From Candidatus Micrarchaeota archaeon (GTDB lineage: Archaea > Micrarchaeota > Micrarchaeia > Micrarchaeales > Micrarchaeaceae), in assembly GCA_030037075.1 (NCBI GenBank), contig JASHRX010000023.1, positions 4,008-68,007 of the forward strand: a stretch of 64,000 nucleotides of DNA, read 5' to 3'. Below the pieces are notes generated by a model. It had not been told where the DNA came from, did no database searches, and saw only the letters and a program-made list of their open reading frames with translations. How positions within the stretch are numbered: the first letter of the stretch is position 1; the number at the start of each line of letters is the position of its first letter. Below are positions 1 through 64,000 of the stretch, piece after piece. The position numbers were made by a program, and so were the translations under genes.

Positions 1-21
1 CCAGGCTGAGCTACGAGCCCC
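1..21 (-). tRNA. 5' end of a tRNA gene truncated by the window edge
   Basis: Reverse complement of 1-21 reads GGGGCTC-GT-AGCTC-AGCCTGG, which is an acceptor 5' strand plus D-arm. The rest lies outside the window, so the identity cannot be called. Confidence 0.55.
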
Positions 22-59
22 TCTAATGATTGACCGAACAGGTATTAAAGATTGAGCCG

Positions 60-3000
60 TCAGCCTGGCATGGTGAAGTTGTTGCTCACCCACGTTGGCT
101 TCGTGGTGCGCGGAGGCAACTGGCCCGTATAGTTGTCCAGCGCGTATATCCTTATCGCGTACGTTCCGTTGACATAGTTTATCTCGTCAGTGGAGTTGTT
201 CGGGTATACTTCGTGGAAGCCCGGCAGCTCGCCAAGGAAGAAGCCCCTGTAGTAGCTCGAGTTGTAGAAGAGCGTCGGCGCGTTGGTTATCGTATCGTTA
301 GGGCCGTTCGGCAGGTATATCATGACGTACTCGACAAATTCTATGCCGCTGATGGTGATCACTCCTTCGTAGAAGCTGGATTGTATCACTGCATTGGTCT
401 TGCCTCCTGATTGGTTGTATATCGCGAGGACTCCCTTTGAGTTGGGCACCGAACTGACGCACGCGGTGAAGTTGGCGAGGCTGTCTCCCTGCACCACATA
501 AGATTCTATAAGCGGGACGGTGGAGTTTGATGCGGAGCAGTAATATGATATGCTCTGCTGTATGGATGAGTTGGACGGCACGAGCGCGGCGAGAGGCACC
601 AGCACGAACTCTGGGTCGTGCTCTATCTCGCACTGCGAAGTTCCCAGCGCGTACGTCTGCGGCGGCGTCTCTGCCTGGCCGGCGGCTATCGCGTATGCCC
701 TTGAAGTCTCGTTGACGTCCACGCAGGCAAGGAAGTCCACCGCCTGCCATTTCGCCAACAGGTCCTGGTCGAACAGCACGTACTCTGTCTGGTTCGTGTT
801 CATCATGTTGGCGAGAGTGCTAGGCCCTATCTTGTTCGACTGGCTCAGTACATACTGCGCTGCAGTAGCGTAGTCCTCCGCAGGCTCTGAGTTGTCCCCC
901 CTGAGCACCGCCGGCGCATTGCCAAACCAGTTTATCCAGTCACCGTAGTCCCACCATGCCAGCACCCTTGGGCCGGATACGCCAACGTTGTCGCGTATCC
1001 ATGCCATGGCGTCGAGCCAATAGGCGGGGATCTGGTTGCAGAACATGTCGGCGCCTATGCTGTTGCCGTGGTCCGATATGATGGTGCACGCGTTGGCCGG
1101 GTTTGTGGCGTACGTGAACGCGGCGGTAAATGCGGATGTTATGGAGCTAGACTCTCCGAGCAGCAGGCTGTGGTTCGCGAATACGTTGCCTACGAAGAAG
1201 ATTATGAAGAAGAACAGGACTGCATAGAGGTATGTATTGCCATCCTTCTGCTTCCTCAGGAAGATCAGCAGTATCAGCATTACCATTGCGAGTATCGGAG
1301 ATATGAAGAAGACGCCAAGGGCGAGCAGCGAGTACACGACGCCCTGATGGTTCTTGAAGGCGTTGAGGTACTCGGGCCTCTTCTCGAGCAGGCCTGTCAG
1401 GTTCTTGCTGTATTTCCTTATGCTCAGGTCGTTGTCCGCTATGAGCAGAAGCTCTCCGATCATTATGCAGAACAGCATTATGAAGGCGACGCCGAAGTGC
1501 GGCAGGTACTTCACCTCGGAGAATCCGGCGAACATGAGCGGGCCGGCTATCGCAAGATAGAATATTCCCGAGGTGCTCTTCCTGAAGATTATGCTGATCG
1601 CTATGAGTATTGTAGCTATCCCGGAGATGAGGAGTACGAGTATTGGGACTGTAACAGTGGTGCCGGAAGATTGGTAGCTGATTCCTGCGCCGATCACTCC
1701 GAAGCCTTCAGCCGCGAAGTTGTAGAGCACGCCAGTTGGTATGTACTCCTGCACGGTCATGAAGAGGGCTATGGACGGCGTGGTGTAGTGGGCGCTAAGC
1801 GTTATGTATCCTATGAGAGTGGTCCTTAACGGCGATGCGAAACCCACTATGACGGCCAGCAGCGCGATTATGACGATCCAGCCCGCATACTCCTTCCAGT
1901 TGAGAGACCTGAAGAGCACGTGGTACCTCTTCAATACCTTCGGCCCGTATTCTATTACTGCCACAAGCACCAACGCGAGTATAGGAAGGGCGAGCGTTAC
2001 CGGTATGCCAAGGACTCCTGGTATCTTGCCGCTCAGCGTCGACTTGTATGCGGTGTACGCGGCGAGGAATATGCCTATTACGAAGATCACGATTATGTTC
2101 ATCTTGTAGAAGTACTTGCTGTTCGTGCCCTGCAGGACGCCGATTATTCCCTGCAGCAATATGTAGGCCGCAAGGACCCCTGCGTCGACAGTGTAGTAGT
2201 GCGCACCAAGGAATGTGGATGCGAACGCTATTCCGGCGAGTATTGCAAGCCTCGAGTTCTTCATGTCCCTTACCGCGATGACGTACATCGCGAAGAAGAA
2301 GAAGAGCGTGAATATTCCCCACGGTTCGAGGAGCTGCTCTCCTGCTACAAAGGTGGTGAACAATACGGGCATGCCAGCGGTGAGGGCGGCCCCTATGAGG
2401 GCTACGTACTTGCCGTATTCATGATACAGCAGGACGAAGATGGAGAATACGAGAAGCGCGGCAGTTATCGGCGGGTAGACCGATCCGACATAGCTCATCA
2501 GGTTGGTATTGAACGTGCTGCTGTTCTTTGGACCGAGGTAGTTGGCGAGGCTGTACCAATACGCCTCTATGTAGGGGACTAGGGGCTGGACCCTCATCAC
2601 GGACCCCGCTGTTTCGATAGGCCACGCTGAGTGGGCGGTGTAGAACTGCTGGCCGTACACCAGTATCGATTGGGTGGCCATCATGTCGAAGTACGGGTCG
2701 AACTCGTAGAAGTGAGGTGACACTCCTATTCCGAATGCCCTGGTCGCAAACGTTATCAGTATTATTGCAATTAGCAGCATCCACGGCCAGGCGGTCTTGA
2801 AGTTTATGAAAGGCTTCGGCCCTACCTGCCCTTCAACAGGCCCGCTCAGCCTGTTGAGCATTATCCTCTCCTCCTTCTCGTGCTCCTCTATCAGCTTCCT
2901 CTCTTCCGCCTTGTGCAGCTCGAACATCTTCGCCTTCTCGTCAGAGCTGAGCCCGCCTATCAGGCCCTGCTCGCTCCTGTGCTTCCTCCTCAGGTCGTCC

Positions 3001-3449
3001 TCTTCGCCCTTATGCAGCTCTATGAGAGACCTGGCCGCAGCGAACCCGGAGAGCTTCTTTCGCAGTTCCTCTATCCTTTTCGAGTAATCTGATTCCAAGG
3101 CACCCATCTGCGCCTCCTCCTGCTTTATGTACTGCGGGCGCGTGATGCCCGACAGGCTGAATCCCTTGAAGACGCCCTGCTGGTAGCAGAGTACCACGCC
3201 AACTATAGTGAGTATGAGGGCGTTGAGCTCGAAGAGGCCGAGCGAGAACGCGAATGCATGCGAGTAGCCTATCAGGAACGACTCGATCCATGTGAGAGAT
3301 GCCGGGGCTATGAGCCCGAAGACGAATCCTATTATTGCGATCTCTATTATGTGGAAGTCGGTTCGCTTGTAGAGGAGGGCGAGCGCAAGAAGGACGCCGG
3401 GCACGAACATAGATATGAAGGCGATTATTCCAGCGGCTATTGCACCCAT
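60..3449 (-). CDS. aglB: Archaeal oligosaccharyltransferase AglB/STT3 (1129 aa) with an extra N-terminal module
   Basis: WWDYGDWINWFG (WWDYG motif), EFDPYFD acidic loop after the first core TM, many TM helices followed by a large C-terminal soluble domain. Confidence 0.9.
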   Translation of the reverse strand: MGAIAAGIIAFISMFVPGVLLALALLYKRTDFHIIEIAIIGFVFGLIAPASLTWIESFLIGYSHAFAFSLGLFELNALILTIVGVVLCYQQGVFKGFSLSGITRPQYIKQEEAQMGALESDYSKRIEELRKKLSGFAAARSLIELHKGEEDDLRRKHRSEQGLIGGLSSDEKAKMFELHKAEERKLIEEHEKEERIMLNRLSGPVEGQVGPKPFINFKTAWPWMLLIAIILITFATRAFGIGVSPHFYEFDPYFDMMATQSILVYGQQFYTAHSAWPIETAGSVMRVQPLVPYIEAYWYSLANYLGPKNSSTFNTNLMSYVGSVYPPITAALLVFSIFVLLYHEYGKYVALIGAALTAGMPVLFTTFVAGEQLLEPWGIFTLFFFFAMYVIAVRDMKNSRLAILAGIAFASTFLGAHYYTVDAGVLAAYILLQGIIGVLQGTNSKYFYKMNIIVIFVIGIFLAAYTAYKSTLSGKIPGVLGIPVTLALPILALVLVAVIEYGPKVLKRYHVLFRSLNWKEYAGWIVIIALLAVIVGFASPLRTTLIGYITLSAHYTTPSIALFMTVQEYIPTGVLYNFAAEGFGVIGAGISYQSSGTTVTVPILVLLISGIATILIAISIIFRKSTSGIFYLAIAGPLMFAGFSEVKYLPHFGVAFIMLFCIMIGELLLIADNDLSIRKYSKNLTGLLEKRPEYLNAFKNHQGVVYSLLALGVFFISPILAMVMLILLIFLRKQKDGNTYLYAVLFFFIIFFVGNVFANHSLLLGESSSITSAFTAAFTYATNPANACTIISDHGNSIGADMFCNQIPAYWLDAMAWIRDNVGVSGPRVLAWWDYGDWINWFGNAPAVLRGDNSEPAEDYATAAQYVLSQSNKIGPSTLANMMNTNQTEYVLFDQDLLAKWQAVDFLACVDVNETSRAYAIAAGQAETPPQTYALGTSQCEIEHDPEFVLVPLAALVPSNSSIQQSISYYCSASNSTVPLIESYVVQGDSLANFTACVSSVPNSKGVLAIYNQSGGKTNAVIQSSFYEGVITISGIEFVEYVMIYLPNGPNDTITNAPTLFYNSSYYRGFFLGELPGFHEVYPNNSTDEINYVNGTYAIRIYALDNYTGQLPPRTTKPTWVSNNFTMPG

Positions 3450-3483
3450 CTAACCATTCATTTCGTTTATACCGCAAAGGGTT

Positions 3484-4107
3484 TTAACTATTTAGGATTG
3501 ACTTCGGTATTTCTAGTGGCTTGAGAGTCCTTCCCGGGAAGACAGTTCCCGGCGGCACTATCCTTACCTTCACCCCTATGGCGCCGTACTTTGGATACGA
3601 AGTGGCGTGCGCCTCCCTCACCAGGTTTATAACGTCACCGGCCTTCGGAATGTAACCTATGCTCTTTCTTATCGTCTTTGCTCGTGCGCCTTTAGCGGCG
3701 AGCTTGCCGCTCGCTATTATCTCGGCGCCTATCGCGCCGTTCTGGAGTATATCCTTGAGCGTTGACTGGATTACCCTGCGTGCATTTATGCCACGCTCGA
3801 ACTTCTCGGCGATGTCCCTGGCCACCAGCATCGGCTCGAGCATCTTGTTCTCTACCTCCATGACGTTTATCTGCGGGTTATCCACCTTGAACATCGTCTT
3901 TATGTTTGTCGTGAGCGTGTCTATCGTCTTGCCGGCCCTTCCTATGACCCTGCCTGGGTTGAGCACGTAGACGGTTATCCTGGTGAGCACTGGTGTCTTC
4001 TGTATCTCTACGCGCGAGAACCCTGCACGAACGAGCTCCTTGCCCAAGTATTTCGATATGTTTAGCTTGACAATCGAATCGCTGATGAATTTTCTCTCTA
4101 TGGCCAT
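3484..4107 (-). CDS. rps3: 30S ribosomal protein uS3
   Basis: KH-domain N-terminus (FISDSIVKLNISKYL..., GRVIGRAGKTI) and position after uL22 in the S10-like operon. Confidence 0.9.
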   Translation of the reverse strand: MAIERKFISDSIVKLNISKYLGKELVRAGFSRVEIQKTPVLTRITVYVLNPGRVIGRAGKTIDTLTTNIKTMFKVDNPQINVMEVENKMLEPMLVARDIAEKFERGINARRVIQSTLKDILQNGAIGAEIIASGKLAAKGARAKTIRKSIGYIPKAGDVINLVREAHATSYPKYGAIGVKVRIVPPGTVFPGRTLKPLEIPKSILNS

Positions 4108-4111
4108 TGGA

Positions 4112-4726
4112 TCACGCCTTTACCTTTGCCTTTTCTTCCGCTACCGCCTTCGGCTTTGCCTTGGACTTTTCCTTCTCCTTCACCTGGACTACGCGCTCCC
4201 CTTTCTTCGTCGCCGCAATAGCAGCCTTCATCTTGGCGCTGAGTCCCTCCTCCTCGCCGTAGCCGAGCGCCACTTCAACCCTCGAGAATTCCAGGTCTGT
4301 CCTTCTTACGCTCCTTCTTCCCATGCTGTGGCCGAGCCACAGAGCGCCCTTAGATGCGGTCCTTGGAAGTATCATGGTCTTGTTCGCTGACGCGTGAACC
4401 ACATACATCGAATCCGGGTCCTCCCCCTTGCTCTCTGCGTTCGCCATTGCGTTTGCCAGCACGCCCTTAACTATCCTTGCGCACTTTATCGGATACCTGC
4501 CCTTTCTACCGCCCAGCTCGTGCCTTGATCCCATGTACTTGTTGTGCTTCGAGTACAGCACGGGCATGCTGCCCTCTACGAAAGTGTCGAGCATTGCTAT
4601 TGCGGACCTTACGCTCCTGTACCTTATCGCGTCGCATACCGCGGAGAGGTCCTTGAAGCTCGCGTTGAGGTCCTTCGCCCCTCCGAAGACGAGTCCTTCC
4701 CTCTTCCTGTTGAACGCGTAATTCAT
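4112..4726 (-). CDS. rpl22: 50S ribosomal protein uL22 with a Lys/Ala-rich C-terminal tail
   Basis: Operon position between uS19 and uS3; uL22-like core (KDLSAVCDAIR..., VVHASANKTMILPR). Confidence 0.85.
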   Translation of the reverse strand: MNYAFNRKREGLVFGGAKDLNASFKDLSAVCDAIRYRSVRSAIAMLDTFVEGSMPVLYSKHNKYMGSRHELGGRKGRYPIKCARIVKGVLANAMANAESKGEDPDSMYVVHASANKTMILPRTASKGALWLGHSMGRRSVRRTDLEFSRVEVALGYGEEEGLSAKMKAAIAATKKGERVVQVKEKEKSKAKPKAVAEEKAKVKA

Positions 4727-4730
4727 ATCA

Positions 4731-5123
4731 TCACTTCTCTCCGAGGAACTTACTTCCCCTTGTTGCCTTGATTCCTGGCGCAGAGTGCACGACGCTCTTC
4801 GTGGTGTAAGCGAACTCCCCCAATCTGTGGCCGAGCATGTTAGCGGTAACCTGCACGACCTGGAACTCCTTGCCGTTGTGAACCTCGAACCTTGTGCCTA
4901 TCCACGATGGCAGTATCACCGCCTCGCGTATGTGCGTCTTTATCGGCTTGTCCTTCTTCTCCTTCTTGAACTTCTCCACCTTTGCGGTGAGCTTTCTGTA
5001 TTCAACAGCGTTCCTCTTTATGCTCCTCCTCTGCCTTGACTTCACCATCTTGAGGTACTCCTCATTGGTGAGCTTCTCTGCCTCTGCGGGCATCTTTCCC
5101 TTAAACGCGATTCTGTCTACCAT
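4731..5123 (-). CDS. rps19: 30S ribosomal protein uS19
   Basis: TWIGTRFEVHNGKEFQVVQVTANMLGHRLGEF is the conserved uS19 core. Confidence 0.9.
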   Translation of the reverse strand: MVDRIAFKGKMPAEAEKLTNEEYLKMVKSRQRRSIKRNAVEYRKLTAKVEKFKKEKKDKPIKTHIREAVILPSWIGTRFEVHNGKEFQVVQVTANMLGHRLGEFAYTTKSVVHSAPGIKATRGSKFLGEK

Positions 5124-5124
5124 T

Positions 5125-5838
5125 TTATCCCTTCTTTCGCCTGCCTACCCTTCTCGCGGCTATGTGGCCCACCTTCCTGCCTGGCGGTGCATTCCTCGAT
5201 GTCATGCTGCTCTTGCCCTTGTGGTGCTGCTTGCCTCCGAACGGGTGGTCCACTGGGTTGCTCTTCACTCCTCTTATGACGGGCCACATCCTGTTTGTGG
5301 CGTGCATCATGTAGTGGCTCTTGCCCGCCTTGACGAGCGGCTGCTCTGCCATTCCTCCGCCGGCCACCATGCCGAGCTGCGCCCTGCACTCGTTGCTCAG
5401 GAGGACGCTCGCCTTTGATGGAAGCGTGACGTTAGTGTTTGGGCCCAAGTGCGCGGTGATGTAGGCGGTGCTGCCTGCGCTCCTTACGAGCTTGCCGCCG
5501 TCCCCGGCCGTTGACTCTATATTGTAAACCGGCATGCCCTCTGGTATGTCGCCTATCTTCATCACGCTGCCGAGCGCGAAACTGTTGTTCCCTATGTCAA
5601 CCTTGTCGCCAACCTTTATTCCCTCAGGGGCGAGCATGAAGCTGCTGCTGAAGTCCTCATACTTTACCTCCATCAACGGGGCGGTGTGCCCCGTGTGGTT
5701 GAACACTCTTGAAACCTCGCCTATAAGCTTCGCGTTGACGTTGTGGCTGTAAGCCACCCTTAAGTCGAAGGTGCCGGGCGGCTTCGTGTACGCTTTTGTG
5801 CCCTTTCCTCGCCTCTGTTGTCTTAGTCTCTTTCCCAT
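5125..5838 (-). CDS. rpl2: 50S ribosomal protein uL2
   Basis: GKRLRQQRRGKG N-terminus and the NPVDHPFGG...HKGK C-terminal signature. Confidence 0.95.
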   Translation of the reverse strand: MGKRLRQQRRGKGTKAYTKPPGTFDLRVAYSHNVNAKLIGEVSRVFNHTGHTAPLMEVKYEDFSSSFMLAPEGIKVGDKVDIGNNSFALGSVMKIGDIPEGMPVYNIESTAGDGGKLVRSAGSTAYITAHLGPNTNVTLPSKASVLLSNECRAQLGMVAGGGMAEQPLVKAGKSHYMMHATNRMWPVIRGVKSNPVDHPFGGKQHHKGKSSMTSRNAPPGRKVGHIAARRVGRRKKG

Positions 5839-6090
5839 TTATACCAGCTTCAATCTCTTCGCAATGTCCTCGGCCTTGTAGTTCTTGGCCAGCTTTATGA
5901 AGACCTTCTTCTTGTTGTTCGGAGTGTTTATTACACGTATGCTTACTACCTTTACATTAAATGTCTTCTCGAACTCCTTCTTGATCTCGGGCTTGGTGGC
6001 CCTGAAGTCGGCAACATACGCTATGGTGTTGCTCCTGCTTATCTGGTTGATCGTCTTTTCAGTCGATAGCGGATATTTGAGAGAACCCAT
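5839..6090 (-). CDS. rpl23: 50S ribosomal protein uL23
   Basis: 83 aa with a PLSTEKT...FVADFRATKPEIKKEFEKTFNVKV motif; lies between uL4 and uL2. Confidence 0.9.
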   Translation of the reverse strand: MGSLKYPLSTEKTINQISRSNTIAYVADFRATKPEIKKEFEKTFNVKVVSIRVINTPNNKKKVFIKLAKNYKAEDIAKRLKLV

Positions 6091-6094
6091 GCAA

Positions 6095-6862
6095 TCACGA
6101 TAACGAGAGCGACCCTATGTCGTGCTCCATCTTTGTAAGCGCGCTTTCGCTCCAGACCGTTGCCCTTCCGGGCCTGCCTCCTGGGGCGAGCAGGTTCGCG
6201 CGCACATTTTGTATGCTGCAAACGTCGACTCCTGCCATGTTGCGCGCAGCCTTTACTATTCCCTTGTCGTCCCCGACTACAATGAGTATGGATTTCTTGT
6301 ACCGTCTCTGGCTCGAAAGCCTCCTTATCCCCTTTCTTTTTTCCTTCACTCTCCCCTTTTCGAGGCTTTCGCCGAGCTGCAGCTTACTCAGCGTCTTTGA
6401 CACCTCCTTCGTCTTCTTGATCGACTCGATGTGGTCTGAAACTATAATCGCGTGCTGCGCTGTAGCTGCTATCGCGCTCTTTATCGCCTTCTGGTACTCC
6501 TGCCTGTTCATGCTCTCGGTTATCCTCTTCTCTACCATGTGCGGATGCGCCCTCTTGCCGGTTACTGCGGAGGGGATTCTCCTGACTTTTCCTTGTGCAC
6601 CTCCTCCCAACTTCTCCCTGGGCCTTATTGCCATTCCCATGTGCCTGCCGGTTCTGTACGAGTTCATTGCACCATAATACCTCGCCGTCGTCTGCATTCC
6701 GGCAAGTACGAAGTGCGCCTGCGGCTGCAGCGCTAGGGACGACTCTGCTGTGACCGCCCTGGCGATTAGGTCCGGCCTTACTCTTTCCGAGAACGCGCTC
6801 GGCAGCTCAACTGACTTCAGGACGCTGCCATCTGTGTTGAGTACCTTTGCGCTAACCATCAC
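6095..6862 (-). CDS. rpl4: 50S ribosomal protein uL4
   Basis: Operon position; GRHMGMAIRPR..GGGAQGKVRRIPSAVTGKRAHPH motif. Confidence 0.9.
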   Translation of the reverse strand: MMVSAKVLNTDGSVLKSVELPSAFSERVRPDLIARAVTAESSLALQPQAHFVLAGMQTTARYYGAMNSYRTGRHMGMAIRPREKLGGGAQGKVRRIPSAVTGKRAHPHMVEKRITESMNRQEYQKAIKSAIAATAQHAIIVSDHIESIKKTKEVSKTLSKLQLGESLEKGRVKEKRKGIRRLSSQRRYKKSILIVVGDDKGIVKAARNMAGVDVCSIQNVRANLLAPGGRPGRATVWSESALTKMEHDIGSLSLS

Positions 6863-7830
6863 ATCGCCTTGCCGGTCGTGGCTATGTAGCTGACCTTTAC
6901 ATCTTTTATCCCCTTGCTGTCCCTGTTGTCGATCGCCTTCCTTACTCTGACAAGCCTCTTTGCGGGGCCCGGTATTGAGCCATCGACTATTATGAAATCT
7001 GAAATAACGTTACCATAATTCGGAAATCCCGACTTCGGATTTATCAGCTGCGTGTCCTCCTTCTTGCCGACTCGTATTACTCGCTTGTTGTGCTCTGTCC
7101 TGTAGTTGAACCCCATCTGGCCAGACTGCGGAACCCCGTAGCCGACCCTTCCGAATCCGAATGCGCCGAGGGTTCCGACGTGCCTCACCTTCTGCGTTGA
7201 CTTGTGAGGCAGCCTCGTGACCCCGAACCTCTTTATCACGCCAGCCCAGCCCTTCCCTGTGCTTACGGATGTGACGTCGATGTGCTCGCCGTTCTTGAAG
7301 ACGTCTGCCGGCTTTACCTCCTTGCCGAGCAGCTTCTGCGCGTAGTTAAACTTGTCAGGGAGGCTGTGGCCCGATATCTGAACTTCAAATCGGTCGGGAT
7401 GGTGCTGGCCGGTTGCGATTCCCTTGGGGCTCGCGGCCATGAGAAGAGTCACTTCCGAATAAGCATTGATATCGTGCTTTGCGACGTTGGCGCCGTCTGT
7501 TGCCTTCGTCATCTTCTTTATCCCTATCCTCTGCGCCACCCCCTTGTCGTAGATCTCCGCGGCGGTGTGCCTGTACCCTGTCGACTTGTCCTTCCTGTAG
7601 AGCCTTATGCCGTACACCTCTATCGCCGGAACTTCTATTATTGTGCACGCCCTGCTCGCCTCTGTCGGCTTCGGCCCCTCCTCCATCATGACGACGCTGG
7701 TCATGCCGGCCTTGTAACCTATTATGCTTGTCAGGGCGGGCTCCTTTGATCCCTTAGGAAAAGAGCGCAGCCTAGGCAGGCGCCTGTAAGCGCGCCTCTT
7801 CTGCCAGTACTGCATAGAGCCTCTGGTCAT
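6859..7830 (-). CDS. rpl3: 50S ribosomal protein uL3
   Basis: RGSMQYWQKRRA...PRLRSFP N-terminus and GKGWAGVIKRFGV motif; first gene of the operon. Confidence 0.9.
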   Translation of the reverse strand: MTRGSMQYWQKRRAYRRLPRLRSFPKGSKEPALTSIIGYKAGMTSVVMMEEGPKPTEASRACTIIEVPAIEVYGIRLYRKDKSTGYRHTAAEIYDKGVAQRIGIKKMTKATDGANVAKHDINAYSEVTLLMAASPKGIATGQHHPDRFEVQISGHSLPDKFNYAQKLLGKEVKPADVFKNGEHIDVTSVSTGKGWAGVIKRFGVTRLPHKSTQKVRHVGTLGAFGFGRVGYGVPQSGQMGFNYRTEHNKRVIRVGKKEDTQLINPKSGFPNYGNVISDFIIVDGSIPGPAKRLVRVRKAIDNRDSKGIKDVKVSYIATTGKAM

Positions 7831-7953
7831 GCTTACACTTTAGAAGCTGTAAATTCAGGATGAAAAGCAGAGCCCTTCTTACCTAAGAATTACTCTGATC
7901 CATTGCCTCTTTATATTTATAAAGATTTACGTTTACCGGCAGTATCATTTCCA

Positions 7954-8520
7954 TTAGCTGCGGAGGTTGCCCCTCTTCGAAGGCCTTCTCTTTATGGTGC
8001 CGTAGCCCTTCATCGCTATGCCCCTGTGGGACCTTCCGCTGTAGGTGATCCCCCTGTAGGCGCGGCCGTGCTGCGTTATAACTGCATTGTAGTGCCTGTC
8101 GGACGCGATAGATGGTGAATTCCTGTCGACCATTATTATCTCGAAGAACCTATCGGAACCGGCCGAACCCACGAAGTACGAACTTAATACCTCGCAGTTC
8201 GAGAACCTCCTTGCGGCCCTTTCTTCCGCTATGGACTGGGTGGACTTCCCTGGGGCGAAGAACCTGCCGCTCTTCGACGGTTTCCTTCCGCCTCCGAATG
8301 CATCTCTCTTCTTGGTGCCTCCCTTCACGCGCACCCTCGCCAATATGATTCCATCCTTTGCCCTGTAACCAAGCTCCCTCGCCCTGGCTATGTTTGTGGG
8401 CTTGTCGATCCTGCTTACAGGAGGGGCGTCCTTCCAGGCCACTATCCTGCTCTTGTAGAGGTCGCTGCGCTCCTTGTAACCGTTCTGGAAAGATTCCTTC
8501 ATCTGTTTGTACATGCTCAT
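7954..8520 (-). CDS. rpl15e: 50S ribosomal protein eL15
   Basis: MSMYKQMKESFQ... start (the ORF-track ORF extends 10 codons further upstream), PTNIARARELGYRAKDGIILARVRVKGG motif. Confidence 0.85.
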   Translation of the reverse strand: MSMYKQMKESFQNGYKERSDLYKSRIVAWKDAPPVSRIDKPTNIARARELGYRAKDGIILARVRVKGGTKKRDAFGGGRKPSKSGRFFAPGKSTQSIAEERAARRFSNCEVLSSYFVGSAGSDRFFEIIMVDRNSPSIASDRHYNAVITQHGRAYRGITYSGRSHRGIAMKGYGTIKRRPSKRGNLRS

Positions 8521-8716
8521 TTTATCACAATAAGCTGACTGAAAAGCCATCTCTAATGGAGGTCAAACTATAAAATACTAGTGAATTTGTGGCACAAAAT
8601 GGCTTCCAAGAAAGGGCCCTTTCAAATCAGAGAATATTTGCTAACATTTTTGATATTTTAGTTGGCTTTAAATATTTAGCCATCGCTATATGTACTTGAC
8701 AGAGCGGCGAGTTTGT

Positions 8717-9442
8717 ATGGCGAGAAAGATCAAGAGGATTATAAAGAGAAAGGCTAGCGCAGCAAAGAGGAGGCCACAGGCAAAGAAGGCTGCGAGGAAG
8801 ACCATTAAGACAAGGTCTGCCGCAAAAGGGAAGATCGCGGCAGAGGTGGCAACGGTAGATGGAGCACCAACAGGAAGAAGGGGCGCGGCCCCGAGCACTG
8901 CCTCTTCAGAAGAGGTTAAGACGGCGATCGGCACGCTTCTTGGTAATGAAACGGCGATTGCTTTCCTGAGGAAGAACGTCAGCAAGTGGGCCCCTGACGT
9001 GCTTAACATGCTTGTTACACCGAAGACAGACGAATACCTTGCGGAGCAGCTGGGCATGAAGATAAACGCCGTCAGGAGAATCCTCAACCTTATGCAGGGT
9101 TACGGAGTGACAAACTACTATGTCGCAAAGAACACAAACGGATGGCTCTCCTTCGCGTGGTACATAAACGTGAGCAAGGTGTCGCCCTTCTTTGACTACA
9201 TAAACAGCGTATCAAGCAAGCGCACCGTTGTGACGAACGAGTGCAACGACTACTTTGTGTGCAACGAATGCTATCCGAAGGACAAGCTGATCTTCACCTT
9301 TGACGCCGCGTTTGAGGCGGCATTCAGGTGCAACTGCGGAGGCAAGTTCGCAAGGATAACCAAGGACGCGGCCGAGAAGCTCTCCGCGGAAGAGATGGTT
9401 GCCCAGGTAAGGCAGAACTCGGTAAGAGGACCGGAAGTGTAA
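8717..9442 (+). CDS. tfe: Transcription factor E (TFE-alpha) with a ~70-aa Lys/Arg/Ala-rich N-terminal extension
   Basis: Winged-helix region (DEYLAEQLGMKINAVRRILNLMQGYGV) plus a Zn-ribbon (CNECYPKD...FRCNCGGKF). I place the start at the second in-frame ATG; the ORF-track start is 8690. Confidence 0.8.
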   Translation: MARKIKRIIKRKASAAKRRPQAKKAARKTIKTRSAAKGKIAAEVATVDGAPTGRRGAAPSTASSEEVKTAIGTLLGNETAIAFLRKNVSKWAPDVLNMLVTPKTDEYLAEQLGMKINAVRRILNLMQGYGVTNYYVAKNTNGWLSFAWYINVSKVSPFFDYINSVSSKRTVVTNECNDYFVCNECYPKDKLIFTFDAAFEAAFRCNCGGKFARITKDAAEKLSAEEMVAQVRQNSVRGPEV

Positions 9443-9508
9443 TTGCGCCGCCCGGCATACGCATTTATATTCTCTGAAACTAATCCTTAAACAAATTAGA
9501 TACCGCAG

Positions 9509-9602
9509 AGCGGGGTAGGGTAGTCTGGAGTGCCCGTCGGGCTCATAACGTTTTTTGCTGTAAGAAACCCGAAGATCGATGGTTCAAATCCATTCCCCGC
9601 TA
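9509..9602 (+). tRNA. Initiator tRNA-Met (CAT) with a ~19-nt intron in the anticodon loop
   Basis: AGCGGGG/CCCCGCT acceptor (A1:U72). The anticodon stem TCGGG/CCCGA has three G:C pairs next to the loop CTCATAA (CAT at 9544-9546). T-arm is GATGG-TTCAAAT-CCATT. An extra 19 nt (about 9548-9566) sits between loop and stem. A T-run follows the gene. Confidence 0.85.
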
Positions 9603-9737
9603 TCTTTTTTCTTGACCCTGCAGTTCCGCTATTTCTTCTTTTTGTTCAAAAAGCATCCTATATGTTTTATATCTTACCTTACAAATACATATATAAGATA
9701 AAAGAACCACGAATAGTGGAACTCTGGGGTGTGCATT

Positions 9738-10232
9738 ATGCCTGGAAACGATCTCACATACGATGCCCTGTGGCAGACCTCTCAGAAAGAGAAGAGGACC
9801 AACGAGCTTCAGCTCGTCCCAAAGACCTTTTACGATGACATGACGGAGTTCATAAACGGCATGGAGAAGGAGTCGCACACAGAAGAGGAGAAGCAGAGGG
9901 CCTCCAACGCGGCAAGGATGTTCAACGAACTTTACGCAAGGAGAAAGCAGAAGATAATGATGTATGTCGCGTACGGGAGGCAGCTGCCCAGCCAGATGCC
10001 GCAGCAGGACACTGACCTCTATGACGAAGCCGCAAAGGTGATGAAGGCAGCGGAACTAAGCAGCGGCGCAGCGGCGCAAAAGCCGCAGCTCAAGGTGATG
10101 CAGGACATACCCGAAATAATACTGCCTTCGGGCAGGCGCGTCGGCCCGCTTGCGAGGGACCAGACAATTGAGATAAAGGAGAAGGATGACCGAATGTTCC
10201 TGGTAAACAATAAGATTTGCAAAGATATGTAG
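9738..10232 (+). CDS. GINS subunit (Gins51/Sld5-Psf1-like), replication factor
   Basis: N-terminal LTYDALWQTSQKEKRTNELQLVPKTFYDD pattern and a C-terminal small beta domain (VMQDIPEIILPSGRRVGPLARDQTIEI). A family-level call made from memory of the motif pattern. Confidence 0.6.
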   Translation: MPGNDLTYDALWQTSQKEKRTNELQLVPKTFYDDMTEFINGMEKESHTEEEKQRASNAARMFNELYARRKQKIMMYVAYGRQLPSQMPQQDTDLYDEAAKVMKAAELSSGAAAQKPQLKVMQDIPEIILPSGRRVGPLARDQTIEIKEKDDRMFLVNNKICKDM

Positions 10233-10240
10233 TTGGTTTT

Positions 10241-10522
10241 ATGAAGATGGTAAAAGAGATAAACGCGTACTGCCCGAAGTGCAACAAGCACACGCCTCAT
10301 TCGGTGAAGCTCTACTCCAGCAAGCCCGCCAGCGGCCTAGGCATGGGCGCGAGGAGGCGTGAGAGAAAGCTGAAGGGCTATGTGGGCAAGGTAAAGGGTA
10401 AGGCAACGCAGATCAAGGTTGCGAAGAGGCAGAAGGTTCTTCTCGAGTGCAAGGAGTGCCATTACATTGTGGAAAGGGTTGTGGGGACCAGGACGAAGAA
10501 GAAGCTGGAGATAAAGGCCTAG
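10241..10522 (+). CDS. rpl44e: 50S ribosomal protein eL42 (L44e)
   Basis: YCPKCNKHTPHSV...ECKECH zinc-ribbon pattern and a basic composition. Confidence 0.85.
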   Translation: MKMVKEINAYCPKCNKHTPHSVKLYSSKPASGLGMGARRRERKLKGYVGKVKGKATQIKVAKRQKVLLECKECHYIVERVVGTRTKKKLEIKA

Positions 10523-10532
10523 AACGATTAAC

Positions 10533-11315
10533 GTGGAAACACCAAGAATCGGCTCGCTTGTGATAGCACAGGTAGCCAAGATAACGCAGTTCGGCGCGTA
10601 CTGCCGCCTTCCGGAGTACAACAACATGGAAGTCTTCATGCCGATACGTGAAGTTTCGTCCGGCTGGATAAAGAACATCAGAGAGTTCATCCACGAGGGC
10701 CAGAACCTGGTCTGCAAGGTTGTCCTCTACGACAAGGACAGGAACACGATCGATGTATCGCTGAAGAAGGTCACGCCAAAGGAAACGAAGGTGAAGATCG
10801 GCGAGTACAACCTGGAGAAGAGGCTGGGAGCGCTGCTCAACCAGGCGGCCAAGCAGGCAGGCCTGCAGGGCAACGAGCAGATAATGCAGGAGCTGCAGCA
10901 CGAGTTCGGGAGCTACACAAACCTCTTCCAGCAGGCCACTACGAACTCGGAGCAGTTCGAGAAGCTGAAGATTCCGAAGAAGCTGAAGGAGGAGATACAG
11001 AAGGCAATAGAGGCGAACAGGAAGGAGAAGAAGCACACCGTCTCTTACATCGCGACAATATCTACGTTCAATACGGAATCCGGGGCTAGCGAGCTGCGAG
11101 GCATGCTCTCCGAGGCCCAGAAAGCAGGAGTTGAGGTATCCTACATAAGCGCGCCCAAGTACAGGTTCCTGTCAGACGGCAAGGATTACACCGAGGCGGA
11201 ATCCAAGATAAAGAAGGCCGAGTCGATAATAACAGCAAAGCTCGGCAAGGGCACCTTCAAGCTCGAGAAGGAGAAGCTGAAGAAGGAGAAGGAGGACATA
11301 CTCGCGCAGATATGA
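10533..11315 (+). CDS. eif2a: Translation initiation factor aIF2 alpha
   Basis: N-terminal S1 domain (GSLVIAQVAKITQFGAYCRLPEYNNMEVFMPIREVSSGWIKNIREF) plus helical and alpha-beta domains; GTG start. Confidence 0.9.
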   Translation: METPRIGSLVIAQVAKITQFGAYCRLPEYNNMEVFMPIREVSSGWIKNIREFIHEGQNLVCKVVLYDKDRNTIDVSLKKVTPKETKVKIGEYNLEKRLGALLNQAAKQAGLQGNEQIMQELQHEFGSYTNLFQQATTNSEQFEKLKIPKKLKEEIQKAIEANRKEKKHTVSYIATISTFNTESGASELRGMLSEAQKAGVEVSYISAPKYRFLSDGKDYTEAESKIKKAESIITAKLGKGTFKLEKEKLKKEKEDILAQI

Positions 11316-11322
11316 TGGTAGA

Positions 11323-12114
11323 ATGAAGAACGGCACAATGATAGTGATGAACAAGGACGTCAAGGTGAGCAAGCCAATCCTCGTTGTAGGGCTGCCAGGG
11401 ATAGGCAGCGTCGGGAAGCTGGTCGCGGAGCACCTCAAGCACGAGTTCGAGGGCGAGAGGTTCGCAACCCTCTATTCCAACCACTTCCCGCACAAGGTTG
11501 TCATGCTGAAGAGCGGAGGAGTCCGCCTTGTCAGCAACCGTTTCTATCTCATAAAGAGCAAGAAGAAGAACGGCAACGACATAGTGATACTCACTGGCGA
11601 CGACCAGGCGGTTACCCCAGAAGGCCAGTACTACGTTAACGAGAAGATCGTGGAGTTCTTCAAGGAGAAACTTAAGGGTGAGTTCATCTACACGATCGGA
11701 GGATACACCACCGGTGAGCCGATAGACGGGATTCCGAAGGTCTACGGGAACGCGACAAGCAAGGCGGTTGTAGAGCAGTTCAAGTCCTCCAAGGTAATAT
11801 TCGGGAAGTCGAAGGGTATGATATGGGGTTCAGCTGGCCTCATAATCGCGTTTGCAAAGATGAAGAAGGTGAGCGGGATATGCCTGATGGGTGAGACCGC
11901 CTTCGTGGACCTCGACGCCGCGGCTGCCAAGTCCGTCCTCCTTGTGCTGGCCGACCGCCTTGGGCTCAGCATAGACACGCAGAATCTCGATAAGATAATC
12001 GCAAAGACAGCGAAGGCCCTGAAAGAGATTGAGAGGCAGATGAGCGGTTTCCAGGTATCATCTGGAGGGGTAGCCGGCCCCGCACCTGAGCAGCACCCGA
12101 CGTACATCAGGTAA
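11323..12114 (+). CDS. PAC2-family proteasome-assembly-chaperone-like protein (COG1938)
   Basis: PILVVGLPGIGSVGKLVAEHL...ILTGDDQ motif and the conserved neighbourhood next to aIF2-alpha. Confidence 0.7.
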   Translation: MKNGTMIVMNKDVKVSKPILVVGLPGIGSVGKLVAEHLKHEFEGERFATLYSNHFPHKVVMLKSGGVRLVSNRFYLIKSKKKNGNDIVILTGDDQAVTPEGQYYVNEKIVEFFKEKLKGEFIYTIGGYTTGEPIDGIPKVYGNATSKAVVEQFKSSKVIFGKSKGMIWGSAGLIIAFAKMKKVSGICLMGETAFVDLDAAAAKSVLLVLADRLGLSIDTQNLDKIIAKTAKALKEIERQMSGFQVSSGGVAGPAPEQHPTYIR

Positions 12115-12203
12115 ACGTCAATTGGCACTCTCCAATTAGATGGGTGTCGTATTTTATGGCACTGCAACTAACGAAAGCCATGCGCTCAATAATCTTCCTA
12201 AAC

Positions 12204-12212
12204 TATATATAT
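12204..12212 (+). promoter_or_regulatory. TATA box upstream of metK
   Basis: TATATATAT lies about 30 nt upstream of the first possible metK codon. Confidence 0.45.
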
Positions 12213-12239
12213 CTTGGCGTTAGTCTAACTAACTAAAAA

Positions 12240-13439
12240 ATTGGTGTTTTCGCGAGAAGATACTTCAGTTCTGAGAGCGTAACAGAGGGTCACCCGGACA
12301 AGGTCTGCGACGCGATAAGCGATGCGATATTGGACGCATGCCTCACGCAGGACCCCGAGAGCAGGGTGGCGATCGAGACCCTCGCAACAAGGGACTTCTG
12401 CTGCATAGCCGGAGAAGTGACAACAAAGGCGAACGTTGACTTCGAGAAGGTTGCAAGGCAGAAGATCCGGGAGATAGGATATGATGACCCGGCGCTCGGA
12501 TTCTCTGACAAGTCTGAGATACTAGTCAAAGTGCACAAGCAGAGCCCGGACATATCACAGGGAGTGGACGGCCATGGCGATTATTCAAAGGAGCAGGGTG
12601 CAGGAGACCAAGGACTAATGTTCGGATACGCGAGCAACGAGACCCCGCAGCTCATGCCGCTTCCTATTGCGCTCGCGCATGCGCTTTCAGAGAAGCTCGC
12701 AGAGCTAAGGAAGAACGGCGGGATACCGGAACTGCTTCCTGATGGCAAGTCCCAAGTGACAGTTGAGTACGATGGAAGGATACCAAAGAGGGTCCAGGTT
12801 GTCGTTATATCGGCCCACCACAAGGGCGACTGCAACATGGAGCACCTGAGGGATGAGATACTCGCCAAGGTAATAAGGCCTGTGCTGGGCCACTGGATGG
12901 ATAGCGCCACGCAGGTATACATAAACCCGACGGGCAGGTTTGCGCTGGGGGGTCCAGCCGCGGATACAGGAGTAACGGGCAGGAAGATAATTGTTGACAC
13001 TTATGGGGGCAAGGGAAGGCATGGAGGCGGTGCGTTCTCCGGAAAAGACCCCTCAAAGGTTGACAGGTCTGCCGCGTACATGGCAAGGTACATCGCCAAG
13101 AACGTTGTGGCAGCAGGACTTGCAGATGAGTGTGAAATACAGATATCATACTGCATAGGCTACGCAGACCCGATGAACGTTCATGTGGAATGCTTTGGAA
13201 CAAACAAGGTACCGCAGGAGGTAATCGAGGGTCTGATTCTCAAGAACTTCCAGCTGAAGCCTGCAATGATAATAAAGACATTGCAGCTCAAGCGTCCTAT
13301 ATACTCGAAGACGGTAGCGTATGGGCATTTCGGCAAGGCTGACATGCCATGGGAGCAGACCGACAAGGCAAACGTATTAAGAGAAGAGGCTCGAAATCCA
13401 ACCAAGGAGCTACAGAACCAGCGCACAAAGCGCCAGTAG
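12240..13439 (+). CDS. metK: S-adenosylmethionine synthetase, bacterial/eukaryal MetK type; start codon unclear
   Basis: SESVTEGHPDKVCDAISDAILDA, GAGDQGLMFGYA and GGGAFSGKDPSKVDRSAAY motifs. The conserved N-terminus begins before the ORF-track TTG at 12330. The only in-frame codons after the TAA at 12234 are non-canonical (ATT at 12240). Confidence 0.85.
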   Translation: MGVFARRYFSSESVTEGHPDKVCDAISDAILDACLTQDPESRVAIETLATRDFCCIAGEVTTKANVDFEKVARQKIREIGYDDPALGFSDKSEILVKVHKQSPDISQGVDGHGDYSKEQGAGDQGLMFGYASNETPQLMPLPIALAHALSEKLAELRKNGGIPELLPDGKSQVTVEYDGRIPKRVQVVVISAHHKGDCNMEHLRDEILAKVIRPVLGHWMDSATQVYINPTGRFALGGPAADTGVTGRKIIVDTYGGKGRHGGGAFSGKDPSKVDRSAAYMARYIAKNVVAAGLADECEIQISYCIGYADPMNVHVECFGTNKVPQEVIEGLILKNFQLKPAMIIKTLQLKRPIYSKTVAYGHFGKADMPWEQTDKANVLREEARNPTKELQNQRTKRQ

Positions 13440-13460
13440 TCTAGCGGTCAGGATACCGCC
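13430..13460 (+). pseudogene. Orphan 5' half of a tRNA-Gly-like gene (acceptor 5' strand, D-arm, start of anticodon stem)
   Basis: GCGCCAG-TA-GTCT-AGCGGTCA-GGAT-A-CCGCC parallels the 5' half of the intact tRNA-Gly at 14292. It has the same GCGCCAG acceptor and the same GGATACC. No matching anticodon-stem 3' strand or T-arm follows it. Confidence 0.7.
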
Positions 13461-14291
13461 ATTTTTCCAAGCAAGCAGCGATTTGCACACGAGGTTATAA
13501 ATAATTTAACCGCGCTAAGGAAGCATGGTCGTAGTAAATAAAGAAAAAGCCCAGGAGATAAGTAAGCTGTACTCAGAAGGATGGAGCCTTAATAAACTGG
13601 CAGAAAACTTCTCTATAAGTAAGAGCACAATTTACTACAACGTTAGGAAAAGGTTTGGTTTAAAACACCAAACTTCAAGGTTCAACCTAAGCAATAAGGA
13701 ACTGCTAGGCGAATTCCTGGGACTTTTTGCCGGTGATGGTAATTTTGAATTTGATGCTGCTTATCATTACAGGGTGACTATATTTCTCTCCCCAAAAGAG
13801 CGCAAAATACTCAACAGAACAGTGCACATAATTTCCCAATTGTTCGGTAAGAAACCCTGGGTTTGGTACAATAAACGCGGCAACTGCTATTACGTCAGGG
13901 TATACGGCAAACGGATATTTCTATTGCTGAAGAAGTTTCTAAGCTGGGGTAAAAATAAGACACTTACAATCTCATTTAATGATAACGTTTTCAGAGATCG
14001 TAGGTTAATGAAAGGCATAATCCGGGGCTTGATCAATTCAGATGGTAATATATACGAAGCTAGACTAAGGATTTCATTCGGCAGTATATCAAAAACCATG
14101 ATAGAACAAAGTGAGTCTATGTTGACCATACTATCCGTCCCGCACACTTATTCAACCTCAGCTCCTCATCAGAACCACAAAAGATTTTACACAATAGCAA
14201 TAGAAGGTGAAAAGAAAGTTTTAGAGTTTAACAGCAAAATCGGTTTGATAGACTCAGAGAAACAAGATATTCTGCAAAGTGCATTAAACAT
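13458..14291 (+). mobile_element. AT-rich homing-endonuclease cassette inserted at a tRNA-Gly locus
   Basis: The LAGLIDADG ORF has its own TATA box and is flanked by an imperfect direct duplication of a tRNA-Gly 5' half. G+C is clearly lower than in the flanks by hand count of 60-nt samples (38% vs 52%). Confidence 0.55.
13495..13505 (+). promoter_or_regulatory. TATA box of the LAGLIDADG gene
   Basis: TTATAAATAAT is centred about 25 nt upstream of the ATG at 13525, implying a leaderless or near-leaderless mRNA. Confidence 0.45.
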
Positions 14292-14334
14292 GCGCCAGTC
14301 ATCTAGCCTGGAAGGATACCAGCTTCCCAATTGA
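13525..14334 (+). CDS. Double-motif LAGLIDADG homing endonuclease with an N-terminal helix-turn-helix
   Basis: Motif 1 is FLGLFAGDGNF and motif 2 is IRGLINSDGNI, about 105 aa apart. The N-terminus (EGWSLNKLAENFSISKSTIYYNVRK) is a resolvase/Hin-like HTH. Confidence 0.8.
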   Translation: MVVVNKEKAQEISKLYSEGWSLNKLAENFSISKSTIYYNVRKRFGLKHQTSRFNLSNKELLGEFLGLFAGDGNFEFDAAYHYRVTIFLSPKERKILNRTVHIISQLFGKKPWVWYNKRGNCYYVRVYGKRIFLLLKKFLSWGKNKTLTISFNDNVFRDRRLMKGIIRGLINSDGNIYEARLRISFGSISKTMIEQSESMLTILSVPHTYSTSAPHQNHKRFYTIAIEGEKKVLEFNSKIGLIDSEKQDILQSALNMRQSSSLEGYQLPN

Positions 14335-14377
14335 TAGGAAGCAGCTGGACGCCCGGGTTCAAATCCCGGCTGGCGCA
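14292..14377 (+). tRNA. tRNA-Gly (CCC) with a 13-nt intron at 37/38
   Basis: GCGCCAG/CTGGCGC acceptor, D-arm ATCT-AGCCTGGAA-GGAT, anticodon stem CCAGC/GCTGG, loop TTCCCA|A with CCC at 14326-14328. The intron is 14330-14342, and its GGAA pairs with loop UUCC leaving 3-nt bulges CA|A and GC|A. T-arm is CCGGG-TTCAAAT-CCCGG. Confidence 0.85.
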
Positions 14378-14378
14378 T

Positions 14379-15080
14379 TTAAATAAGGATCAGCACGAGC
14401 ATCCCTATTATTCCTCCTATAAGCCCGCAAGCTAGGTTAGAGGTAAACTTATCGCCCATCCCTCTCTCTTCATAATGGCCGAGGAACGAGTCAACTACTG
14501 TACCGGCAAAGCCCCCGGCCGTGCACCCTAGCAGCGCAAGCACAGCAAGCTGGTAATTTCCCGGCAGTATGTATCCCAGCTTAAAGGCAATGAACGTGAA
14601 TGGAGTGCTTATCAGCATAGCACCGAACAGGCCAGAGGCAAGCCCGAATACTGTTACCCCGCCGGAAGCACCCCTCTTGACAAGCTTGTATGTAAGAATG
14701 TCGTGCGGCGCGCCATTCAGCACGCCCAGCTCGCTGCTGAACTTGTCGGCCGTTATCGCGGCCACGCTCGCGCCGAAACCAGCAAGAGATGCAACAGCCA
14801 GCGCCGCATTCCTTTGCACAAAGATGAAGATGAAGAAAAGGAATGCGAAGATGAGAGGCCCTATCCCATTCGAAAGAACGTTGGTGATTCCTCTAGCCTT
14901 CTGGTATACCCCAAGGCTCTTCTTACGCTCCTTGCCAACAGTCGTTACAGCGGCGGCAAGACCCAAAAAGTAGAGCATGAAGACCAGGAAGATGAGGTTT
15001 AGTCCCCCAAAGAAGAGCATGGCCACTCCCAGAATTGCCGCAAGGGTCAGACCCTTCGCATCGAGAGTAAGGAAGCCCAT
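14379..15080 (-). CDS. DUF92/TMEM19-family integral membrane protein
   Basis: About 7 TM helices and Gly-rich motifs (GASGGVTVFGL, GCTAGGFAGTVVDSFLG). A family call from pattern memory. Confidence 0.5.
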   Translation of the reverse strand: MGFLTLDAKGLTLAAILGVAMLFFGGLNLIFLVFMLYFLGLAAAVTTVGKERKKSLGVYQKARGITNVLSNGIGPLIFAFLFFIFIFVQRNAALAVASLAGFGASVAAITADKFSSELGVLNGAPHDILTYKLVKRGASGGVTVFGLASGLFGAMLISTPFTFIAFKLGYILPGNYQLAVLALLGCTAGGFAGTVVDSFLGHYEERGMGDKFTSNLACGLIGGIIGMLVLILI

Positions 15081-15206
15081 TTCTTTTCATTTTTATGAAA
15101 TAATATTCCGCTATTATCTCTAATAAGAAAGCTTTTTAGACCTATGTTATGAATATTAAATTACGGGTTCTCTACTGTAGGAAGGTCGTGAAGAACTGGT
15201 CGCCTT

Positions 15207-15248
15207 GCCAGCGTGGAAACACGCTGGCACTATTTCTTCTTTCTTTTC
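15207..15248 (+). other. Perfect 9-bp GC-rich hairpin with a GAAA tetraloop followed by a T-rich tract (terminator-like or small-RNA 3' end)
   Basis: GCCAGCGTG-GAAA-CACGCTGGC at 15207-15228, then ACTATTTCTTCTTTCTTTTC. No upstream same-strand CDS exists for it to terminate. Confidence 0.4.
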
Positions 15249-15381
15249 AACGCAGCTTTAGCTCTTGAAATTACGTTTTGAAATTTCAGCAGCGATGCTA
15301 ACAACAGCGATTTCTTTTCTGAACTCTGATCGCTGAAATAGATGCACAAGAAAGGTTCTTAAGCTCTGCTTCCACACAGCC

Positions 15382-15395
15382 CTTAAATACTTTTT
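15382..15395 (+). promoter_or_regulatory. TATA box of radA
   Basis: CTTAAATACTTTTT lies about 30 nt upstream of the radA ATG at 15422. Confidence 0.4.
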
Positions 15396-15421
15396 CTACC
15401 ATAAACTAATGTCGTGTTCTG

Positions 15422-16369
15422 ATGCCAAAAGATAAAGCGATACGCGAGCTTGAGGACCTTCCCGGCATAGGTCCAACAACCGCAGAGAAGCTCAGGGCCG
15501 CAGGCATAGACACCCTTGACAAGGTGGCAACTTCATCCCCGCATGACCTCTCAGAAACAGCAGGCATTAGTGTTGATGCGGCTAAGAAAGCGGTCCAGGC
15601 CGCTCAGGAGTCCACAACAATCGCCTATGAAACTGGAGAAGAGTTCTACGAAAAGAGAAAGCAGATAGGAAAAGTATCCACGGGATCGAAGGATCTTGAC
15701 GAATTGATAGGCGGCGGGGTAGAGACAAACGGGATTACTGAAGCTTACGGGAGATTCGCGAGCGGAAAGACGCAGCTCGGGTTCCAGATAGCGGTAAATG
15801 CGCAAATGCCAAAGGACAAGGGCGGCATAGATGGAGCGGTGCTCTTTCTGGATACCGAAGGAACATTCAGGCCTGAAAGGATAGAATCGATCGCCAAGGC
15901 ATCGAAGGTCGACCCAAAGAAAGCGCTCGAGAACATAATCCTGGTAAGAACGCTTACTACGGACCAGCAGATACTGACTCTGGAAAGGGCTGACAAGATA
16001 ATACAGGAGAAGAACGTGAAGCTCATAATAGTAGATTCACTCACCTCTTTATTCAGGTCAGAGTTTCTTGGCAGAGGCGCGCTTGGAGAGAGGCAGCAGA
16101 AGCTCAACGCGCACATACACAGGCTGCAGACCCTGGCGGACAAATACAGCCTTGCGGTCTACATAACTAACCAGGTCATGGACAACCCCGGAATAATGTT
16201 CGGCGACCCTACGACGCCGATAGGTGGCAACGTGCTCGCCCACGCGGCTACCACAAGGCTCTACATGCGCAAGAGCAAGGAGGAGAAGAGGATAGTCAGA
16301 CTTGTCGATTCGCCCAACATGCCGGAGGGGGAATGCGTTATAAAGATAACACCGGAGGGCATCGCCTGA
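15422..16369 (+). CDS. radA: DNA repair and recombination protein RadA
   Basis: HhH N-terminus (LEDLPGIGPTTAEKLRAAG), Walker A GRFASGKTQ, LIIVDSL Walker B. Confidence 0.95.
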   Translation: MPKDKAIRELEDLPGIGPTTAEKLRAAGIDTLDKVATSSPHDLSETAGISVDAAKKAVQAAQESTTIAYETGEEFYEKRKQIGKVSTGSKDLDELIGGGVETNGITEAYGRFASGKTQLGFQIAVNAQMPKDKGGIDGAVLFLDTEGTFRPERIESIAKASKVDPKKALENIILVRTLTTDQQILTLERADKIIQEKNVKLIIVDSLTSLFRSEFLGRGALGERQQKLNAHIHRLQTLADKYSLAVYITNQVMDNPGIMFGDPTTPIGGNVLAHAATTRLYMRKSKEEKRIVRLVDSPNMPEGECVIKITPEGIA

Positions 16370-16379
16370 TTGTGGTAGA

Positions 16380-17138
16380 ATGCTGTTTTTAGTCGGTACA
16401 GGAATTGCCTACAATGACATATCTATCAGAGCGGCAGAGAGGTGCAAGGGCTGCGATGTATACATCGAGAGGTACACCAGCCTTGTAGACGACGAGAAGG
16501 TAAGGTACCTCTCTGAGCTATTCGGGAAGAAAATAAGCTTCCTTAACAGGGAGGACTTGGAGGAGAAGGCGAAAGAGATAGTCGCAAGGGCCGCAAGCAA
16601 GAACATCGCGATACTTGTCGGTGGAGACCCTCTTACCGCAACGACTCACAAAATCCTTTTCATAGAGGCAAAGAAGCAGTCTGTGGGCGTAGAGGTGCTG
16701 CATTCCAGCTCAGCGATTTCAGCAATAACAGGTGAAAGCGGCCTTGACTTCTACAGGTTTGGGCAGGTGTGCACCATACCAAGATGGTCTGACAGGTACA
16801 AGCCAGTTTCATTCTATGAAACAATAGAAAGGAACCTATCACACAACCTACACTCACTCGTCCTTCTCGACTACTATCCGGAAAAGGGCAGCACTCTCTC
16901 CTTGCACGATGCCGTAAACGAGCTCCTGGCCGCGGAGGAATTCTACAAGAAAGGAATAATAGAAGGTGGCACCAAGGTAATGACGATGCGAAACATAGGG
17001 CTAAGCAACCAAGAGGTAAAAATGACAACTATTGAAGAAGCGAAGGCAGAAGTGGCCTCCGGCATGTTCGCCGTAATATTCCCAGCAAAGCTTTCAGAGG
17101 TAGAGAAAGAGACCATCGATGGAATGACAATGGTGTGA
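16380..17138 (+). CDS. dph5: Diphthine synthase
   Basis: MLFLVGTGI...CDVYIERYTS N-terminus and GDPLTATTH motif of the tetrapyrrole-methylase-fold Dph5. Confidence 0.85.
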   Translation: MLFLVGTGIAYNDISIRAAERCKGCDVYIERYTSLVDDEKVRYLSELFGKKISFLNREDLEEKAKEIVARAASKNIAILVGGDPLTATTHKILFIEAKKQSVGVEVLHSSSAISAITGESGLDFYRFGQVCTIPRWSDRYKPVSFYETIERNLSHNLHSLVLLDYYPEKGSTLSLHDAVNELLAAEEFYKKGIIEGGTKVMTMRNIGLSNQEVKMTTIEEAKAEVASGMFAVIFPAKLSEVEKETIDGMTMV

Positions 17139-18304
17139 GTATCCTCACGATAAACTACGATGCAAAGGAAGGGGCCGTTTACGCGGCAGACCAGTCTACA
17201 GTAGACACGCTCAAGGAGGGCAGCATAGGCACCTACAAGGACGGCAGGCTCTATCTCGAGCCAGAGGAGGCAATGTACCTGATGGACGTCAGGAAAACAG
17301 AGTGCGTCTCTTCTGCAACAGGCGCATCTCTGTCATTCAACGACCTTGCCGAGAAGTACGCAAAGAGCAAGAAGCTAATGGCGAGGTACTTCACGTACAA
17401 AGACTGGAGGGACCGCGGCCTGATAGTGAAGAGTAACGACTTCGAGGCAAAGCAGAATACAAAGACACCAATAAAGAGATACCCCTCATCGAAGCTCAGG
17501 CTCGCAGGGTACAAGCTAACCGGGGTCTTCTTCCCCGAAGACATGACAACCGTAGCCGAGGACTCGCACGACAGCAAGGTCATATACACGGAACTGTGGT
17601 TTGGCCAGTATGGGACGTACAAGCTCGGAGAGCACGGCATACTGAACAAGCTGGATGTCTACGAAACCCTCTACCTTATCGACAACAATGTGCTTACTGT
17701 ATCAAACAGCACCAGGAACGAGGTCTACAACACCGCGTACCAGCGGAGGTCGGATTTCCCAAAGCTCTACCAGGTGTACAGCGACTGGCGCGACAAGGGC
17801 TACGTCGTCAAGACGGGTTTCAAGTTCGGCACGCACTTCAGGATATATTTCCCGGGTGCGAAGCCCATACGCGACGACCCCTCATGGGTGCACTCAAAGC
17901 ACGTAATACACGTATTCCCCAGGGACGTGAAACTGCTCATATCGGAATGGGCGAGGGCAATACGCGTCGCGCACTCCGTCAGGAAGACGTTCATACTCGC
18001 GATACCAGGCAAGAGCCGGAAGAAGAACATGCACATTGACTTCCTGCTATACCACCGAAAGGGCAAGGAAACCGAGAACCCCAAGGAGGACGCGCCGAGG
18101 TACGCAATGCTTTCGCTCAGCGAGGACGAGTATATTGGGGGCAGCGAGCTCTCAGGTGTCATAAACGAGGCCAAGCAGAGGAAGCTTGAGCTGATAATTG
18201 CGATAGCGGACAGGGAGACAGCTGTCACATACTACAAAGTGAGAAGGATAGAGCTGCCAAAGAGCCCATACGAGTACTACGAGATAGACTGGATGCAGCC
18301 CTAG
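17135..18304 (+). CDS. endA: tRNA-splicing endonuclease, single-chain three-unit type
   Basis: A catalytic unit (YSDWRDKGYVVKTGFKFGTHFRIYF...HSKHVIHVF...SVRKTF) lies between an N-terminal EndA-like unit (YKDWRDRGLIVKS, no catalytic triad) and a C-terminal structural unit. At 389 aa it is about twice a homotetramer-type EndA. Confidence 0.8.
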   Translation: MSILTINYDAKEGAVYAADQSTVDTLKEGSIGTYKDGRLYLEPEEAMYLMDVRKTECVSSATGASLSFNDLAEKYAKSKKLMARYFTYKDWRDRGLIVKSNDFEAKQNTKTPIKRYPSSKLRLAGYKLTGVFFPEDMTTVAEDSHDSKVIYTELWFGQYGTYKLGEHGILNKLDVYETLYLIDNNVLTVSNSTRNEVYNTAYQRRSDFPKLYQVYSDWRDKGYVVKTGFKFGTHFRIYFPGAKPIRDDPSWVHSKHVIHVFPRDVKLLISEWARAIRVAHSVRKTFILAIPGKSRKKNMHIDFLLYHRKGKETENPKEDAPRYAMLSLSEDEYIGGSELSGVINEAKQRKLELIIAIADRETAVTYYKVRRIELPKSPYEYYEIDWMQP

Positions 18305-18961
18305 TCACTTTCCTTTGCCCTTCAGGCTCTTCAGCTCCTGCTCGAGTGCCGCGATCCTCTTCTGCGTGCCCTCGTCAGACCCTCCGCCCCTCTTCCTGGC
18401 CGCCGGCTTCCTCATCTTCAACGCAAAGGCGGCAGCGCACACAACAACCACAGCAACTATAACGCCGGCTATGATGTATAGCGCCTGGGAGCTTATCGAG
18501 AAGCCTTTCTTGGGCGGCGGTGCATTTGAATAGATTATAACTTCCTTGCCCAGTCCTCCCTGTATTACCGCGCCGCCGGGGTTGCTCGCATTTGTGCTTG
18601 CCAGCACCTGCATTATGCCATCCCACTTCACCCCTACCTGGTCTGTTGCGGGCATGGAAACGCTCACAAGCACGGTCGTCTGCTGTCCGGGCTGCAGCGT
18701 TCCTGATAGCGGCGTCACAGTGACCGTCGGGTTTATGTTGTTCCCTACTGGGTTATACTGCGGCGGCGAAACAGTGTACGCTATGTCTGCTGACCCGCCA
18801 TCGAATATAGTGTAGCTGAGCGTCTGGTTGCCCCCAAGGCTCACGTTGAATACCAACGACCCTGCTGACTGGCCCAGGTTCTGCGCCCGTGCCTGCGTGC
18901 TAAAAAGGGTGAGAAGCAGCACAGAGGCAAGCGTAATCGTAATCGCGGTTTTGATATTCAT
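18305..18961 (-). CDS. Sec-exported single Ig-like-domain protein with a C-terminal TM anchor and a basic coiled cytoplasmic tail
   Basis: Signal peptide ending ...QARA|QN, a ~125-aa beta-rich domain, a PPPKK hinge, TM ALYIIAGVIVAVVVVCAAAFAL, and the tail KMRKPAARKRGGG...KRIAALEQELKSLKGKGK. Confidence 0.7.
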   Translation of the reverse strand: MNIKTAITITLASVLLLTLFSTQARAQNLGQSAGSLVFNVSLGGNQTLSYTIFDGGSADIAYTVSPPQYNPVGNNINPTVTVTPLSGTLQPGQQTTVLVSVSMPATDQVGVKWDGIMQVLASTNASNPGGAVIQGGLGKEVIIYSNAPPPKKGFSISSQALYIIAGVIVAVVVVCAAAFALKMRKPAARKRGGGSDEGTQKRIAALEQELKSLKGKGK

Positions 18962-18980
18962 CTAAAGCGCACTTTATTTA

Positions 18981-19502
18981 TCAGCAGACATTAGTTATTA
19001 TAATGTTCTGCGAATAGGTGCTGGCCACCTGCCCGGCCGGGATTCCTAGGCCAAACCATACATTCGTGCTTGAGGAAGAGCCAACCACTATCGCTGTGTT
19101 GGCCGGTATAAGTGTCAGTGCCGTACCAGATGCGTAGCTTGTGGACGAGCTCGATGAATATACGGTGTTGCTCACGCCGAAGTTGTTGCCGCCCGACACC
19201 CAGTTACTGCCAGAAACCGCAATTACCGCCCCTCCGTTTCCTCCGTTAGTATCCAGCACGTTCTGCGATGTCGTGAGGCTGTTCTGGCTTGCGGTAATGG
19301 TACCGAATGATATGGACTGCGTGTTTAGCGATATTTCGCATCCTGCAGGCACCGTCAAAGATAGTATTACGTTCGGTGCTATCTGGTTCGTCGCATACGC
19401 GACCTGGACACCGAGCTGCAATGCCAACAGGGCAAGAAAGACCCCAGAGGCTATCCCTGCAGCTATAGCCACCCCGAGAATTCTTGATCTATCAGCATAC
19501 AT
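18981..19502 (-). CDS. Small secreted protein, paralog 1 of 3, with a Cys-terminated beta-rich domain
   Basis: 173 aa with an N-terminal hydrophobic signal ending VAYA and a mature domain ending TYSQNIIITNVC-stop. Its ATG overlaps the stop of paralog 2 (ATGTATGCTGA). Confidence 0.75.
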   Translation of the reverse strand: MYADRSRILGVAIAAGIASGVFLALLALQLGVQVAYATNQIAPNVILSLTVPAGCEISLNTQSISFGTITASQNSLTTSQNVLDTNGGNGGAVIAVSGSNWVSGGNNFGVSNTVYSSSSSTSYASGTALTLIPANTAIVVGSSSSTNVWFGLGIPAGQVASTYSQNIIITNVC

Positions 19503-20013
19503 TGGTTATCACCACGTTCTGCGAGTAAGTTCCCGCGGCCTGGCCAACCGGCACTCCCGTACCGAACCATATATTCGAGCTTGTAGCGCTCGCAACTGCA
19601 ATGTTAGTGTTCGCAGAAGCTGTAGTCAGCTGCGTTCCCGATGCATAGTTTGTTGCAGAGCTAGACGAGTATGTTGTGTTCTTGACCCCGAAGCTGTTCC
19701 CACCAGATATCCAGTTCCCTCCGTATACCCAAATGTATGTTCCAACGTTTCCTCCATTGGTGTCCAGCACGTTCTGCGATGTCGTAATCGAATTGACTCC
19801 GGGGTTCAGGTCTCCAAAATTGGCAGAGAAGACGTTCAGTGATATTGCGCACGAAGAGGGCACAGTCGCAGTAGCAATCACGTTCGGCGCTATTTGGTTT
19901 GCGTATGCCAAAGGCACAGCGCTCTGGAATAGAAACAAGACGGACATCGCGACTGCCGCAACTACAATTGCAACAACAGCGGCTCCAAGCATATTTCTAT
20001 TCGGCAAGGTCAA
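19492..20013 (-). CDS. Small secreted protein, paralog 2 of 3, with a Cys-terminated beta-rich domain
   Basis: 173 aa, signal ending LAYA, domain ending TYSQNVVITNVC-stop; a TATA-like CTTTATATATG lies about 30 nt upstream. Confidence 0.75.
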   Translation of the reverse strand: MTLPNRNMLGAAVVAIVVAAVAMSVLFLFQSAVPLAYANQIAPNVIATATVPSSCAISLNVFSANFGDLNPGVNSITTSQNVLDTNGGNVGTYIWVYGGNWISGGNSFGVKNTTYSSSSATNYASGTQLTTASANTNIAVASATSSNIWFGTGVPVGQAAGTYSQNVVITNVC

Positions 20014-20039
20014 TCGCCCAGCAAATTATCAAATCCTTA

Positions 20040-20050
20040 CATATATAAAG
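20040..20050 (-). promoter_or_regulatory. TATA box for paralog 2 (and the coupled paralog 1)
   Basis: The minus strand reads CTTTATATATG about 30 nt upstream of the start at 20013. Confidence 0.4.
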
Positions 20051-20069
20051 GTTTACTTTTCCTCGCTTG

Positions 20070-20591
20070 CTAGCACAGGTTTGTCACCAGTATGTTTTGT
20101 GTGTATGTGTCTGCCGTCTGTCCCGGTGGGATGCCGAGGCCGAACCAAATTGTTGCGCCAGACGCAGCCCCCACTGCAATGTTGGTGTTCGCAGGTATAA
20201 GTGTGAGTGCATTCGCTGATTTGAAAAGTACGCTGTTGCTGCTCGACCACACCGTGTTGCTTACTCCAAACGTGTCTAGTGCATTAGCCCCCATCCAGTT
20301 GCCTCCGCTCACTGCTACGAACGCGCCGCCGTTGCCGTTGTTCAAATCCAAGACATTCTGCGATGTCGTGACGGTGTTAGACCCAGCCAGTACCACGCCA
20401 AAGCTTATCGACTGCACCAACGATATCTCGCACGAGGCCGGCACGGTTAATGAGAGTATGACATTTGGGGCCACGGAGTTGTTTGCGTATGCAGGCACCA
20501 CGGCGTATTGCAGCATAAAAATTGAGGACACTGCAGCCAAGGCAAAAGCCGCTAGCACTATTGACCTGATTCCCAACTCGCGCAAAGACAA
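20070..20591 (-). CDS. Small secreted protein, paralog 3 of 3, with a Cys-terminated beta-rich domain (TTG start)
   Basis: 173 aa, signal ending PAYA, domain ending TYTQNILVTNLC-stop. The first in-frame start after an upstream stop is TTG. Confidence 0.7.
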   Translation of the reverse strand: MSLRELGIRSIVLAAFALAAVSSIFMLQYAVVPAYANNSVAPNVILSLTVPASCEISLVQSISFGVVLAGSNTVTTSQNVLDLNNGNGGAFVAVSGGNWMGANALDTFGVSNTVWSSSNSVLFKSANALTLIPANTNIAVGAASGATIWFGLGIPPGQTADTYTQNILVTNLC

Positions 20592-20618
20592 ACATCATCG
20601 CCAGTATCAATAAGCCTA

Positions 20619-20630
20619 GATAATATTTAA
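20619..20630 (-). promoter_or_regulatory. TATA box for paralog 3
   Basis: The minus strand reads TTTAAATATTAT about 30 nt upstream of 20591. Confidence 0.4.
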
Positions 20631-20655
20631 ATCTCTCATTTGGCCCCGTGCCAGG

Positions 20656-23600
20656 CTAGCACACATTCGTCAGCACTATATTCTGCGTGTATGTCCCGGC
20701 CACTTGCCCAGTTGGTATCCCCAAGCCGAAGTATATGCTGTTAGAGCCTCCAGAACCCGTATTTGCTGGTATAAGCACAAAAGTGTTCGAGGTTACCAAA
20801 GTAAGGGCGTTCCCGGCATAGCTGTCGTCGCTCGTGACGTCCCAGAGCGTGTTGCCCACGCCAAAATTGTTATCCCCAGATATCCAGTCGCCTCCATAAA
20901 CCCAAAGGTAGGCGGGGACCCCGCCGTTGTTAACGTCAGTAACTACCTGGGTCGTGCTGTACGTCTCGCTCGCTATTATGTCCCCAAACAGTATGCTGCT
21001 GGTGCTCAAGGATATCTGGCAGGCATTCGTGTTTGTGAAGCTGACGAGTACGGTATTCGGGGCCGCGGAAGTTCCCGACGACGGGTTAGGGATATAGTTT
21101 CCTGCGGAGAAAACATTCGCTATTGTATAAGAGTAGGAGCCCGGAGGGTCTGCAAAAACTATACTATTCGGGGCAATTGCATTAAGCGTTATTCCATTGT
21201 AAATGACGTTCCACGTCGCTCCTGCAGGAAGCCCGGATTCCGTGAAATTGATTACTCCCTCCAAGGTGCCGGGCGTGGCCCCGGGCATTATGCCGAGAGG
21301 CGGATAGGTCCGGGCGTTGACCCACTGAACAGTAAAGGAGTTTGTGGACGATGTTGGCGTAGTTGCCGCCAGCACCACAGAAAAGTACATCGCATTAATC
21401 GGTATAGTGGAGAGAGTCGTCACACTGTTCGCGAAGTAGTCGTAATGCTGGTTTTGTGACGCAGTGGCGTTCCATCCAATCCCTAAAACTTGCGGGAAAT
21501 TCCCGTTGGATAAAATCTTGGTGCCCAGTGCCGCAGTGCCAGAGGAGCTAATCTGTATGGGCACAACGTTTGCGCTACCCGCTAATCCATTAGAGCCCAC
21601 CATATAGCCTGACTCATAACCCTTGCCTCCCGCGGCGAACGTGACCGATGTGCTCTCCTCAAATCCAGCCGTCTTGGTGGATCCCTGTAATGTTTTGGGC
21701 GTAGTTATTAGGCCCGCGAACCAGTACGGCCACGCGGTGTATGCGTTCAAAGAAACAATGCCGGCACTATCTGCGGTTTCTGCGGTGAGCTTTAGGCCAT
21801 TGTCCACAGTTTCTGAAGCCCCTGTCCCGCCAACCGTACCGGACCACTTGCTCGTGTTGAGCGCGGCTCCCCTGAAATCATCATAGAAGCTAAATACCGT
21901 ATTCCCGTTGTCGTATTCGGCATATTGGTCGGAACCGCAGCCGGATATCGTGTTGGTTGGGTTCGAGCACGACAACTGTGGTGCCTCGCCAGTTGTAGTT
22001 CCATTCATCAGGGTAACGCTATTCACTGCGAATCCCATCAGGATTACTTGCGAGCTAAGGTCTCCGATGCCGAGGCCAGTGTTCATTCTTAGCCAGTATA
22101 CCGTATTTCCAGACGTGTATAGGTCGTTTGATGACTGCTCATTCACCAAGTTGCCGTCCAGCCAGGAGTCTATCAGCGTACCATTCGTATAGGCAAACTC
22201 TATGTTTGTCAGAGTGTTTGTTTCATACTGCTGGTACTCAAGACTATTCACCGCAACCATCTCCTGGAACCCCGTGCCTGTCCCTACGTTTTGATTGTTA
22301 GTCAGCGTAATTGGGACCCAATAGATTATGTTAGGAGGTATTATCGGCGTGCTCACAAAAGAGGAGGCATTGCCCAGCAAGTACACTCCCGATACCAGGG
22401 AGTTCGCAACCGCGCAGTAGTATGTTGGGATGGCAGGCGCGGCGAGGTACGTTGCCGAAGTCTGCCCGGATAAAATCGAAAGGCTGTTGCAAGCATACGT
22501 CGGCGAGGTATACCACTGCCAGGTGTATGAGCCTGAGCCCCCAGTAGCAGATGCAGTCAGTAGTACATTGCCACCGGGCGTTATTATGGGGTTATCGGGG
22601 GTTATTGTCACTGTAGGGTGCCCAGGGTTAGGCGGCAGGCTGTTGAAGGTGACGCTCGGCATTATCCCGTTCGGCGGATAGGCCCTGACTCTAGTCCAGT
22701 TCAGGCCATAGGCCGCACCATCGGTAGCCTGGCTTATAAATTCTATGTAGTACTGCTGCGAGGCAGGAGTGTTGGCCGCAGGCGTGTTCGAGCTCACAAT
22801 AAGATCGTTCACAGCGTATATCGCATTCGAAGCGGGAAGATACTGGGTTGAGAGGCCATAGGTTGTGCTAACAGGAGTCATTATGGCGCCGCCGTAAGAA
22901 ACATTGTGGGTAACTGTCTTGACGGCTGTTCCCATCAAAATATGCATTCCATTGAAAGCTATGTAAACCGCATTGGCTACATCTCCTCCTGTCTCAGAGA
23001 GAGCCCAAGTGGTGGTTGCTGCTCCACTGCCGCTTTTTCCGAAGTAGAATGCGCCCGGTCTGTATGTCATTCCGTTAGTAGTGATGTAGAAGTTTGCCTC
23101 CACAATGTTACCAGGGTTCACCAGCGGACTGTTGACAGCTACGGTCGCCCTCGTTATTCTTATACCATTGCCAGGGTCGGTCAACGACGCGCTGGAGCTC
23201 CATCCTGCTGGCAGGCCATTCGAGAAGTTCCAGTACTCCAAGAAGACGCTGTTCCCGTTGTCATATTGTCCATATGAAGTCTCAGGGCATCCATAGGGGC
23301 ACTGAAGTTGAGGCGCAGCCCCTGTCACCACGTTATCGAGCAGGTTTATTGAAGTGGGCGCGAATCCCATGAAAACGGTAACCGCATTCGCGCTAGACGG
23401 GTTTATCCCGTTCCACAGATTCAGCCAAAAAACGTCGTTTGACACGGTGTTCAGGCTGTTCGCCTGGAGTTCGTTAAGCTGGTTGCCTTCGAACCATGAA
23501 GGCACCAGGGTGCCGTTGGTATAGAAGAACTCTATGTTTGACATGTTCGACGACTCGTACGCCTGGTATGTGATGCTGTTAACTACCAGCATCTGCTGGA

Positions 23601-25137
23601 AGGGCTTGGGCGTCGCCGCTACTGCGTTGTTCGTTATCGTGATTGGTACGTAGTCTGTTATGTTGATCGGAACTACTTTTGCTGATGGGTCTACAGGGCT
23701 GTAATTTGCATTGCCAGGGGAGTCAAACGTCACCAACGCATCCTTTCCTGCAGGTAGCCCATTGATCCGCAATGTTCTGCCAACATTGCCGTCCGTCACG
23801 TTCGCAGAGTAACCGTTAAACACCCTGCCCCCTACAGTTACATTATAGCCGAACTCAAGGTTGTTATGCGGTACGCTTCCGTTCAACGTTATTGAAACGT
23901 TGTAGGTCTTCCTGCCGTCAAGGACAGGGACATCCACCACATCTGTTGCGCCCGATCCCGATATCTTAACACCAGCTACCGACAAGGTGAGCGAAGGCGT
24001 GGCCTTGACGACCGCAACCCTATAATGCAAAATGCTGTTGCTGCCGCTGTAGGCCACATAGTTGAACCTACTTCCTGCACCAACTAGGTTGCCCTTAGAG
24101 TAGAACGAGCCATAAGTTACATTAAACACAACATTCTGTACAGATGCGTTAGTTATATTGCCCTCCAGCAAGCCTAGTACGTTCCGATATTGGCTTCCAT
24201 TGAGCGGCGTCATGTTCTGGAGCTGCGGTAGGCTAAATTGGCTGCCGATGAGCAGCTCGCCGCTCTCCGAAAGTCCACCGACAAGCGGCCCGTAGGGCGA
24301 GTTTGTTGCAAGGTTCTGCCCCTCGGGAATGGTGGTGCTTGTTGAAGATGTGGTGCTCGTAGTAGTGGTTGCCGCTTGCGCAAAATATGTTACGTTGAGA
24401 GAGCTTCCGGCCGCCAGTATTCCATTGGCTGGGTGCGGCTCATAGACGTAGTTGCCAACCACCACTGGAAGTATATCAAATGGGTAGTTCCCAGGAAGGC
24501 TTGTAAAAACAATCGAGCCGGGGGCGATAACGTTTACTGGTACCGAGTTATATGTGGCCTCCCACGGCGCGTTTATTGGTAAGCCCCCCTCGGTAAATAC
24601 CGTATAGATTTTCAGCTGTATGGTTGTGGTCACAGTGCTTTGTGTGGTTGTTGAGGTTGCCGTAGATGTTGCTGATGTCGTTACCGTGGTTGTTGAAGTT
24701 GAGGATGCCTCGGTCGAATTAAAAGTAATCGCAGTGGAGTTTCCTGCAACAACGTAGCCGTTCGACGGCATGGCTGTGAAGACGAGTCCATTCTGAGGTT
24801 GCGCATATGCACTGAAGTTGTAGCCCCCTGGCACCACCTGGAATATTATATTGGATGGTGACACAGCCTCTTCTGTCACTCCGTTATACACCACTCCCCA
24901 CACATATCCAGCTTCCAGCCCAGATTCGTAGAAATTTGCGTACGCAGTTTCGGGTACTGTGGTAGAAGACGAAGAGGTTGTGGATGTAGTTGTGCTAACA
25001 GTAGTCGTATCTGAATTGCTGTCCTGGAACATAAGCTTGTGCTGTGGGGCAGAGGCAATGTGGCTGGCCTGCAGTAGCGCTATTATGACTACCGCAAGCA
25101 AAATTGCAGCAAAACAGCTGCGTTCTAGCACCCCCAT
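20656..25137 (-). CDS. Giant (1493 aa) secreted multi-domain surface protein or adhesin ending in the same Cys-terminated domain as the three small paralogs
   Basis: Signal peptide (..HIASA|PQ), Ser/Thr-rich linkers, and three ESGLP-type beta domains. Two large internal repeats start with (Y/W)VPIT(I/L)TNN; I read them as DUF2341-like plus concanavalin/LamG-like. There is also an Ig-like domain (GGSGSYTWQWY). The C-terminal 125 aa ends TYTQNIVLTNVC-stop. Many N-x-S/T sequons. Confidence 0.85.
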   Translation of the reverse strand: MGVLERSCFAAILLAVVIIALLQASHIASAPQHKLMFQDSNSDTTTVSTTTSTTSSSSTTVPETAYANFYESGLEAGYVWGVVYNGVTEEAVSPSNIIFQVVPGGYNFSAYAQPQNGLVFTAMPSNGYVVAGNSTAITFNSTEASSTSTTTVTTSATSTATSTTTQSTVTTTIQLKIYTVFTEGGLPINAPWEATYNSVPVNVIAPGSIVFTSLPGNYPFDILPVVVGNYVYEPHPANGILAAGSSLNVTYFAQAATTTTSTTSSTSTTIPEGQNLATNSPYGPLVGGLSESGELLIGSQFSLPQLQNMTPLNGSQYRNVLGLLEGNITNASVQNVVFNVTYGSFYSKGNLVGAGSRFNYVAYSGSNSILHYRVAVVKATPSLTLSVAGVKISGSGATDVVDVPVLDGRKTYNVSITLNGSVPHNNLEFGYNVTVGGRVFNGYSANVTDGNVGRTLRINGLPAGKDALVTFDSPGNANYSPVDPSAKVVPINITDYVPITITNNAVAATPKPFQQMLVVNSITYQAYESSNMSNIEFFYTNGTLVPSWFEGNQLNELQANSLNTVSNDVFWLNLWNGINPSSANAVTVFMGFAPTSINLLDNVVTGAAPQLQCPYGCPETSYGQYDNGNSVFLEYWNFSNGLPAGWSSSASLTDPGNGIRITRATVAVNSPLVNPGNIVEANFYITTNGMTYRPGAFYFGKSGSGAATTTWALSETGGDVANAVYIAFNGMHILMGTAVKTVTHNVSYGGAIMTPVSTTYGLSTQYLPASNAIYAVNDLIVSSNTPAANTPASQQYYIEFISQATDGAAYGLNWTRVRAYPPNGIMPSVTFNSLPPNPGHPTVTITPDNPIITPGGNVLLTASATGGSGSYTWQWYTSPTYACNSLSILSGQTSATYLAAPAIPTYYCAVANSLVSGVYLLGNASSFVSTPIIPPNIIYWVPITLTNNQNVGTGTGFQEMVAVNSLEYQQYETNTLTNIEFAYTNGTLIDSWLDGNLVNEQSSNDLYTSGNTVYWLRMNTGLGIGDLSSQVILMGFAVNSVTLMNGTTTGEAPQLSCSNPTNTISGCGSDQYAEYDNGNTVFSFYDDFRGAALNTSKWSGTVGGTGASETVDNGLKLTAETADSAGIVSLNAYTAWPYWFAGLITTPKTLQGSTKTAGFEESTSVTFAAGGKGYESGYMVGSNGLAGSANVVPIQISSSGTAALGTKILSNGNFPQVLGIGWNATASQNQHYDYFANSVTTLSTIPINAMYFSVVLAATTPTSSTNSFTVQWVNARTYPPLGIMPGATPGTLEGVINFTESGLPAGATWNVIYNGITLNAIAPNSIVFADPPGSYSYTIANVFSAGNYIPNPSSGTSAAPNTVLVSFTNTNACQISLSTSSILFGDIIASETYSTTQVVTDVNNGGVPAYLWVYGGDWISGDNNFGVGNTLWDVTSDDSYAGNALTLVTSNTFVLIPANTGSGGSNSIYFGLGIPTGQVAGTYTQNIVLTNVC
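21268..22326 (-). repeat. Internal protein-level repeat B of the giant gene (DUF2341-like + lectin-like module)
   Basis: Residues ~938-1290 (IIYWVPITLTNNQNV...NIEFAYTNGTLIDSWL...GEAPQLSC...YDNGNTVF...ARTYPPLGIMP) align by eye with residues ~493-830. Confidence 0.7.
22648..23661 (-). repeat. Internal protein-level repeat A of the giant gene
   Basis: Residues ~493-830 (ITDYVPITITNNAVA...NIEFFYTNGTLVPSWF...GAAPQLQC...YDNGNSVF...VRAYPPNGIMP). Confidence 0.7.
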
Positions 25138-25187
25138 GACTAGACCTATACCAATTTTTGAGTATATCTTCCAAGATATATATTAAT

Positions 25188-25976
25188 CTAGTACTTCTTC
25201 CTGAAGCGTTGGATGAATCTCTGCCAGAACGAAGCATAAACCGGCTGCATCACCGGAGCCCCGCCTCCTCCGCGCGATGCGTATTTGTTAGACACGCCCT
25301 TCATGGCCTTCGAGAAGCGCGCCCTCGGTTTGTATAGGTATGCAGGTATATGCGCCGCGATGCTCATGGGTATCGCCTCATCAGCGGGCAGCACCCCCGC
25401 AACATCCCCTTCGTACATGTCCGCTATCTCGTTGACGTTCAGCTCCCATCTCGAATATCCCACCTTGTTCACAATCAAAGAGTGCTTCAGGTGCAGCTTG
25501 TCGTACGCGTCAGACAGCCTGACCGCGCTCGCCGAAGAGGGCATGTCAGGCACCGTCACTATTATATCTTCATCGAAGTTCTTCAGCGCAATTCCGGAAT
25601 CGTATCCCGGCGCCGTATCAACCACGACAAAATTGTAGTTGGACTTCCTGAGTTGCTGCATGAAGCTTGAGATGGCCCCCGGCCTCTGAATGAAAGCCGA
25701 TGTCTTTATTTCTCCAGGGAGCACGTGCAGCCCGCTCGGTGCATGTATTGATACGGCCTTCTCCAGTTTCGCTCTCTTGAGTATCACTGCCTGAACTCCC
25801 GCATTTGTCTCCTCCAAACCAAGGTGGAAGCCAACGCTCGGGTTTACGAAATCCATATCGACAAGCAGGGTCTTGTAGCCGTAGCTTCTGATCGCAGCGG
25901 CCAGGTTGGTCGAGATTGTGGTCTTGCCCACGCCCCCCTTCTGGGATGACACTCTTATCATGTACGGCTTAGGCAT
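25188..25976 (-). CDS. MinD/ParA-family P-loop ATPase with a C-terminal amphipathic helix
   Basis: Deviant Walker A SSQKGGVGKTT, LLVDMD, VVVDTAPG; C-terminal SFWQRFIQRFRKKY. The start overlaps or abuts the stop of the upstream 574-aa gene (alternative ATG at 25961). Confidence 0.85.
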   Translation of the reverse strand: MPKPYMIRVSSQKGGVGKTTISTNLAAAIRSYGYKTLLVDMDFVNPSVGFHLGLEETNAGVQAVILKRAKLEKAVSIHAPSGLHVLPGEIKTSAFIQRPGAISSFMQQLRKSNYNFVVVDTAPGYDSGIALKNFDEDIIVTVPDMPSSASAVRLSDAYDKLHLKHSLIVNKVGYSRWELNVNEIADMYEGDVAGVLPADEAIPMSIAAHIPAYLYKPRARFSKAMKGVSNKYASRGGGGAPVMQPVYASFWQRFIQRFRKKY

Positions 25977-27693
25977 TCTCGTCTCCTTTTATCCTGTTTT
26001 TGATCCTCGCCAACTTTATCATGTCCTCATGGGTGTACTTAGGCTCTCTCTTCCTGTACGCACGTTCAATAGTCAGCAAGATAATTAATATTATCGTTGC
26101 AGCTCCTATCCCAGCAAGCGCAACTTTAGCCTTCTGCAACTGGGCTGCCGTCTCACTTTCTGAAGCCTGGCTGCCTTTTGTCGTGGTAGTCGCCTTTCCT
26201 CCCTGGGGGGCCAGCACTAAAACAGGTATGCTCTGCGATAGGTTGAACTGCGCTGAGCTTATGTACAGGTTGTATATCAGCGTTCCAGTAAAGTTGCCCA
26301 CCGATGTGTAAAAAGAGCGCTGCAGCAGCTGGTTGGGCGTCGCATTCACCACCTGCACCGGATTTCCGATGCTGGTCGAGAGCGGGCCTGTCAAATAGAA
26401 GGTAACCGGCTGCGAGAGGGTTCCCGTGTAGAAGACCGATACGGATATGTTGCCAGATGAATCTGTGTAAAGCTGCGGCGCGTGTATGTCAACAACTTTG
26501 ATAAGGCTGCTGCTCGATACGGGAGTTGGCGCAGCGAAGATGTTCTGCGCGAACGAAACCAGTTCCGGCTTCGTTATATTTGTCACTTGGTAGTATGCAT
26601 AGAGCTGCTGACCTGCGAGTATCTGGCCCACGCTCCAGGTTATCGTGTACCCATTCGGCCCTAGCGTCACGTTATTCGGAAGGCCATACGCCGATATGTC
26701 CGATATGTTGTTTATTGCGGGAGCTGGAAGCACGGTGAACAGAGTTCCATTGTATATGGAGCTGTTCCCGTTGTTAACAATCTCTATTACCCCGCTAAGC
26801 GACCTTAGAGAGTCTGTCAGGTATGTCTGGCCAACTACCTGCAGGCCATTGTTCAGCGCGCTGTAAACCGTGAATGTAAGGTATTCTGTCTGAATGTGGG
26901 TTGGGGACCCTATTACAGATACGTTCACTATCAGCGGTACGATATAGGTTCCAGGAGTGGTATTCGCATTAGTTTTGAAGGTGGCCTCCAGGCCCGCCGT
27001 CTGCCCGGGCGAAAGCTTCAGGCTTGTAACCGAGAGGCTAAGCAGGCGCGTGAAGTTCGAGCCCACGTTGAGCGTCACGGTCTCGTTCGCGTTAGCCGTG
27101 GACAGCAGGGCTATCTGGGTCACAAGCCCCTGCCCCGCTATTGCCGATGTAGTGAGAGGTATTGTCGTTATCGATAAACCTGGCACGGGCGTTATTGGTG
27201 GAGGTCCTCCGCCTCCGCCGCCCCCTCCGGAGTTGCGGTTGCCGTTGTTAGACTGCGTAACATCAAACTGGAGGCTGCTGGAGGGCGACGTCTCGTACGC
27301 GCTGTCCAGGTAGTACCCTGCGAATGCGCTAAGCGTATAGGTGCCCTGGTCAGGTATCGCCCCAGATATGTAAACTACTGCGTTCTCCGCCTGGCTGGGC
27401 GAAAGCGGCACCAGCTGGTATGTAGAGGTAAAGGAGGACGGCCCCGCGATTGATACGTTTAGTATCACGTTCGTCGCAGCGTACGATCCATAGTTTACCA
27501 AAGTCACGTTGAGCGGTACTGTCGAGCCTGTACTGAAGCTAGAGGCGGTGCTCAGGTTCGTTATCAGGACTGCGTTTCCTATGACTGATACGTTGGCCAA
27601 TACAGAACCGCCGCTGCTAGCGGCAGATATAGCTGCAAACTGCAGCGCAGCCACAAAAATCAATCCAGCTATGAGCGCGAAGTTACTTTTCAT
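25969..27693 (-). CDS. Sec-exported multi-Ig-like (CARDB/NEW3-like) protein with a C-terminal TM anchor
   Basis: Signal peptide, a CARDB-like first domain (PLNVTLVNYGSYAATNVILNVSI), a G8P3 hinge, further beta domains, TM VALAGIGAATIILIILLTI, and a basic tail. Confidence 0.75.
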   Translation of the reverse strand: MKSNFALIAGLIFVAALQFAAISAASSGGSVLANVSVIGNAVLITNLSTASSFSTGSTVPLNVTLVNYGSYAATNVILNVSIAGPSSFTSTYQLVPLSPSQAENAVVYISGAIPDQGTYTLSAFAGYYLDSAYETSPSSSLQFDVTQSNNGNRNSGGGGGGGGPPPITPVPGLSITTIPLTTSAIAGQGLVTQIALLSTANANETVTLNVGSNFTRLLSLSVTSLKLSPGQTAGLEATFKTNANTTPGTYIVPLIVNVSVIGSPTHIQTEYLTFTVYSALNNGLQVVGQTYLTDSLRSLSGVIEIVNNGNSSIYNGTLFTVLPAPAINNISDISAYGLPNNVTLGPNGYTITWSVGQILAGQQLYAYYQVTNITKPELVSFAQNIFAAPTPVSSSSLIKVVDIHAPQLYTDSSGNISVSVFYTGTLSQPVTFYLTGPLSTSIGNPVQVVNATPNQLLQRSFYTSVGNFTGTLIYNLYISSAQFNLSQSIPVLVLAPQGGKATTTTKGSQASESETAAQLQKAKVALAGIGAATIILIILLTIERAYRKREPKYTHEDMIKLARIKNRIKGDENA

Positions 27694-27780
27694 GCTAACA
27701 CAAGCGTGCGGCCTACACGCTAACAGCTAAACCTTCCTTTAACGGAAATAAAAGGCTTCCGCTATCTTGTGGTAAAAGAG

Positions 27781-27855
27781 CGGGCCCAGGGGGATTTGGA
27801 CCCCCGACCTACTGGTTAAGAGCCAGCCGCTCTGACCAGGCTGAGCTATGGGCCC
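27781..27855 (-). tRNA. tRNA-Lys (CTT), intron-less
   Basis: The minus strand reads GGGCCCA-TA-GCTC-AGCCTGGTCA-GAGC-G-GCTGG-CTCTTAA-CCAGT-AGGTC-GGGGG-TCCAAAT-CCCCC-TGGGCCC-G (75 nt). Confidence 0.9.
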
Positions 27856-27932
27856 TCCAAAGTGTTGTGTATCAACAATATAAAGCACTTTTTATCAATC
27901 GGGTCTTTAAGCCTGCGTTCCAAGAGCTAAGC

Positions 27933-28583
27933 ATGCAGCTAGCTCAGTTGGAGGCCATAGTCGCCACAATCATAGTCACTTTCTTCGCCGCTGTGCTCGC
28001 CATATTAATGACGCAGTCGTACCTGAAGAACAGGAAGAGGAGCCACATGTTCTGGAGCCTAGGCCTGTGGGTCTTCGTCCTCAGCGCCTTCCTCGAAATC
28101 CTCTTTGCGCTGAACATATACTCCGCAATACTGATGGCCGCCTATCTCTATTCAGTAGTCATACTGGTGCAGCTCCTTTCGCTGGGCTCGATACAGCTAA
28201 TATCGTCAAAAAGGATAATCAACAGCTACACGATATTCACCGCTATAGTTGCTGTCGTCGCTCTGATTTCTGTAATAGTGGGTCCAATCAAAAACCTGAT
28301 TGTAAACTACATAGTCTTCGGCCAGCCGACGCTGTTTATAGTGGTCGCGTCCTCCCTCGCCGTCTTCCCTGCAGCAGTAGTGCTGATATGGGTCGCTGCG
28401 ATAGGCTACAAGCATACGAGATCAAATAAGATGCTCGGCATCATCGCCGGGGTTTTCATAATATCTATAGCAGGAACGCTCTACATCGTATACTTCCCAT
28501 CGGTCCTGTACATAGCAGAGCTGCTGGGCGTCTTCCTGCTCTTTTATGGATTCTACAGCCCACCACGCAAGAGGGTAAAGTAG
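27933..28583 (+). CDS. Polytopic membrane protein of unknown function
   Basis: About 6-7 TM helices. The ATG at 27933 sits downstream of a TATA-like AATATAAAG; the ORF-track start at 27867 would overlap that promoter. Confidence 0.55.
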   Translation: MQLAQLEAIVATIIVTFFAAVLAILMTQSYLKNRKRSHMFWSLGLWVFVLSAFLEILFALNIYSAILMAAYLYSVVILVQLLSLGSIQLISSKRIINSYTIFTAIVAVVALISVIVGPIKNLIVNYIVFGQPTLFIVVASSLAVFPAAVVLIWVAAIGYKHTRSNKMLGIIAGVFIISIAGTLYIVYFPSVLYIAELLGVFLLFYGFYSPPRKRVK

Positions 28584-28976
28584 TCACACTCTTTTCCTGA
28601 AGTAGAATATTATAGACAGGGCTATCAGTGCATCCAGCGATAGGCACCATATGCATATTCTAAGCAACAAATACTGAGCGACGATTGAGTACATCATGCC
28701 GCCTATGCCACCAAGGAACCAGATGTCCGATACGACGCCCAACCTGTTCTTGAAGTAGGAGAACGGCACCAGGGCCAATATGAACCATGTTAAAGACCAT
28801 ACGGCTAACGGGACGTGCAGGATCACGGAATACTGGCTTGTTATCACAGACTCGCAGTTGATGATGTTGCCGCTCCCGCACACCAACGCGCCTGGGTAAT
28901 AGTGAACATAAGTAACATATATCGATACGAGTATGCCCACTATAAGAACAGCAAGGAGCGGCTTGTTTATGTTCAT
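28584..28976 (-). CDS. Vitamin K epoxide reductase (VKOR) family membrane thiol oxidase
   Basis: Four TM helices, a loop cysteine pair CGSGNIINC (7 residues between), an SQYS..HVP motif, and the active-site CIWC in the last TM. Confidence 0.75.
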   Translation of the reverse strand: MNINKPLLAVLIVGILVSIYVTYVHYYPGALVCGSGNIINCESVITSQYSVILHVPLAVWSLTWFILALVPFSYFKNRLGVVSDIWFLGGIGGMMYSIVAQYLLLRICIWCLSLDALIALSIIFYFRKRV

Positions 28977-30322
28977 ATTTTCGCCACCTTCTTGGCAAAA
29001 GCGCTCAATATGTTGTCAAGAGCAGGCCCCTTCGGCTTCAGTTCGTAGTAAACCTGCACGAACGGCTTGTTAACGTTCAGCACCTCTCTAAGGTTGGTCG
29101 GGGTCGCGGATAAGACTATGTCGCACTCCGCCCTGTTTATTGTTGTCTGCATGTCTCTGACCTGTTTCGGGCTGTATCCCATAGCTGGCAGCTCCTTCCC
29201 CAGCTTTGGGTACTTCGTATAAGTGTCCCTTATGGTGCCCACCGCGTATTTCTTGGCGTCTACCACCTTGCCAACCTTGTAAAGCTTCGCGGCAACAGTG
29301 CCCGCACCGAAGGTCATTCCGCCGTGGGTTATTGTCGGGCCGTCCTCTATTATCAGTGCGCTTGCGCCCTTTATTATCTTGGTGTTGTCAGGAGAGACTA
29401 TGGACTCCGCATATACAATTTCAGCGTCTTTGTTCCTGCTCCTGATGTCCGTTACCGCCAGGTCGATGTTTTTCTTTGTTGCGGAGTTGATTTTGTTGAT
29501 GAGGAAGACGTCAGATATCCTTACCACAGATTCGCTCGGATAGTAAAGGATCTCGTCCTCCGGCCTTAGAGGGTCGATTACCATGATGAGCATATCGGGC
29601 TTGATGAAAGGCGCGTCATTGTTCCCCCCATCCCAGAGTATCACATCCGCTTCCTTCTCAGCCGCCCTCAGCACCTTCTCGTAGTCCACGCCGGCATAAA
29701 GCACGAACCCGTTCCTTATGTGCGGCTCATAGTCCTCGCGCTCCTCTATGGTGCACTTATACTTGTCGAGGTCCTTCAGCTTCGTGTAACGCTCAACAAT
29801 CTCGTCTTTGAGTATCCCGTAAGGCATCGGGTGCCTTATCACCACTACCCTTAGGCCTTTCGCTTTAAGGTATCTCGCAATGTACCTGGTTGTCTGGCTC
29901 TTCCCCGATCCGGTCCTGGCGGCGCATACCGCTATCACAGGTTTCGATGACTTTATCATCGTCCTGCTGGGTGCTACAATCCAGAAATCCGCCCCTGCAG
30001 CATTAGCCACGCTCGACTTGTGCATTACCTCTGCATACGGCAGGTCGCTGTACGCCTGTACACACACGTCTGCCTCGAATCTTTTTATCAGGCTAGCAAG
30101 CAGAGATTCGTCAAATATGGGTATCCCCTTGGGATACAGGCTCCCGGCAAGCTCCTTTGGGTACGCCCTGTTGGCAATGAAAGGTATCTGATTCGCAGTG
30201 AAGGCAACTACTTCATAATCCGCATTGTTCCTAAAAAGCACATTGAAATCGTGGAAGTCGCGGCCCGCCGCCCCGATAATTATGACCTTTTTCCTTCCCA
30301 TATTTACCGCTTCACTTACCAT
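28973..30322 (-). CDS. COG2403-family P-loop protein (predicted GTPase / cyclic 2,3-diphosphoglycerate synthetase-like)
   Basis: KKVIIIGAAGRDFHDFN N-terminus and Walker A ARTGSGKSQT. A family call from memory; an alternative ATG at 30301 is possible. Confidence 0.5.
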   Translation of the reverse strand: MVSEAVNMGRKKVIIIGAAGRDFHDFNVLFRNNADYEVVAFTANQIPFIANRAYPKELAGSLYPKGIPIFDESLLASLIKRFEADVCVQAYSDLPYAEVMHKSSVANAAGADFWIVAPSRTMIKSSKPVIAVCAARTGSGKSQTTRYIARYLKAKGLRVVVIRHPMPYGILKDEIVERYTKLKDLDKYKCTIEEREDYEPHIRNGFVLYAGVDYEKVLRAAEKEADVILWDGGNNDAPFIKPDMLIMVIDPLRPEDEILYYPSESVVRISDVFLINKINSATKKNIDLAVTDIRSRNKDAEIVYAESIVSPDNTKIIKGASALIIEDGPTITHGGMTFGAGTVAAKLYKVGKVVDAKKYAVGTIRDTYTKYPKLGKELPAMGYSPKQVRDMQTTINRAECDIVLSATPTNLREVLNVNKPFVQVYYELKPKGPALDNILSAFAKKVAKI

Positions 30323-30339
30323 ACATAAATAGTTAGCGG

Positions 30340-31395
30340 CTAGTACAAGACCCTGATGTCTTCATATCTGAACTTTTTCGGAGGAGCACCGACAATCGGG
30401 ATAATGTTCTTGCATTTCTTGCAGCGCATCTCTTTATCGAGTAGCCATTTTGTAACGTAGTGCCCCATCCTTTCTATAGCAAGTGCACCGCACTTTGGGC
30501 AATAGGTGCTCTCATACGGGTTGCCGGCTACGTTACCTATGTAGACATAATCGAGCCCGTTATTCTTTGCAACATCATAGTGCGCCTTCAGAGTAGCAAA
30601 GCTTGTTACGGGATAATCAAGCATCTTGTAGTCGGGATGGAACTGTGTGAATTGAATAGGAGTATCAGAGCCCACCTCGTCGTGTATCCACCTAGTGAGC
30701 CTCTCGCACGCCTCCAGAGAATCTCCAACCTTCGGTATTATCAGGTCTGTCATCTCAACGTGGATTCCAGATCTCTTAAGCTCTACCACAGCCTCTTTGA
30801 CAGGTTCGTTGGACAGAACAACCTCATACTTGTTGGTGAATTTGTCCTCGCCGTTGCCCTTGAAGTCCACAACCGCCGCATCAATTACGCCCCTCATCCT
30901 CGCAACGGTCTCTTTAGTCATGTACCCGTTGGTTACGAATAGGTTTTTCAGCCCGTTTTTGTGTGCTATCCGCGCCACGTCAAGCGCATACTCTATGAAA
31001 ATTGTCGGTTCATTGTAAGTAAATGCTATTGATTCTGCGTTATTCTCTATCGCCAGTGCAACTATCTTCTCGGGAGACGTCTCAGCACCGCCTATATCTC
31101 GGTCCTTCGAGATGTTATGGTTCTGGCAGAACATGCAACCCCAATTGCATGAACTAGTCCCTATCCCAAATACGTAACTGCCTGGCATGAAATGGTTGAA
31201 CGGTTTCTTTTCAATTGGATCTACCTGCATCGCCGCGATTACTCCATAGTTGATAAGTTTTAATCTACCATCAATATTCTGCCTCACATAGCAGAAACCG
31301 TGAGACCCTTCTGGTATTTTGCAGCGCCTCGCGCAAGCTACGCACTCAACTTTATTTCCGGGCAAACCGTTCCACAGAATCGCATCCTTGATCAT
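30340..31395 (-). CDS. AmmeMemoRadiSam-system radical SAM enzyme (PflA-like activase family)
   Basis: N-terminal CVACARRCKIPEGSHGFC cluster, radical-SAM CNWGCMFCQN, and a C-terminal CPKCG...CKKC cluster. Confidence 0.75.
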   Translation of the reverse strand: MIKDAILWNGLPGNKVECVACARRCKIPEGSHGFCYVRQNIDGRLKLINYGVIAAMQVDPIEKKPFNHFMPGSYVFGIGTSSCNWGCMFCQNHNISKDRDIGGAETSPEKIVALAIENNAESIAFTYNEPTIFIEYALDVARIAHKNGLKNLFVTNGYMTKETVARMRGVIDAAVVDFKGNGEDKFTNKYEVVLSNEPVKEAVVELKRSGIHVEMTDLIIPKVGDSLEACERLTRWIHDEVGSDTPIQFTQFHPDYKMLDYPVTSFATLKAHYDVAKNNGLDYVYIGNVAGNPYESTYCPKCGALAIERMGHYVTKWLLDKEMRCKKCKNIIPIVGAPPKKFRYEDIRVLY

Positions 31396-31542
31396 CGCTA
31401 TCTATATGGGATTTCTAATATTTAACCATTGTCAAGGCTCGAACAAATGGTCGCACCAAAAGGGTTTTAAATGTAAAAAACCAATAATATGCAGTAGCAG
31501 ATTTAGGGCGATTTGTCGTCGTAAAATAACCGAGGCATTAGT

Positions 31543-33450
31543 GTGGATGATAGTGAGTATTCTGCAAAGGACATAGTGGTCCTTTCTGGCACGCAGGGAG
31601 TCAGAAAGAGGCCAGCCATGTACATAGGCTCCACTGGCAGCCCTGGCTTCCTGCACCTGCTCTATGAGGTGCTTGACAACGCCGTGGACGAAGCAATAGC
31701 AGGGTACGCAAAGAATGTTACTATAAAACTAACGAAGGAGGAGGACATTGACGCCGCTGAGATAAGCGATGACGGCCGCGGAATACCCATAGACATAATC
31801 CCGAAGGTGGGAAAACCCGCTTTGGAGGTAATATTTACCTCCCTGCACTCGGGTGCCAAGTTCGACAGCAAGGTGTACAAGGTTTCTGGGGGCCTCCACG
31901 GCGTCGGCCTCACGGTGGTAAATTCGCTCTCCGAATACACAGAAGTTACGGTCAGAAAGACCGGCAAGGTCTACAGGCAGAGGTTCAGCAAGGGCACCGT
32001 ACTCACTCCCCTGGAGGAGATAGGCAGCTCAGGAGACAGCACCGGCACCACAATAAAATTCAAGCCAGACAAGGAGATATTCTCGGCAAAGAGCTTTGAT
32101 ACCATAGAGCTCACTGAAAGACTCAAAGACCTCTCCTACCTCAACCCGGGGCTGCGCATAAAACTCATAGACGAAAGGGAACAGCCTGCAAAGGAGGCAG
32201 AGTACTTCTCAAAGAACGGGCTGCAGGACTTCCTGTCGCACCTGCGGGGCACGCAGCAGGAGATAACCAAGCCAATCTACATAAGCAAGGAAACCAGCTC
32301 GCTGAAGCTGGAGATGATAATGCAGTATGTAAACTCATACACTGAAGACATCATCTCATTCGTCAACAAAATAAAGACATCGCAAGGCGGCACGCATGTA
32401 ACGGGGTTCAGAGGCGCCCTCACAAGGGCGATAACCAACTACAACCAGAAGAACGGGAAGAGGAAAGGAGGCGTTGCGCTCGAGGGCGATGATACAAGGG
32501 AGGGGCTCATCGCCATAATATCATTGCTGATGCAGAACCCTGAATTCGAGGGTCAGACAAAAGAGAAGCTCGGCAACAGCAATGTCAAGTCTATTGTGGA
32601 GAACACATTCTACACCGAGTTTTCAAGGTACCTGGAGGAAAACCCCGCAGAAGCGGGCAGGATAATCGAAAAGGTCTACTCCGCTGCGGAGGCCAGGGAG
32701 TCAGCGAGGCGCGCAAGGGAGCTCGCCAGGAAGAAGGGGCTCTTCGAGGGTGCGATACTGCCAGGCAAGCTGGCTGACTGCACGGAAACCGACCCGTCGA
32801 AGTGCGAGATATTCATAGTAGAAGGCGAGAGCGCGGCGGGATCGAGCAAGGAAGCCCGCGATAGGTTCTATCAGGCAATACTCCCGCTCAGGGGCAAGGT
32901 CCTCAACGTCGAGAAAGCGAGCGAGGAGAAGATATTCGCCAACGCGGAGCTGCACACAATGGTTACTGCATTCGGCACGGGAATAAAGGACTCGTTCAAC
33001 GCTGACGGGGTCCGCTACAGGAAGATAATACTGCTCACAGACGCAGATGTTGACGGCAGCCACATCCGCACACTGCTTTTGACATTCCTCTACAGGTACA
33101 TGAAACCGCTGATCGAGCGAGGCTACGTCTTCATAGGGCAGCCGCCTCTGTACAAGGCGGTGAAGGGTCGCGATGCAAGGTACGCGTATTCCGACCAGCA
33201 GCTCACCGAGATAATGAAGGTCTTCGAGGGCAAGGCAACGGTGCAGAGGTACAAGGGCCTTGGAGAGATGAACCCAGAGCAATTGTGGGAGACGACAATG
33301 GACCCGAAGAACAGGGTGCTAAAGAGGATTACAATAGGGGATGCGGAGCTAGCCAACACCATGTTCACAATACTCATGGGACTTGATGTTGAACAGCGAA
33401 GGCATTTCCTGGAAGAGCATGCAAATGAGGTAAAGTTCCTCGATGTCTGA
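31543..33450 (+). CDS. gyrB: DNA gyrase subunit B
   Basis: GHKL ATPase motifs (LHLLYEVLDNAVDE, GGLHGVG), Toprim (EIFIVEGESAGGS, LTDADVDGSHI), PLYK; GTG start. Confidence 0.95.
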   Translation: MDDSEYSAKDIVVLSGTQGVRKRPAMYIGSTGSPGFLHLLYEVLDNAVDEAIAGYAKNVTIKLTKEEDIDAAEISDDGRGIPIDIIPKVGKPALEVIFTSLHSGAKFDSKVYKVSGGLHGVGLTVVNSLSEYTEVTVRKTGKVYRQRFSKGTVLTPLEEIGSSGDSTGTTIKFKPDKEIFSAKSFDTIELTERLKDLSYLNPGLRIKLIDEREQPAKEAEYFSKNGLQDFLSHLRGTQQEITKPIYISKETSSLKLEMIMQYVNSYTEDIISFVNKIKTSQGGTHVTGFRGALTRAITNYNQKNGKRKGGVALEGDDTREGLIAIISLLMQNPEFEGQTKEKLGNSNVKSIVENTFYTEFSRYLEENPAEAGRIIEKVYSAAEARESARRARELARKKGLFEGAILPGKLADCTETDPSKCEIFIVEGESAAGSSKEARDRFYQAILPLRGKVLNVEKASEEKIFANAELHTMVTAFGTGIKDSFNADGVRYRKIILLTDADVDGSHIRTLLLTFLYRYMKPLIERGYVFIGQPPLYKAVKGRDARYAYSDQQLTEIMKVFEGKATVQRYKGLGEMNPEQLWETTMDPKNRVLKRITIGDAELANTMFTILMGLDVEQRRHFLEEHANEVKFLDV

Positions 33451-35869
33451 TATCATGGCAGAGAACGAGCACCTAGAGTCACCGATTGAGAAGGAGATGC
33501 AGTCCAGCTATCTGGACTACGCAATGAGCGTGATAATAGGCAGGGCCCTGCCCGATGCAAGGGACGGGCTCAAGCCAGCGCAGAGAAGGATACTCTTTGC
33601 GATGTACAGGCTCAACAACATGCACGACCAGCCCACAAAGAAGAGCGCGAGGATTGTCGGAGATGTGATAGGAAAGTACCACCCACACGGAGACCTGGCC
33701 GTTTATGGTACGTTAATCAGGATGGCCCAGAGCTTCTCAATGAACCACACGCTTGTCGAGGGCCAGGGCAACATGGGCTCAATCGATGGAGACCCGCCCG
33801 CTGCGCAGCGTTACACGGAAGTAAGGCTGAACAGGCTTGCGGAAGAGATGCTTGCCGACATAGAAAAGAAATCCGTCCCGTTTGCGCCCAATTTCGACAA
33901 CACGGAAGAGGAGCCCCTTGTACTTCCAGCAAAGGTGCCGAACCTGTTGATTAACGGAGCGGCGGGGATAGCCGTCGGAGTCGCAACCAACATACTGCAT
34001 CACAACCTTGCGGAGGTGTGCGATGCCGTTGTCGCTTACATAGACAACCCAGAAATAACGGCTCACGACATGCTCCAGTACATAAAAGGGCCCGACTTCC
34101 CGACTGGCGGAACGGTCTTTTACAGCGGATCCCTGGTCTCTTCGTACACCACCGGCAGGGGCTCCTGCACAATCAGGGGCAAGACGGTTGTGGAGGAGCA
34201 GAAGAACAGGAACGCTATAATAATCAAGGAGATACCATACACGGTAAACAAGGCATCTCTCGTCCAGAAGATAGCGGAACTGGTAAAGGAGAAGAGAATA
34301 CAGGGGATAAGCGACCTGAGGGACGAAAGCGGCAAGGAGGGAATACGCGTCGTGATAGAGCTCAGGAAGGATGCAAGCGTGGACACCGTGCTGAACACGC
34401 TCTACAAGCACACGCAGCTTCAGATAACCCTTCCGGTAATGAACATCGCGGTGATAAAGAACAGCCTTCTCACTCTCAACCTCAAGCAGTTCATAAAGAT
34501 ATTCGTCGACCACAGGATTGAAGTCATAAAGAGCCGCACAAAGTACGACCTCGAGGTGGCCTCAGACAGGCTGCACATAGTGGAAGGCCTTCTCATCGCG
34601 ATAGCGAGCATCAACGAGGTAATAGCGACCATAAAGAAGAGCTCCGACACGAAGGAGGCACGCGCAAACCTTGTCAAGGGCTACGGGGTCACCGAGAAGC
34701 AGGCCAACGCGATACTCGACATGAAGCTTAGCAAGCTCACGAGCCTCGAAAGCGGCTCGCTTGAGGGCGAGAAGAAGGACCTCGGGGCGAGCATAAAGGA
34801 CTACAACGACATATTGTCAAACGAAACCAGGATATTCAAGATAATCAAGGACGAGACCAAGGAGATAAAGGAGAAGTACGGAAGAGAGCGCCGCACCACG
34901 ATCGACACAAGCACCAAGGTGGAAGAGATTGAGGTGGAGAACGAGGCGCTGATTGCCGACGAGGACACCACAGTAATACTCACAAAGAACAACTACATGA
35001 AGAGGATGCCCACCACTATATACAAGACGCAAGGGCGCGGCGGAAAGGGCGTGATAGCGATAGAGCTCCGCGAAGGCGACTTCGTAAACCAGATAACGTC
35101 CTGCAGGTCGAAGGACTACCTCCTCTTGCTCACTAACAAGGGCAGGGCCTACTGGCTTAAGGCGTACCAAGTACCCGAGGCAAGCAGGTACAGCGTCGGC
35201 AAGGCTGCTGTGAATCTTGTTAGGCTTTCTGAAGGAGAGACGGTTGCGAAGATGGTGAACACCAGGATATTCTCGGGAAGCTTCCTAACATTTGTGACAA
35301 AGAAGGGCACGATAAAGAGGGTCAAGGCGGAGAGCTTCTCGAAGCCGCGCGCCACAGGCATAATTGCCCTACCTCTCAACCAGGAAGACTCGCTCGCAGA
35401 CGTCTGCATATCAGATGGCACGTCCGACATATTCATAGCAACGGCCAACGGCAAGGCGCTGAGGTTCAACGAGAACGACATACGCGCGATGGGCAGGAAC
35501 GCACACGGCGTAAGGGGCATGAGGATTTCTGGAACAGACAGCGTAGTCACGCTCCTGCAGGCAAAGAAGGCCGACCTGATAGTAACTGTCACGGAGAACG
35601 GCTTCGGAAAAGCCACAAAGCTGGAGGAATACAGGCTGCAGAGGCGCGGCGGAAAGGGCGTCATAAACCTGAAGGTGAAGGAGAAGACCGGGCACGTCGT
35701 CAAGTCTATCAAGACGCAGGAATCGTCTGAAGTCCTGCTAATAAACTCCAAGGGTCTCTCGATACAGTTCCCGGCCTCGTCAATCAGGGTGACCGGAAGG
35801 AGCGCATCTGGAGTAAGGCTGATGCGCGTGGACAAGGGTTCTGCAGTTGTTGACGCACAGATACTCTAG
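33443..35869 (+). CDS. gyrA: DNA gyrase subunit A
   Basis: DGLKPAQRRIL, HPHGD, an active-site Tyr region, and a C-terminal beta-pinwheel with a GyrA-box-like QRRGGKG. Overlaps gyrB by 8 nt. Confidence 0.95.
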   Translation: MSDIMAENEHLESPIEKEMQSSYLDYAMSVIIGRALPDARDGLKPAQRRILFAMYRLNNMHDQPTKKSARIVGDVIGKYHPHGDLAVYGTLIRMAQSFSMNHTLVEGQGNMGSIDGDPPAAQRYTEVRLNRLAEEMLADIEKKSVPFAPNFDNTEEEPLVLPAKVPNLLINGAAGIAVGVATNILHHNLAEVCDAVVAYIDNPEITAHDMLQYIKGPDFPTGGTVFYSGSLVSSYTTGRGSCTIRGKTVVEEQKNRNAIIIKEIPYTVNKASLVQKIAELVKEKRIQGISDLRDESGKEGIRVVIELRKDASVDTVLNTLYKHTQLQITLPVMNIAVIKNSLLTLNLKQFIKIFVDHRIEVIKSRTKYDLEVASDRLHIVEGLLIAIASINEVIATIKKSSDTKEARANLVKGYGVTEKQANAILDMKLSKLTSLESGSLEGEKKDLGASIKDYNDILSNETRIFKIIKDETKEIKEKYGRERRTTIDTSTKVEEIEVENEALIADEDTTVILTKNNYMKRMPTTIYKTQGRGGKGVIAIELREGDFVNQITSCRSKDYLLLLTNKGRAYWLKAYQVPEASRYSVGKAAVNLVRLSEGETVAKMVNTRIFSGSFLTFVTKKGTIKRVKAESFSKPRATGIIALPLNQEDSLADVCISDGTSDIFIATANGKALRFNENDIRAMGRNAHGVRGMRISGTDSVVTLLQAKKADLIVTVTENGFGKATKLEEYRLQRRGGKGVINLKVKEKTGHVVKSIKTQESSEVLLINSKGLSIQFPASSIRVTGRSASGVRLMRVDKGSAVVDAQIL

Positions 35870-35933
35870 GAATACGACGCCTAGGAAAACTTAAAAAGAC
35901 AAATGACGTTATATAAAGGAACGGGGGTAGGGT

Positions 35934-36446
35934 ATGATCTGGATTCTAGCTGTAGGCAAGGCGAATTATGACTCTAAGCTCGACCTGGCGATGGTCTCAA
36001 GGGCTTTCGGGGCATCCAACATAACCTTCTGCCCCGGCGAGAAGGACGGAAAGCGCCTCATAAAATACTGCCAGGCGATGAGCAGGCGTTGGGGAGGGAA
36101 CTTCGGCGTATCCTACACGGATGACTGGAAGAGGTTCATCGCGGAGCGGAAGAACTACCTCAAGATATACCTCACAAGGTACGGCATGTCAATGACAAAG
36201 CTCGGCTATCAGGTCAGGACATACAAGAACGTGCTTGCCATAGTGAGCTTCACGGAATCAATCAAGCCGCTCTACGATGCGGCCGACTTCAACATGAGCA
36301 TAACAACCCAACCGCACTCGTGCTCCTCCTCAGTCGCCGTATTCCTGCATGAGTTCTACAGCGGCCGCGAGCTCTCCATGCACTTCGAGAACGCGAAGTA
36401 CAAGATAAATCCGGGCGATCACGGAGTCAGGGTCAAGAAGCTTTAG
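35934..36446 (+). CDS. trm56: tRNA (cytidine56-2'-O)-methyltransferase Trm56
   Basis: SRAFGA, RRWGGNF, YLTRYG and TTQPHS motifs match my memory of SPOUT-class aTrm56. Confidence 0.65.
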   Translation: MIWILAVGKANYDSKLDLAMVSRAFGASNITFCPGEKDGKRLIKYCQAMSRRWGGNFGVSYTDDWKRFIAERKNYLKIYLTRYGMSMTKLGYQVRTYKNVLAIVSFTESIKPLYDAADFNMSITTQPHSCSSSVAVFLHEFYSGRELSMHFENAKYKINPGDHGVRVKKL

Positions 36447-39205
36447 CCGGCCGACCAGTACTTCTTGGTTCTTATGAACTGCTTCTGCGCCTCTATCAGG
36501 TCCTTGTAGAAAAGCGATTCCTCCTTTCGGTGCATTAGCAAGGCACGGGCTGCGCTGGATGGGCCTATCCCATAAGTGGCAAGCGCGAGAGCGGCCTTGC
36601 CACCGTATGAGCTGAAGAGCCCGGCCTCCTTCATTACCTCGGCGAATATGATCTTGCCTTCCTTGTCGAGGCGCTTGCCATCTTTCCTTTTCTTTACAAC
36701 CTGGCTGTGCAGCTCCGAGTACCTGCATATCATCACGCTGCCGCAGGAGTCGCACTTCAGCGGGTTCACCTCCTTTATCTCTGAAAGTTTTCTGGTAAAC
36801 ATGAAGCCGCAGTAGGTGCAGAGCAGTTCTATGTCCTTCTTCAGCAGGAAACTCGAGAACGATTCCAGTATCGCCTTGCTCGGCGCAGAAGGGGCCATCA
36901 GCTCTCTCGTGTAGTATGCCGCGTTGAGTATCTCATCGGCAAGCGGAGATATGCCTTGTTCTTGCGACTCTACTATCCTTGTCTTTCCGTTCTGCACCTT
37001 CTCTAGGAAAACCTTCAGGTTTTCAAGATCAAAGCCCCTCAAAACGTCGTGCAGCGCCTCATCGTACACTGGTGTGCCCGCCATAACCCTTATGATCCTC
37101 TTCACAAGGGACTTCGAGAGGCTCGCCCCCTTGTCTATTACTCCAAAGAGCTTCGCAACGTTCACAAACTTGTACCTGAAAAGATCTGTGTCCTTTACCG
37201 CCTCTTCGAGCGCCCTATCAATAGACCTCACATTTATCTTCGCGATCAGGTCCCCTATCCGCACGTTCTTTGGTGCGTCAAACATGATGAAATAGGGAGA
37301 GGACCTGACGCTTGAGCTCCTGCCTATGAAGGTGGTCATAAGGTGCACAAGAAGCCTTGATAGTGCGTCGTTCGCCATGGTTCCGAGCCCGGTATGCGCG
37401 ATCAGGAAGTCTTCGACGCGCTCCACCACCAGCGCATTGCTGTTCTGCGTGCCAAACTTCTGCTGCGCCTCGCAGAAGTCGGTAATTTGGCCCAGAGTGC
37501 CCTTGTCTGTGCACCCCAAGTCCTTTATCTCACCTATGCTGCCCATCAGCCGCATGGCCTCCTTAGATACGTCACAGCAGACAGGTATGTCCTCCCCCGA
37601 CCAGTCTGGTATCGCCGCGTCAAGCCGCTCGCTAGGCTCCACGCTCACTCTGTCTTCGTCTATGCTGACTACCTTCCAGGGCAGGCCCTTAACGATGAAA
37701 ACAGAGCCTTCCTCTATGTTCGCGGCCACGAACTTCTCGTCCAACGCGGATATTACCCTGTTGTCTGATATGTTCTTGACAACGAACTTCCTGGTGTCGG
37801 GTATGACGCTCAGGTGGCCATAATAGTATATGCGGGTCCTTCCGTGCGGCGCAACCTTTTCCCCATCAAAGAAGAGCATACGCTGCGTCTCCATGAACTC
37901 CAGCATCTTTCTTATGGCCTCGTCGCCCAGGTTCCTGAAAGGGTACGACCTCCTAACCAGCGATGCAATCTCTTTCAGTGTAGTGGATTTCTTGTCAAGC
38001 GCAATACCGCAGACTTGGTTGAAGAGTACGTCCAAAGGAGCTTCGCAGACGCCGAACCTTTCCACATTGCCGCTCTTCATGTTCTTGTAGACCGAGATCG
38101 CCTCCATGGCATCCATATTGCTCGTGGCTATTATCTTGCCGGTAGCGGTACCGCTTTCGGAATGGCCGCTCCTTCCCACGCGCTGCACCAGCCTCAACGC
38201 CTGCCGGGGTGAGCCGTACTGTATGACAAGGTCGATATTTCCTATGTCAATGCCGAGCTCCAGGGAGCTCGTAGCTATCAGGCTCCTTATCTTCCCGCCC
38301 TTGAAATTATCCTCCATCTCTATCCTGTCATTCCTGTCAAGCGAGCCATGGTGCACTCCTATGCCGCCAAAATCGTGTATCCTGTTCAGCGCCACCAGCC
38401 GGCTGCCCAGGGCCTCGACAACCTGCCTGGTGTTGCCGAAGATGAGCGTTGATTTTGATGCCTCAATGGACTTTGATATCTCTTCTATCCTCGCAAGTGA
38501 CTTCTCATCTAGGTCGAACTTGCTTGACAGCTCCTTCACATGTTTGCCATAACCTGCCGGAAGCGATACGCCTACGGCAGTCTTTTTGATTGCACCAGAA
38601 GATGCAACCTTGAATTGCCTCCCTCCACACAGGAAGAGTCCCGCTACGTTCGGGTCGGAAACAGTGGCGCTTATCCCAATCCTCATGAACCCCGGCGCCA
38701 TCTCTTCGAGCCTCTCCAGCGCAACAGAGAGCTGAGCCCCCCTTTTGTTGTAATAGAGCTCGTGCAGCTCGTCCACGACAACGAATTCAATGTTCTTTAG
38801 GTGCTGGGCGAATGACTTGGCAGGGAGTATGCTCTGCAGGGTCTCCGGAGTAGTTATGAGGACGACCGGCGCCTTCTTCTCCTGCCTCCGGCGTTCAGCC
38901 TGTAGCGTGTCGCCGTGCCTCACCGATATGCTAATGCTCGCGGAATCGCAAAGCCATGTCAGCCTCTTTATCATGTCCCTGTTGAGTGCCCTCAGCGGCG
39001 TTATGTACAGCACCTTTATGCCTTCTAGCCCTCCCCTCCCGGAAAGACGTTTTATTATCGGCAGGACAGCCGCCTCTGTCTTGCCTGCTCCGGTAGGCGC
39101 GACTATTATGCAGTTCTGCCCCCGCTCGACTATCGGCAACGCCACCTTCTGGACAGCCGTGAGGCTGCCGTATCTAGATAAGAACGTCTCGTATATGTCT
39201 GTCAT
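36443..39205 (-). CDS. lhr: Lhr-type large superfamily-2 DNA helicase
   Basis: APTGAGKTEAA, DELHE, SAT and QRVGRSGH motifs plus a ~450-aa C-terminal extension with a Cys4 cluster (CTYCG...CDSCG). Confidence 0.8.
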   Translation of the reverse strand: MTDIYETFLSRYGSLTAVQKVALPIVERGQNCIIVAPTGAGKTEAAVLPIIKRLSGRGGLEGIKVLYITPLRALNRDMIKRLTWLCDSASISISVRHGDTLQAERRRQEKKAPVVLITTPETLQSILPAKSFAQHLKNIEFVVVDELHELYYNKRGAQLSVALERLEEMAPGFMRIGISATVSDPNVAGLFLCGGRQFKVASSGAIKKTAVGVSLPAGYGKHVKELSSKFDLDEKSLARIEEISKSIEASKSTLIFGNTRQVVEALGSRLVALNRIHDFGGIGVHHGSLDRNDRIEMEDNFKGGKIRSLIATSSLELGIDIGNIDLVIQYGSPRQALRLVQRVGRSGHSESGTATGKIIATSNMDAMEAISVYKNMKSGNVERFGVCEAPLDVLFNQVCGIALDKKSTTLKEIASLVRRSYPFRNLGDEAIRKMLEFMETQRMLFFDGEKVAPHGRTRIYYYGHLSVIPDTRKFVVKNISDNRVISALDEKFVAANIEEGSVFIVKGLPWKVVSIDEDRVSVEPSERLDAAIPDWSGEDIPVCCDVSKEAMRLMGSIGEIKDLGCTDKGTLGQITDFCEAQQKFGTQNSNALVVERVEDFLIAHTGLGTMANDALSRLLVHLMTTFIGRSSSVRSSPYFIMFDAPKNVRIGDLIAKINVRSIDRALEEAVKDTDLFRYKFVNVAKLFGVIDKGASLSKSLVKRIIRVMAGTPVYDEALHDVLRGFDLENLKVFLEKVQNGKTRIVESQEQGISPLADEILNAAYYTRELMAPSAPSKAILESFSSFLLKKDIELLCTYCGFMFTRKLSEIKEVNPLKCDSCGSVMICRYSELHSQVVKKRKDGKRLDKEGKIIFAEVMKEAGLFSSYGGKAALALATYGIGPSSAARALLMHRKEESLFYKDLIEAQKQFIRTKKYWSAG

Positions 39206-39217
39206 AAAAACCCGCAG

Positions 39218-41239
39218 TCAGCCGGCCTTTCGCTCAGTCTTCCTGTGGTAGCGCCTTGCCAGCACTTCATATACGATAAGAACAATAATAACCCCGACCA
39301 TCATGAAGATGATATCGGGATTCAAGAACGTCAAGGTGGGATTGCTGCCATCGCTGGCGCTCAGCGATTCAACAAGCGGCCCATACGCCGCATAACCTGT
39401 TACCTTGCCGAATGGGACGTCCTGCAATACCAGTGTGCCCAACTGACCGGTCTTGTATACCGAGGAGGTTCCATTGGCGAACGTTGCATGCACCGTGGCG
39501 TTCACAGGTTTCTTTAGTATGCTCACAGAGGTTATTGTGACCGTGTAGACAGGCAGAGCGATGGTAATGTTTCCGGCCCCTGCTATGCTTACTGTCCTGT
39601 TCAACGGCACCTCTACGCCCTTGTAGTACGTACCTGTTACGTTGTACGGCACTCCTGCGAAAAGCATCACCGATCCATTAATCTTCCTTCCGTTCACTGT
39701 GAAGTACGGCACGCTTATCCTGTTGAACGCAGAGTCCTGCGCCACAAGGGTCACAAGATACTGCCTCTTGAACTGCGCCACTAGCGATACAGGTGATAAT
39801 ACCGCAAAGCTCGTGTTGCTGCTGTTGTACAGTCCGCTCCATGAATAGAAGGCAATCCGCGTGCTGCTACTCGAATTGAAGTAATCCTCGCTCAGCGATA
39901 TGGTGGCCTTGCTTCCGTTGTCGTACCAGCCAGAGCCCGCAGTACTTCCATATTGGCTGCTCAAGCCTACAAAGTACTGGAGCTGCCAGCGCGCAGATAT
40001 GTTCCCAGGAGCGCGCATGACGACACTTGTGTTCCTGTCAGTCGCGCCGTTGCTCCAGCCCTGGAACACCTCCCTTACTCCCTGGGATACATTCAGGTAG
40101 GTCGAATTGAGCGACACATCTGCAGTGGCGTTCGCAGGGTACCAGCCTCCTCCGCTGGCGCTGCCAAACGGAGTGAACGCCGTCAGGTAGTACTCGGTCT
40201 TCCACGTTGCCGCCTCGGTGATATTGCCCTGCATGTTAACGCTGCTGAAGGCGAGTGGCCCCGAATAAGATCCGGGCCCGGATCCCGCCCAGCCGGTAAA
40301 CACCTCGCGCTCCTGCGGCGTTATGTAAACATACTGGGGCGTGCTGATGTTCACCTTGCTGAATGTTGTGTAGTAACCAGAGCCAGTAGAGTTTCCGTAT
40401 TGTGACACTATAGCAAGATGGTATGCGCTCGTCCAGAGGCTTGTGCCGTTCTGCGGCAAAGTTACTCCAGAACCAACCTGGAAGAAGTCGGCCCTGCCCT
40501 CCACCTCCTGCACTCCGTAGACGTTCGGCAGGGTCTTCTCGCTGCCTACCCCATAGCCTACGTAAGAATATCCCGCGGGAATCAGCTTGAATGTCCCATC
40601 GCTCAGGTACGAGAGGTTCTTGAAGAGGACGGGGCTCAAGAACGCGTTGTTATTGTTAGTGTCCGCTATCTCACCGTATGCAGACGGCGAATAAGAGCCG
40701 GAGTCTGTCACGCCCAGGCTTACTGTACCTACCTTCTGGTTGTTGAAGTAGAAGTTCCAGACCGAGCCATTCGCAGCAAACCAGTACCTATTGAAGGTTC
40801 CGTTCTCCCCTACCGCATCGTTCTGGCCTATACCGCCATAGAATCCGGATCCCGTGTAGCCCGACGGAAAGTACTCCCAGAACCATGTCGGTTTTCCTGC
40901 ATAAAGATAAGTGGAGCCATTGCATGAACTTGGAGAACAACTCGCCGGATAATATCCCGAGGCGTTCGGTATCTCATAGCCTACCTGTACGAATGCTCCG
41001 TTGGACAGGGTCTCGCCTACCCAGAACCCGAATGCACCGGCCTGCACGCTCTGCGGCTTTATGGTTTGTATGTAGACGCTCGCGCCGTTGTTGAATGCGG
41101 CGCTCTTGTCCGAGTCTGCCCCTGTCTGGAACCAATATTGACCTACAGAGGTTGCTGCAATCGCTGATACTGCAATCAGCGCAGCCAGCAGCAGGAACAC
41201 TGCCCTAAGCCCTCTCGTGGTCGATACCAAGCTGGTCAA
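39218..41239 (-). CDS. Secreted, C-terminally TM-anchored surface protein: lectin/peptidase-G1-like N-domain plus about four divergent InlB-B-type repeats
   Basis: Signal peptide; FGFWVGETLSNGAFVQVGYE and SAYGEIAD motifs; repeats of the type Y.L...S.YG...G.GWY..G..A.IS...F.GW.G; C-terminal TM plus a basic tail. Confidence 0.7.
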   Translation of the reverse strand: MTSLVSTTRGLRAVFLLLAALIAVSAIAATSVGQYWFQTGADSDKSAAFNNGASVYIQTIKPQSVQAGAFGFWVGETLSNGAFVQVGYEIPNASGYYPASCSPSSCNGSTYLYAGKPTWFWEYFPSGYTGSGFYGGIGQNDAVGENGTFNRYWFAANGSVWNFYFNNQKVGTVSLGVTDSGSYSPSAYGEIADTNNNNAFLSPVLFKNLSYLSDGTFKLIPAGYSYVGYGVGSEKTLPNVYGVQEVEGRADFFQVGSGVTLPQNGTSLWTSAYHLAIVSQYGNSTGSGYYTTFSKVNISTPQYVYITPQEREVFTGWAGSGPGSYSGPLAFSSVNMQGNITEAATWKTEYYLTAFTPFGSASGGGWYPANATADVSLNSTYLNVSQGVREVFQGWSNGATDRNTSVVMRAPGNISARWQLQYFVGLSSQYGSTAGSGWYDNGSKATISLSEDYFNSSSSTRIAFYSWSGLYNSSNTSFAVLSPVSLVAQFKRQYLVTLVAQDSAFNRISVPYFTVNGRKINGSVMLFAGVPYNVTGTYYKGVEVPLNRTVSIAGAGNITIALPVYTVTITSVSILKKPVNATVHATFANGTSSVYKTGQLGTLVLQDVPFGKVTGYAAYGPLVESLSASDGSNPTLTFLNPDIIFMMVGVIIVLIVYEVLARRYHRKTERKAG

Positions 41240-42002
41240 GCCTCTCTATCACGCGCTCGCGTTCCATGGCCTTGAGGCTTTTCCATTCTATGATCGCCTT
41301 CTCGGCCTTGAGGGACGAACGCCCAATCGCCTGTTCTAGCATGTCAAGCTCACTGATATAATACTTTGGCATGATGTGCGAGAACGCATATCCTTTCTCG
41401 AATGCCAGCCTGGTGAACTTTTCTGCGTAGTGCATGCCGCCCACTCCTATCACAGGAGTGAATTCACCCCCGCCTTTAGGCTCGGCAAGCGAGTCCAGCA
41501 CAGAGCGCGCCACCATCGCTGTGTACTCTTCGCTTTCAAGCGCATCTTTGTTTCCTCCTACCTCGACAAAGAATGATGGTGTTTTAAGCAGCGGCCCGTG
41601 GTGCGTCGCCTCGTAGATTACAGGAAGGGAGGTGCTGTTGTTCTCTTTCATTGCCAGCAGAGTCTTCAGCATCTCTGCCGGGGCTGCGAAAGAGAGCTCC
41701 ATCGGCTTGCCACCCATCTTCGCTTCCGTAGACCAGTTCCCTTCAGAGTGTGCAGTGAAAGAGGCAACTTCTTTCGAGCTTTTGTGGCTGCATACGAAGA
41801 CGATAAAATCGGTTTTTGCCACCCTGTCGAGTTTCTCCGATGCAAGTATGTCGCAGTCGAGCTCAAGCGCCTCTATCTTGTTCCACCTGAAGTGCCTCAT
41901 GCCCTCTAACCTCTTCAGCTCCTCAAAGTCCTCAGCCGCCAACATGGCGTGCCCGATCAGCCTGGACGTTGGATTGCTCTCCGAATAAACTACTAGAGGC
42001 AT
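41205..42002 (-). CDS. dtdA: D-aminoacyl-tRNA deacylase, archaeal DTD2 type
   Basis: MPLVVYSESNPTS start and VCSHKSSKEVASFTAHSEGNW motif. The ORF-track ORF extends 51 codons further upstream with a non-protein-like sequence. Confidence 0.65.
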   Translation of the reverse strand: MPLVVYSESNPTSRLIGHAMLAAEDFEELKRLEGMRHFRWNKIEALELDCDILASEKLDRVAKTDFIVFVCSHKSSKEVASFTAHSEGNWSTEAKMGGKPMELSFAAPAEMLKTLLAMKENNSTSLPVIYEATHHGPLLKTPSFFVEVGGNKDALESEEYTAMVARSVLDSLAEPKGGGEFTPVIGVGGMHYAEKFTRLAFEKGYAFSHIMPKYYISELDMLEQAIGRSSLKAEKAIIEWKSLKAMERERVIERLDQLGIDHERA

Positions 42003-42076
42003 GTTCCCTGTCACCCGTTTTGCACAACAAATAAAAAGATGGAAAGCCATCATTAAATTACCTATAGGGTGGGTCG

Positions 42077-42445
42077 GTGCTCTACAACTACATAGCAGTG
42101 GTATTTTTCGTAGTGGTGGCGCTCTTCGTCCCGATTTCTTTCCTAATGGCGGCAAAGATGCTCAGGCACAGGTCTCCCCAAAACCCTGTAAAGAGCGCCC
42201 CATACGAGAGCGCAGAGTCCACTATGGGCAGGAACAGGGACGTGATGAACGAGTACCTGCCGTATTTCATGCTCTTTGTGCCTTTCGAGGTAGCAACGAT
42301 GGTGCTCTTGCTCTGGGCGGCAATCTCGAAGAGCGTGCCATACATCGACAGCCTGCTTGTGGTAGGAATGGCTGTCATGGCGATGCTGTTCTCACTTGCA
42401 GGATACATTATGATACGTGTTAACAATGTACCAAGAAGCTACTGA
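42077..42445 (+). CDS. nuoA: NADH-quinone oxidoreductase subunit A
   Basis: Three TM helices and the PYESAE motif (PYECG-like). Confidence 0.8.
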   Translation: MLYNYIAVVFFVVVALFVPISFLMAAKMLRHRSPQNPVKSAPYESAESTMGRNRDVMNEYLPYFMLFVPFEVATMVLLLWAAISKSVPYIDSLLVVGMAVMAMLFSLAGYIMIRVNNVPRSY

Positions 42446-43070
42446 AGAGGATGCTCCTTACACAAAGGAGCAGTTCATTAATGCAGAGAAGGAGATGACC
42501 GCGCTCACCCTTGCGTCCGCGAAGGCGTACAAGAAGAGCACAGTGCCTGCAATGTTCGGAAGGCTGGATGACCTTACAAAGTACTTTGCAAAGGGCCTTG
42601 TCAAATGGGGGCGGTCGAACTCTTTGTGGCCGCTGCAGTTCGGGCTGGCATGCTGCGCCATGGAGCTAATGGACTTCGGAGCTGCAAGGATCGATGCGGA
42701 GCGCAAGGGATACCTATTGTTCAGGGGCACGCCAAGGCAGTGCGATGTCATGATAGTGGCCGGTTGGGTCACCAAGTCGATAGCGCCTAGGGTTAAGCGC
42801 CTATACGAGCAGATGTCAAAGCCCAGTTACGTTATTGCATACGGCGAGTGCGCCACCTCCGGAGGCCCGTGGTACGAGAGCTACAACATAATCAAGGGAA
42901 TAGACCAGGTCATACCCGTCGACATATACGTCGCGGGGTGCCCACCCAGGCCCGAGAACCTTTTTGGCGCGCTCATGAAGCTACAGGAGAAGATACGTGG
43001 TAAGATTGATCGAAATACAACCAGAAGCCTTAGCGAAAACCTGCGAAGGTTTGAAATCGAAGGGCTTTGA
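42417..43070 (+). CDS. nuoB: NADH-quinone oxidoreductase subunit B
   Basis: SLWPLQFGLACCAMEL, GECATSGGP and GCPPRPE motifs. Confidence 0.9.
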   Translation: MLTMYQEATEEDAPYTKEQFINAEKEMTALTLASAKAYKKSTVPAMFGRLDDLTKYFAKGLVKWGRSNSLWPLQFGLACCAMELMDFGAARIDAERKGYLLFRGTPRQCDVMIVAGWVTKSIAPRVKRLYEQMSKPSYVIAYGECATSGGPWYESYNIIKGIDQVIPVDIYVAGCPPRPENLFGALMKLQEKIRGKIDRNTTRSLSENLRRFEIEGL

Positions 43071-43377
43071 GTACCTGAAGAAGATAACCGCTGTGGATTA
43101 CACTGACCACTTTGAGGTAATCTACCTAGTGTACAGCATCAAGGAGGGCAAGGACGAGATAATAAAGGTAAAGGTGCCCGCCGAGAGCCCGGAGATACAG
43201 ACGGTGGTAAAGAGATATCCTGCTGCTGACTGGTACGAAAGGGAAATGTCAGAGATGTTCGGGATAAAGATAACGGGCCGAAGCGCAAAGAGGCTTCTTC
43301 TGGAGCTGTGGAACGGCAGCGAGTATCCATTGAGGAAGAGTTTCACTTGGGGCAAAGACTACAAGAGGGTTGACTGA
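42997..43377 (+). CDS. nuoC: NADH-quinone oxidoreductase subunit C (short, 126 aa)
   Basis: ITAVDY...FEVIYLVYS...YPAADWYEREMSEMFGI motif; a 74-nt overlap with nuoB. Confidence 0.8.
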   Translation: MVRLIEIQPEALAKTCEGLKSKGFEYLKKITAVDYTDHFEVIYLVYSIKEGKDEIIKVKVPAESPEIQTVVKRYPAADWYEREMSEMFGIKITGRSAKRLLLELWNGSEYPLRKSFTWGKDYKRVD

Positions 43378-44471
43378 TGGCCATAATGAGGATAAACGTG
43401 GGACCGATACACCCTGGCACACACGGGGTGCTCCGCCTAGTTGTCGATGTAGACGGCGACACAATAAAGGATGTCGAACCCCACATAGGGTTCCTCCACA
43501 GGGGCGTGGAGAAGCTGATGGAAACAAGAATGTACATGCAGAATCCATCGTATACGGAGAAGCTGGACTACATAGCTCCGCTAAGCTGGGATGATCTGTA
43601 TGTCAACTCTGTGGAAAAGGCGCTCGGTGTGCCAGTGAAAGAGCCCGCCCAGTACGAACGGGTAATACTCCTAGAGTTCCAGAGGATAGCGAGCCACCTC
43701 CTCTGGCTCGGCACGATGGTCAACGACATAGGGCAGCTCTTCACGATATTCATGTGGTGCTTCAGGGAGCGCGCGAAGGTGCTCAAGCTTCTCGAGGACG
43801 TCTCAGGAAGCAGGATGTTCTATGTTAACTTGAGGCTTGGGGGCTTCAACAAGAACCCTCCCCCGGATTTCGCCGAAAGGTGCCACCAACTTGCAGATTA
43901 CCTTGAGAGCAAGATAACAGGGTACCAGGACGTGCTTGACGCAGACAGCGTCTTCATGGAGAGGACGAGAAAGGTCGGCGTATTGAGCAAGGATGACGCA
44001 ATTGCGCATGGCGTGGCAGGTCCTGTACTCAGAGCATCCGGAGTCCAGGAGGACGCAAGGAGGTCGCACCCCTACTACGTGTACGATAAGATGGACTTCC
44101 GGGTTCCTGTGAAGGCCAACGGCGACGCCTACGACAGGTACAGGGTAAGGTACGAGGAGATGCTCGAGAGCATCAGGATAATAAGGCAGGCGGTGGACGC
44201 GATGCCCGAGGGCGATGCAACAGGCATGCCGATAAGGTTGATAGGCCCGCAGGCAAAGCCAGACACGATAATCATGCAGGAGGAGCTGCCAAGGGGCGAG
44301 GGTATAATCTACATGGTACCGGACAAGCAGAGACCGTACAGAATCGCAATGCGCTCGCCCGCCTTTGCCAACCTAGCGGTCCTTCCAAAGATATCAAAGG
44401 GGCAGAGGTTCGCAGACCTCTTTTCAATAATAGGTAGCCTCGACGTGATAATGGCCGAGATAGACAGATAG
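43377..44471 (+). CDS. nuoD: NADH-quinone oxidoreductase subunit D
   Basis: INVGPIHPGTHGVLRL, HRGVEKL and DVIMAEIDR motifs. Confidence 0.9.
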   Translation: MAIMRINVGPIHPGTHGVLRLVVDVDGDTIKDVEPHIGFLHRGVEKLMETRMYMQNPSYTEKLDYIAPLSWDDLYVNSVEKALGVPVKEPAQYERVILLEFQRIASHLLWLGTMVNDIGQLFTIFMWCFRERAKVLKLLEDVSGSRMFYVNLRLGGFNKNPPPDFAERCHQLADYLESKITGYQDVLDADSVFMERTRKVGVLSKDDAIAHGVAGPVLRASGVQEDARRSHPYYVYDKMDFRVPVKANGDAYDRYRVRYEEMLESIRIIRQAVDAMPEGDATGMPIRLIGPQAKPDTIIMQEELPRGEGIIYMVPDKQRPYRIAMRSPAFANLAVLPKISKGQRFADLFSIIGSLDVIMAEIDR

Positions 44472-44526
44472 CACGGATAAGCATCATAATTATAAAGCGA
44501 AAAGAGAGAACTCTATATGTGATATT

Positions 44527-44877
44527 ATGGCCAAGGAACAGCTCGAGAAGCTCTCTGCCGAATACCAAACTCTGCAGGAGCAGCTTCAGTCGCTCGCGAT
44601 TCAAAAGGCGCAGTTCAACGAGCAGAAGGAGGAGTTCAAGGAGGCGGCGGAGGAGTTGGAAAGATCAAAAGGCAAGGTCTACTCCAGTGTTGGAGGGATA
44701 CTTATAGAGACTACGAAAGAGGAGGCAGGAAAGGACTTAAAGGAACGACAGGGCTCTGTTGATATGCGCCTCTCAATAATCAACAAGCAATACGACGAGG
44801 CTGTAAAGAAGGAGAAGCAGCTAAGGGAGGAGATAGAGAGAATCTTGAAGGGCGAAGGCGCCCCGAAGTCCGCTTAA
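44527..44877 (+). CDS. pfdB: Prefoldin beta subunit
   Basis: Two coiled-coil arms flank a central hairpin (KVYSSVGGILIETTKEE). Confidence 0.8.
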   Translation: MAKEQLEKLSAEYQTLQEQLQSLAIQKAQFNEQKEEFKEAAEELERSKGKVYSSVGGILIETTKEEAGKDLKERQGSVDMRLSIINKQYDEAVKKEKQLREEIERILKGEGAPKSA

Positions 44878-44885
44878 CTGATTTT

Positions 44886-46085
44886 ATGAAGATTGCAATT
44901 GTTTCTGACCTGCACCTAGGGTACGAGCGCTTCGAGGAAGACGCTTTCAGGCAGGCGAGCGAGGCGCTCTTCGAGGCGAGCAAGGTTGCGGACGCAATCC
45001 TCATACCCGGCGACATATTCGACAAGAGATATCCGAGGCCGGAGGTCATATCCCAGGCAATAAACATCTTCAGGGAGCTTTCCAGGAAGGCATGGGGCGC
45101 AGAGATATCCGATTACAAGGGCAAGGACCGGCTGCATACAAAGGCGCCGATAATTGCCATACCAGGGACGCACGAGAGAATTGCAGAAGGGAAGGAGAAC
45201 GCCGTCAAGCTGCTCTCCCTCGCAGGACTGCTTGCAGACACAAGCGAGGCCACCACCATCGTGCAGAAGGGCAACGAACGCATTGCCATCTACGGCCTAG
45301 GAGGGCTATCGGAAGAGATGGTGGGCGACAAGATAAAGGAGCTGTCGCCAGTTCCCACCCAGGGATCATTCAGCATCTTCATGTTCCACCAGTCGCTTTA
45401 TGAAATGCTGCCTTTCAGCGACCGCTTCATAAAGTACTCGGACCTACCGAAAGGGTTCGACCTTTACGTTTGCGGCCACATGCACAGCACCCAAGAAGCC
45501 GCCGTGCACGGAAAGAAGCTGCTCATACCTGGCAGTACCGTGCTCACGCAGCTCAAAGGCGAGGAGCAGGCACGAAAGGGATTCATACTCTTCGATACAC
45601 GGGACTCGTCACACAGGTTCGTGGAGATAAACTCAAGGCCGTATGCGCTCCGCATGCTCGATGTGAACGATGCGAAGCCCGCAGAACTTCTCGACATCTG
45701 CGAAAAGGAGATAGCCGCAGCGATAAAGTCATCAAAAGAGAGCCCGATAATCCGCATCAAGATATCGGGGAGCCTCGCGAAGGGCTTCAACAACGCCGAC
45801 CTTCGCATGCACTCTCTTACCGGCAAGTATGCGGGCAAGGCCTTCCTATCGTTTGACACATCCCAGCTGAAGAGCCCCGAGATGGAGCTCATGGCGGAAG
45901 GCGTTCGTGACGGCAAGATAGACAACCTGCCGGTGAAGGAGCTTGGAATGGTCACGCTGTCGAGGAAACTCAAGGAGCTTGGGGCCGACGGATCTATAGA
46001 TTACAGCGAACTCTTCAACATACTATCTGGCTCATCAAACAAGGAGAAGGCGCTAAAGGCGGCCAACGACCTGCTCTTCAAGTAG
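44886..46085 (+). CDS. mre11: Mre11-type DNA double-strand-break repair nuclease
   Basis: Calcineurin-like phosphoesterase motifs SDLHLG, GDIFD, GTHE and GHMH. Confidence 0.75.
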   Translation: MKIAIVSDLHLGYERFEEDAFRQASEALFEASKVADAILIPGDIFDKRYPRPEVISQAINIFRELSRKAWGAEISDYKGKDRLHTKAPIIAIPGTHERIAEGKENAVKLLSLAGLLADTSEATTIVQKGNERIAIYGLGGLSEEMVGDKIKELSPVPTQGSFSIFMFHQSLYEMLPFSDRFIKYSDLPKGFDLYVCGHMHSTQEAAVHGKKLLIPGSTVLTQLKGEEQARKGFILFDTRDSSHRFVEINSRPYALRMLDVNDAKPAELLDICEKEIAAAIKSSKESPIIRIKISGSLAKGFNNADLRMHSLTGKYAGKAFLSFDTSQLKSPEMELMAEGVRDGKIDNLPVKELGMVTLSRKLKELGADGSIDYSELFNILSGSSNKEKALKAANDLLFK

Positions 46086-46087
46086 GA

Positions 46088-46330
46088 TTAGTGCCCCATT
46101 ATCCCAAGGGTCTTGTTTATCTGCTCCTTGTTCTTCACATCCACAACTTCCTTCAGGAACTCGAGATGCCTCGGGTTGCACCTCCTGTCCTTCTTGCTCC
46201 TCGTGGCCGTTATAATCTTTACAAACCCATCCGGCATTACCGAGGTTATTATCGCACGGCTGCCAGCATCACGCCCGTACTTCTTCACGCACACTCTTCC
46301 AACTTCAATCAACATACGTTCACTCTTCAC
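46088..46330 (-). CDS. rpl14e: 50S ribosomal protein eL14
   Basis: KOW-like IEVGRVCVKKYGRDAGSRAII and the neighbourhood with cmk and eL34. Confidence 0.8.
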   Translation of the reverse strand: MKSERMLIEVGRVCVKKYGRDAGSRAIITSVMPDGFVKIITATRSKKDRRCNPRHLEFLKEVVDVKNKEQINKTLGIMGH

Positions 46331-46899
46331 TTTTGCTCCAACTTCCTGATTCTTCTTATTATCTCGGTGGCCACCTGCGGCGGATTCAGGTTTGTTGTAT
46401 TAATTATTATGTCGAAAGGCTTTTTATCCCTGCCGAAATCTATTCCATAGAGCCTCATGTACAGCTCCTTGTTCCTTGCATCTCGTATCTTCATTGTCTC
46501 CTTGGCCTCCTTCAGGCTCGTGTGGTCCCTCTTCGTCATCCTCTTTACCCTCTCGTCGAGGCTTGCGGACATCCACACCTTTATGCAGTTCTTCGCCAGC
46601 CAAGGCAGCGTGTAGCTCGTCACCACTATGTTGCCGTGCTTTATCTTCTCAAGCATCCTCCTGTCGGTCTCCTTGTCGAACTCCAGGTCGTTCTCCCTCT
46701 CCTTCAGGAAGGCTATGCCCTCCTTGGTGTCCCACCAGCTCATCCCTTTTGGATGGTACCCCCTGTCCTTCGCCATCTCTCTCAGTATGTCGCTGCCGCC
46801 CATCTCCTTTATCTTGAGGCGCTTGCTCAGCAGCTTCGAGACATGCGTCTTTCCTACCGCGGGTAGTCCTGACAATATTATTGCCTTCAAGGTAACCAC
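46327..46899 (-). CDS. cmk: Cytidylate kinase, archaeal type
   Basis: P-loop GLPAVGKTH, the archaeal cmk pattern, and a conserved operon position. Confidence 0.8.
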   Translation of the reverse strand: MVTLKAIILSGLPAVGKTHVSKLLSKRLKIKEMGGSDILREMAKDRGYHPKGMSWWDTKEGIAFLKERENDLEFDKETDRRMLEKIKHGNIVVTSYTLPWLAKNCIKVWMSASLDERVKRMTKRDHTSLKEAKETMKIRDARNKELYMRLYGIDFGRDKKPFDIIINTTNLNPPQVATEIIRRIRKLEQK

Positions 46900-46909
46900 A
46901 AAAACCGCT

Positions 46910-47236
46910 TTAGTGCGCGACTAGCTGCAACACAAAGGCGCGCTGCTTTATCGCTATGTCATTGAGCTTCATGTAGCCGTGCTCAACCCTGCTTCCCAAC
47001 TTTATTATCTCAGCGGAACACCCTGAGCAAAGCACCCCACCAAAGATCCTGCTGTTTGTCCTCCTGGTGCGGCCGCCCTTAAGGCTTATGCCGTTCAGCT
47101 CCGCGCCGCAGAGCGCGCAGTGCGGCATGCCCGCACCTATCCTCCTGTAGTGCACCACATTCCTTCCGGTACTGGTGATCCTGTTGAATCGCTTAAAGCT
47201 TCTAGACCTATGCATTGGTTTGGGCAAAAGAAGCAC
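46910..47236 (-). CDS. rpl34e: 50S ribosomal protein eL34
   Basis: RSRSFKR...CALCGAELNG...CSGC zinc-ribbon pattern. Confidence 0.85.
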   Translation of the reverse strand: MLLLPKPMHRSRSFKRFNRITSTGRNVVHYRRIGAGMPHCALCGAELNGISLKGGRTRRTNSRIFGGVLCSGCSAEIIKLGSRVEHGYMKLNDIAIKQRAFVLQLVAH

Positions 47237-47271
47237 CTTACAAATATTTCTAATCTAAAGGTATAAAGAGG

Positions 47272-47865
47272 TTATTCCTTGATGCCCTCTTGGGCTAGTT
47301 TCGCCAGCGTATCGGCCTTCGCCCTCTTCCTATCGTACAGCAGTATCGACATTGAGGTGACAAGGCCGAGCACGAATACGGTCACGAAGAATAGTCCCTT
47401 GTACATCAGGCTTATGTTGTAGTTGCCTATCACGAACGAGAGCGTGTCGTGCCCCAGCCATCCGTATGCCCATGGTATAAGGACATAGTAGACCACAAGG
47501 AAAGAGGGTATCAGTATGAGCGTCGCCTTCATGTTTAGTGTCATGCTCTCCCTCATGAGCGGCATGAGGTCGCCCTGCTTCTTCTCAATCTCCTCCTTGG
47601 GCGCATTGTTCTTCATCAGCAGGTTCATCTCCTTTGAGAGCACCTTTATCTGGTCCTGCAGCTCCCTGGTGCGCTTTGGGTTTGATAGCTTCCTCTGCAC
47701 CCCCGCCGCAATAAGCGTGTAAGCCACTCCCGTAAGGAAGATGTACAGCACCCAGTTTGTGGGTATTGGCCCGCTCGGCGTTGTAGTGACTATCGAGTTC
47801 ACCGAGTTGGCTGCAACAGTGTTGCTGCCTGCAAAAATAAGGTTTAATATAATGGGAAGAAGCAC
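47272..47865 (-). CDS. DUF106 / EMC3-YidC-like membrane insertase homolog
   Basis: A TM, then a coiled region (RTRELQDQIKVLSKEMNLLMKNN), then more TMs; conserved position between adk and eL34. Confidence 0.7.
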   Translation of the reverse strand: MLLPIILNLIFAGSNTVAANSVNSIVTTTPSGPIPTNWVLYIFLTGVAYTLIAAGVQRKLSNPKRTRELQDQIKVLSKEMNLLMKNNAPKEEIEKKQGDLMPLMRESMTLNMKATLILIPSFLVVYYVLIPWAYGWLGHDTLSFVIGNYNISLMYKGLFFVTVFVLGLVTSMSILLYDRKRAKADTLAKLAQEGIKE

Positions 47866-47868
47866 GGG

Positions 47869-48462
47869 TTACACCTTGAAGAGCTCGCTGGCAGCCCTCT
47901 TGACATGCGCTATGGAGTCCTGCAGCTTGCCCTGCTCGTTTTCGATTATGTAAAGCGGTACGCCGAGGAAAGCCGAAAGGTAGGAGAGTTCCGAAAGGTT
48001 CACTATCCTCTGCGCATCTATCTCGGCCGCGTCTATTTCCCTCCTCGCCCTTGTCTTGTCGGCCAGCCTCCTCTTTATCACAGTGTCGGTGTCCACGTCT
48101 ATGTATATGAAGCCGACAACGTTCGCAAGCAGCTCTACATACTTGTTCGGAAGGCCCGGCATGTACCTCTTGCCCGCCTGGATCGAGGCGTGCGTGTCTA
48201 GGAGTATGTTGCCCTTCATCTTCCCTATCGCCCCGAACGCGTACTTCTGCAGCTCCTCCATGATCTTCGGGTCCTTCTCGAGAAACCTGAGCTCGTCGTG
48301 CGCCTTGACCGGGTCCTTCTCCTTTATGTACCCCTTCTGCTTCGCGTACTCGACAAGCATGTTGCCGAAGTTTATCGTCTTGATTCCATTGTAGTCCTTC
48401 ATCTCAGCAAGTATGCTCGTCTTGCCTGCTCCCGGTGAGCCTGTGACTACTACAATGGGCAT
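47869..48462 (-). CDS. adkA: Adenylate kinase, archaeal type
   Basis: P-loop VVVTGSPGAGKTS and the spc-operon tail position. Confidence 0.8.
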   Translation of the reverse strand: MPIVVVTGSPGAGKTSILAEMKDYNGIKTINFGNMLVEYAKQKGYIKEKDPVKAHDELRFLEKDPKIMEELQKYAFGAIGKMKGNILLDTHASIQAGKRYMPGLPNKYVELLANVVGFIYIDVDTDTVIKRRLADKTRARREIDAAEIDAQRIVNLSELSYLSAFLGVPLYIIENEQGKLQDSIAHVKRAASELFKV

Positions 48463-48511
48463 AAAACCGATTAGGTATGTGACTAAAAGTATAAAAAGAA
48501 AGAGGAGAAGG

Positions 48512-50170
48512 TTAGTCCTCGTGGCCCATGCCGCCCATTCCTCCTGGGCCTCCAGGACCGCCCGCGGGCGCCCTTCCTCTCGAGCTTATTATGTCGTCTA
48601 TCCTCAGTATTATCTCTGCGGCCTCGCTCGCGCTGTAGATCGCCTGCTGCTTGACCTTCAGCGGCTCGAAGACGCCAAGCTTGGACATGTCACCTATTGT
48701 GTTCTTTAGTATGTCCACTCCAGCCACCCCGCCGTCCTTCGCCTTGTGCTTGCTCCTGAGCTGCACGAGCGCGTCTATCGCGTCCATGCCTGCGCTCTCG
48801 GCCAGAGTCTTCGGGATCACTTCAACAGAGTCTGCGAACTTCTGTATCGCGAGCTGCTCCCTTCCGCCAACATCATTGGCGAAGGACCTGAGTCCATTGG
48901 CCACATCAATCTCGACGCTGCCTCCTCCTATCACATAGAGCCCATCTACCATTACGCTCGAAACTGCACCGATGACGTCGGTTATAGACCTCTCGACTTC
49001 GTCGACAACCTGCTGGTTGCCTCCCCTTACGAATATGGTTACGCTCTTCGGGTTCTTGCACTTCTCAACGAAGACCATTCGCTCTCCGCTTATCTTCCTC
49101 TCTTCTATGAGCCCCGAGAATCCTAGGTCCTTCGCCGTCAGGTCGTCCAGGCTTGTTACTATCCTTGCGCCTGTTGCCCTGCCGAGCTTCTCAACGTCGC
49201 TCTTCTTCACCCTCCTTATGGCCATTATGCCTGCCTTGGCGAGGTAGTGCTGTGCAACGTCGTCTATACCCTTCTGGGTGAAGACCGCGGTCGCGCCGCT
49301 CTTGCTTATCTTCGTTACCATGTCCTTGAGCATGCGCTCTTCCTGCTGCAGGAAGGCCTGCATCTGCTCCGGCGATGTTATCTCTATCTTGGCTTCGGTC
49401 TCTGTCTTCTCTATCTCGAGTGCCACGTCCAGCAGGGCAATCTTTGCATCCTTAACTCCCCTTGGCATTCCCGGATGCGCGACCTCCTTGTCTACCAGAA
49501 CTCCGCTTATGAGCTCCGTGTCTGCAATGCTTCCTCCGGCCTTCTTCTCTACCTTGATGAAGTCGTGGTCAATGACCGTCTTGCCCGAGGCATCCTTCTC
49601 CATCACCTGCTTCACAGCATTTATCACAATCTTGCCAAGGTGCGCCTTTGTGTTGTCATCGCCTACGTTCTTCGATCCCATAGATACGAGCGCGATTCTC
49701 TGCAATGTCTGGTCATCGCTCAGGTTCACCTTCCTTGATACCTCTTCTAGTATCTTCTCGGCCCTCTCGGCAGCCATCTTGTACCCCCTTATTATCGTTG
49801 TGGGGTGTATTCCCTGCTCTATCAGGTCGCCCGCTCCCTTGAGCAGCTCTCCCGCCATTATGACAACAGTGGTTGTGCCGTCGCCTACCTCCTTGTCCTG
49901 CGTCTTCGCTATGTCTACCATTATCTTTGCGACCGGGTGCTCCACGTTCATCTCTTCGAGGATCGTTGCTCCGTCGTTCGTTATGACAATGTCGCCCAAT
50001 TCGCTGACGAGCATCTTGTCCATTCCCTTCGGACCCAGGGTCGTCTTTACCGCGCTTGCCACTGCTACTGCCACAGCAATGTTTGTGCGCTGCGCGTCCC
50101 TCCCAAGAATCCTCGAGGCTCCTTCCGGAAGGAGCAAAACCTGTTGTCCACCTAGTTGATTTTCTGCCAT
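48512..50170 (-). CDS. ths: Thermosome subunit (group II chaperonin)
   Basis: [26 protein letters not shown] and VIGGGSVE motifs; a GGM-type C-terminal tail. Confidence 0.95.
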
Positions 50171-50285
50171 GATAATTCACCTTAAATCGCAAAACGAAGC
50201 CATATGCGCTATCCTTATAATGAGATAGATTCCACAGTTTGCATACAGTCTTACGGCTATATTAGCAATCTCAAAATATAAAAAG

Positions 50286-51074
50286 CTATCCCAAAAGCCT
50301 CTTTACTATCGAGTCAAAAGCCTCTTTTATATCGTCATATTGTAGCACAGGCACGCTTCCGCTATCGCTGCTTTCGTTGAATCTCTTGTCGTTTTTTATG
50401 CAGCCCAGCAGCTCCACCCCAAGCGACTTCGCGGCCTCGCTGCTGCTCTCGCTCGCCTGGCCATCCGACATGTTCTCAACGATTCCGAGTACTCCGGTGC
50501 CCAGCCGCTTTGCCATGAGTCCCGACCGCATAGAGTTCAGCCCGGCGATCTTCTGCGGTGTCGTGACTATCACGAAGCCGTCCAGGTCAAGGAGCTGCAT
50601 GATCGTGAGCGGCGCGTCAGACGTGCCCGGCGATAGGTCTATTATAAGATAATCGAGCTCGCCCCAGTCCGTGTACTCGAAGAAGTCGCTAAGCATCTTT
50701 GTTATGAGCGGGCCCCTCCAGATTATGGGCTTCTTTAGCTCGTCCACCAGCATGGCCGTGGAGGCGACCTTTACGCCGTTCTTTACGATGGGCCTGAGCG
50801 GCGCATGGTTGTCTATCTTGTCGTCGATGCCTAGGAACATTGTCACGTTCGGGCAGTCTATGTCTGCATCGAGCAGCCCCACCTTCAGGCCCCTCGAGGC
50901 GAGCGTGTACGCTAGGTTTATCGCAATGGTCGTCTTTCCCACGCCGCCCTTGGCGCTGTACACCCCTATCTTGTGCTTGATCCTCGCAAGGTTGCTCTTC
51001 ACGCGCTGCTTCTGCTCTATCACGCGCGCGAACGAGGGGTGCGCCCCGGGCGGCAGCCCCTGCGGCTGCTCCAT
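50286..51074 (-). CDS. Mrp/ApbC/NBP35-family P-loop ATPase
   Basis: KIGVYSAKGGVGKTT, LLDADIDCPN and IIDLSPGTSD motifs. Confidence 0.8.
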   Translation of the reverse strand: MEQPQGLPPGAHPSFARVIEQKQRVKSNLARIKHKIGVYSAKGGVGKTTIAINLAYTLASRGLKVGLLDADIDCPNVTMFLGIDDKIDNHAPLRPIVKNGVKVASTAMLVDELKKPIIWRGPLITKMLSDFFEYTDWGELDYLIIDLSPGTSDAPLTIMQLLDLDGFVIVTTPQKIAGLNSMRSGLMAKRLGTGVLGIVENMSDGQASESSSEAAKSLGVELLGCIKNDKRFNESSDSGSVPVLQYDDIKEAFDSIVKRLLG

Positions 51075-51229
51075 GGTAATCTATCGCGCTTCAAGTCTAA
51101 AAAGCGAGCGGCAGTGCCGCTATTCCGCCCGTATTATCTAATGGGATTAAATAGCTTTGCAAATATAACCCTAAACAGAACAACTATTCCTTTGCAGGAA
51201 ATAGGAAAAGAAAAAAGAAATGTGATAGA

Positions 51230-51589
51230 ATGAAGATAAGTGAACTAAGAGCAGGAGCCAGCAATGTTACAGTTACCGCGAAGGTCACCCAGAAGGACGA
51301 GCCAAGAGAGGTCGTCACGAAGTACGGGAAGAGGCTTAGCGTTGCGAACATAGTACTGCAGGACGATTCAGGAAGCATACCCATGTCATTGTGGGGCGAC
51401 ACGATAAACGAGGTTGACGTCGGAGACACGATAGAGGTGTCGAACGGCTACGTCAACGAATTCAGGGGATCGCCGCAACTATCGACCGGAAAGTTCGGCA
51501 AGATAAAGGTTGTCGAAAAGGGCGAGGGCGGAGGTTCGTCAGGCTCCCCGAGCTCGGAGGAGGACGAGCCATCAGAAGAGGACATGTGA
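51230..51589 (+). CDS. ssb: Single-OB-fold ssDNA-binding protein with an acidic C-terminal tail
   Basis: OB pattern (VTVTAKVTQKDEPREVVTKYGKRLSVANIVLQDDSGSIPMSLWGD), then a Gly/Ser linker and SSEEDEPSEEDM. Confidence 0.65.
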   Translation: MKISELRAGASNVTVTAKVTQKDEPREVVTKYGKRLSVANIVLQDDSGSIPMSLWGDTINEVDVGDTIEVSNGYVNEFRGSPQLSTGKFGKIKVVEKGEGGGSSGSPSSEEDEPSEEDM

Positions 51590-52624
51590 TTAACTAATCC
51601 TACGGCTTGGATTACGGTGCGGCGTCCAGTACCTCAACGTGTAGAGGAAGGCAATGGAGCCCACGGCAACGCTGAACCAGAGGTCAGCCAGCCTGCTCAT
51701 TATTGTCACGGCCGATGAGAGGTCCGCATCTAGCTTGAAGACGCTTCCGACAACGGCCACAAGTGCGCCGTCCGTCACGCCTATGCTGCCGGGCACCGCG
51801 CTCACCATGCCGAAGACGGTAGATGATGAGTATACGAAGACGGATCCCGCCAGTGATGGAGTTATCCCAAGCGCCATCAGCGAGAAGAAGAGGGTCAGGG
51901 AGTTGAGAAACGCCGCCGGCAGGGTCACGAAGAGCGAAACAGCATAGACCTTGGGCCTGTTCAGCTTGTTCTGCGCCGCGAAGTACTCCTCACCGTACGG
52001 AGTGAAGTTCTTTATGAACCTGCTCTTGTTGAGCACGTTCTTCAGCCTGCTGTACATCCAGTCGTTCAGTATGAAGAGGAATGGCAGCAGGAGCACCACG
52101 TCTATTATCGCTATGTAGGTTATGTACCTGTGGAAGTATATCGCGGCAAGTATGGCCAGGACCGCGAAGCCTATGAAGTCTGTGAAGATGTCCATTGTCA
52201 CGATCGGAACGATGTTCGCGAACCTTATCCTTGTCAGCCTATTGAGCGTGTATGCGGCAACCACCCTGCCCACGTTGCCCGGCGTTATGTTCATCGAGTA
52301 GAGCGAGAAGTATACCGCAAGGTTCTTCTTCAGGTCTACCTTCAAACCGAGCACATCCATGAAGTACTTCCACTTCACGAACCTGAGAAGAAGGCTTCCT
52401 GACACCGCAACGAACGCCAATGAGTATATGTAAAAGTTGGCACGCGATATCGTTCCAATGACGTCACTGAACCCCCCGAAGATGGCTAGGCCTATGAACA
52501 CAGCAAGGCTTCCTATCAGCCCAAGGCTGACGAATAGATAGACACGGTTGACCAGCTTGAGGTACTGCGCCTTGCTGAGCTTGGTCTGGTGAGTTATGCT
52601 ATACCAAAAAGATTGCTTGGCCAT
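51590..52624 (-). CDS. UPF0104 / lysylphosphatidylglycerol-synthase-TM-region (flippase-like) membrane protein
   Basis: About 8 TM helices, conserved TPGNVGR- and PGSIGVTDGAL-like motifs, and the neighbourhood with a glycosyltransferase. Confidence 0.55.
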   Translation of the reverse strand: MAKQSFWYSITHQTKLSKAQYLKLVNRVYLFVSLGLIGSLAVFIGLAIFGGFSDVIGTISRANFYIYSLAFVAVSGSLLLRFVKWKYFMDVLGLKVDLKKNLAVYFSLYSMNITPGNVGRVVAAYTLNRLTRIRFANIVPIVTMDIFTDFIGFAVLAILAAIYFHRYITYIAIIDVVLLLPFLFILNDWMYSRLKNVLNKSRFIKNFTPYGEEYFAAQNKLNRPKVYAVSLFVTLPAAFLNSLTLFFSLMALGITPSLAGSVFVYSSSTVFGMVSAVPGSIGVTDGALVAVVGSVFKLDADLSSAVTIMSRLADLWFSVAVGSIAFLYTLRYWTPHRNPSRRIS

Positions 52625-52631
52625 ACGCTCC

Positions 52632-53801
52632 TCAACTCTTCAATACAGATTCGAATGCGTTCTCGTACTGCCCGGCTATCACGTTCCAGTCGTGCTCCCT
52701 CTTCATCAGCTCGACTCCCTCCGATGCCCTGCGCGCAGCTGCATCCGTGTTGTCTGCAACGCTCTCGATGCCCTTCTTGATCGCCGAGACGCTCCCGGGC
52801 TTCACATACAGTCCAAACCTGTGCATCATCTCCGGAACGCCGCCAACCTTAGTCGCAACTACCGGCGTTGCGCTTGCGAGGGACTCCATCACGGCCAATG
52901 ATGCCGGCTCGTACAGCGATGCGGATACAAACATGTCCGCCGCATTGTAATAATATGGCAGGTCGCCCTCATTTATCCCCGAAACAATGCGCATCCTGTC
53001 CTGGATTCCTATGTCCTTTGCCATGTAGCCAAAAGTGTCATTGAGATATCCTCTTCCAATCATCGCCAGGTTGATGTCATAGCCATCCTTAATCGCCTCG
53101 GCAACCGCCCTTATCAGGTAGACCTGCCCTTTCTGCGCTACTAGCCTTCCGTTGTTCAGCACGTTTATTGCCCCTTTCGTAAAGCCAAGCCTTCTCGCAG
53201 CATCCCTGACCCCGCTCTCCCCCTTCTCCCTGCTCCTGAACTTTGTTGTATCCACTCCATTGTATATCACGCGGACGTACTTCCTGTACTTCGCCGGCAC
53301 GGTCGTGTCTGCGGTGTTCTGCGACACCGCTGTCACCACGTCTGCGTATTCTATGATCTTCCTGCCCCACACCACGTCGTATATGTAGCCGCTGTTGTCC
53401 GTCAGCGGGTCTATGTTCTTCGGCAACGCATCGTGCAGAGTCAACGCGAGCTTCCTGCCGATCCTCTTGATGATGCTTATCGTGTTGTAGAAGTAGATAT
53501 AGCGGTTGTTCACGTGGTAGATGTCAGAGTATTCCCTCTTGACGGCTCCGTCCAAGCCCAGCATGATCGGGAAAGGCATGGGAAAACCTGGAAAGTCCAC
53601 GTACTTGGTCTTGAGGCGCACCACCTTAATACCTGATATCTCATCAACGGACTCCCTGCCCTTCTTGTCGAGCGATGCCGATATGACAGTTACGTTGTTC
53701 CTCTTGGCAAGCCTCTTGTATACCTCATAAAGCACCCTCTCCGTCCCCCCTGCATATGGATAGAAGAAGGGGTTGAGTACGCATATGTCCAAAGTGTACA
53801 C
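52632..53801 (-). CDS. Family 4 (GT-B) glycosyltransferase
   Basis: YPYAGGTERV N-terminus and EPASLAVMESLASATPVVATKVGGVPE (E-x7-E region). Confidence 0.8.
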   Translation of the reverse strand: MYTLDICVLNPFFYPYAGGTERVLYEVYKRLAKRNNVTVISASLDKKGRESVDEISGIKVVRLKTKYVDFPGFPMPFPIMLGLDGAVKREYSDIYHVNNRYIYFYNTISIIKRIGRKLALTLHDALPKNIDPLTDNSGYIYDVVWGRKIIEYADVVTAVSQNTADTTVPAKYRKYVRVIYNGVDTTKFRSREKGESGVRDAARRLGFTKGAINVLNNGRLVAQKGQVYLIRAVAEAIKDGYDINLAMIGRGYLNDTFGYMAKDIGIQDRMRIVSGINEGDLPYYYNAADMFVSASLYEPASLAVMESLASATPVVATKVGGVPEMMHRFGLYVKPGSVSAIKKGIESVADNTDAAARRASEGVELMKREHDWNVIAGQYENAFESVLKS

Positions 53802-53889
53802 CTAAACCTTATATTCTGTGCAAGGAATTTAAAGGCTACGAGTCATATAAATACAGGCGCCGACGGTAAATTATCGAGGAGAGATCCCG

Positions 53890-55299
53890 ATGAAAAGAAA
53901 CGTAATCGTACTCATGCTCGATACTGTAAGGGCAGGGGACGTGTACGGCAAGGGCTCCGTGCACAACCTTAACAGGATGGCGGAGCACGGCACCGCTTAC
54001 CTCAACACAATCGCACCGGGAACGTGGACCGCCCCAACGCACGCCGCGCTCTTCATGGACTCAAAAGTGTCGAAGATAAAGGGCGTGTCGCAGAACTTCT
54101 TCAGGAACGGCACCAAGAAGATAGACCCGTGGATGGTGCACACCCAGTTCTTGGACAAGTCTGCAAGGACTGTTGCTGCAAAGCTGTCGGAACTCGGCTA
54201 CTATTCCGTGCTGTTCTCAAACAATCCATTCCTCACGAGCTACACGAACCTCGCAACCGGATTCGACAAGATCTATGACGTGTGGAAGGACTCGAATTCG
54301 AAGTACGACAAGAAGTCTGTCGATCGCGTCTCCTTCATGTTCAACGGCGGCACAAGGCTACGCTCCAAAGTGTTCAAGGCGTGCCACGCCGTGTCTAAGA
54401 TGATACCTGGACCGATACTCGACAGGGTGTACATGGATCTCAGGCTCAGGCTAGATAGGGGAGTTGCTGCAGCTGACGGCACGTACAGGCTCGACAGGGG
54501 AGCGCAGGACACAAACAAGGTCATCGCGAAATACCTGAAGTACAACTACAACTACGCTCCGCAGTTCATATTCGTGAACTACATAGAGGCGCACGAGAAC
54601 TATCCGGTTGCAAGCAAGGAAGTGGTGCAGGACAAGTGGCTCTACCTGAGCGGCATAGAGGAGCTCACAGACTACAGGGCAAAGATGCTGCACAACGCAT
54701 ACGAAAGGAGGCTCTCATATTTGGACAAGAAGGTGGGCGATACGATTTCCACACTCAAGAAGGCGGGCATGCTCGACAACGCCACTGTTATAGTCACATC
54801 GGACCACGGCCAGCTCTTCGGCGAGCACGGAGGGCTATACCATGCGATGCCACCCTACGAAGGTGTGTCAAAGGTTCCTCTGATAGCGGTAAACTACGAG
54901 AACGGGAAGGTCGCGAGCGATAGGGACATTGTTGAGACACCCGTGAGCCTGCTCTCGTTGCACGATGCGATACTGAACCTCGCATCAGGAAAATACGAAA
55001 GGCTGAACGGTAACCTGAGAAGGGACAAGAAGGTATTCTGCGAGCACACGGGCATACTTGAAGGATGGGACGAGCAGCTGCTCTCCCTTCTGAAGAACAG
55101 GTCAAAGATGGCGGACAAGATATACAGGGCGAAGAGGAGGTACAACAGGCGGGTTACCGCGGTGTACCAGGGCGACCTCAAGCTCCTTCATTTCTTTGGC
55201 CAGAAGAAGGACGAGCTCTACGACGTCTCAAAGGACCCGTTGGAGACCACCAACATAATAGACGCGAACAGGCACGCGGCACAGGGCATGCTCTCCTAG
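53890..55299 (+). CDS. Sulfatase-fold (alkaline-phosphatase superfamily) enzyme with a Thr in place of the Cys/Ser nucleophile
   Basis: VIVLMLDTVRAGD and SDHGQLFGEHG motifs. The nucleophile motif reads TAPTHAALF instead of C/S-x-P-x-R. Confidence 0.65.
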   Translation: MKRNVIVLMLDTVRAGDVYGKGSVHNLNRMAEHGTAYLNTIAPGTWTAPTHAALFMDSKVSKIKGVSQNFFRNGTKKIDPWMVHTQFLDKSARTVAAKLSELGYYSVLFSNNPFLTSYTNLATGFDKIYDVWKDSNSKYDKKSVDRVSFMFNGGTRLRSKVFKACHAVSKMIPGPILDRVYMDLRLRLDRGVAAADGTYRLDRGAQDTNKVIAKYLKYNYNYAPQFIFVNYIEAHENYPVASKEVVQDKWLYLSGIEELTDYRAKMLHNAYERRLSYLDKKVGDTISTLKKAGMLDNATVIVTSDHGQLFGEHGGLYHAMPPYEGVSKVPLIAVNYENGKVASDRDIVETPVSLLSLHDAILNLASGKYERLNGNLRRDKKVFCEHTGILEGWDEQLLSLLKNRSKMADKIYRAKRRYNRRVTAVYQGDLKLLHFFGQKKDELYDVSKDPLETTNIIDANRHAAQGMLS

Positions 55300-55309
55300 C
55301 TCAAAAAGG

Positions 55310-55819
55310 CTATTTTGGTAACAATTCAACGAGCTGAGTTTCTCCAATCAACTCCTTAAGAGTATTCACAGAATCCGCCGCCACATAAACCGTAAAACCA
55401 GAAGTGTCCAGAAATCCTCCTACAAACGCAATGGCCGTATCGTCCGGAACCGCAAATTTCGCAGAAATGCTCTTATCGGTAAATAGCTCAACTTTCTTTA
55501 TTCCGCTATACGGCATCGAATAATTCCCAAATTTTAGCATGTCTTTAGTTACTGTCTTCTGACTGCGATCTACAGTCGGTTTCATAGTACGCTTTAACTT
55601 ATCCCAAAGCTCTTTTCCATTCGGAACGGGAGTAATAAGCGGTTTCAGCCTTTCTTTTAGAGAAGGTTCAAACCCAGGAGCATCCATTGTGAATACACTC
55701 TGGTCTGTGAACACCAGTTGCTTCACCAAGATGGATGTACCTCCAGACCTTACTCCCGCGGTGAAAACAATAGCGCAGTACTTGAATGCCCCTATTATCT
55801 TTTCTCCCGCATTGGTCAT
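55310..55819 (-). CDS. Hypothetical protein (169 aa), no recognisable motif
   Basis: A clean ORF with protein-like composition; it appears more AT-rich than its neighbours by eye. Confidence 0.45.
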   Translation of the reverse strand: MTNAGEKIIGAFKYCAIVFTAGVRSGGTSILVKQLVFTDQSVFTMDAPGFEPSLKERLKPLITPVPNGKELWDKLKRTMKPTVDRSQKTVTKDMLKFGNYSMPYSGIKKVELFTDKSISAKFAVPDDTAIAFVGGFLDTSGFTVYVAADSVNTLKELIGETQLVELLPK

Positions 55820-55836
55820 GGTTGTCTCCTAAAAGT

Positions 55837-56679
55837 TTAGGCAGAGCCAAGTATCTTGCTCACGTACGGCTGGCTGCACACCGATGTCGGAGTCATGTTG
55901 TCTATCGCGCATATTTGTGCCGTGAAGACGTCAGCCTGCCCGATTATCGCCTGTGATACAGTTGTGTTGCTCTTGCTGAGCTGCGATATTATCTGGGACC
56001 AGGTCATCGTCCTTATGAAGCCTGGCGATAGGCTGCTCGGCAGGCCCACCACAACGCTCCTGTTGCCGAAGTCTATGAATGGGATGCAGCCACCTCCGTC
56101 GCAAGACGCCGTTGACGGGTCGTACGCAGAGATATCAGCCAGCTGAAGCGCGCTTGGCTGCTGCAACGACTGCTCAGACCTGTTCTCTATTTCTGTCGGT
56201 AGGAACGTTATCACAGAGCTGGAGTAGCTTGAATTGTAGAACGTGAATGTGGGCGTGCTCGCGTAGACATCCGTGGGGCTAGAAAGCATGTAGTGCAGAT
56301 CCGAGAGGCTCCCGAATCGCATCAGCGCAATTATGAATCCCCACCTGGTGAAGGCGCAGTATGGGCAGTACTCTGCCCCGACATAAACTACAGCAGGCTT
56401 GCCGTCCACTACGGTTATGCTCTTGTTCTTCAGCAGCGTCGGGAAAGAGGATGATGGCAACAGTCCGCTGCCCACATTGTTGGCGAGCGTGCTGTTCGCG
56501 GCTATGTTCTCCAACGCACTTATCTGCGACTGCGGGACCTGCTGCCCAACATAAGAGGAGAGGTTGCTGCTTCCAGACGTGTTCAGGTACAGCACAGCGG
56601 CCGCTATCGCTATTATCACCACAAGAGCTATCGCATAGATTATTCTGTTGTTCATATCACCACAAACAGCTGTTAACAT
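55837..56679 (-). CDS. DUF929-type membrane-anchored thioredoxin-like protein (CPYC)
   Basis: N-terminal TM anchor; [27 protein letters not shown] is the DUF929 signature as I remember it. Confidence 0.6.
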
Positions 56680-56694
56680 TCTTCGCGAACAAAT

Positions 56695-57210
56695 TTATTG
56701 CTTACTAAAGCGGCTCGAATAGTAGAGTAGCCCGGCAATGGACTTCATGTCGACTATCTTGCCGTCGTCTATCATCTTCAGGGCTTTCTTGAGAGGCACC
56801 GCGATTACTTTTATATCCTCATACGGGTCCCTGTGCACCTTCCCCCTGCTCAGCCCCGTGGCGAGGTAGCAGTGCGCCATGTATGTTATAATCCCCGGGC
56901 TGGGGTACCCTTTGAAAAGAAATCTCATGCTTTTCGCCTTGAAGCCCGTCTCCTCCTCAAGCTCCCTCCGCGCGCACGCCTCCGGGCGCTCTCCCGCCTC
57001 CATCGTACCAGCAGGAAGCTCATAGATCCGTTTCTTTATCACTGCCCTGTATATGCGCTCGAGCACTACCCTACCATCTGGAAGTACTGGGACCATGACA
57101 GCGAAATCCGTCTTCGGGACCACCCGGTTCAGGTGCATGATGCTGCCGTTCACTATCATGTCCTCTTCTTCGACTTTGAATCTCCATCCCCTGTATACTA
57201 TCCTCTTCAA
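56695..57210 (-). CDS. NUDIX hydrolase (ADP-ribose pyrophosphatase-like)
   Basis: Nudix box GTMEAGERPEACARRELEEETGF. Confidence 0.85.
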   Translation of the reverse strand: MKRIVYRGWRFKVEEEDMIVNGSIMHLNRVVPKTDFAVMVPVLPDGRVVLERIYRAVIKKRIYELPAGTMEAGERPEACARRELEEETGFKAKSMRFLFKGYPSPGIITYMAHCYLATGLSRGKVHRDPYEDIKVIAVPLKKALKMIDDGKIVDMKSIAGLLYYSSRFSKQ

Positions 57211-57265
57211 GCAATCACTAGAATACTGACAAGCATTTATATCTTGTTTTCGTTATTGATGGGCA

Positions 57266-57407
57266 GGGGCTGTAGCGTAACTTGGCAGCGCGGCTGGCTC
57301 CAGATGTTTATAATTCGGTGAGCGGGAAACCGCGATGATGAGGATCTGGAAATACAATTAAAGCATGAAGTAACCAGCAAATCCGGGTTCAAATCCCGGC
57401 GGCCCCA
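57266..57407 (+). tRNA. tRNA-Trp (CCA) with a 69-nt intron at 37/38
   Basis: GGGGCTG/CGGCCCC acceptor, D-arm GCGT-AACTTGGC-AGCGC, anticodon stem GCTGG/CCAGC, loop CTCCAG|..|A with CCA at 57300-57302, T-arm CCGGG-TTCAAAT-CCCGG. The intron is 57304-57372 and contains ATGATGA at 57335-57341. Confidence 0.85.
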
Positions 57408-57576
57408 AATCAATAACCCTCTTAAAACTTGGTTCAAAAATGCTTGAGTCTGCAGAGATGCAGAGAGTGATGGCTGGGTTCAGAAACATTGCTACATCTG
57501 GCCCCTGTCGCTCGCTCCGCAAATCGCTCGCTAAGCCAACGTGACGCTATGAACAACAAAGCCGAACCCAATTATT

Positions 57577-57999
57577 ATGAAGGTGCGAAGCACGCACTTG
57601 TCGAGAGTGCGGGTTCGGCTGCCGGCGGCCCCAATCTGTGATCCAATGCAAGAAAGCTCCAGCGTAGTATTAAGGTCTCTTGCAAGGAGGGCCGTCCGTG
57701 CGGTTGCCGCCATAGTGATAGTGCTTCTAATTGGCACCATCGCGTTCCATTTCATGGAAGGATACACCATAGTTTATTCGTTCTTCTTCACCAGCATGCT
57801 TGCTACCGGAGAAGGGCCTCCTGCAATACCTCCTAGTGCAGCCGGCCAGCTCTTTGCATCTGTGATGGCTTTTGTAGGCACAGGCACGGTCGTTGTCTCG
57901 CTGCTCTTCATCTTCGGCCCAGTATTCAGAAGATTTCTTCTCATGGAAGAGAAGGTCCTCTCTAAGGACATCAAGAGGTTCGAGAAGAGGCGCCTCTAG
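57577..57999 (+). CDS. Minimal 2-TM pore-loop ion channel with an atypical TGEG filter
   Basis: TM1 (AAIVIVLLIGTIAF), a pore helix plus filter YSFFFTSMLATGEGPP, TM2 (LFASVMAFVGTGTVVVSLLFIF). An alternative ATG lies at 57646. Confidence 0.6.
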   Translation: MKVRSTHLSRVRVRLPAAPICDPMQESSSVVLRSLARRAVRAVAAIVIVLLIGTIAFHFMEGYTIVYSFFFTSMLATGEGPPAIPPSAAGQLFASVMAFVGTGTVVVSLLFIFGPVFRRFLLMEEKVLSKDIKRFEKRRL

Positions 58000-58024
58000 C
58001 GCCTCTTATATATTTTAGGTTCCA

Positions 58025-58333
58025 ATGGTAATGGGGGAGAAAGTGGCAGCCTCAAGAAAGAAGCAGAAGTTCTGGAACCTCCAGCGTATGTTGGCCTTGT
58101 TCCTGATGATTACCGCAATAGTGGAGATAACGGGCAGTTTCGGTGAGGCCTCGTGGGCGATACAGGTCACCCACCTTATACAGGTCAGGCACCCCTACTT
58201 CTCAGACACGGTGCGCGTGGTCGCAGCGGTAGTCAGCATTGCATGGTGGGTCATAGTTCTTCTCATTTCAGTATACCTGTTCGTGGACAAGAATTTCTGG
58301 GAGAACAAGATATTCGAGAACAGGAGAATGTAG
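58025..58333 (+). CDS. Small membrane protein of unknown function (2-3 TM)
   Basis: Hydrophobic segments MLALFLMITAIVEI and VVAAVVSIAWWVIVLLISVYLF. Confidence 0.4.
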   Translation: MVMGEKVAASRKKQKFWNLQRMLALFLMITAIVEITGSFGEASWAIQVTHLIQVRHPYFSDTVRVVAAVVSIAWWVIVLLISVYLFVDKNFWENKIFENRRM

Positions 58334-58335
58334 TT

Positions 58336-58917
58336 CTACTTTCCTCTTTGAGTTCTTTTTGTAACAAGGAGCTCGTCCAACTTCGATCCCGGATCGTACT
58401 TTAGCAAAACAAACCCGAGTATCAGGAGTACGATCCACCCCACTATGATCAGGTTTATCGATGATAGGCCGCCCATTATGTTGAAGCGGCCTGGGAAGGC
58501 GCCAGGGGTGACTCCCGGGATGCCCACCACGCCCGACAGGAAGTATATGCCGAGGTTGAAGATGTTGAACAGGATGGACAGTGGGTACCAGGTGCGGAGC
58601 CCCAGCAGGAATACCACCGCTATGATCGAATACGCTATTATCTCAACGTCGAACCAGAATGACGTGACGCTGAAAGATGAGAAGCTCGCATGCGATGTAG
58701 TGCTTATTTGGTTGGACGGCGCAGCATGGCTCGAGAATGAAGAAGATGAGGCGGTCACATACGCGAGATGGCCGGCCGCTATGAGCAGCGCGAAAACTGC
58801 AGCGAACGCCCTGCCTATGTGAAGTATCTCTTCATGGCTCAGCCATTTCTTCCCTGACTTCTGCAATTCACCACTTAGAGAACCTAATGTGCACCAAACA
58901 TATAAATGCTTAGCCAA
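58336..58917 (-). CDS. Membrane protein of unknown function (4-5 TM, Ser-rich loop)
   Basis: Several clear TM segments; no recognisable motif. Confidence 0.45.
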   Translation of the reverse strand: MAKHLYVWCTLGSLSGELQKSGKKWLSHEEILHIGRAFAAVFALLIAAGHLAYVTASSSSFSSHAAPSNQISTTSHASFSSFSVTSFWFDVEIIAYSIIAVVFLLGLRTWYPLSILFNIFNLGIYFLSGVVGIPGVTPGAFPGRFNIMGGLSSINLIIVGWIVLLILGFVLLKYDPGSKLDELLVTKRTQRGK

Positions 58918-58978
58918 ATATTACTACAAAGAAGCGTATCCTTATCAATTACGGGCATTCCCGTAATGGCATGACCCC

Positions 58979-59704
58979 ATGGAGAAGCAAGAGATAATAT
59001 TCCTGAATTCCGTCTTCTTTGTGATAGGCTTCACGGTAGTCTTTGCTGCTGTTGGGATACTCCTGCAGACTGTGCTGGCACACGTCGTGCATGCCATGGC
59101 ACTGCTGCGAGAGGCCGGCGGCCTTATCATTATAGTGTTCGGAATACTACTTGTCCTGTCAACGAGGTACATAATCCCGTTCTTCAACGCAGAGCACAAG
59201 ATACACGTGAAAAGGTACGAGAACAGCTACCTCTTCTCTTTTGTTTTCGGGCTCTCCTTCGCGATAGGGTGGACGCCTTGCGTTGGCGCTATACTTGGAT
59301 CAATCTACGTCTTTGCGGCCACCTCTCCTGGTATCGGATTCTTTCTCCTCCTCTCCTATGCATTTGGCCTCGGCATACCTTTCCTCCTTGTAGGCGCATT
59401 CACTTCAAAGTTCGCCGGCTTTCTCCAGAGGTTCAAGCGCTTCCTCAGGTACTTCACTGTGGGCAGCGGCCTATTCCTTGTATTCATGGGCGTCCTGGTA
59501 GTGACAGGTTATATAGGGATGCTATCCGTATTCCTCATCAGTCAAAACAGCGGCATGATAACTCTGGCGGACCAGCTTAACTTCGCTATCGCGATTGTGG
59601 CAGGTGTCATAACGTTCCTATCCCCGTGCATACTCCCGCTGGTCCCGGCATACCTGTCGTACATGGCGGGCACCGCGGCAGGCGAGGTGGTTAAACGAAA
59701 GTGA
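58979..59704 (+). CDS. ccdA: CcdA/DsbD-family thiol-disulfide electron transporter
   Basis: 6 TM helices with the two half-site motifs WTPCVGAILG and LSPCILPLVPAYL. Confidence 0.8.
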   Translation: MEKQEIIFLNSVFFVIGFTVVFAAVGILLQTVLAHVVHAMALLREAGGLIIIVFGILLVLSTRYIIPFFNAEHKIHVKRYENSYLFSFVFGLSFAIGWTPCVGAILGSIYVFAATSPGIGFFLLLSYAFGLGIPFLLVGAFTSKFAGFLQRFKRFLRYFTVGSGLFLVFMGVLVVTGYIGMLSVFLISQNSGMITLADQLNFAIAIVAGVITFLSPCILPLVPAYLSYMAGTAAGEVVKRK

Positions 59705-60765
59705 ACATATACACAATCGTCTTCGGCATCATAGCGGTGATAGCTGTGGCCGCAATAGCGTCCACATATCTCTTCAACAAGGTTCCAGCCGCTGCCCAGA
59801 ACATAACAACAGTATCGAGCCTCAAGGACTACGGCAAGGCGCCCAACATAGTAGGAATATCGGGTTGGATAAACTCGCAGCCGCTTAATCTCACTCAACT
59901 GAAGGGCAAGGTTGTACTCATCGATTTCTGGACCTACTCATGCATAAACTGCATACGCACCATACCCTTCCTCAACGGCCTCAACCAGGAGTATGGTAAG
60001 GACGGCCTTGTGATTATTGGAGTAAGCACGCCAGAATTCCAGTTCGAGCACAACTACACGAACGTGCTGAACGCGGTAAAGAGGTTCGGGATACAGTACC
60101 CAGTGGCGCTCGACAACAATTATTCCACTTGGACGGCCTACAACAATGAGTACTGGCCAGCCGATTACCTGATAAACAGCAGCGGGTACATAAAATACGA
60201 AGCATTCGGCGAAGCTGATTTCAACACAACCCAGCAGGTAATCAGGCTGCTGCTCCAGAACGCCGGTTACAATGTTAGCCCCGGTTTGGTGAACTTCACT
60301 GACCCGGCAAACTTTTCGCAGATAGGCACTCCCGAAATATACTTGGGGTATGACAAGGCTAGAGAGCCGCTAGGCAATCTGCCGGGATTCGTTCCAAACA
60401 CAACGGTCAATTACGCAATAAACAACATAAGCGAGGGCAACTTGGTGTACCTGCAGGGCGAGTGGTACGATGCACCGGAGTACATCGAATCTGAGGGCAA
60501 CAGTTCAGCGCTTGTCCTCGTCTACCAGGCAAAGGACGTCAACATAGTGGCTAGCGGCAACTCTAGTCTTGAAGTTTTCCTGGATGGCGCACCGCTCAAT
60601 CAGTCGTACCTCGGGTCTGACGCAAGGTTGGTCAATGGCAGTGCTGTTGTTCGAATAAACTCATCAAGGCTGTACAACCTTGTAGCTGCACCCTCTTACG
60701 GCATACACGAGATAGAGATAAAAGCAAATCCAGGGATTCAGATATACACATTCACATTTGGCTAG
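59701..60765 (+). CDS. Membrane-anchored thioredoxin-like (TlpA/redoxin) protein with a C-terminal beta-sandwich, resembling the DipZ C-terminal part
   Basis: N-terminal TM, KVVLIDFWTYSCINCIRT (CxxC), YWPADYLI, then a ~150-aa beta-rich domain. A 4-nt overlap with ccdA. Confidence 0.75.
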   Translation: MNIYTIVFGIIAVIAVAAIASTYLFNKVPAAAQNITTVSSLKDYGKAPNIVGISGWINSQPLNLTQLKGKVVLIDFWTYSCINCIRTIPFLNGLNQEYGKDGLVIIGVSTPEFQFEHNYTNVLNAVKRFGIQYPVALDNNYSTWTAYNNEYWPADYLINSSGYIKYEAFGEADFNTTQQVIRLLLQNAGYNVSPGLVNFTDPANFSQIGTPEIYLGYDKAREPLGNLPGFVPNTTVNYAINNISEGNLVYLQGEWYDAPEYIESEGNSSALVLVYQAKDVNIVASGNSSLEVFLDGAPLNQSYLGSDARLVNGSAVVRINSSRLYNLVAAPSYGIHEIEIKANPGIQIYTFTFG

Positions 60766-61318
60766 TGGTCCATTGAAGCTCATATTTGTCAGGCACGGGG
60801 AGAGCATTTCGAACAAGGCTGGCAGGGTAACCGGCAGCGTGAATGCGCCACTGACAGAAAGAGGAAGAAGGCAGGCCGCAAAGGCAGCCAGAGAACTTGC
60901 GAAGACACACATTGATGTGATATATTCAAGCCCATTGAAGAGGGCGGTAAGCACCGCCAAGATAATTGCAAAGACACAAGGCAAGGTGCCGCTGATTTTT
61001 AAGAGCGACCTGAGGGAGCGGCACCACGGCTCATGGGAAGGCAAGAAGATATCAAACATACCGGAGTGGCACAAGCGGTACGAGCTTGGGTTCAAGCCAG
61101 GTGGAGGGGAAAGCCCGGAAGAACTTTACAGAAGGGTCAAGCGACTAATGAAATTGGTTCTAAAGAAACACAGGAATCACACGGTCGTAATAGTGGCGCA
61201 CGGCGCGGTTGGCCGCATGGTGAGAATAATCGCAACTGGCAGAGGTCCAGAGGCCGCAATCGGCATGAAGACGATGTCAAACGCTGCGATAAACCGCTTC
61301 AATATAGATAAGATCTAG
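60758..61318 (+). CDS. Histidine phosphatase (phosphoglycerate-mutase family)
   Basis: LIFVRHGES..N catalytic motif and VVIVAHGA. Confidence 0.8.
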   Translation: MASGPLKLIFVRHGESISNKAGRVTGSVNAPLTERGRRQAAKAARELAKTHIDVIYSSPLKRAVSTAKIIAKTQGKVPLIFKSDLRERHHGSWEGKKISNIPEWHKRYELGFKPGGGESPEELYRRVKRLMKLVLKKHRNHTVVIVAHGAVGRMVRIIATGRGPEAAIGMKTMSNAAINRFNIDKI

Positions 61319-61481
61319 CCCTAAACAGCGCTTCCGCTCAGGTTGGTGAGGAATTATACTCAACTGCAAGAGTATTAAATCTTTTCCCAGCAACGTCACA
61401 AATCTCCCGTCGACAAACAGGTATTAATATCTGGCAGGTGTCCCTTCTAGCAAAATACCAGTTCGTTGCGGTAGATGAACC

Positions 61482-61634
61482 ATGAAGGATGTAACCACAC
61501 TGACGGCGCAAAGCGAGCGACAGATAAGCGACCTTGCAAGGCATGGCGAACGAAATCCAGTGGCCTATGAGAAGTTCGAAGGCAGAATCGGCAGCCATCT
61601 CAGGTATGTGAACCACAGACTTCACAGGCGCTGA
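61482..61634 (+). CDS. Candidate 50-aa basic/helical small protein, below the ORF-track cutoff and antisense to the 95-aa ORF at 61338-61625
   Basis: My hand translation is MKDVTTLTAQSERQISDLARHGERNPVAYEKFEGRIGSHLRYVNHRLHRR. It looks more protein-like to me than the opposite-strand ORF, but neither has a recognisable motif. Confidence 0.25.
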   Translation: MKDVTTLTAQSERQISDLARHGERNPVAYEKFEGRIGSHLRYVNHRLHRR

Positions 61635-61730
61635 TCGAATATCGGCAAGAGAAGTCCTTGAACCTACTTACCGCGCTCTAAGATGCTCTAAAGGTTAATA
61701 GAATTATCAGTAGCTATTCCTAGGAAAATC

Positions 61731-62582
61731 ATGGTCACTCTGATACAGGTAATCCATTCAATAATAATCGGGATAGTACAAGGCACAGCAGAGTGGCTAC
61801 CGATAAGCAGCAAAACCCAGGTCCTCATAGCCTCGCAGGCGCTGCTAAACCTGACGTACTCGCAGGCATACACATTCGGCCTCTTCATGGAGATAGGCAC
61901 GGTCATAGCGGCCATAATTTACTTCAGAAGGGAGCTCTGGACTCTGGTAAAGGTTCTCTTCTTCAGGACAAGGCAGAAGGAAGACAGGAAACTCTTCGTG
62001 TACGTACTGGTTGCAACTGTGGTCACAGGTATAATTGGGGCGCCGCTCTATCTTGTGGCAGACTCTCTCACAAACATACCGCTCGGAGTGCCGATGCTGA
62101 TTGTAGGTTTGGTTCTCATAGGGGACGCGCTTTTCATAAGATATTCGAGAAAAAAGCAGCAGCACGGAGGAAACACAAGGAAGTTCAAGGACCTAAGCCT
62201 CAAGGATTATGTAATAGTGGGAATCGCACAGGGTATAGCGGCCCTGCCGGGCGTCAGCCGGTCCGGCATCACAACAAGCACGTTGCTCGTGCTCAACGTT
62301 GAGCCTGACGAGGCATTCAGGCTCTCATTCCTAATCGGCATATTCGCTGCAGTAGCAGCATTTGGGCTCACGCTTGTCGCAACAAAAAGCAACGTCAAGG
62401 CAGACCTTGCTGCGATAGGGACTATAGGGCTAGTAGTTGCAATAGTCACTTCAATGATAGTCAGCCTCTTCCTGATAGACTTCATGATAAAAATCGCCGG
62501 GAAGTCAAAAATAGTCTATGTGACCGCCGCGCTTGGAGTGATAGCAGTAGTCGCGGGCGTCCTCCTTACAGTAGGGATATAG
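61731..62582 (+). CDS. uppP: Undecaprenyl/dolichyl-diphosphate phosphatase (UppP/BacA family)
   Basis: GIVQGTAEWLPISSKTQ and PGVSRSGITTS motifs. Confidence 0.85.
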   Translation: MVTLIQVIHSIIIGIVQGTAEWLPISSKTQVLIASQALLNLTYSQAYTFGLFMEIGTVIAAIIYFRRELWTLVKVLFFRTRQKEDRKLFVYVLVATVVTGIIGAPLYLVADSLTNIPLGVPMLIVGLVLIGDALFIRYSRKKQQHGGNTRKFKDLSLKDYVIVGIAQGIAALPGVSRSGITTSTLLVLNVEPDEAFRLSFLIGIFAAVAAFGLTLVATKSNVKADLAAIGTIGLVVAIVTSMIVSLFLIDFMIKIAGKSKIVYVTAALGVIAVVAGVLLTVGI

Positions 62583-63425
62583 CTAATCCCCGAAGAGCGA
62601 CCTTATTATGATCTTGAGCGTGCTCAGCTCCTTTATCCTCCTGTAGGAGTACCCGACCCATTTCTCCCCGAATGTCACGTATACCGATACGTTGTATCCG
62701 TCGCTGGCGAGCTTGGCGGCGTAGACGCTTCGTATGCCAGTTAGCATCGCGATTGTTAGGTCTCTTTCGTACTTCATGTTCAGCGCCGCAGCCCTCTCTA
62801 TTATGTCGGAATCGTGCGTGCCTATGGTGAAGCTCTTGAAGTGCGCGAAAAGGTAGTCCATCAGCCTGTAGTAGTTGTGCGTTGTCTCCTCTGGGCTGTA
62901 GAAGAGCTCCTCCTTTGATCGGTGCGCCCCGCGCACAAGCCTGACCACGGAATTGTGCCGCGCAAGCCTCTCAAGGTCACCGTGGCTCCTCTTCAAGTAC
63001 GCCTGTATGCATATGCCCGTGTTCCCCTTGTCGACTCCATCTACATAGACGTCTATCGTGTCCTCAACGAATTGCGGGCCTTCCATGTCCAGCCAAACAA
63101 ATACCTTGCTCTTCAGCGCCAGGTTCACTATTTCAAGGTAATTCTTTTTGAAGAGCGCCTTGCTCAGCGCAAGGCCAATCTGCGTCGGCTTCATGGTTAT
63201 GTCCGCCTTCAGCTTCCTCTCCTTGATCTCCTTTATCAGCTTAACGTATTTCGAGACGGCCGCCTCTACATCAGCCTCTTCTTTTATCTCCTCCCCGAGG
63301 TAGTTTATTATCGCGCGTATGCCCTGCCTGTTCAGCTTGGCAGCCGACCTTACTGCGTCGCTTATCTCAGGCCCCGCTAGCCACCTTCCCGCAACTTCCC
63401 TCTCAAAGAAACGGTTGACCGACAT
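62583..63425 (-). CDS. Proline dehydrogenase family protein (stand-alone, 280 aa)
   Basis: TIM-barrel PRODH pattern (INYLGEEI..., KPTQIGL, VWLDMEG, IQAYLKRS, VRLVRGA, GTHD). Confidence 0.6.
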   Translation of the reverse strand: MSVNRFFEREVAGRWLAGPEISDAVRSAAKLNRQGIRAIINYLGEEIKEEADVEAAVSKYVKLIKEIKERKLKADITMKPTQIGLALSKALFKKNYLEIVNLALKSKVFVWLDMEGPQFVEDTIDVYVDGVDKGNTGICIQAYLKRSHGDLERLARHNSVVRLVRGAHRSKEELFYSPEETTHNYYRLMDYLFAHFKSFTIGTHDSDIIERAAALNMKYERDLTIAMLTGIRSVYAAKLASDGYNVSVYVTFGEKWVGYSYRRIKELSTLKIIIRSLFGD

Positions 63426-64000
63426 TCAACCAAGTTCTATCTTTACACCCGCGTTATTTGGATTGACATCAAGGATGGTTAGCTCCTTCACGCTCTCCAG
63501 ATACCGCACCAGGCCCCTCCTGCTTCCTTCATCTGTAGTTAATGCAACCAACGAGTCCTTGCCTCCAGATCCCGGCAGCTTCGCAACAAAAGCGCCATTC
63601 TGCTTGCTCCCCTCTATTATCTCCGAGCACTCGTCAGGTTCGATCCCTATGTCTGCAAGGTTCCCTAGTTCCTTTGTGAGTCTCCTTCCAGTCTCAAAAT
63701 GCTCTCTGAACATGTCAAGCTGCTCCCTTGTCTCCTCATTATTTATATCTTTGAGTGCCTTTAGCGCGCTGATGTTTGCGCCATTTATCTGTTTTATCAT
63801 ATCCTCGTAGCCCTCAGGGTTCTCCTCCTTGAACTGCTTCACCTTCGACACGAATGATACGGTGGAAGCCGACTCATTCCGGAACCCCGCGTAAACCATG
63901 CCGAACATTTCTGGTAGCGCAAGCTTGTCTATCTTGTAGTCCCACTTCGTCTTGGTAAGTTTCACTATATCGTCGCATGTGTAGTCCTGCGGCAGAGACT
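63426..64000 (-). CDS. GHMP-kinase family protein (phosphomevalonate-kinase-like), N-terminus outside the window
   Basis: C-terminal GHMP motif AKLPGSGGKDSLVAL. The reading frame stays open up to the window edge. Confidence 0.45.
   Translation of the reverse strand, partial: SLPQDYTCDDIVKLTKTKWDYKIDKLALPEMFGMVYAGFRNESASTVSFVSKVKQFKEENPEGYEDMIKQINGANISALKALKDINNEETREQLDMFREHFETGRRLTKELGNLADIGIEPDECSEIIEGSKQNGAFVAKLPGSGGKDSLVALTTDEGSRRGLVRYLESVKELTILDVNPNNAGVKIELG

Follow-up and report, generated by a model that had tools for sequence, protein, structure and literature searches.

A candidate LAGLIDADG homing-endonuclease cassette in the tRNA-Gly(CCC) gene downstream of metK in a Micrarchaeota archaeon

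In a Candidatus Micrarchaeota archaeon, a free-standing LAGLIDADG homing-endonuclease cassette has quite probably invaded the tRNA-Gly(CCC) gene that resides downstream of metK. Our best reading of the locus is that the cassette spans about 13470-14342 (positions are those of the window, the 64,000-nt stretch of DNA that we analyzed) and comprises an antisense T-arm relic, a TATA box, an HTH-LAGLIDADG gene, a copy of the 5' exon of the tRNA (nt 1-37), and a 13-nt intron. In the same reading, it lies between the resident 5' exon, which is decaying and still gives metK its stop codon, and the 3' exon. Sequence comparisons identify the orphaned 5' piece as the front part of the resident gene and the insert as foreign, and they predict that the rebuilt tRNA is structurally complete. 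The host sequence is an archaeal chromosome, with genes for RadA, PAC2, and a tRNA-splicing endonuclease nearby.

The tRNA locus in the window and in relatives

The gene for S-adenosylmethionine synthetase (metK; 12246-13439, plus strand) has homologues with the same synteny that are 77-84% identical. By MetK similarity, the organism groups with MAGs labelled Marsarchaeota. A first-pass annotation of the window had reported a tRNA 5' half at 13430-13460 whose first 10 nt hold the last codons and the TAG stop of metK, and this is indeed what the sequence contains (GCGCCAG-TA-GTCT-AGCGGTCA-GGAT-A-CCGCC). A Lys codon ends at G13430, and CGC, CAG, and TAG (13437-13439) follow, which places the stop codon of metK at nt 8-10 of the orphan tRNA piece. 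The orphan is well preserved as far as nt 31 (13460) and probably extends to about nt 38, with 13461-13469 (ATTTTTCCA) as a decayed anticodon loop. This gives a 5' exon of the resident tRNA-Gly(CCC) at about 13430-13469 on the plus strand, although its right end could lie anywhere from nt 28 to nt 39. The annotation also described the orphan as lacking a 3' partner, and we agree that no full tRNA can be formed from it: Rfam gave no partner downstream of it, even at E ≤ 10, and no in-register bulge-helix-bulge (BHB) pairing was found.

The orphan's match to a covariance model of tRNA-Gly(CCC) is weak and partial (10.4 bits, E = 0.04 in 1.2 kb), so its identification rests on synteny and on identity to relatives. 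It lies exactly where the relatives have their tRNA, overlapping the metK stop. It shares 23/26 nt with the intact tRNA-Gly(CCC) genes of relatives that have the same synteny, 24/26 with an orphan in one relative (L049), and 22/28 with the complete copy in the window (z of 4.5-4.8 against shuffles). Its 15-mer GCGCCAGTAGTCTAG occurs once in the window (0.01 occurrences expected). These are short pieces: the orphan matches relatives at 23-24/26 and the carried copy scores 21/26, yet the carried copy matches L055 at 24/27. When metagenomes were searched for exact matches, there were 0 intact tRNAs that combine the D arm and the anticodon stem of the orphan. Since the orphan is decayed, the insertion in this genome is not recent.

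The complete tRNA-Gly(CCC) is at 14292-14377 (47.4 bits with Rfam and 77.3 bits with the tRNA-Gly(CCC) covariance model). ARAGORN overlooks it in default mode but calls it if introns are allowed. The replacement 5' exon (nt 1-37; 14292-14329, plus strand) is cassette-borne and lies inside the endonuclease ORF. It is followed by a canonical BHB intron of 13 nt (ATTGATAGGAAGC; 14330-14342, plus strand; ARAGORN i(40,13)), with a UUCC/GGAA helix and CAA and GCA bulges, and then by the 3' exon (14343-14377, plus strand), which provides the 3' strand of the anticodon stem, the variable loop, the T arm, and the acceptor strand. The enzyme needed to remove this intron is of the tRNA-splicing endonuclease type, and the host is predicted to encode one at 17135-18304 (plus strand; 389 aa; Pfam tRNA_int_endo, 113.5 bits).

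As had been annotated, and as the Rfam and ARAGORN calls confirm, the end of the endonuclease ORF overlaps the first 43 nt of this tRNA. The TGA stop (14332-14334) is inside the 13-nt intron. The overlap arose because G9 became C, so that the final 14 codons are read-through into the tRNA; homologues stop at a UGA at tRNA nt 8-10. The anticodon stem is CCAGC/GCUGG in the complete tRNA and CCGCC in the orphan, so it differs on both strands. The earlier suggestion that the element brought its own replacement 5' half is thus correct but incomplete, as the intron came too and the stem is different on both strands.

In relatives, the syntenic order is PAC2-metK-[tRNA-Gly CCC]-DUF92(reverse)-RadA. 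The DUF92 membrane-protein gene (14379-15080 in the window, minus strand) anchors the synteny as a conserved neighbour on the right: it is next to the tRNA in L049, L052, L055, and L132, and in L131 a 357-aa ORF lies between them. The first-pass annotation had proposed a search for empty sites, and there are three. In L055, L052, and L131 (MetK 78%, 81%, and 77% identical, respectively), metK runs directly into a tRNA-Gly(CCC) that is uninterrupted and has no intron. L132 has an intron and no endonuclease gene. In L049, the tRNA site holds another LAGLIDADG gene with an orphan of its own (nt 1-26); the endonuclease of L049-L051, from three independent assemblies, is 30% identical to the window's over 118 aa. 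Related genomes thus show presence/absence polymorphism at one conserved site, and at the level of sequence comparison these syntenic relatives settle how the locus should be interpreted.

The metK stop also lies inside the intact tRNA of L055 (nt 8-10) and L131 (nt 5-7). This bears on the proposal that RNase P cleavage would remove the stop codon of the endonuclease mRNA. Such cleavage may occur, but it would not be specific to the endonuclease, given where metK ends in these two relatives.

The endonuclease and its family

The insert between the two tRNA pieces (13461-14291) has a G+C content of 38.0% (metK, 53.8%; whole window, 52.2%), which bears out its description as AT-rich. The cassette is just 0.87 kb in size and has a single ORF. 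This free-standing homing-endonuclease gene (13525-14334, plus strand; 37.8% G+C, 14 points under the host's) encodes 269 aa, with an N-terminal HTH and a two-motif LAGLIDADG core. A predicted TATA box (TTATAAAT; 13495-13502, plus strand) lies about 23 nt upstream of its ATG, and there is an A/T-rich box at a matching distance in L001, L007, L009, and L012. Directly 5' of the TATA box, we recognized by eye a decayed antisense relic of a tRNA T arm (GATTTGCACACGAGG; 13480-13494, minus strand). It has counterparts in homologous cassettes and is well preserved in L011 (24.7 bits, minus strand), L010, L043, and L094. Our simple model does not account for an antisense module of this kind inside sense-class cassettes.

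The protein matches the Pfam families LAGLIDADG_3 (46.6 bits; cut-off 22.5) and HTH_7 (30.3 bits; cut-off 23.8), in agreement with the first-pass view of a gene with its own TATA box, an HTH, and two LAGLIDADG motifs. The motifs are LGEFLGLFAGDG (with D71) and IIRGLINSDG (with D173). An intact catalytic center had been named as a check on that view, and the Asp-Gly pairs D71/G72 and D173/G174 are invariant in an alignment with 7 homologues. An AlphaFold2 model (mean pLDDT 87.1, pTM 0.75) predicts the pseudo-symmetric, two-domain alpha-beta-beta-alpha-beta-beta-alpha fold of LAGLIDADG enzymes. Its Foldseek matches include the endonuclease domain of the TliVMA intein (7qsu, E = 1e-10), I-DmoI (TM 0.72-0.76 on the target), I-Tsp061I (0.70), and the WhiA structures 8dy7 and 3hyj. 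The window holds no further copy of the gene. The closest homologue is only about 50% identical, too distant to be named as the donor.

Relatives of the window's protein form a large family that extends across DPANN, thaumarchaeal, and related archaea; most of its genes adjoin a tRNA gene. Homologues that are 33-50% identical lie directly 5' of tRNA-Gly(CCC) in other, unrelated neighbourhoods and stop at tRNA nt 8-10; this recurrent placement supports the annotation's reading of the locus as a homing or integration event. Among 95 loci with complete ORFs (a count that pools collections, with duplicates between them not removed), ARAGORN finds a tRNA at the 3' end of the ORF in 53, 29 in sense and 24 in antisense orientation. 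The chance expectation is about 2%, based on the density of tRNAs elsewhere in the same loci. Another 36 loci have a T-loop motif at the 3' end of the ORF (single calls of this kind are weak). Family genes adjoin many different tRNAs, in both orientations, and the ORFs are intact in most loci. We found no relatives of the endonuclease on viral contigs. We also found no paper that ties LAGLIDADG genes to archaeal tRNA genes in the literature outside subscription journals.

In several of these loci, direct repeats of one tRNA exon flank the insert (L064, 37/37 nt identical; L094, 22/22; L023, 18/18; L092, 19/19; L043, 26/27). The repeat in L064 is exactly nt 1-37 and ends at the intron site. The tRNA-Gly(CCC) covariance model recovers these orphan pieces (that of L064 at 35.9 bits). 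In L094, the repeat's boundary is at about 49-54, beside a T-loop intron. L061 has halves of the resident tRNA-Gly(CCC) on both sides of a complete tRNA-Gly(CCC) and an endonuclease gene. An intron at 37/38 is found in 10 of the 11 distinct sense-class tRNA-Gly(CCC) loci of the family and in 0 of the 3 empty sites. L014 and L049 have no intron, so it is not obligatory. The orphans in L049 and L007 stop at nt 26 instead of 37, and in the tRNA-Arg(GCG) subfamily (L010, L073, and L077) the upstream fragment is unlike the adjacent tRNA. The first-pass annotation had placed the event in the anticodon-stem region. We agree on homing or integration, but we regard the canonical intron site (nt 37/38-40) as a more likely insertion point than nt 28 in the anticodon stem: the window's orphan seems to run on through a decayed anticodon loop, and in L064, a fresh case, the duplicate is exactly nt 1-37.

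The junction between ORF and tRNA is recurrent, with nt 1 of the tRNA as a third codon base and the stop at nt 8-10. We rejected an RNA-level origin for this junction because other members of the family end 7-40 nt before the tRNA. A U8-R9-R10 stop is the shortest possible tail in that reading frame.

Alternative explanations and related systems

The whole insert could instead be a giant mobile intron, that is, a BHB intron of ~0.87 kb at nt 37/38, with the orphan as a functional 5' exon and the internal copy as an alternative exon. The cassette does lie at the canonical intron position, and two archaeal LAGLIDADG enzymes, I-DmoI and I-Tsp061I, are intron-encoded. Also, the 5' exon copies in L064 do not differ (37/37) and the promoter of the resident tRNA, ahead of the first copy, seems intact, so either copy could pair with the 3' end of the intron. 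We consider this explanation very unlikely for the window, where a scan that used the 13-nt intron as a positive control found no BHB that would join the orphan to the 3' splice region (at best 5/8 flanking pairs, and none in register). The orphan has a decayed anticodon loop and a stem strand, CCGCC, that mispairs with GCUGG, and a complete tRNA with a short canonical intron sits downstream of an ORF that has its own TATA box. Furthermore, orphans are absent from L001, L009, and L012. If the protein were a domesticated DNA-binding protein akin to WhiA that regulates or serves the adjacent tRNA, then adjacency would reflect function rather than mobility. That would fit the joining of an HTH to a LAGLIDADG core, the two WhiA structures among the fold matches, and the mostly intact ORFs. 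But WhiA has lost its catalytic aspartates and both are invariant here; the gene comes and goes among close relatives, has foreign composition, and leaves stranded tRNA pieces; and its neighbours are many different tRNAs in either orientation. We give this idea almost no weight.

It is just as improbable that the insert is the remnant of an integrase-type integrative element similar to SSV or pNOB8, even though the topology is att-like, with a direct repeat of a tRNA end around the insert and a tRNA rebuilt from the element's copy, and even though a tRNA-Thr locus in Caldiarchaeum was read in this way (PMC3293823). The insert is 0.87 kb with one ORF, Pfam identifies LAGLIDADG_3 and HTH in that ORF and no recombinase domain, the one-gene layout is repeated in about 90 loci, and the search of viral contigs found no family member. 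We give a minor but appreciable chance to another reading, in which the insertion took place as we describe and is now an old, fixed relic whose endonuclease no longer homes and is decaying. The divergence of the orphan (22/28 against the complete copy, with a decayed loop), the lengthening of the ORF by the G9-to-C change, and the 50% identity of the nearest homologue are all consistent with this. On the other hand, the ORF is full length and keeps every conserved residue, it remains 14 points poorer in G+C than the host, and the locus is polymorphic among close relatives.

Our best reading, by analogy, is that this invasion by an endonuclease cassette resembles two known kinds of event: the mORF gene hybrids of fungal mitochondria and the insertion in the Caldiarchaeum tRNA-Thr gene. 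The hybrids involve atp6 in Allomyces macrogynus and atp6, atp9, cox2, and nad3 in Glomus (PMC3630166). There too, a free-standing endonuclease ORF moves with a second copy of one end of the gene that it invades, this copy becomes joined to the resident gene, and the displaced native end stays beside the insert; in those hybrids, the native end is nearer to relatives than the carried copy is (PMC3630166). Similarly, in the window, the orphan (13430-13469) is left beside the insert, which carries the copy at 14292-14329. However, mORFs replace the 3' (C-terminal) end of mitochondrial protein-coding genes, whereas in the window the host is an archaeal chromosomal tRNA gene, the replacement concerns the 5' exon (or, for the antisense class, the 3' exon) and is accompanied by a BHB intron, and the enzyme is of the HTH-LAGLIDADG_3 type.

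The tRNA-Thr(GGU) locus of Caldiarchaeum subterraneum consists of a 5' fragment (nt 1-27), an insert, and a complete tRNA with an insert-derived 5' part and an intron at 24/25; an 813-bp ORF immediately precedes this tRNA in the same orientation, the insert's dinucleotide composition is foreign, and an empty allele is present in the same population (PMC3293823). Sugahara et al. 2012 already proposed that the intron was gained from the element and protects the site (PMC3293823). The ORF was predicted by machine learning to be a putative DNA recombinase, and in the published model a pNOB8-like plasmid had entered by attP x attB integration; the insert measures 1.9 kb, including a repeated 545-bp region (PMC3293823). 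Judged by this published description, the two loci share a layout. The window's ORF is demonstrably a LAGLIDADG endonuclease, so a homing route via a double-strand break is the natural mechanism. (Our protein search for relatives of the endonuclease gave no match named Caldiarchaeum.) Compared with SSV1 and pNOB8 themselves, the window's cassette shares the use of a tRNA gene as target, the direct repeat of a tRNA end, and the reconstituted tRNA (PMC3293823), but it has no tyrosine or serine recombinase, is a single gene in less than 1 kb, and has a repeat that is bounded by the intron site.

Intron-less or collaborative homing, as for the seg and mob genes of phage T4 or F-CphI with the psbA intron (PMC3984707), is alike in these respects: the endonuclease gene is not located within the gene that is interrupted, the enzyme presumably targets intron-less alleles at the point of intron insertion, and the neighbouring gene's intron would disrupt this point and shield the donor. 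Those cases are in phage, with group I introns and enzymes of the GIY-YIG, HNH, or Endo VII types, and no exon is duplicated (PMC3984707); the window's cassette has a protein-spliced BHB intron and carries an exon copy. The best sequence and structure matches (I-DmoI, I-Tsp061I, PI-PfuI, and the TliVMA intein) have the same fold and catalytic motifs. These enzymes are embedded in an rRNA intron or an intein, while the window's enzyme has its own predicted promoter and an additional N-terminal HTH, and its gene lies beside the presumed target gene instead of inside it.

A proposed mechanism and its implications

We propose that the enzyme recognizes the uninterrupted anticodon-arm region of an intron-less tRNA-Gly(CCC) gene and would cut it near nt 37-40. 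Repair from an occupied allele would transfer the replacement exon and the intron along with the endonuclease gene, so the host would keep a working tRNA. The carried exon would thus do the job that RNA or protein splicing does for endonucleases borne by introns and inteins. The recognition site would be destroyed both by the shortening of the orphan and by the intron of the rebuilt tRNA gene, which would make the occupied allele immune; the carried intron is probably protective. The tRNA might be matured out of the endonuclease transcript by RNase P and the splicing endonuclease (17135-18304). Later, recombination between the exon copies could remove the endonuclease gene while the tRNA keeps its intron, as may have happened in L132. 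Given the decayed orphan, the window's enzyme could already be inactive.

In the usual view, homing endonucleases last in essential genes by hiding inside self-splicing introns or inteins, or else sit between genes. The gene in the window interrupts a tRNA gene and mends the damage with a spare exon, and a very short protein-spliced intron probably prevents renewed cutting of the rebuilt gene. The family comprises roughly a hundred natural LAGLIDADG enzymes, and the adjacent tRNA gene indicates the probable target of each, which is useful for enzyme discovery.

The origin of archaeal tRNA introns and orphan halves has been debated for years, mainly in terms of integrase-type elements. If the inferred steps hold, then our proposal is a testable DNA-level route for both the gain of tRNA introns and the shedding of orphan halves in archaea, and the recurrent layout may explain the origin of some of these introns and pieces. 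It is possible, and we suggest this only tentatively, that the window contains one member of a widespread and so far unrecognized class of archaeal selfish elements: HTH-LAGLIDADG cassettes that are specialized on tRNA genes and are kept harmless by a replacement exon and a short BHB intron rather than by being spliced out themselves. The Caldiarchaeum tRNA-Thr locus would be another instance. Cycles of invasion and of loss of the endonuclease gene, by recombination between the exon copies, would then be a general source of new tRNA introns (at both canonical and non-canonical positions), of stranded halves, and perhaps of split tRNA genes among DPANN archaea, Thaumarchaeota, and archaea related to them.

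The metK/tRNA-Gly(CCC) locus in the window

The metK gene ends at 13439 on the plus strand, and its final bases (G-CGC-CAG-TAG) are also nt 1-10 of a tRNA 5' half (13430-13460, plus strand), which consists of the acceptor strand GCGCCAG, a D arm, and the anticodon-stem strand CCGCC. Neither inspection of the sequence nor Rfam found a 3' partner downstream for this orphan half. It is followed by a short decayed stretch, ATTTTTCCAAG, that is plausibly the old anticodon loop; by a relic that resembles a T arm in minus-strand sense (13480-13494); by a TATA box (13495-13502, plus strand); and by an ORF of 269 amino acids (13525-14334, plus strand) that matches LAGLIDADG_3 from Pfam and has an N-terminal resolvase-type HTH. 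The ORF runs 43 nt into a complete tRNA-Gly(CCC) (14292-14377, plus strand), which scored 47.4 bits in Rfam and 77.3 bits with a tRNA-Gly(CCC) covariance model that we built within this analysis. The G+C content is 38.0% in 13461-14291, versus 53.8% in metK and 52.2% in the window. The first-pass annotation had described the orphan half, the LAGLIDADG ORF, and the overlapping tRNA at these positions, and we agree. We add that a 13-nt intron (14330-14342, plus strand) interrupts the tRNA at 37/38, the canonical position, that its splice motif is a regular bulge-helix-bulge (BHB), and that the TGA of the ORF lies inside this intron.

We also note that the gene for the host's tRNA-splicing endonuclease (17135-18304, 389 amino acids) is 2.8 kb downstream of tRNA-Gly(CCC). 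The protein has two catalytic-domain matches plus N-terminal domains, which is a fused multi-unit form and recalls the broad-specificity enzymes reported for ultrasmall archaea (PMC3239211).

The same site in related genomes

The closest MetK proteins are 77-84% identical, and their loci share the order PAC2-metK-...-DUF92 (reverse)-RadA. The empty site that the first-pass annotation had suggested looking for, with tRNA-Gly directly after metK, is present in three relatives, in each case with an uninterrupted, intron-less tRNA-Gly(CCC): L055 (MetK 78% identical; the metK stop is tRNA nt 8-10), L131 (77%; the stop is nt 5-7), and L052 (81%; the tRNA starts 5 nt past the stop). In a fourth relative, L132 (78%), the tRNA (2664-2747) has an 11-nt intron at 37/38, with neither an endonuclease gene nor an orphan. 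Such a state would be the expected result if the endonuclease gene had been lost, or if the intron alone had been converted in. L131 also has a 357-amino-acid ORF (2800-3873, minus strand) between tRNA-Gly(CCC) and DUF92. It has no match in Pfam and is another variable insert at tRNA-Gly(CCC), not a LAGLIDADG gene.

In L049-L051, which are three independent assemblies (MetK 84%), the site is filled by a different LAGLIDADG gene. By MetK, L049 is the closest relative of the window's genome (84%). Here, metK ends in an orphan that corresponds to tRNA nt 1-26, followed by a TATA box, a LAGLIDADG ORF of 331 amino acids, and a complete intron-less tRNA-Gly(CCC). The ORF (L049 4678-5783; also in L050 and L051) is longer than the window's, has a weak match to LAGLIDADG_3 (25.9 bits), is only distantly similar to the window's ORF (30% identity over 118 amino acids), and enters the tRNA in a different reading frame. 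These differences point to independent invasions of one metK/tRNA-Gly(CCC) site by two lineages of endonucleases.

The window's orphan is identical at 24 of 26 nt to the L049 orphan and at 23 of 26 nt to the intact alleles of L131, L132, and L055, versus 21 of 26 nt to the copy within the window's own ORF. Given these matches and the conserved synteny, the orphan is the resident gene's own 5' part, and all of the DNA from there to the 3' exon has been inserted. The first-pass annotation had named three outcomes that would count against its reading (no empty sites and a degenerate ORF in related genomes, a full tRNA predicted from the upstream half, and an ORF without the catalytic acidic residues); all are excluded.

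The metK stop lies inside tRNA-Gly(CCC) even at empty sites (L055 4640-4661 and L131 2670-2682), as it does in the window's orphan (13430-13439). With no space left for a promoter of its own, the tRNA at these sites probably derives from processing of the metK transcript. If so, RNase P would also take off the stop codon of metK. It had been suggested that RNase P cleavage removes the stop codon of the endonuclease and thereby controls its expression. The geometry is as described, but metK at the empty sites has the same geometry, so it is not evidence of dedicated control.

A family of endonucleases beside tRNA genes

Homologues that are 33-50% identical lie directly 5' of tRNA-Gly(CCC) in unrelated gene neighbourhoods (for instance, a mechanosensitive-channel gene then L18e/L13/S9, or PAC2 without metK). 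A further 107 loci came from scanning metagenomes and one genome per species; most of them belong to Woese-, Nano-, Parv-, Micr-, and Aenigmarchaeota and to Thaumarchaeota. ARAGORN identified a tRNA at the 3' end of the ORF in 53 of the 95 loci with complete ORFs (29 sense and 24 antisense; loci were not de-replicated), while about 2% would be expected from the density of other tRNAs within the same loci. In the antisense class, the end of the ORF abuts the 3' end of the tRNA. Another 36 loci have a T-loop motif at this position, which is weak alone; those that we inspected by eye (about 10) are intron-rich antisense tRNA-Gly genes. Just 6 of the 95 have neither. The partner tRNAs include Gly (CCC, UCC, and GCC), Leu, Met, Ala, Val, His, Arg, Cys, Asn, Glu, and Pro. 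An exhaustive profile search found 160 clusters (at 50% identity) with E ≤ 1e-30 and 1,253 with E ≤ 1e-10. Members are annotated in their sources as "hypothetical protein" or "homing endonuclease", and a search of viral contigs found none.

In an alignment of seven homologues, both LAGLIDADG motifs have invariant catalytic ends, D71/G72 and D173/G174. Against PDB sequences, the family's profile matched the intein endonuclease domains of TliVMA (8e-13) and PI-PfuI (8e-10). Modelled with AlphaFold2 (mean pLDDT 87.1), the window's protein superposes on the endonuclease domain of the TliVMA intein, on I-DmoI (TM 0.72-0.76 on target), and on I-Tsp061I. The C-terminal residues that are encoded by the tRNA were modelled with low confidence, in keeping with a read-through tail. 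Homologues have a UGA stop at tRNA nt 8-10; the window has C at nt 9.

Insertions that look recent have the endonuclease gene between the two copies of a direct repeat whose unit is one tRNA exon. In the sense-class locus L064, the repeat (37/37 identical) is exactly nt 1-37 of tRNA-Gly(CCC) and ends where the downstream copy carries a 17-nt intron; the first copy still has the resident tRNA promoter ahead of it. Repeats of the antisense class consist of the tRNA's 3' end. In L094 the repeat comprises nt 54-73 and two trailer bases (22/22), and the orphan runs on through an intron-less T stem to nt 49, while a 28-nt intron interrupts the functional copy at 53/54. Other antisense-class repeats are in L023 (18/18), L092 (19/19), L043 (26/27), and L030 (20/21). 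Our covariance model recovered the fragments in L064 (35.9 bits), L011 (24.7), L061 (19.2 and 18.8), and L007 (13.7). In L061 (666-1654), a complete foreign tRNA-Gly(CCC) and an endonuclease gene in convergent orientation lie between nt 1-38 and nt 49-73 of the resident tRNA-Gly(CCC), and the acceptor strands of these two resident pieces are complementary. The carried unit there is a whole tRNA, not one exon.

Of the 11 distinct sense-class tRNA-Gly(CCC) loci in the window's family, 10 have the 37/38 intron; none of the 3 empty sites does. Among other tRNAs, the neighbouring tRNA-Met(CAT) has an intron of 19-21 nt in the window (9509-9602) and of 12 nt in L052 (797-883) and L055 (798-884), and has none in L049 (824-898). 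Intron gain and loss seem to be frequent in the window's clade. The window's tRNA-Arg(CCU) (57266-57407) has an unusually long intron of about 70 nt, which is too short for an endonuclease gene and could be the remnant of a larger insert.

Proposed mechanism and relation to known systems

The cassette is a foreign insert at a polymorphic site; it stranded the resident exon, rebuilt the tRNA gene, and encodes an intact catalytic core. We propose that the target of the enzyme is intron-less tRNA-Gly(CCC) DNA, with a cut near the junction of the exons. When the break is repaired off an occupied allele, the replacement exon and the intron would be copied along with the endonuclease gene. Both this intron and the orphan's truncation would destroy the target and confer immunity. 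The tRNA would be excised from the endonuclease transcript. If the exon copies recombine, the endonuclease gene could be lost and a tRNA with an intron could remain, like that of L132.

Alternatively, the entire insert might be a giant intron, spliced from the orphan to the 3' exon. This is possible in fresh cases such as L064. It is not supported in the window, where the orphan is decayed and a scan for BHB pairing of the orphan with the 3' splice region found nothing convincing. An integrase-type element is excluded by the gene content, and a WhiA-like regulator is unlikely, as the catalytic residues are kept and the site is polymorphic. It is possible that the window's copy of the endonuclease is already inactive.

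Some features lie outside the homing model in its simple form. Directly 5' of the TATA box of the endonuclease gene, loci of either orientation class have the T arm of a tRNA in antisense, and often the acceptor strand as well, nt 73 to 49 (window 13480-13494; L011 4015-4091; L010 3373-3398; and upstream regions of L094, L043, L073, and L077). In sense-class cassettes, including the window's, this T arm is a decayed relic that cannot stem from the current insertion, which suggests that the module of antisense T arm, TATA box, and endonuclease gene predates the sense arrangement. In the tRNA-Arg(GCG) subfamily (L010, L073, and L077), the upstream fragments do not match the adjacent tRNA, and the orphans of L049 and L007 end at nt 26. 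We also note a thaumarchaeal locus (L013 3259-3529, the same as L068 1159-1429) in which nothing but nt 1-41 of a tRNA-Gly(CCC) follows the endonuclease gene; 187 nt beyond, the opposite strand carries an intact tRNA-Gly(CCC) with no intron. We read this locus as a rearranged or abortive copy.

An endonuclease ORF that brings a replacement gene end is a known strategy: the mORF gene hybrids of fungal mitochondria (PMC3630166) use the same general strategy as the window's cassette. Phages have free-standing endonucleases that are aimed at intron-insertion sites (PMC3984707). The architecture seen in the window, with a 5' tRNA fragment, an ORF-bearing insert, and a complete tRNA that has a new intron, has one earlier description, in tRNA-Thr of Caldiarchaeum; there it was ascribed to an integrase-type plasmid, and the ORF was called a putative recombinase (PMC3293823). 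Our search of the literature outside subscription journals found no paper that ties LAGLIDADG genes to archaeal tRNA genes. The tRNA-adjacent pattern across the family deserves a study of its own.

Follow-up and report, generated by a model that had tools for sequence, protein, structure and literature searches.

Two described systems lie closest to the gene cluster considered here, the chaperone-usher pili of bacteria and the WxL/Csc surface complexes of the Firmicutes, a pair of analogies drawn in an earlier note on this DNA and borne out by the fold search, the profile matches and the WxL papers. For WxL and WxLIP of the Firmicutes, docking by strand completion has been proposed, with an AlphaFold2 prediction in which a gap in the WxL sandwich is filled by a strand of WxLIP (PMC10599100; PMC9772566). 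The WxL clusters correspond one-for-one in gene content to the present cluster, with small proteins consisting of little more than the domain, a large protein, and an Ig-like protein whose C-terminus carries a transmembrane (TM) helix. In the WxL large protein the domain is always C-terminal with host-binding domains in front, a layout like that of the giant protein described below.

Gene content and order of the cluster

The window, the whole 64,000-nucleotide stretch of DNA that was analysed, derives from a Micrarchaeota-type archaeon, and the seven consecutive minus-strand genes reported by the earlier note were all confirmed as ORFs (aa, amino acids):

18305-27693, minus strand: whole cluster of seven ORFs
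25969-27693, minus strand: 574-aa type I membrane protein (ORF), accessory component
25188-25976, minus strand: MinD/ParA-type P-loop ATPase, 262 aa, from Pfam matches
25176-25186, minus strand: TATA-like stretch TTAATATATAT, about 44 nt 5' of the giant gene's ATG, found by eye
20656-25137, minus strand: giant secreted multidomain protein, 1493 aa (ORF), proposed tip adhesin
20659-21024, minus strand: C-terminal pilin-like acceptor domain of the giant, aa 1372-1493, from alignment with the paralogues
20624-20631, minus strand: TATA-like box TTTAAATA 5' of paralogue 1, candidate separate promoter, found by eye
20070-20591, minus strand: pilin-like paralogue 1, 173 aa with TTG as start codon, comprising a signal peptide (A-Y-A site), the N-terminal extension, and a single domain
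20433-20483, minus strand: N-terminal extension of paralogue 1, aa 37-53, NNSVAPNVILSLTVPAS, proposed donor strand, profile motif
20042-20049, minus strand: TATA-like box TTTATATA 5' of paralogue 2, candidate separate promoter, found by eye
19492-20013, minus strand: pilin-like paralogue 2, 173 aa if begun at TTG and 166 aa if begun at ATG (ORF, alignment, AlphaFold2 model)
19852-19899, minus strand: N-terminal extension of paralogue 2, aa 39-54, NQIAPNVIATATVPSS, proposed donor strand, profile motif
18981-19502, minus strand: pilin-like paralogue 3, 173 aa (ORF, alignment)
19341-19391, minus strand: N-terminal extension of paralogue 3, aa 38-54, TNQIAPNVILSLTVPAG, proposed donor strand, profile motif
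18305-18961, minus strand: 218-aa type I membrane protein, proposed to act from the membrane as chaperone and to hold the base of the fibre

The extension coordinates of paralogues 1 and 3 were worked out from the ORF translations. The ATPase ORF overlaps the stop of the preceding 574-aa ORF by 8 nt, and the ORFs of paralogues 2 and 3 overlap by 11 nt. Two of the small ORFs start with TTG, and the public annotation of paralogue 2 (P0001) uses an ATG further downstream, giving 166 aa. The TATA-like boxes before paralogues 1 and 2, judged from the sequence, are possible separate promoters.

The order 574-aa protein, MinD, giant, pilins, anchor was found again in distant metagenome-assembled genomes (MAGs), being repeated in four Micrarchaeota loci (L012, L017, L019, and L024) and partly kept in more than ten others, while conservation of the flanking genes is limited to close relatives. 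In the gene-neighbourhood comparison proposed by the earlier note, many Micrarchaeota MAG loci contain these five gene families and for the most part preserve their order; the cluster is no chance juxtaposition. Homologues of the 574-aa protein are the first gene in 14 loci, and in seven loci besides this one an ATPase homologue follows directly. Wherever sequence downstream of the pilin gene is available, the gene for the 218-aa protein comes directly after it, and some loci repeat pilin-anchor-pilin-anchor units. Several clusters occur in some genomes, and two loci (L022 and L027) lack the giant protein. As the earlier note had observed for this cluster, the usual archaeal pilus machinery is missing, and the related loci likewise contain no gene for PilB/FlaI, PilC/FlaJ, or a prepilin peptidase. 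Collectively, these observations support a conserved cell-surface assembly locus without earlier annotation.

The shared C-terminal domain and the giant protein

The three small paralogues align with the last 123 aa of the giant at 47–60% identity with 39 invariant columns, upholding the common domain of about 125 aa that had been recognized from the sequence alone. The domain belongs to no Pfam or NCBIfam family, in keeping with the initial impression that it was unlike any known family, but that impression has to be qualified by a predicted fold weakly resembling chaperone-usher pilins. At least 665 sequence clusters carry the domain, the named members coming from Micrarchaeota/DPANN MAGs only, and tandem two-domain proteins also occur. 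Each of 67 large proteins, the longest of 3421 aa, has the domain at its very C-terminal end, the place that the pilin domain takes in FimH, PapG, and CsuE. The final residue is a cysteine in 146 of 150 representatives, and the conserved cysteine pair covaries (both present, 25; neither, 15; one, 4; Fisher p = 5e-8).

An AlphaFold2 monomer model of mature paralogue 2 (pLDDT 86.5) had as its best PDB match in Foldseek CsuA/B (7zl4, E 1.8e-3, TM 0.55), with PapA, the PapG pilin domain, FimG, FimF, FimH, FimA, and CsuE among the other top matches. The resemblance is weak throughout (E from about 1e-3 to 1e-2, TM about 0.5), and Ig-like domains that are not pilins (ASH, MSP, and the N-terminal domain of GH123) are also among the matches. 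Weak Pfam matches of shared-domain proteins to SCPU, DUF4402, and Mfa_like_1 point in the same direction, while sequence profiles did not place the domain in the Fimbrial or SCPU families (E 0.23–0.25). An hhalign comparison of the family with E. coli Fim-type pilins (P 0.0014, probability 17%) pairs the N-terminal extension with the donor strand of Fim, the first cysteine with the Fim cysteine, and 'I-x-F-G' with 'V-x-L-G'. The domain is best described as a sequence orphan whose predicted fold is closest, weakly, to the chaperone-usher pilins.

The giant's domain map, read from its sequence, consists of a signal peptide, Ser/Thr-rich linkers, one Ig-like domain, three aligned copies of a beta domain of about 80 aa, two DUF2341-like/lectin-like modules (DUF2341 E 3.7e-4), and the C-terminal pilin-like domain. 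Those modules, the GH123 glycosidase N-terminal beta-sandwich in the fold search (E 5e-3 to 1e-2), weak matches to GH123 N-terminal Pfam models in 4 + 4 of 54 family members, and GH123 enzymes as best matches of the shared-domain profile against PDB sequences (E 0.4) could together indicate a glycan-binding module, the small proteins being secreted or surface lectins, the giant a multivalent lectin, and the nearby anchored Ig protein a sign of a generic surface-protein island and not of an assembly pathway. We consider this improbable, as all of the GH123 and lectin-type matches are non-significant and neither the obligatory extreme C-terminal position and cysteine end, nor the distribution of the donor-strand-like motif, nor the invariant partnering with an anchored PapD-like protein over distant genomes would be explained.

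Two-component S-layers with a membrane stalk are found in the Sulfolobales. Ser/Thr-rich, sequon-rich large secreted and anchored proteins in a single operon-like array could similarly form a canopy (the giant) on membrane stalks (the anchored proteins), as the earlier note had offered as an alternative. Against the syntenic L001 protein, the giant is 70% identical in the C-terminal domain and 31% in the N-terminal part; among the large proteins of syntenic loci this N-terminal region is hypervariable, and length and content differ even among close relatives (1493 versus 953 aa). With a hypervariable giant that is missing from some loci and several clusters in some genomes, an adhesin fits better than a lattice protein. 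The cluster's proteins gave zero matches to S-layer models, and the S-layer protein reported for Ca. Micrarchaeum harzensis, which is in culture, is another one, of ~101 kDa and with TIGR01564/TIGR01567-type domains (bioRxiv 10.1101/2021.04.28.441871), leaving the S-layer reading disfavoured and very unlikely.

The N-terminal strand motif and the anchored proteins

The small proteins had been described as a signal peptide plus one domain, which is accurate for the domain copy but missed an additional strand motif of about 12 residues, N-V-x-A-x-V-x-V-P-x-x-C in the profile analysis, that is conserved among them. The extension (Nte) profile scores +15.4 bits in small proteins (leave-one-out), +13.0 in tandem N-domains, and +6.5 in tandem C-domains, whereas 74 large proteins have no such motif in front of the domain (-18.7 bits versus -27.8 for random segments). 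The giant's acceptor domain begins at the first conserved cysteine, ends on a cysteine, and lacks a donor-strand motif of its own, the strand before the first cysteine being the last strand of the thrice-repeated upstream domain. Presence of the motif in small and tandem proteins and not in large ones is exactly the pattern to be expected of a fibre that is joined by donor strands and capped by a tip adhesin. In the paralogue 2 monomer model the extension lies outside any beta-ladder; mature residues 1–18 are not assigned to a strand, and pLDDT averages 67 over the first ten. In L001 and L012, orthologues occupy the corresponding positions for paralogue 1 (68–70% identity) and for paralogue 2 (57–62%), as expected of subunits holding fixed places in a fibre.

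Archaeal type IV pilins have Ig-like heads, and the N-termini of small proteins in close relatives (basic residues, Gly, and ~27 hydrophobic residues, e.g., RILG/VAIAAG...) are superficially prepilin-like, such that the small proteins could carry a class III signal peptide, a retained hydrophobic helix, and a beta-sandwich head, with their machinery encoded elsewhere. This is extremely unlikely, as the wider family has ordinary short Sec signal peptides with A-x-A just before the strand motif (e.g., MEIWKLASVFAILAVFVMGVAYA/DSDD), the domain also terminates large secreted proteins without such a helix, the type IV machinery is missing as noted above, and the fold matches of paralogue 2 are to chaperone-usher and not type IV pilins. 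Cleavage of the long hydrophobic N-termini is a prediction; should they be retained, the extension would serve to tether the protein and not to donate a strand.

The two anchored proteins share one layout: an N-terminal signal peptide that ends in an A-x-A site, a beta-rich ectodomain, a single C-terminal TM helix, and a basic tail. In the 218-aa protein, the signal peptide is followed by a conserved N-terminal strand QNLGQSAGSLVFNV and one ASH/MSP/PapD-like Ig domain, whose last strand GGAVIQGGLGKEVIIY (Lys139 invariant) precedes a Pro-rich linker, the TM helix, and the cytoplasmic tail. Its family profile matches CFAP65 (E 4.3e-11) and Hydin (E 4.4e-9), and among 22 homologues Pfam detects Cep192_D6 in 16 and the HYDIN/VesB/CFA65 Ig domain in seven (best E 7.8e-6), significant matches by which it is assigned, from sequence, to the ASH/MSP/PapD-like superfamily. 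The Foldseek check suggested by the earlier note again returned this superfamily and pilus chaperones, in this case from a low-confidence AlphaFold model (pLDDT 59.9). The protein did not match PapD_N, and hhalign against E. coli pilus chaperones gave a probability of 4% (P 0.0097). ASH-type Ig domains are widespread among surface proteins generally.

The strict adjacency of pilin and anchor genes, in places as 1:1 repeated pairs, also suits the main rival explanation, a non-polymerising docking complex of the WxL type, in which a strand of the anchored Ig protein completes the C-terminal beta-sandwich, each domain-bearing protein is held singly on the surface, and the small proteins are separately displayed units or occupancy regulators. 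Weak matches to WxLIP_PGBD in three of the 22 anchor homologues (E 0.0076) agree with this. Docking would leave unexplained the strand motif of the small and tandem proteins and its lack in large ones, the tandem two-domain proteins, and the position-specific paralogues; further, Pfam scans gave no match to the WxL domain family, and the anchor has a single ASH-type domain versus the DUF916+DUF3324 pair of the WxL partner. We therefore regard such a complex as somewhat unlikely.

The 574-aa protein comprises a signal peptide, CARDB-type Ig-like ectodomains, a Gly/Pro linker, the TM helix, and a short, conserved tail. Its own CARDB/NEW3 matches are weak, and CARDB was found in seven of 11 homologues (best E 1.9e-5). 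The MinD/ParA identity first proposed for the ATPase holds, with Pfam matches above cut-off (AAA_31, ParA, and CbiA) and a match to archaeal MinD (TIGR01969 minD_arch, E 6.6e-32) that scores under the family cut-off. The protein has a deviant Walker A motif (SQKGGVGKT) and an amphipathic C-terminal helix SFWQRFIQRFRKKY, and in the seven other loci every homologue retains the motif as well as the amphipathic character of its C-terminus.

A proposed donor-strand-complemented fibre

The explanation we favour, and to which we give an even chance, is a donor-strand-complemented surface fibre that carries a variable adhesin at its tip and has the anchored PapD-like protein as its chaperone and tether. 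A thin pilus or fibrillum would be built by beta-strand complementation in a single-membrane cell, from structural proteins all exported by Sec and cut at A-x-A sites. The shared domain would adopt a pilin-like Ig fold, which a disulfide linking the first to the C-terminal cysteine would close, and take a neighbour's strand, while the extension N-V-x-A-x-V-x-V-P of small and tandem proteins would be the strand given to the subunit in front. As it has an acceptor domain and no donor strand, the giant could only be the subunit at the distal end of the fibre, where the variable, lectin-like modules of its N-terminal part would act as the adhesin. The Ig domain of the 218-aa protein may bind the open groove of the newest, cell-proximal subunit, serving as chaperone and tether until displaced by the incoming subunit through strand exchange. 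An usher would be unnecessary in a cell without an outer membrane. The fibre does not account for the CARDB-type 574-aa protein and the ATPase, which may form a separate module, the MinD-like ATPase binding the membrane, that probably organizes or positions the assembly site from both membrane sides. The analysis shows the gene content, the paralogy, the conserved order, the similarities of fold and profile, the distribution of the motif, and the covariation of the cysteines; from these we infer that the subunits polymerise, which way the fibre points, and what these two proteins and the 218-aa anchor do.

The earlier interpretation is partly supported overall; its logic of a large protein and small subunits built on one assembly domain, with an anchored Ig partner, was right, and the fold of the shared domain, the superfamily of the 218-aa protein, and the donor-strand-like extension are refinements of it. 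The cluster is a testable candidate for the attachment of tiny, probably host-dependent archaeal cells. No chaperone-usher-like system has been described so far in Micrarchaeota; the archaeal version proposed here would follow the same strand-complementation logic as the bacterial chaperone-usher pili and do so without an usher.

Extent and conservation of the gene cluster

The seven minus-strand ORFs described in the earlier note were all found at the coordinates listed here, and encode a 574-aa CARDB-type protein, a MinD-like ATPase, a secreted protein of 1493 aa (the giant), three 173-aa paralogues and a 218-aa membrane-anchored protein.

Genes and putative promoter elements of the cluster
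25969-27693 (-), ORF, 574-aa gene
25188-25976 (-), ORF, 262-aa ATPase gene, start overlapping the 574-aa gene by 8 nt
20656-25137 (-), ORF, 1493-aa gene, 50 nt after the ATPase gene
20070-20591 (-), ORF, 173 aa, paralogue 1
19492-20013 (-), ORF, 173 aa, paralogue 2
18981-19502 (-), ORF, 173 aa, paralogue 3, sharing an 11-nt overlap with paralogue 2
18305-18961 (-), ORF, 218-aa gene, last of the cluster
25176-25186 (-), TATA-like box TTAATATATAT, upstream of the giant gene
20624-20631 (-), TATA-like box TTTAAATA, upstream of paralogue 1
20042-20049 (-), TATA-like box TTTATATA, upstream of paralogue 2

Two of the small ORFs begin with TTG start codons, and the public annotation of the middle small ORF starts at a downstream ATG, giving a protein of 166 aa. 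The archaeal TATA-like boxes before paralogues 1 and 2 and the giant gene suggest that the array contains separate candidate promoters. Unlike the genes with TATA-like boxes, paralogue 3 and the ATPase gene are coupled by overlap to the genes that precede them.

Conservation of the gene neighbourhood, proposed in the earlier note as a check on the locus, is evident in other Micrarchaeota genomes. When the ORFs of 30 fetched loci (retrieved with a narrower alignment, A2, and biased to close relatives) were scanned with profiles of the five families, the full order of 574-aa homologue, MinD, large protein with the C-terminal domain, pilin(s) and anchored protein was found also in L012, L017, L019 and L024, including three pilins in L012, as in the window. 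The large protein is missing from L022 and L027 and MinD from L001 and L013, L014-L016 contain pilin-anchor-pilin-anchor units, and L003 and L008 are distant variants of the cluster. The anchored-protein gene comes after a pilin gene in all loci having downstream DNA, the MinD gene lies directly after the 574-aa homologue in seven other loci, and orthologues of paralogues 1 and 2 occupy the matching positions in L001 and L012. The genes of the usual archaeal pilus machinery (PilB/FlaI ATPase, PilC/FlaJ platform and prepilin peptidase) are present neither in the window cluster nor in any related locus, in agreement with the earlier note. Type IV pilins were also considered and rejected as an identity for the small proteins, which have Sec-type signal peptides with A-x-A sites and are accompanied by no type IV pilus genes in any locus.

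In some Micrarchaeota genomes the cluster, or part of it, is present at least twice. On the contig of L022 (CAVXKI010000003.1), the copies occupy 6420-11404 (+) and 17549-20525 (-), L018 and L021 belong to the same MAG (YF4.bin12), and one multi-copy contig encodes, on its opposite strand, a second MinD and a pilin-domain protein of 568 aa. The multi-copy genomes would fit cells that each have a choice of several fibres or adhesins.

The genes flanking the cluster (tRNA endonuclease, diphthine synthase, RadA, VKOR and others) are common to close relatives only, and because of this the predicted functional unit is exactly 18305-27693. The VKOR gene, a membrane protein next to the cluster and the remaining flanks were considered as parts of the system and set aside, as they adjoin the cluster only in close relatives. 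A tRNA-Lys (anticodon CTT; 27780-27855, minus strand) lies directly upstream of the 574-aa gene, between the cluster and an ORF at 27867-28583 (+). The VKOR-family protein (28584-28976, minus strand; PF07884, E 6e-13, above cut-off) is encoded about 0.9 kb from the cluster. This DsbB-like disulfide-forming enzyme would suit the covarying cysteine pair of the pilin-like domains described below; L001, a close relative, is the only other locus in which it adjoins the cluster. Elsewhere in the window, no Pfam match at E <= 1e-3 was returned for two large ORFs, 63-3449 (-) (1129 aa, membrane-like N-terminus) and 39221-41239 (-) (673 aa, signal-peptide-like N-terminus), which may encode further envelope proteins.

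The C-terminal pilin-like domain and its N-terminal extension

As the earlier note had claimed, the giant and the three small proteins share a domain (47-60% identity, 39 invariant columns), which makes up the giant's last 123 residues and whose invariant columns include a cysteine at the domain start and another as the final residue. The impression that this domain belongs to no known family was sustained by single-sequence searches of Pfam, NCBIfam and PDB, which returned nothing significant, the best match being SCPU (E 0.25), the family of archaic chaperone-usher (CU) pilins. A word-indexed homologue search recovered just seven relatives and badly understated the size of the family; when 1.84 billion cluster representatives were searched exhaustively with a profile, 665 proteins carrying the domain emerged at E <= 1e-3, 333 of them at E <= 1e-10. 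The few named source MAGs are assigned to Candidatus Micrarchaeaceae, Micrarchaeales and Micrarchaeota, with one labelled Marsarchaeota and one Nanobdellati. Amongst the best 150 of the 665 proteins there are three architectures: a signal peptide with a single domain (~170 aa), a tandem of two domains (~320 aa) and larger proteins (350-3421 aa) in which the domain is always at the extreme C-terminus. The final residue is a cysteine in 146 of these 150. Together with the anchored partner, the domain defines at least two unannotated protein families, and its hundreds of sequence clusters are in need of annotation.

The tandem proteins are informative as to the cysteines. The N-terminal domains of the tandems have both cysteines in 25 cases, neither in 15 and only one in 4 (Fisher p = 5e-8 for covariation), and the C-terminal domain retains both even where the N-terminal domain has none. 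Because the pair covaries and the C-terminal domains keep both residues in such tandems, the distribution argues for an intradomain disulfide, predicted to link the first strand to the C-terminus. An inter-subunit disulfide was rejected on the same retention of both cysteines by C-terminal domains paired with cysteine-free N-terminal domains.

An AlphaFold model of mature paralogue 2, built from a 36-sequence alignment, reached a pLDDT of 86.5 and a pTM of 0.74. The Foldseek comparison of such a model that the earlier note had proposed did return CU pilins and the pilin domains of tip adhesins as the best PDB matches, at scores that are modest (E 2e-3 to 1e-1, TM about 0.5). The matches include CsuA/B (7zl4, at E 1.8e-3 and TM 0.55, and also 6fq0 and 6fqa), as well as PapA, the PapGII pilin domain, FimG, FimF, FimH, FimA and CsuE. 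Given these scores, the likeness to CU pilins is treated as a predicted resemblance at the level of fold and not as proof of homology. The N-terminal sandwich of GH123 and ASH/MSP domains are likewise among the fold matches; the GH123 matches, which are non-significant, are what favors reading the domain as a lectin module. In the monomer model, the first 18 residues and a conserved I-x-F-G segment are unpaired and lie outside the beta-ladders.

Sequence comparison places the family outside the known pilin families. Fimbrial (PF00419) has no Pfam match in the seven cluster proteins and 54 family members, SCPU (PF05229) is matched in only 2 of the 54 and at E 0.23-0.25, which does not place the family within that profile, and the family profile retrieved no pilin from the PDB sequences. 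Using self-built alignments of E. coli K-12 chaperones and pilins as references, hhalign against 14 E. coli Fim-type pilins gave a probability of 17% (P 0.0014, 41 columns), pairing the extension, first cysteine and I-x-F-G segment with the Fim donor strand, its cysteine and V-x-L-G.

The extension of the small proteins has a conserved motif, N-V-x-A-x-V-x-V-P-x-x-C, over 12 residues ahead of the first cysteine (column frequencies V 66%, A 75%, V 61% and V 88%), a pattern of alternating hydrophobic positions with a small residue mid-way. Scored on a profile derived from the small proteins, the motif is distributed unevenly amongst the architectures.

Scores of the N-terminal motif
Small proteins (leave-one-out), +15.4 bits
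Tandem N-domains, +13.0 bits
Tandem C-domains, +6.5 bits
74 large proteins, -18.7 bits
Random segments, -27.8 bits

In the giant, the strand before the domain cysteine (NTVLVSFTN) is assigned to a different, ~80-aa domain, as its final strand, because that domain is found three times in the protein. Because of the distribution of motif scores, the subunits would comprise a donor strand and an acceptor domain and the large proteins an acceptor domain alone, with strand donation predicted between them, the same arrangement as in FimH/FimG/FimF/FimA or CsuE/CsuA/B. The closest rival explanation is a docking complex like that of the WxL proteins, in which no polymerisation takes place. The WxL clusters of Firmicutes have the same parts list, and a strand of their Ig-like partner WxLIP (DUF916+DUF3324+TM) is predicted by AlphaFold2 to complete the WxL sandwich (PMC10599100, PMC9772566); docking of this kind leaves the distribution of the donor-strand motif, the tandem proteins and the positional paralogues unexplained.

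The remainder of the giant is far more variable than its C-terminus. Its syntenic counterpart in L001 is 953 aa in length compared to 1493 aa, with 31% identity over one 247-aa stretch, though the C-terminal domains are 70% identical. A conserved C-terminal domain on an otherwise differing protein is the pattern expected of a putative diversifying adhesin on a conserved assembly module. PDB and Pfam searches with the giant and seven other large family members yielded almost nothing. The ~80-aa beta domain (signature F-x-E-x-G-L...W...Y-N...P-G-x-Y) is encoded at 21030-21270, 24370-24610 and 24700-24950 (-); counted from the N-terminus, its copies span aa ~63-143, ~176-255 and ~1293-1371. It has no Pfam match, recurs in the large protein encoded at L003, a distant locus, and may resemble repeats in the surface proteins of acidophilic archaea. 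A role in the S-layer, which the earlier note had suggested for the locus, is disfavoured: neither the giant nor the anchored proteins have an NCBIfam match, including to S-layer models of the TIGR01564/TIGR01567 type, and the giant is hypervariable and missing from some loci.

Membrane partners and a proposed mechanism of assembly

The anchored protein was analyzed as a family of 22 diverse members (alignment A6) with a common layout of signal peptide, N-terminal strand, single Ig domain, last strand, linker, TM helix and cytoplasmic tail. The N-terminal strand (LG[EQ]xAGxLxFNV) is highly conserved, and the last strand (GGAVIQxGLxKxxxI) is conserved with an invariant lysine. The tails are extremely Arg/Lys-rich and very variable in length, reaching tens of R/K/A/S/T residues (e.g., L017:10431-11186 and L003:2907-3713), and that of the window protein is short and predicted to be helical (QKRIAALEQELKSLKGKGK). 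Searches with the family profile gave significant matches to ASH-type domains in CFAP65 (E 4.3e-11) and in Hydin (E 4.4e-9 and 5.2e-7), and Pfam searches matched Cep192_D6 in 16 of the 22 members, HYDIN_VesB_CFA65-like_Ig in seven (best E 7.8e-6), OCRL ASH in six and Motile_Sperm (MSP) in three; the matched PDB entries of ASH/MSP type carry the description ‘PapD-like’. A low-confidence AlphaFold model (pLDDT 59.9, seven sequences) matched ASH/MSP domains and the pilus chaperones FaeE, FimC and CsuC in Foldseek, and these matches were used solely as support for the profile result. PapD_N, PapD_C and DUF3324 were matched in none of the 22 members, which have a single domain only, WxLIP_PGBD was weakly matched in three (best E 0.0076), and hhalign against six E. 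coli pilus chaperones gave a probability of 4% (P 0.0097). By its profile matches, the 218-aa protein is a member of the PapD-like/ASH superfamily, placed outside the pilus-chaperone family because of the absent PapD_N match and the 4% hhalign probability. As both hhalign signals (4% and 17%) are weak, homology to CU proteins is not claimed.

The 574-aa protein is a type I membrane protein with CARDB-type Ig domains; of 11 homologues, seven match CARDB (best E 1.9e-5), and profile and Pfam searches of the family found nothing else. All cluster-linked homologues of the ATPase keep its deviant Walker A motif (SQKGGVGKT) and its amphipathic helix at the C-terminus, and the ATPase matches Pfam CbiA/ParA/AAA_31. 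Against the archaeal MinD model TIGR01969 (minD_arch) it scores 110.7 bits, where the cut-off is 201.75, and on that basis the 262-aa protein is classed as a MinD/ParA family member and not as a canonical MinD. Its partner appears to be the CARDB-type protein, whose gene it always follows. MinD-family proteins position envelope machines in several systems, including TadZ/CpaE in Tad pili, BcsQ in cellulose synthase and archaeal MinD paralogues. The cluster ATPase resembles such positioning ATPases in its Walker A motif, its amphipathic helix and its place inside a gene cluster for an envelope structure, and differs from them in scoring below the curated cut-off of every named equivalog; by analogy, we infer that it may have a positioning or organising role jointly with the 574-aa protein. 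A further P-loop ATPase in the window (50289-51074, minus strand; PF10609, E 9e-67), of the Mrp/NUBPL iron-sulfur carrier type, is unrelated to the MinD-like gene of the cluster.

From this evidence, which is computational throughout, a mechanism of assembly can be proposed. The proteins would be exported by Sec and cleaved at predicted A-x-A sites, after which the pilin-like domains would fold with a groove left open, over which the membrane-anchored PapD-like protein would sit as a cap. An incoming subunit would use its N-terminal extension to dislodge this cap, such that subunits are added at the base, below a tip made of the giant adhesin, with the anchored protein keeping the base tethered throughout. 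With three position-specific small subunits, the fibre may be a stalk that is short and defined instead of a long homopolymer. In the CU system, Arg8 and Lys112 of PapD hold the C-terminal carboxylate of the subunit, and a domain that ends the polypeptide, together with the invariant lysine of the partner, recalls this grip and offers a lead by analogy. The broader claim, a strand-complemented surface complex built on the C-terminal domain and the anchored partner, is judged probable, and the reading of that complex as a polymerising fibre is about as likely as not.

Comparison with known surface fibres

CU pili, both archaic (Csu) and type 1/P, are the closest by predicted fold of the shared domain, which lies nearest to CsuA/B, PapA, FimG, FimF, FimA and the pilin domains of PapG, FimH and CsuE. 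Further likenesses are the N-terminal extension of the small subunits, with alternating hydrophobics and a small mid residue as a sequence feature, a two-part adhesin of variable N-terminal modules and a C-terminal pilin domain, a dedicated partner with an Ig domain of the PapD-like superfamily and the lack of a secretion-type assembly ATPase. Despite these likenesses, the host is an archaeon, the cell has no outer membrane and no outer-membrane usher gene is present in the window cluster or ~25 related loci. PapD-type chaperones are soluble and two-domain, whereas the Micrarchaeota partner is membrane-anchored, with one ASH-type domain and no PapD_N match. The pilin-like family is outside Fimbrial and SCPU by sequence, its predicted disulfide joins the first strand to the very last residue, and the CARDB-type membrane protein and the MinD-like ATPase are two extra conserved components. 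A PapD-like protein genetically locked to pilin-like genes in a single-membrane cell suggests a minimal, usher-free form of the CU principle, and gives the cluster a bearing on the evolution of donor-strand assembly.

Like the window cluster, the WxL/Csc clusters of Firmicutes combine small proteins of little more than one domain with a large protein in which that domain is always C-terminal, preceded by adhesin-like modules, and their Ig-like partner likewise has its TM helix at the C-terminus, though the resemblance is architectural only. Neither a Pfam match to WxL nor the WxL motif pair was found in the seven window proteins and 54 family members, and the conserved motifs of the shared domain differ from those of WxL. 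The partner here has one ASH-type domain rather than DUF916+DUF3324, the host has no peptidoglycan to bind, and the MinD-like ATPase and CARDB-type protein are additional. The small proteins also carry a donor-strand-like extension and have tandem forms, differences from WxL that suggest polymerisation as a predicted property of the family.

Strand-donation filaments are established amongst archaea, including the Sulfolobus threads (Saci_0406), bundling pili (AbpA, TasA-like), cannulae (CanA) and haloarchaeal Tat-fimbriae (Tafi). These consist of Sec- or Tat-exported beta-sandwich subunits joined by donor strands without type IV machinery, and tip or cap and membrane-anchor proteins have been proposed for some of them (PMC9715654, PMC12337348). 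The assembly pathway of threads has been described as unknown (PMC9715654), and a 2025 paper recognises three groups (thread/bundling-pilus-like, CanA-like and Tafi) with assembly considered independent of chaperone and usher (PMC12337348). CanA (9h8b; rank 20, TM 0.40) is the sole archaeal strand-donation pilin among the best 50 fold matches of the shared domain; Saci_0406 threads, AbpA/TasA bundling pili and TafE/Tafi are absent from those 50, and PDB sequence searches matched none of these archaeal pilins, CanA included. None of these filaments has a PapD-like partner or a MinD-like ATPase, unlike the cluster, they belong to phyla other than Micrarchaeota (DPANN), and Tafi uses a Tat signal where the cluster uses Sec with A-x-A. 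Literature searches found no description of donor-strand pili in DPANN or Micrarchaeota.

Little is known of how DPANN archaea, Micrarchaeota among them, recognise a host and attach to it, and filaments seen by cryo-ET at contact sites between a Micrarchaeon and its host have makers that are not identified (PMC8975820). The cluster is a concrete, conserved and experimentally tractable candidate, with a putative variable tip adhesin, defined small subunits, an anchored partner and a putative positioning ATPase. A more speculative reading, regarded as possible and rather doubtful, is that the Micrarchaeota have a fourth class of archaeal donor-strand pilus, unrecognised until now, and the first with a dedicated PapD-like partner. 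An anchored single-domain chaperone would cap the growing base and tether the fibre, with donor-strand exchange proceeding without an usher, the MinD-like ATPase and CARDB-type membrane protein would place the assembly site, and the variable giant proteins at the tip would serve these episymbionts as adhesins for host recognition. If true, this would imply a deep evolutionary link to bacterial CU pili or a striking convergence on them. As the principle of strand-complemented surface fibres and both of the closest analogues are already known, the cluster is not categorically new; its family is kept apart from the known archaeal strand-donation groups by fold, phylum, PapD-like partner and MinD-like ATPase.

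Follow-up and report, generated by a model that had tools for sequence, protein, structure and literature searches.

A cysteine-clasped domain shared by small and giant secreted proteins of Micrarchaeota, and a candidate surface fibre

Results

Three small proteins and a giant protein share a C-terminal domain

The stretch of DNA analysed here (the window, 64,000 nucleotides of a Micrarchaeota contig) encodes on its minus strand three paralogous proteins of 173 aa each: P3 at 20070..20591 (position 1), P2 at 19492..20013 (position 2), and P1 at 18981..19502 (position 3). Each comprises a Sec signal peptide, an N-terminal extension with one hydrophobic face, and a cysteine-clasped domain. P3 has its own TATA-like box (TTTAAATATT, 20622-20631) and shares 68-70% identity with its position-wise orthologues in L001 and L002, two other cassette loci. 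P2 likewise has a TATA-like box (TTTATATA, 20042-20049), overlaps P1 by 11 nt, and is started by the public annotation at the ATG at 19992 (166 aa). The same domain recurs at the C-terminus of a giant secreted protein of 1493 aa (20656..25137, minus strand), where it occupies 20656..21021 (Cys1373 to Cys1493 plus stop, minus strand) and follows a signal peptide, Ser/Thr linkers, and repeat modules (three of ~80 aa with the pattern 'GLP..W..YNG' and two that are DUF2341-like/YPPNGIMP).

When the last ~120 residues of the giant are aligned with P1-P3, the four domain copies show 49-60% identity and 44 invariant columns, both cysteines included, and all four close with a cysteine directly before the stop codon (TNVC in P1 and P2, TNLC in P3; TN[VL]C overall). 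P1-P3 have exactly two cysteines apiece, and the two in the giant's domain lie 121 and 1 residues from its end. Database relatives of the domain were recovered at E = 1e-42 to 1e-53, far beyond chance, so that the common domain proposed in a preliminary description of this DNA is well founded. A profile search yielded 533 clusters at 50% identity; these carry a Micrarchaeota label wherever a label exists, in keeping with the DPANN source suggested earlier, and all named members are annotated 'hypothetical protein'. Searches of Pfam, NCBIfam, and PDB sequences with the domain gave no match above threshold, in line with the novelty first ascribed to it. A terminal cysteine is present in 158 of 161 family sequences, the three others being truncated, frameshifted, or extended by one Gly; among complete proteins with complete terminal domains, the domain has both cysteines and stops exactly at the terminal one, with no residue ever following it (201/201). 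The unit of ~125 aa with two cysteines was correctly recognised at the outset, and its boundaries can now be refined: the domain proper runs from first to last Cys (119 aa in P1), and the 17 mature residues ahead of the first Cys form a separate N-terminal extension. As judged from sequence, this domain defines an uncharacterised and unannotated family of secreted proteins.

The two cysteines are predicted to pair within the domain

The two cysteines had been suggested either to staple the first and last strands of the domain or to form head-to-tail intermolecular disulfides. Across 254 domain copies they are kept together or lost together, and no single-cysteine copy occurs. The internal domains of tandem proteins have both cysteines in 22-23 cases, neither in about 21-24, and one in none; where the first domain of a tandem protein is Cys-less (about 21-24 cases), the second keeps both. 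The Cys-less state comprises one main clade plus three scattered sequences. The column pair 18-136 shows the second strongest covariation (z = 7.0), and columns 20/134 and 20/133 also covary, in antiparallel register with 18/136 and within the domain. This pattern indicates a putative intradomain disulfide that would join the first and last residues and clasp antiparallel first and last strands, as in the first of the two suggestions.

The second, which the preliminary description favoured, would have the first Cys bonded to the C-terminal Cys of the next subunit, giving a covalent head-to-tail polymer whose nearest known counterparts are the disulfide cross-linked endospore appendages of Bacillus. 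An invariant cysteine at each end of the domain and a VKOR gene close by would suit such a polymer. However, tandem proteins lose both cysteines from the same domain and keep both in the neighbouring one, the reverse of the pattern expected from z(n)-a(n+1) pairing; the covarying columns form an antiparallel ladder inside the domain; the extension itself contains no Cys; and single-domain large proteins would be left with an unpaired Cys. We therefore consider this polymer very improbable. The VKOR-family thiol oxidoreductase (28584..28976, minus strand; Pfam VKOR, E = 6e-13), whose presence in the window is confirmed, lies at the same position in L001, one gene from gene A of the cassette described below. 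In L008-L010 no VKOR gene was seen around the cassette. We treat the enzyme as background to disulfide formation outside the cytoplasm and do not count it among the core genes of the cassette.

Signal peptides of the small proteins

In P1-P3 the mature part is preceded by A-Y-A, and a small-x-small motif is conserved across the family at the end of the hydrophobic segment, making the proposed signal peptidase I cleavage at an A-x-A site plausible. The faint class III signal also noted in the preliminary description did not hold up. It would imply type IV pilin-like proteins, in which a hydrophobic helix retained after class III cleavage forms the filament core with the β domain outside. The hydrophobic segment is indeed long (about 20-27 aa), a low-confidence first AlphaFold run placed a helix at residues 4-39, and P1 and P2 have ..LG ahead of the hydrophobic stretch. 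Against this, no [KR]-G ([KR]-[GA]) motif is conserved across the family, small-x-small is kept at the segment's end, what is conserved is the β domain and not a helix, the module also stands at the C-terminus of large proteins with ordinary signal peptides of their own, and every cassette examined lacks a prepilin peptidase, a PilB/FlaI-type ATPase, and a PilC/FlaJ platform gene. A type IV pilin is the least probable of the explanations that we weighed.

Predicted fold and its nearest structural neighbours

AlphaFold models mature P1 as a β-sandwich (pLDDT 95.6, pTM 0.85), in agreement with the β-rich character noted earlier, and subunits of donor-strand-exchange fibres make up about half of its 50 best fold matches in the PDB (CsuA/B, CS20, PapA, FimA/F/G/I, CfaB, SafA, the pilin domains of PapG and CsuE, TasA, and TLP-1a/b). 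The highest query-normalised TM-scores (0.56-0.59) belong to TLP-1a/b, and TLP-1 is itself a strand-exchange fibril. None of the pilin matches reaches significance (best E = 3e-3, TM about 0.5), equally good scores were obtained for GH123 N-terminal and ASH/MSP Ig domains, and profile-profile comparison with the CsuA/B family gave a probability of only 13%. We conclude that the shared unit is, by prediction, a secreted Ig-like β-sandwich of about 120 aa. In the monomer model no β-bridge is assigned to the residues of the P1 extension; because their confidence is fairly high (about 70-94), the extension may pack in cis.

An N-terminal extension specific to small and tandem proteins

The extension of mature P1 (T38-G54, TNQIAPNVILSLTVPAG; 19341..19391, minus strand) is a predicted amphipathic strand: counted back from the first Cys, positions -4, -6, -8, and -10 are hydrophobic. 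We propose it as the donor strand. Its motif N-V-x-A-x-V-x-V-P-x-x-C is kept in 72 single copies, 48 first domains of tandem proteins, and 48 second domains. Of the small or tandem domains, 136/162 have hydrophobic residues at all four alternating positions; of the large-protein domains, 0/66 do (means of 3.6-3.95 versus 1.3 hydrophobic positions). In large proteins the first Cys comes after a Ser/Thr linker or after the final strand of one of various upstream modules; the giant's domain has no extension of its own, and Cys1373 is preceded by the final strand of the repeat module next to it. Because about a third of the large proteins place such a different β-strand at the same spacing before the first Cys, this position may have a role in cis. 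Covariation between extension and domain is weak (z <= 3.6). The split matches that between chaperone-usher pilins and tip adhesins: in the Fim, Pap, and Csu systems, pilins carry an extension and two-domain tip adhesins do not.

These architectures also bear on an explanation without polymerisation, in which a complete Ig domain would tether surface proteins to an envelope receptor (for example the S-layer or gene product D or A), much as a cohesin-dockerin pair, an SLH domain, or a sorting domain does; the roles left for the small proteins would be those of competitors, fillers, or short adaptors, with an extension bound either to the receptor or in cis. Such docking is favoured by the many large proteins that are unrelated in their other parts and always end in this domain, by the large proteins that some genomes encode away from the cassette, by the always or nearly always linked membrane-anchored D and A, and by the moderate to high confidence with which the monomer model places the extension. 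Yet domain-only proteins are the commonest architecture among the sequences retrieved (72 single and 48 tandem versus 68 large), there are one to three conserved small paralogues, the unit of extension and domain is repeated head to tail in tandem proteins, and the extension is missing precisely where cargo is present, which a simple anchor leaves unexplained. We regard docking as possible and rather unlikely.

A conserved gene cassette

The small genes belong to a five-part cassette that recurs in nine genomes. Its first gene, A (25969..27693, minus strand; 574 aa), encodes a signal peptide, CARDB-like Ig-like domains (weak CARDB/NPCBM_assoc matches; CARDB matched in 3/6 orthologues), a poly-Gly/Pro linker, a C-terminal transmembrane helix, and a basic cytoplasmic tail, and adjoins the rest of the cassette in 8/9 genomes. 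Overlapping its end by 8 nt is a gene for a MinD/ParA-type P-loop ATPase of 262 aa (25188..25976, minus strand; Pfam AAA_31, ParA, and CbiA, E = 1e-16 to 1e-18), which matches the NCBIfam archaeal MinD model at E = 7e-32, below that model's cut-off, and directly follows A in 6/9 genomes. A large protein with the C-terminal domain adjoins the small genes in 7/9 genomes, and in one genome the giant lies on a different contig from the cassette; we consider the giant a candidate tip or cargo subunit. Gene D (18305..18961, minus strand; 218 aa) begins 19 nt past the P1 stop, lies directly downstream of the last small gene in 9/9 genomes, and encodes a signal peptide, one Ig-like domain of the MSP/ASH (PapD-like superfamily) type, a transmembrane helix, and a basic coiled cytoplasmic tail. 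The likeness of D to the PapD-like superfamily is sub-threshold: its profile matches Hydin (E = 0.0057) and major sperm protein (E = 0.11) in the PDB, and Cep192_D6 was matched in 5/6 orthologues, all below the cut-off. D is a candidate membrane anchor and/or tethered chaperone.

Given that the fold is generic and every pilin similarity sub-threshold, the family might instead comprise ordinary secreted Ig-domain proteins with no assembly role, a lineage-specific expansion in which a stable domain closed by a disulfide is a generic C-terminal stabiliser and gene linkage reflects conserved genome order only. The cassette, however, persists across at least three distinct genomic surroundings, in one case with its genes permuted, is tightly coupled to D (the 19-nt gap in the window), and includes a strongly conserved extension motif and a terminal Cys that no residue follows; this explanation seems improbable to us, more so than docking.

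Discussion

The reading that we favour, at a probability of roughly 50%, is a new surface fibre built by strand donation and tipped by giant proteins that are interchangeable. Small subunits would be exported and their signal peptides cleaved, after which the extension of each would bind the domain of a neighbour as a β-strand, by donor-strand complementation or β-augmentation, giving a non-covalent linear fibre. Because a large protein can only accept a strand, its place would be the distal end, as a tip or adhesin that can be interchanged with others; membrane-anchored D would hold or cap the proximal end, and protein A and the MinD-like ATPase would position or assist assembly. The P1-P2 overlap and the short gap to D favour this reading on the side of transcription. 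The family, the cysteine pattern, the small-subunit-specific extension, and the conserved cassette are direct observations and the fold class comes from the model, whereas we infer that the subunits polymerise, with which polarity, and what A, MinD, and D do.

Chaperone-usher pili, in particular the archaic Csu type (Pfam SCPU, PF05229), are among the closest parallels. Like the proteins described here, their pilins are Sec-exported Ig-like subunits with an extension of alternating hydrophobics, their tip adhesins (FimH, PapG, CsuE) have a C-terminal pilin domain without one, and an Ig-like (PapD-like superfamily) partner is encoded alongside; their pilins are among the best fold matches, and the CsuA/B N-terminus aligns with the family's local motif V-x-V-x-x-x-C-x-[IV]-S...FG. 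In contrast, no significant sequence or profile match connects the two, the chaperone-usher disulfide joins strands A and B instead of the first and last residues, and the chaperone is a soluble two-domain protein whereas D has one Ig domain and is membrane-anchored. The Micrarchaeota system is archaeal, has neither usher nor outer membrane, and is linked to a MinD-type ATPase and a large single-pass membrane protein.

Among archaeal strand-donation filaments we compared Sulfolobus threads (Saci_0406), bundling pili (AbpA), cannulae (CanA), and Tafi, which is Tat-dependent (TafE/TafA, with the tip TafC and the membrane anchor TafF). They share with our proposal an N-terminal strand donated to the next β-sandwich subunit, no type IV machinery, and loci encoding major and minor subunits, a tip protein, and a membrane-anchored β-domain protein. 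None turned up in the 50 best fold matches or when PDB sequences were searched with the profile, nor is any of them described as having a terminal Cys clasp or a MinD-like ATPase, or as reusing the subunit domain at the C-terminus of many giants; Tafi also has a dedicated signal peptidase, which is absent from the Micrarchaeota cassette. TasA/TapA of Bacillus and the environmental TLP-1a/b fibrils resemble the proposed fibre in β-sandwich subunits and donor-strand exchange, but their subunits are about 100 residues larger, the fold E-values are not significant, and they lack the Cys clasp and common operon partners.

In the T9SS C-terminal domain, PGF-CTERM, and similar systems, a conserved module ends many unrelated large secreted proteins, as the Cys-clasped module does. 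Unlike these sorting and attachment domains, it also occurs alone and in tandem, as its most common architecture, and carries the strand extension only there; in the cassette we found neither a sortase-like nor a peptidase partner.

A precedent for the proposed fibre exists in archaeal pili that are built by strand donation and have tip and membrane-anchor proteins, and cryo-ET has revealed filaments of unknown composition between a Micrarchaeon and its host. If the reading is true, such a fibre could be a means by which these symbiotic cells attach to hosts or surfaces.

A shared two-cysteine domain in a co-directional gene cluster

Seven co-directional genes occupy the minus strand of the window from 27693 to 18305: gene A (25969-27693 (-); 574 aa), a MinD/ParA-type ATPase (25188-25976 (-)), a giant protein (20656-25137 (-); 1493 aa), three small paralogues of 173 aa each, namely P3 (20070-20591 (-)), P2 (19492-20013 (-)) and P1 (18981-19502 (-)), and gene D (18305-18961 (-); 218 aa). 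The preliminary description had placed in four of these proteins a common domain with two cysteines, one of them the last residue, and our alignment bears this out: P1-P3 and the last ~120 residues of the giant share 49-60% identity, with 44 invariant columns across the four copies, and each copy has two Cys and ends in TNVC or TNLC immediately before the stop codon. We refer to it as the Cys-clasped domain. Given the TATA-like boxes ~30 nt upstream of P2 and of P3, the overlap of P1 with P2, and the start of D only 19 nt past P1, it is likely that [P3] and [P2-P1-D] are transcription units. The start codons of P2 and P3 are uncertain; public annotation begins P2 at ATG 19992 (166 aa, P0181) and P3 two codons later than our call (171 aa, P0003), and the longer TTG starts yield N-termini closer to those of homologues, with a charged n-region.

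Several neighboring features were also recorded. The sole tRNA of the window, tRNA-Lys(CTT) (27780-27855 (-)), lies directly upstream of gene A, with the TATA-like CTTTTATTT between them. In a 389-aa tRNA-splicing endonuclease (17135-18304 (+)), the catalytic unit is joined by an additional N-terminal unit, and a C-terminal stretch matches the beta subunit; the protein resembles the three-unit enzyme known from ARMAN/Micrarchaeota, which agrees with the taxonomic assignment. A free-standing ORF (13525-14334 (+)) with an HTH and a LAGLIDADG_3 domain may be a homing-endonuclease-like or regulatory protein. Searches of Pfam and NCBIfam gave no significant match for the ORFs at 60-3449 (-) (1129 aa), 39218-41239 (-) (673 aa), 28973-30322 (-) (449 aa), and 27867-28583 (+) (238 aa), the last of which has a positional counterpart between the VKOR gene and gene A in the related locus L001.

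An unannotated family with three architectures

Word-indexed searches retrieved 11 proteins, all close relatives, and an exhaustive profile search recovered 533 clusters (50% identity) at E <= 1e-3, of which 56 were at E <= 1e-30. Three architectures are found repeatedly. The domain may stand alone in a protein of ~170 aa, occur twice in tandem in one of ~320 aa, or form the extreme C-terminus of a large protein of 400-3400 aa; the domain-only and tandem forms constitute the majority. The terminal Cys is present in 158 of the 161 retrieved sequences, ENSC being the commonest tail, and in a census of 204 proteins with 254 domain copies every complete terminal domain (201/201) has both Cys and ends at the second. 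Nothing in Pfam, NCBIfam, or the PDB sequence library scored above threshold when searched with the window proteins, 57 diverse members, and eight large members. The window itself belongs to a Micrarchaeota (DPANN) genome. All five related loci that were recovered from reference genomes bear the title Candidatus Micrarchaeota or Micrarchaeaceae, and named relatives are all "hypothetical protein" of Micrarchaeaceae/Micrarchaeia, save for two MAGs labelled Marsarchaeota. The family is phylum-restricted where labels exist, and entirely unannotated. Two candidate identities were rejected: the recurring weak matches to the GH123 N-terminal domain rest on a generic "P.G..aG.Y...I.i" hairpin of Ig-like domains, and the Micrarchaeota S-layer protein is a member of another family (PF05123/PF05124).

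The giant additionally contains three copies of a ~80-aa module ("F.E.GLP..W.V.YNG...P..G....GN.t.ItF") and two DUF2341-like modules with ends of the form W.RVRAYPPNGIMP; none of its modules reached the threshold of any Pfam model, and modules of the same types are found upstream of the Cys-clasped domain in many large, unrelated members of the family.

The small subunits are predicted to carry a Sec-type signal peptide with an A-x-A site. The hydrophobic segments of these peptides in P1-P3 (e.g. 19392-19502) are unusually long at about 23-27 residues, with a near-invariant Gln (..L-Q..) among close relatives; those of D, A, and the giant are about 16-18 residues. A faint resemblance to class III signals had been raised for P1 and P2, which would make these proteins type IV pilin-like. 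This reading is hardly credible: in the N-termini of 50 small members the hydrophobic helix is not preceded by a [KR]-[GA] cleavage motif, and no peptidase, ATPase, or platform genes of such a system are linked to the nine cassettes compared below.

A pilin-like predicted fold

AlphaFold modelled mature P1 (136 aa) as an all-beta domain with a pLDDT of 95.6 and a pTM of 0.85 when given a 57-sequence alignment, which was needed for a confident model (pLDDT was 47 with only 13 close sequences); the first 20 residues of the mature protein have no assigned beta-bridge in this model. Foldseek returned no PDB match at E < 1e-3. About half of the 50 best PDB fold matches are nonetheless subunits of donor-strand-exchange fibres, including CsuA/B, CS20, PapA, FimA/F/G/I, CfaB, SafA, the pilin domains of PapG and CsuE, TasA, and TLP-1a/b (TM 0.56-0.59), whose fibrils are built by donor-strand exchange; pilin matches of the monomer model are at a TM of about 0.5 and E >= 9e-3. 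GH123 N-terminal domains and ASH/MSP/PapD-like domains make up the other matches. Against viral structures, Foldseek recovered generic Ig-like domains of phage glycosidases and nothing else.

We then evaluated membership in described pilin families. SCPU (PF05229) was matched by just 2 of 57 members, with a best E of 0.23-0.25 and 12 bits against a cut-off of 22.4, and hhalign against CsuA/B gave a probability of 1.3% with a single sequence and 13% over 34 columns with the family alignment profile, aligning the N-terminal strand, the first Cys, and the FG motif but nothing more. A search of PDB sequences with the family profile gave no match, to SCPU pilins or otherwise. Membership in SCPU or the archaic chaperone-usher pilins was therefore rejected on the 13% hhalign probability and the sub-cut-off Pfam score, leaving a local resemblance of N-terminal motifs. 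Judged from the predicted model, the domain is pilin-like in shape and not a member of any described pilin family.

Evolutionary evidence for an intradomain cysteine clasp

In the first domain of the tandem proteins the terminal Cys is internal and a linker follows it, which indicates that a free C-terminus is not needed for the fold. Among these internal domains, both Cys are present in 22-23 copies and neither in about 21-24. None genuinely has a single Cys: the few that seem to are explained by truncation of the fragment, by a shifted alignment (one case), or by a frameshift (one case). The other domain of the same tandem protein always keeps both. Most Cys-less copies fall in a single clade of 17, and three further sequences are scattered, so these counts correspond to few independent losses. 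Joint loss within one domain points to an intradomain pair, and is the opposite of what head-to-tail pairing, z(n)-a(n+1), predicts. Covariation across 190 non-identical domain sequences further supports this, with columns 18-136 ranking second overall (z = 7.0). The pairs 20-134 and 20-133 covary in antiparallel register, and 19-49 and 22-46 tie the first strand to its next sheet neighbor; the disulfide is thus expected to clasp the first and last strands, which lie side by side, at their ends. On this evolutionary evidence from sequences, we conclude that the Cys pair most likely forms an intradomain clasp.

The preliminary description had favored intermolecular disulfides joining subunits head to tail into a covalent polymer. 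Given that the cysteines are lost as same-domain pairs and that the strand preceding the domain in small proteins carries no Cys, we consider such a polymer highly improbable. A VKOR thiol oxidoreductase is encoded one gene from the cassette in the window (28584-28976 (-)) and in L001 (2598-2981), and the more distant cassettes (L008-L010) lack it within their 10-kb flanks; where present, its nearness fits oxidative folding outside the cell.

About 89% of tails (ENSC, TNVC, TNLC, and others; e.g. 18984-18992) have an Asn at the second position ahead of the terminal Cys, giving N-x-C, and the same spot in Cys-less internal domains reads ENYN[VA][TS] or ENEN.., containing an N-x-S/T sequon. This residue may serve as a structural cap or be glycosylated.

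An N-terminal extension distinguishes small from large proteins

Small proteins and both domains of tandem proteins have the motif N-V-x-A-x-V-x-V-P-x-x-C leading into the first Cys, an amphipathic strand that in small proteins lies a few residues past the predicted A-x-A signal-peptidase site. Positions -4, -6, -8, and -10 are all hydrophobic in 136 of 162 small or tandem domains (means 3.6-3.95) and in 0 of 66 large-protein domains (mean 1.3), a difference with a nominal Mann-Whitney p of about 1e-37 for sequences that are not independent of one another. In large proteins the first Cys is directly preceded by the last strand of varied upstream modules, by a YPPNGVMP-type module and linker, or by a Ser/Thr linker. 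The giant had appeared to share the extension of the small proteins, but its strand TVLVSFT before Cys1373 belongs to the upstream module: it aligns with the last strand of the module present three times there, and in the other two copies the equivalent strand is followed by Ser/Thr linkers. The absence of the extension from large proteins indicates that the domain folds without it and that it is kept only where no cargo precedes.

In chaperone-usher systems the same split separates polymerising pilins from tip adhesins, and it is mainly on this parallel that we propose strand donation in trans. Covariation in the 190 domain sequences located no acceptor site for the extension. The main rival explanation, which we regard as possible but doubtful, is that the domain is a docking module that does not polymerise. 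Its placement at the extreme C-terminus of large proteins resembles that of C-terminal sorting domains. Sorting domains, however, occur only on cargo ends and have a dedicated processing enzyme, whereas most members here are domain-only or tandem proteins, and no candidate processing enzyme for the domain was found in the cassette.

A conserved cassette with membrane partners

To examine the genomic context of the family, we compared nine distinct genomes (the window, L001/L004, L002/L003, L005, L006, L007/L008, L009, L010, and L012). One or more small genes followed directly by a D orthologue occur in all nine, an A orthologue in eight, an adjacent large protein with the C-terminal domain in seven, and a MinD-type ATPase directly after A in six. 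The flanks differ (tRNA endonuclease and RadA in the window, FtsZ and Rad50 in L008 and L010, PTH2 and CarS in L009) and L012 has the permuted order small-D-A-MinD-giant, so the genes are linked as a functional module rather than merely through a genome order that has been conserved. In one case a genome has the cassette on one contig and a 1799-aa domain-bearing protein on another, and in L010 a 3421-aa member lies 8 kb from the cassette, consistent with large proteins as interchangeable clients that share a cassette. Orthologues of P3 and P2 occupy the corresponding positions in L001 and L002, so the small paralogues are old and probably specialised.

D comprises a signal peptide, a ~115-aa Ig-like domain, a transmembrane helix, and a basic tail. 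Its profile has weak, sub-threshold matches to Hydin (E = 0.0057) and major sperm protein (E = 0.11), and five of six D orthologues have a similarly weak, sub-threshold match to Cep192_D6, families that we take to belong to the PapD-like superfamily. By hhalign, D showed no relationship to PapD or to the pilin-like family itself. A is a multi-Ig single-pass membrane protein with weak CARDB similarity and nothing stronger, and no cassette gene matched PapD_N/C or Usher. The cytoplasmic tails of D orthologues are very long and Arg/Lys/Ser-rich in L008 (11028-11798), L009 (10556-11284), and L010 (10988-11860) (e.g. ...RRARARGRSRAASTTRR...KKRRRRR); that of D in the window is short and coiled-coil-like, and gene A ends in a basic amphipathic tail. 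The basic tails of D and A could be binding sites for the MinD-type ATPase.

A proposed strand-donation fibre and its relation to known systems

We propose that the cassette builds a strand-donation fibre with large proteins as tips and D as anchor, a model to which we assign a probability of about one half. Starting from the signal peptide, the Cys clasp, the predicted Ig-like fold, the small-subunit extension, and the conserved cassette, which we count as results of this analysis, we infer the further steps. The extension of each small subunit would complete or augment the sheet of a neighboring domain, producing a linear fibre; large proteins, able to accept a strand and not to donate one, would occupy its distal end. 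At the proximal end D would act as anchor or cap, and it may also retain subunits until they assemble; A and MinD may position or assist the process across the pseudoperiplasm, reported to be 20-25 nm in Micrarchaeota.

By function, the known systems closest to the proposed fibre are chaperone-usher pili and archaeal filaments built by strand donation (threads/ABP, cannulae, Tafi). With the former the family shares an alternating-hydrophobic extension on the presumed polymerising subunits and its absence from the large-protein domain, but the soluble two-domain PapD-type chaperone and the outer-membrane usher of those systems were not found in the cassette, and D differs from such a chaperone in having one Ig-like domain, a transmembrane helix, and sub-threshold MSP/ASH similarity. 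An archaea-specific chaperone-usher counterpart, in which D as a tethered PapD-like protein would, with A, hold and polymerise Cys-clasped pilins under MinD control, with many giants loadable as tips of an organelle for DPANN host attachment, is an unlikely, speculative extension of the fibre model.

The likeness to archaeal filaments (threads/ABP, CanA, Tafi) is one of layout only: a signal peptide, an N-terminal strand, and a beta-sandwich in P1-P3, with the giant and D as putative tip and anchor, Tafi loci also containing tip and membrane-anchor proteins. Saci_0406, AbpA, CanA, and TafE were neither among the 50 best PDB fold matches nor in the PDB sequence profile search (E <= 10). Fibres of the endospore-appendage type have Cys in the N-terminal connector and inter-subunit disulfides, unlike the extension here, which has no Cys, and the cysteines of this family, whose loss as same-domain pairs suggests pairing within a domain. 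The terminal Cys clasp, the reuse of a subunit domain as the C-terminal module of many giants, the membrane-anchored Ig partner, and the linked MinD ATPase all appear to be new. A full-text literature search combining DPANN and donor strand returned only a general review.

Implications

The family and the cassette are solid, and the fibre mechanism is a proposal. Whatever its function, the domain merits its own family entry, and the rule that the first and last residues form the disulfide pair, with nothing after the last Cys, offers a simple way to find such proteins. Through the family, dozens of giant surface proteins without recognisable domains are tied to a single conserved cassette. DPANN archaea need physical contact with other cells and their attachment structures are almost unknown, and cryo-ET of a cultured Micrarchaeon with its host has revealed filaments between the two whose composition is unknown. 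If true, the fibre model would extend the archaeal strand-donation filaments by another, independent class, would name the subunits, tip proteins, and candidate assembly factors of a DPANN surface organelle, and would make host attachment testable in the existing Micrarchaeum-Thermoplasmatales co-culture.
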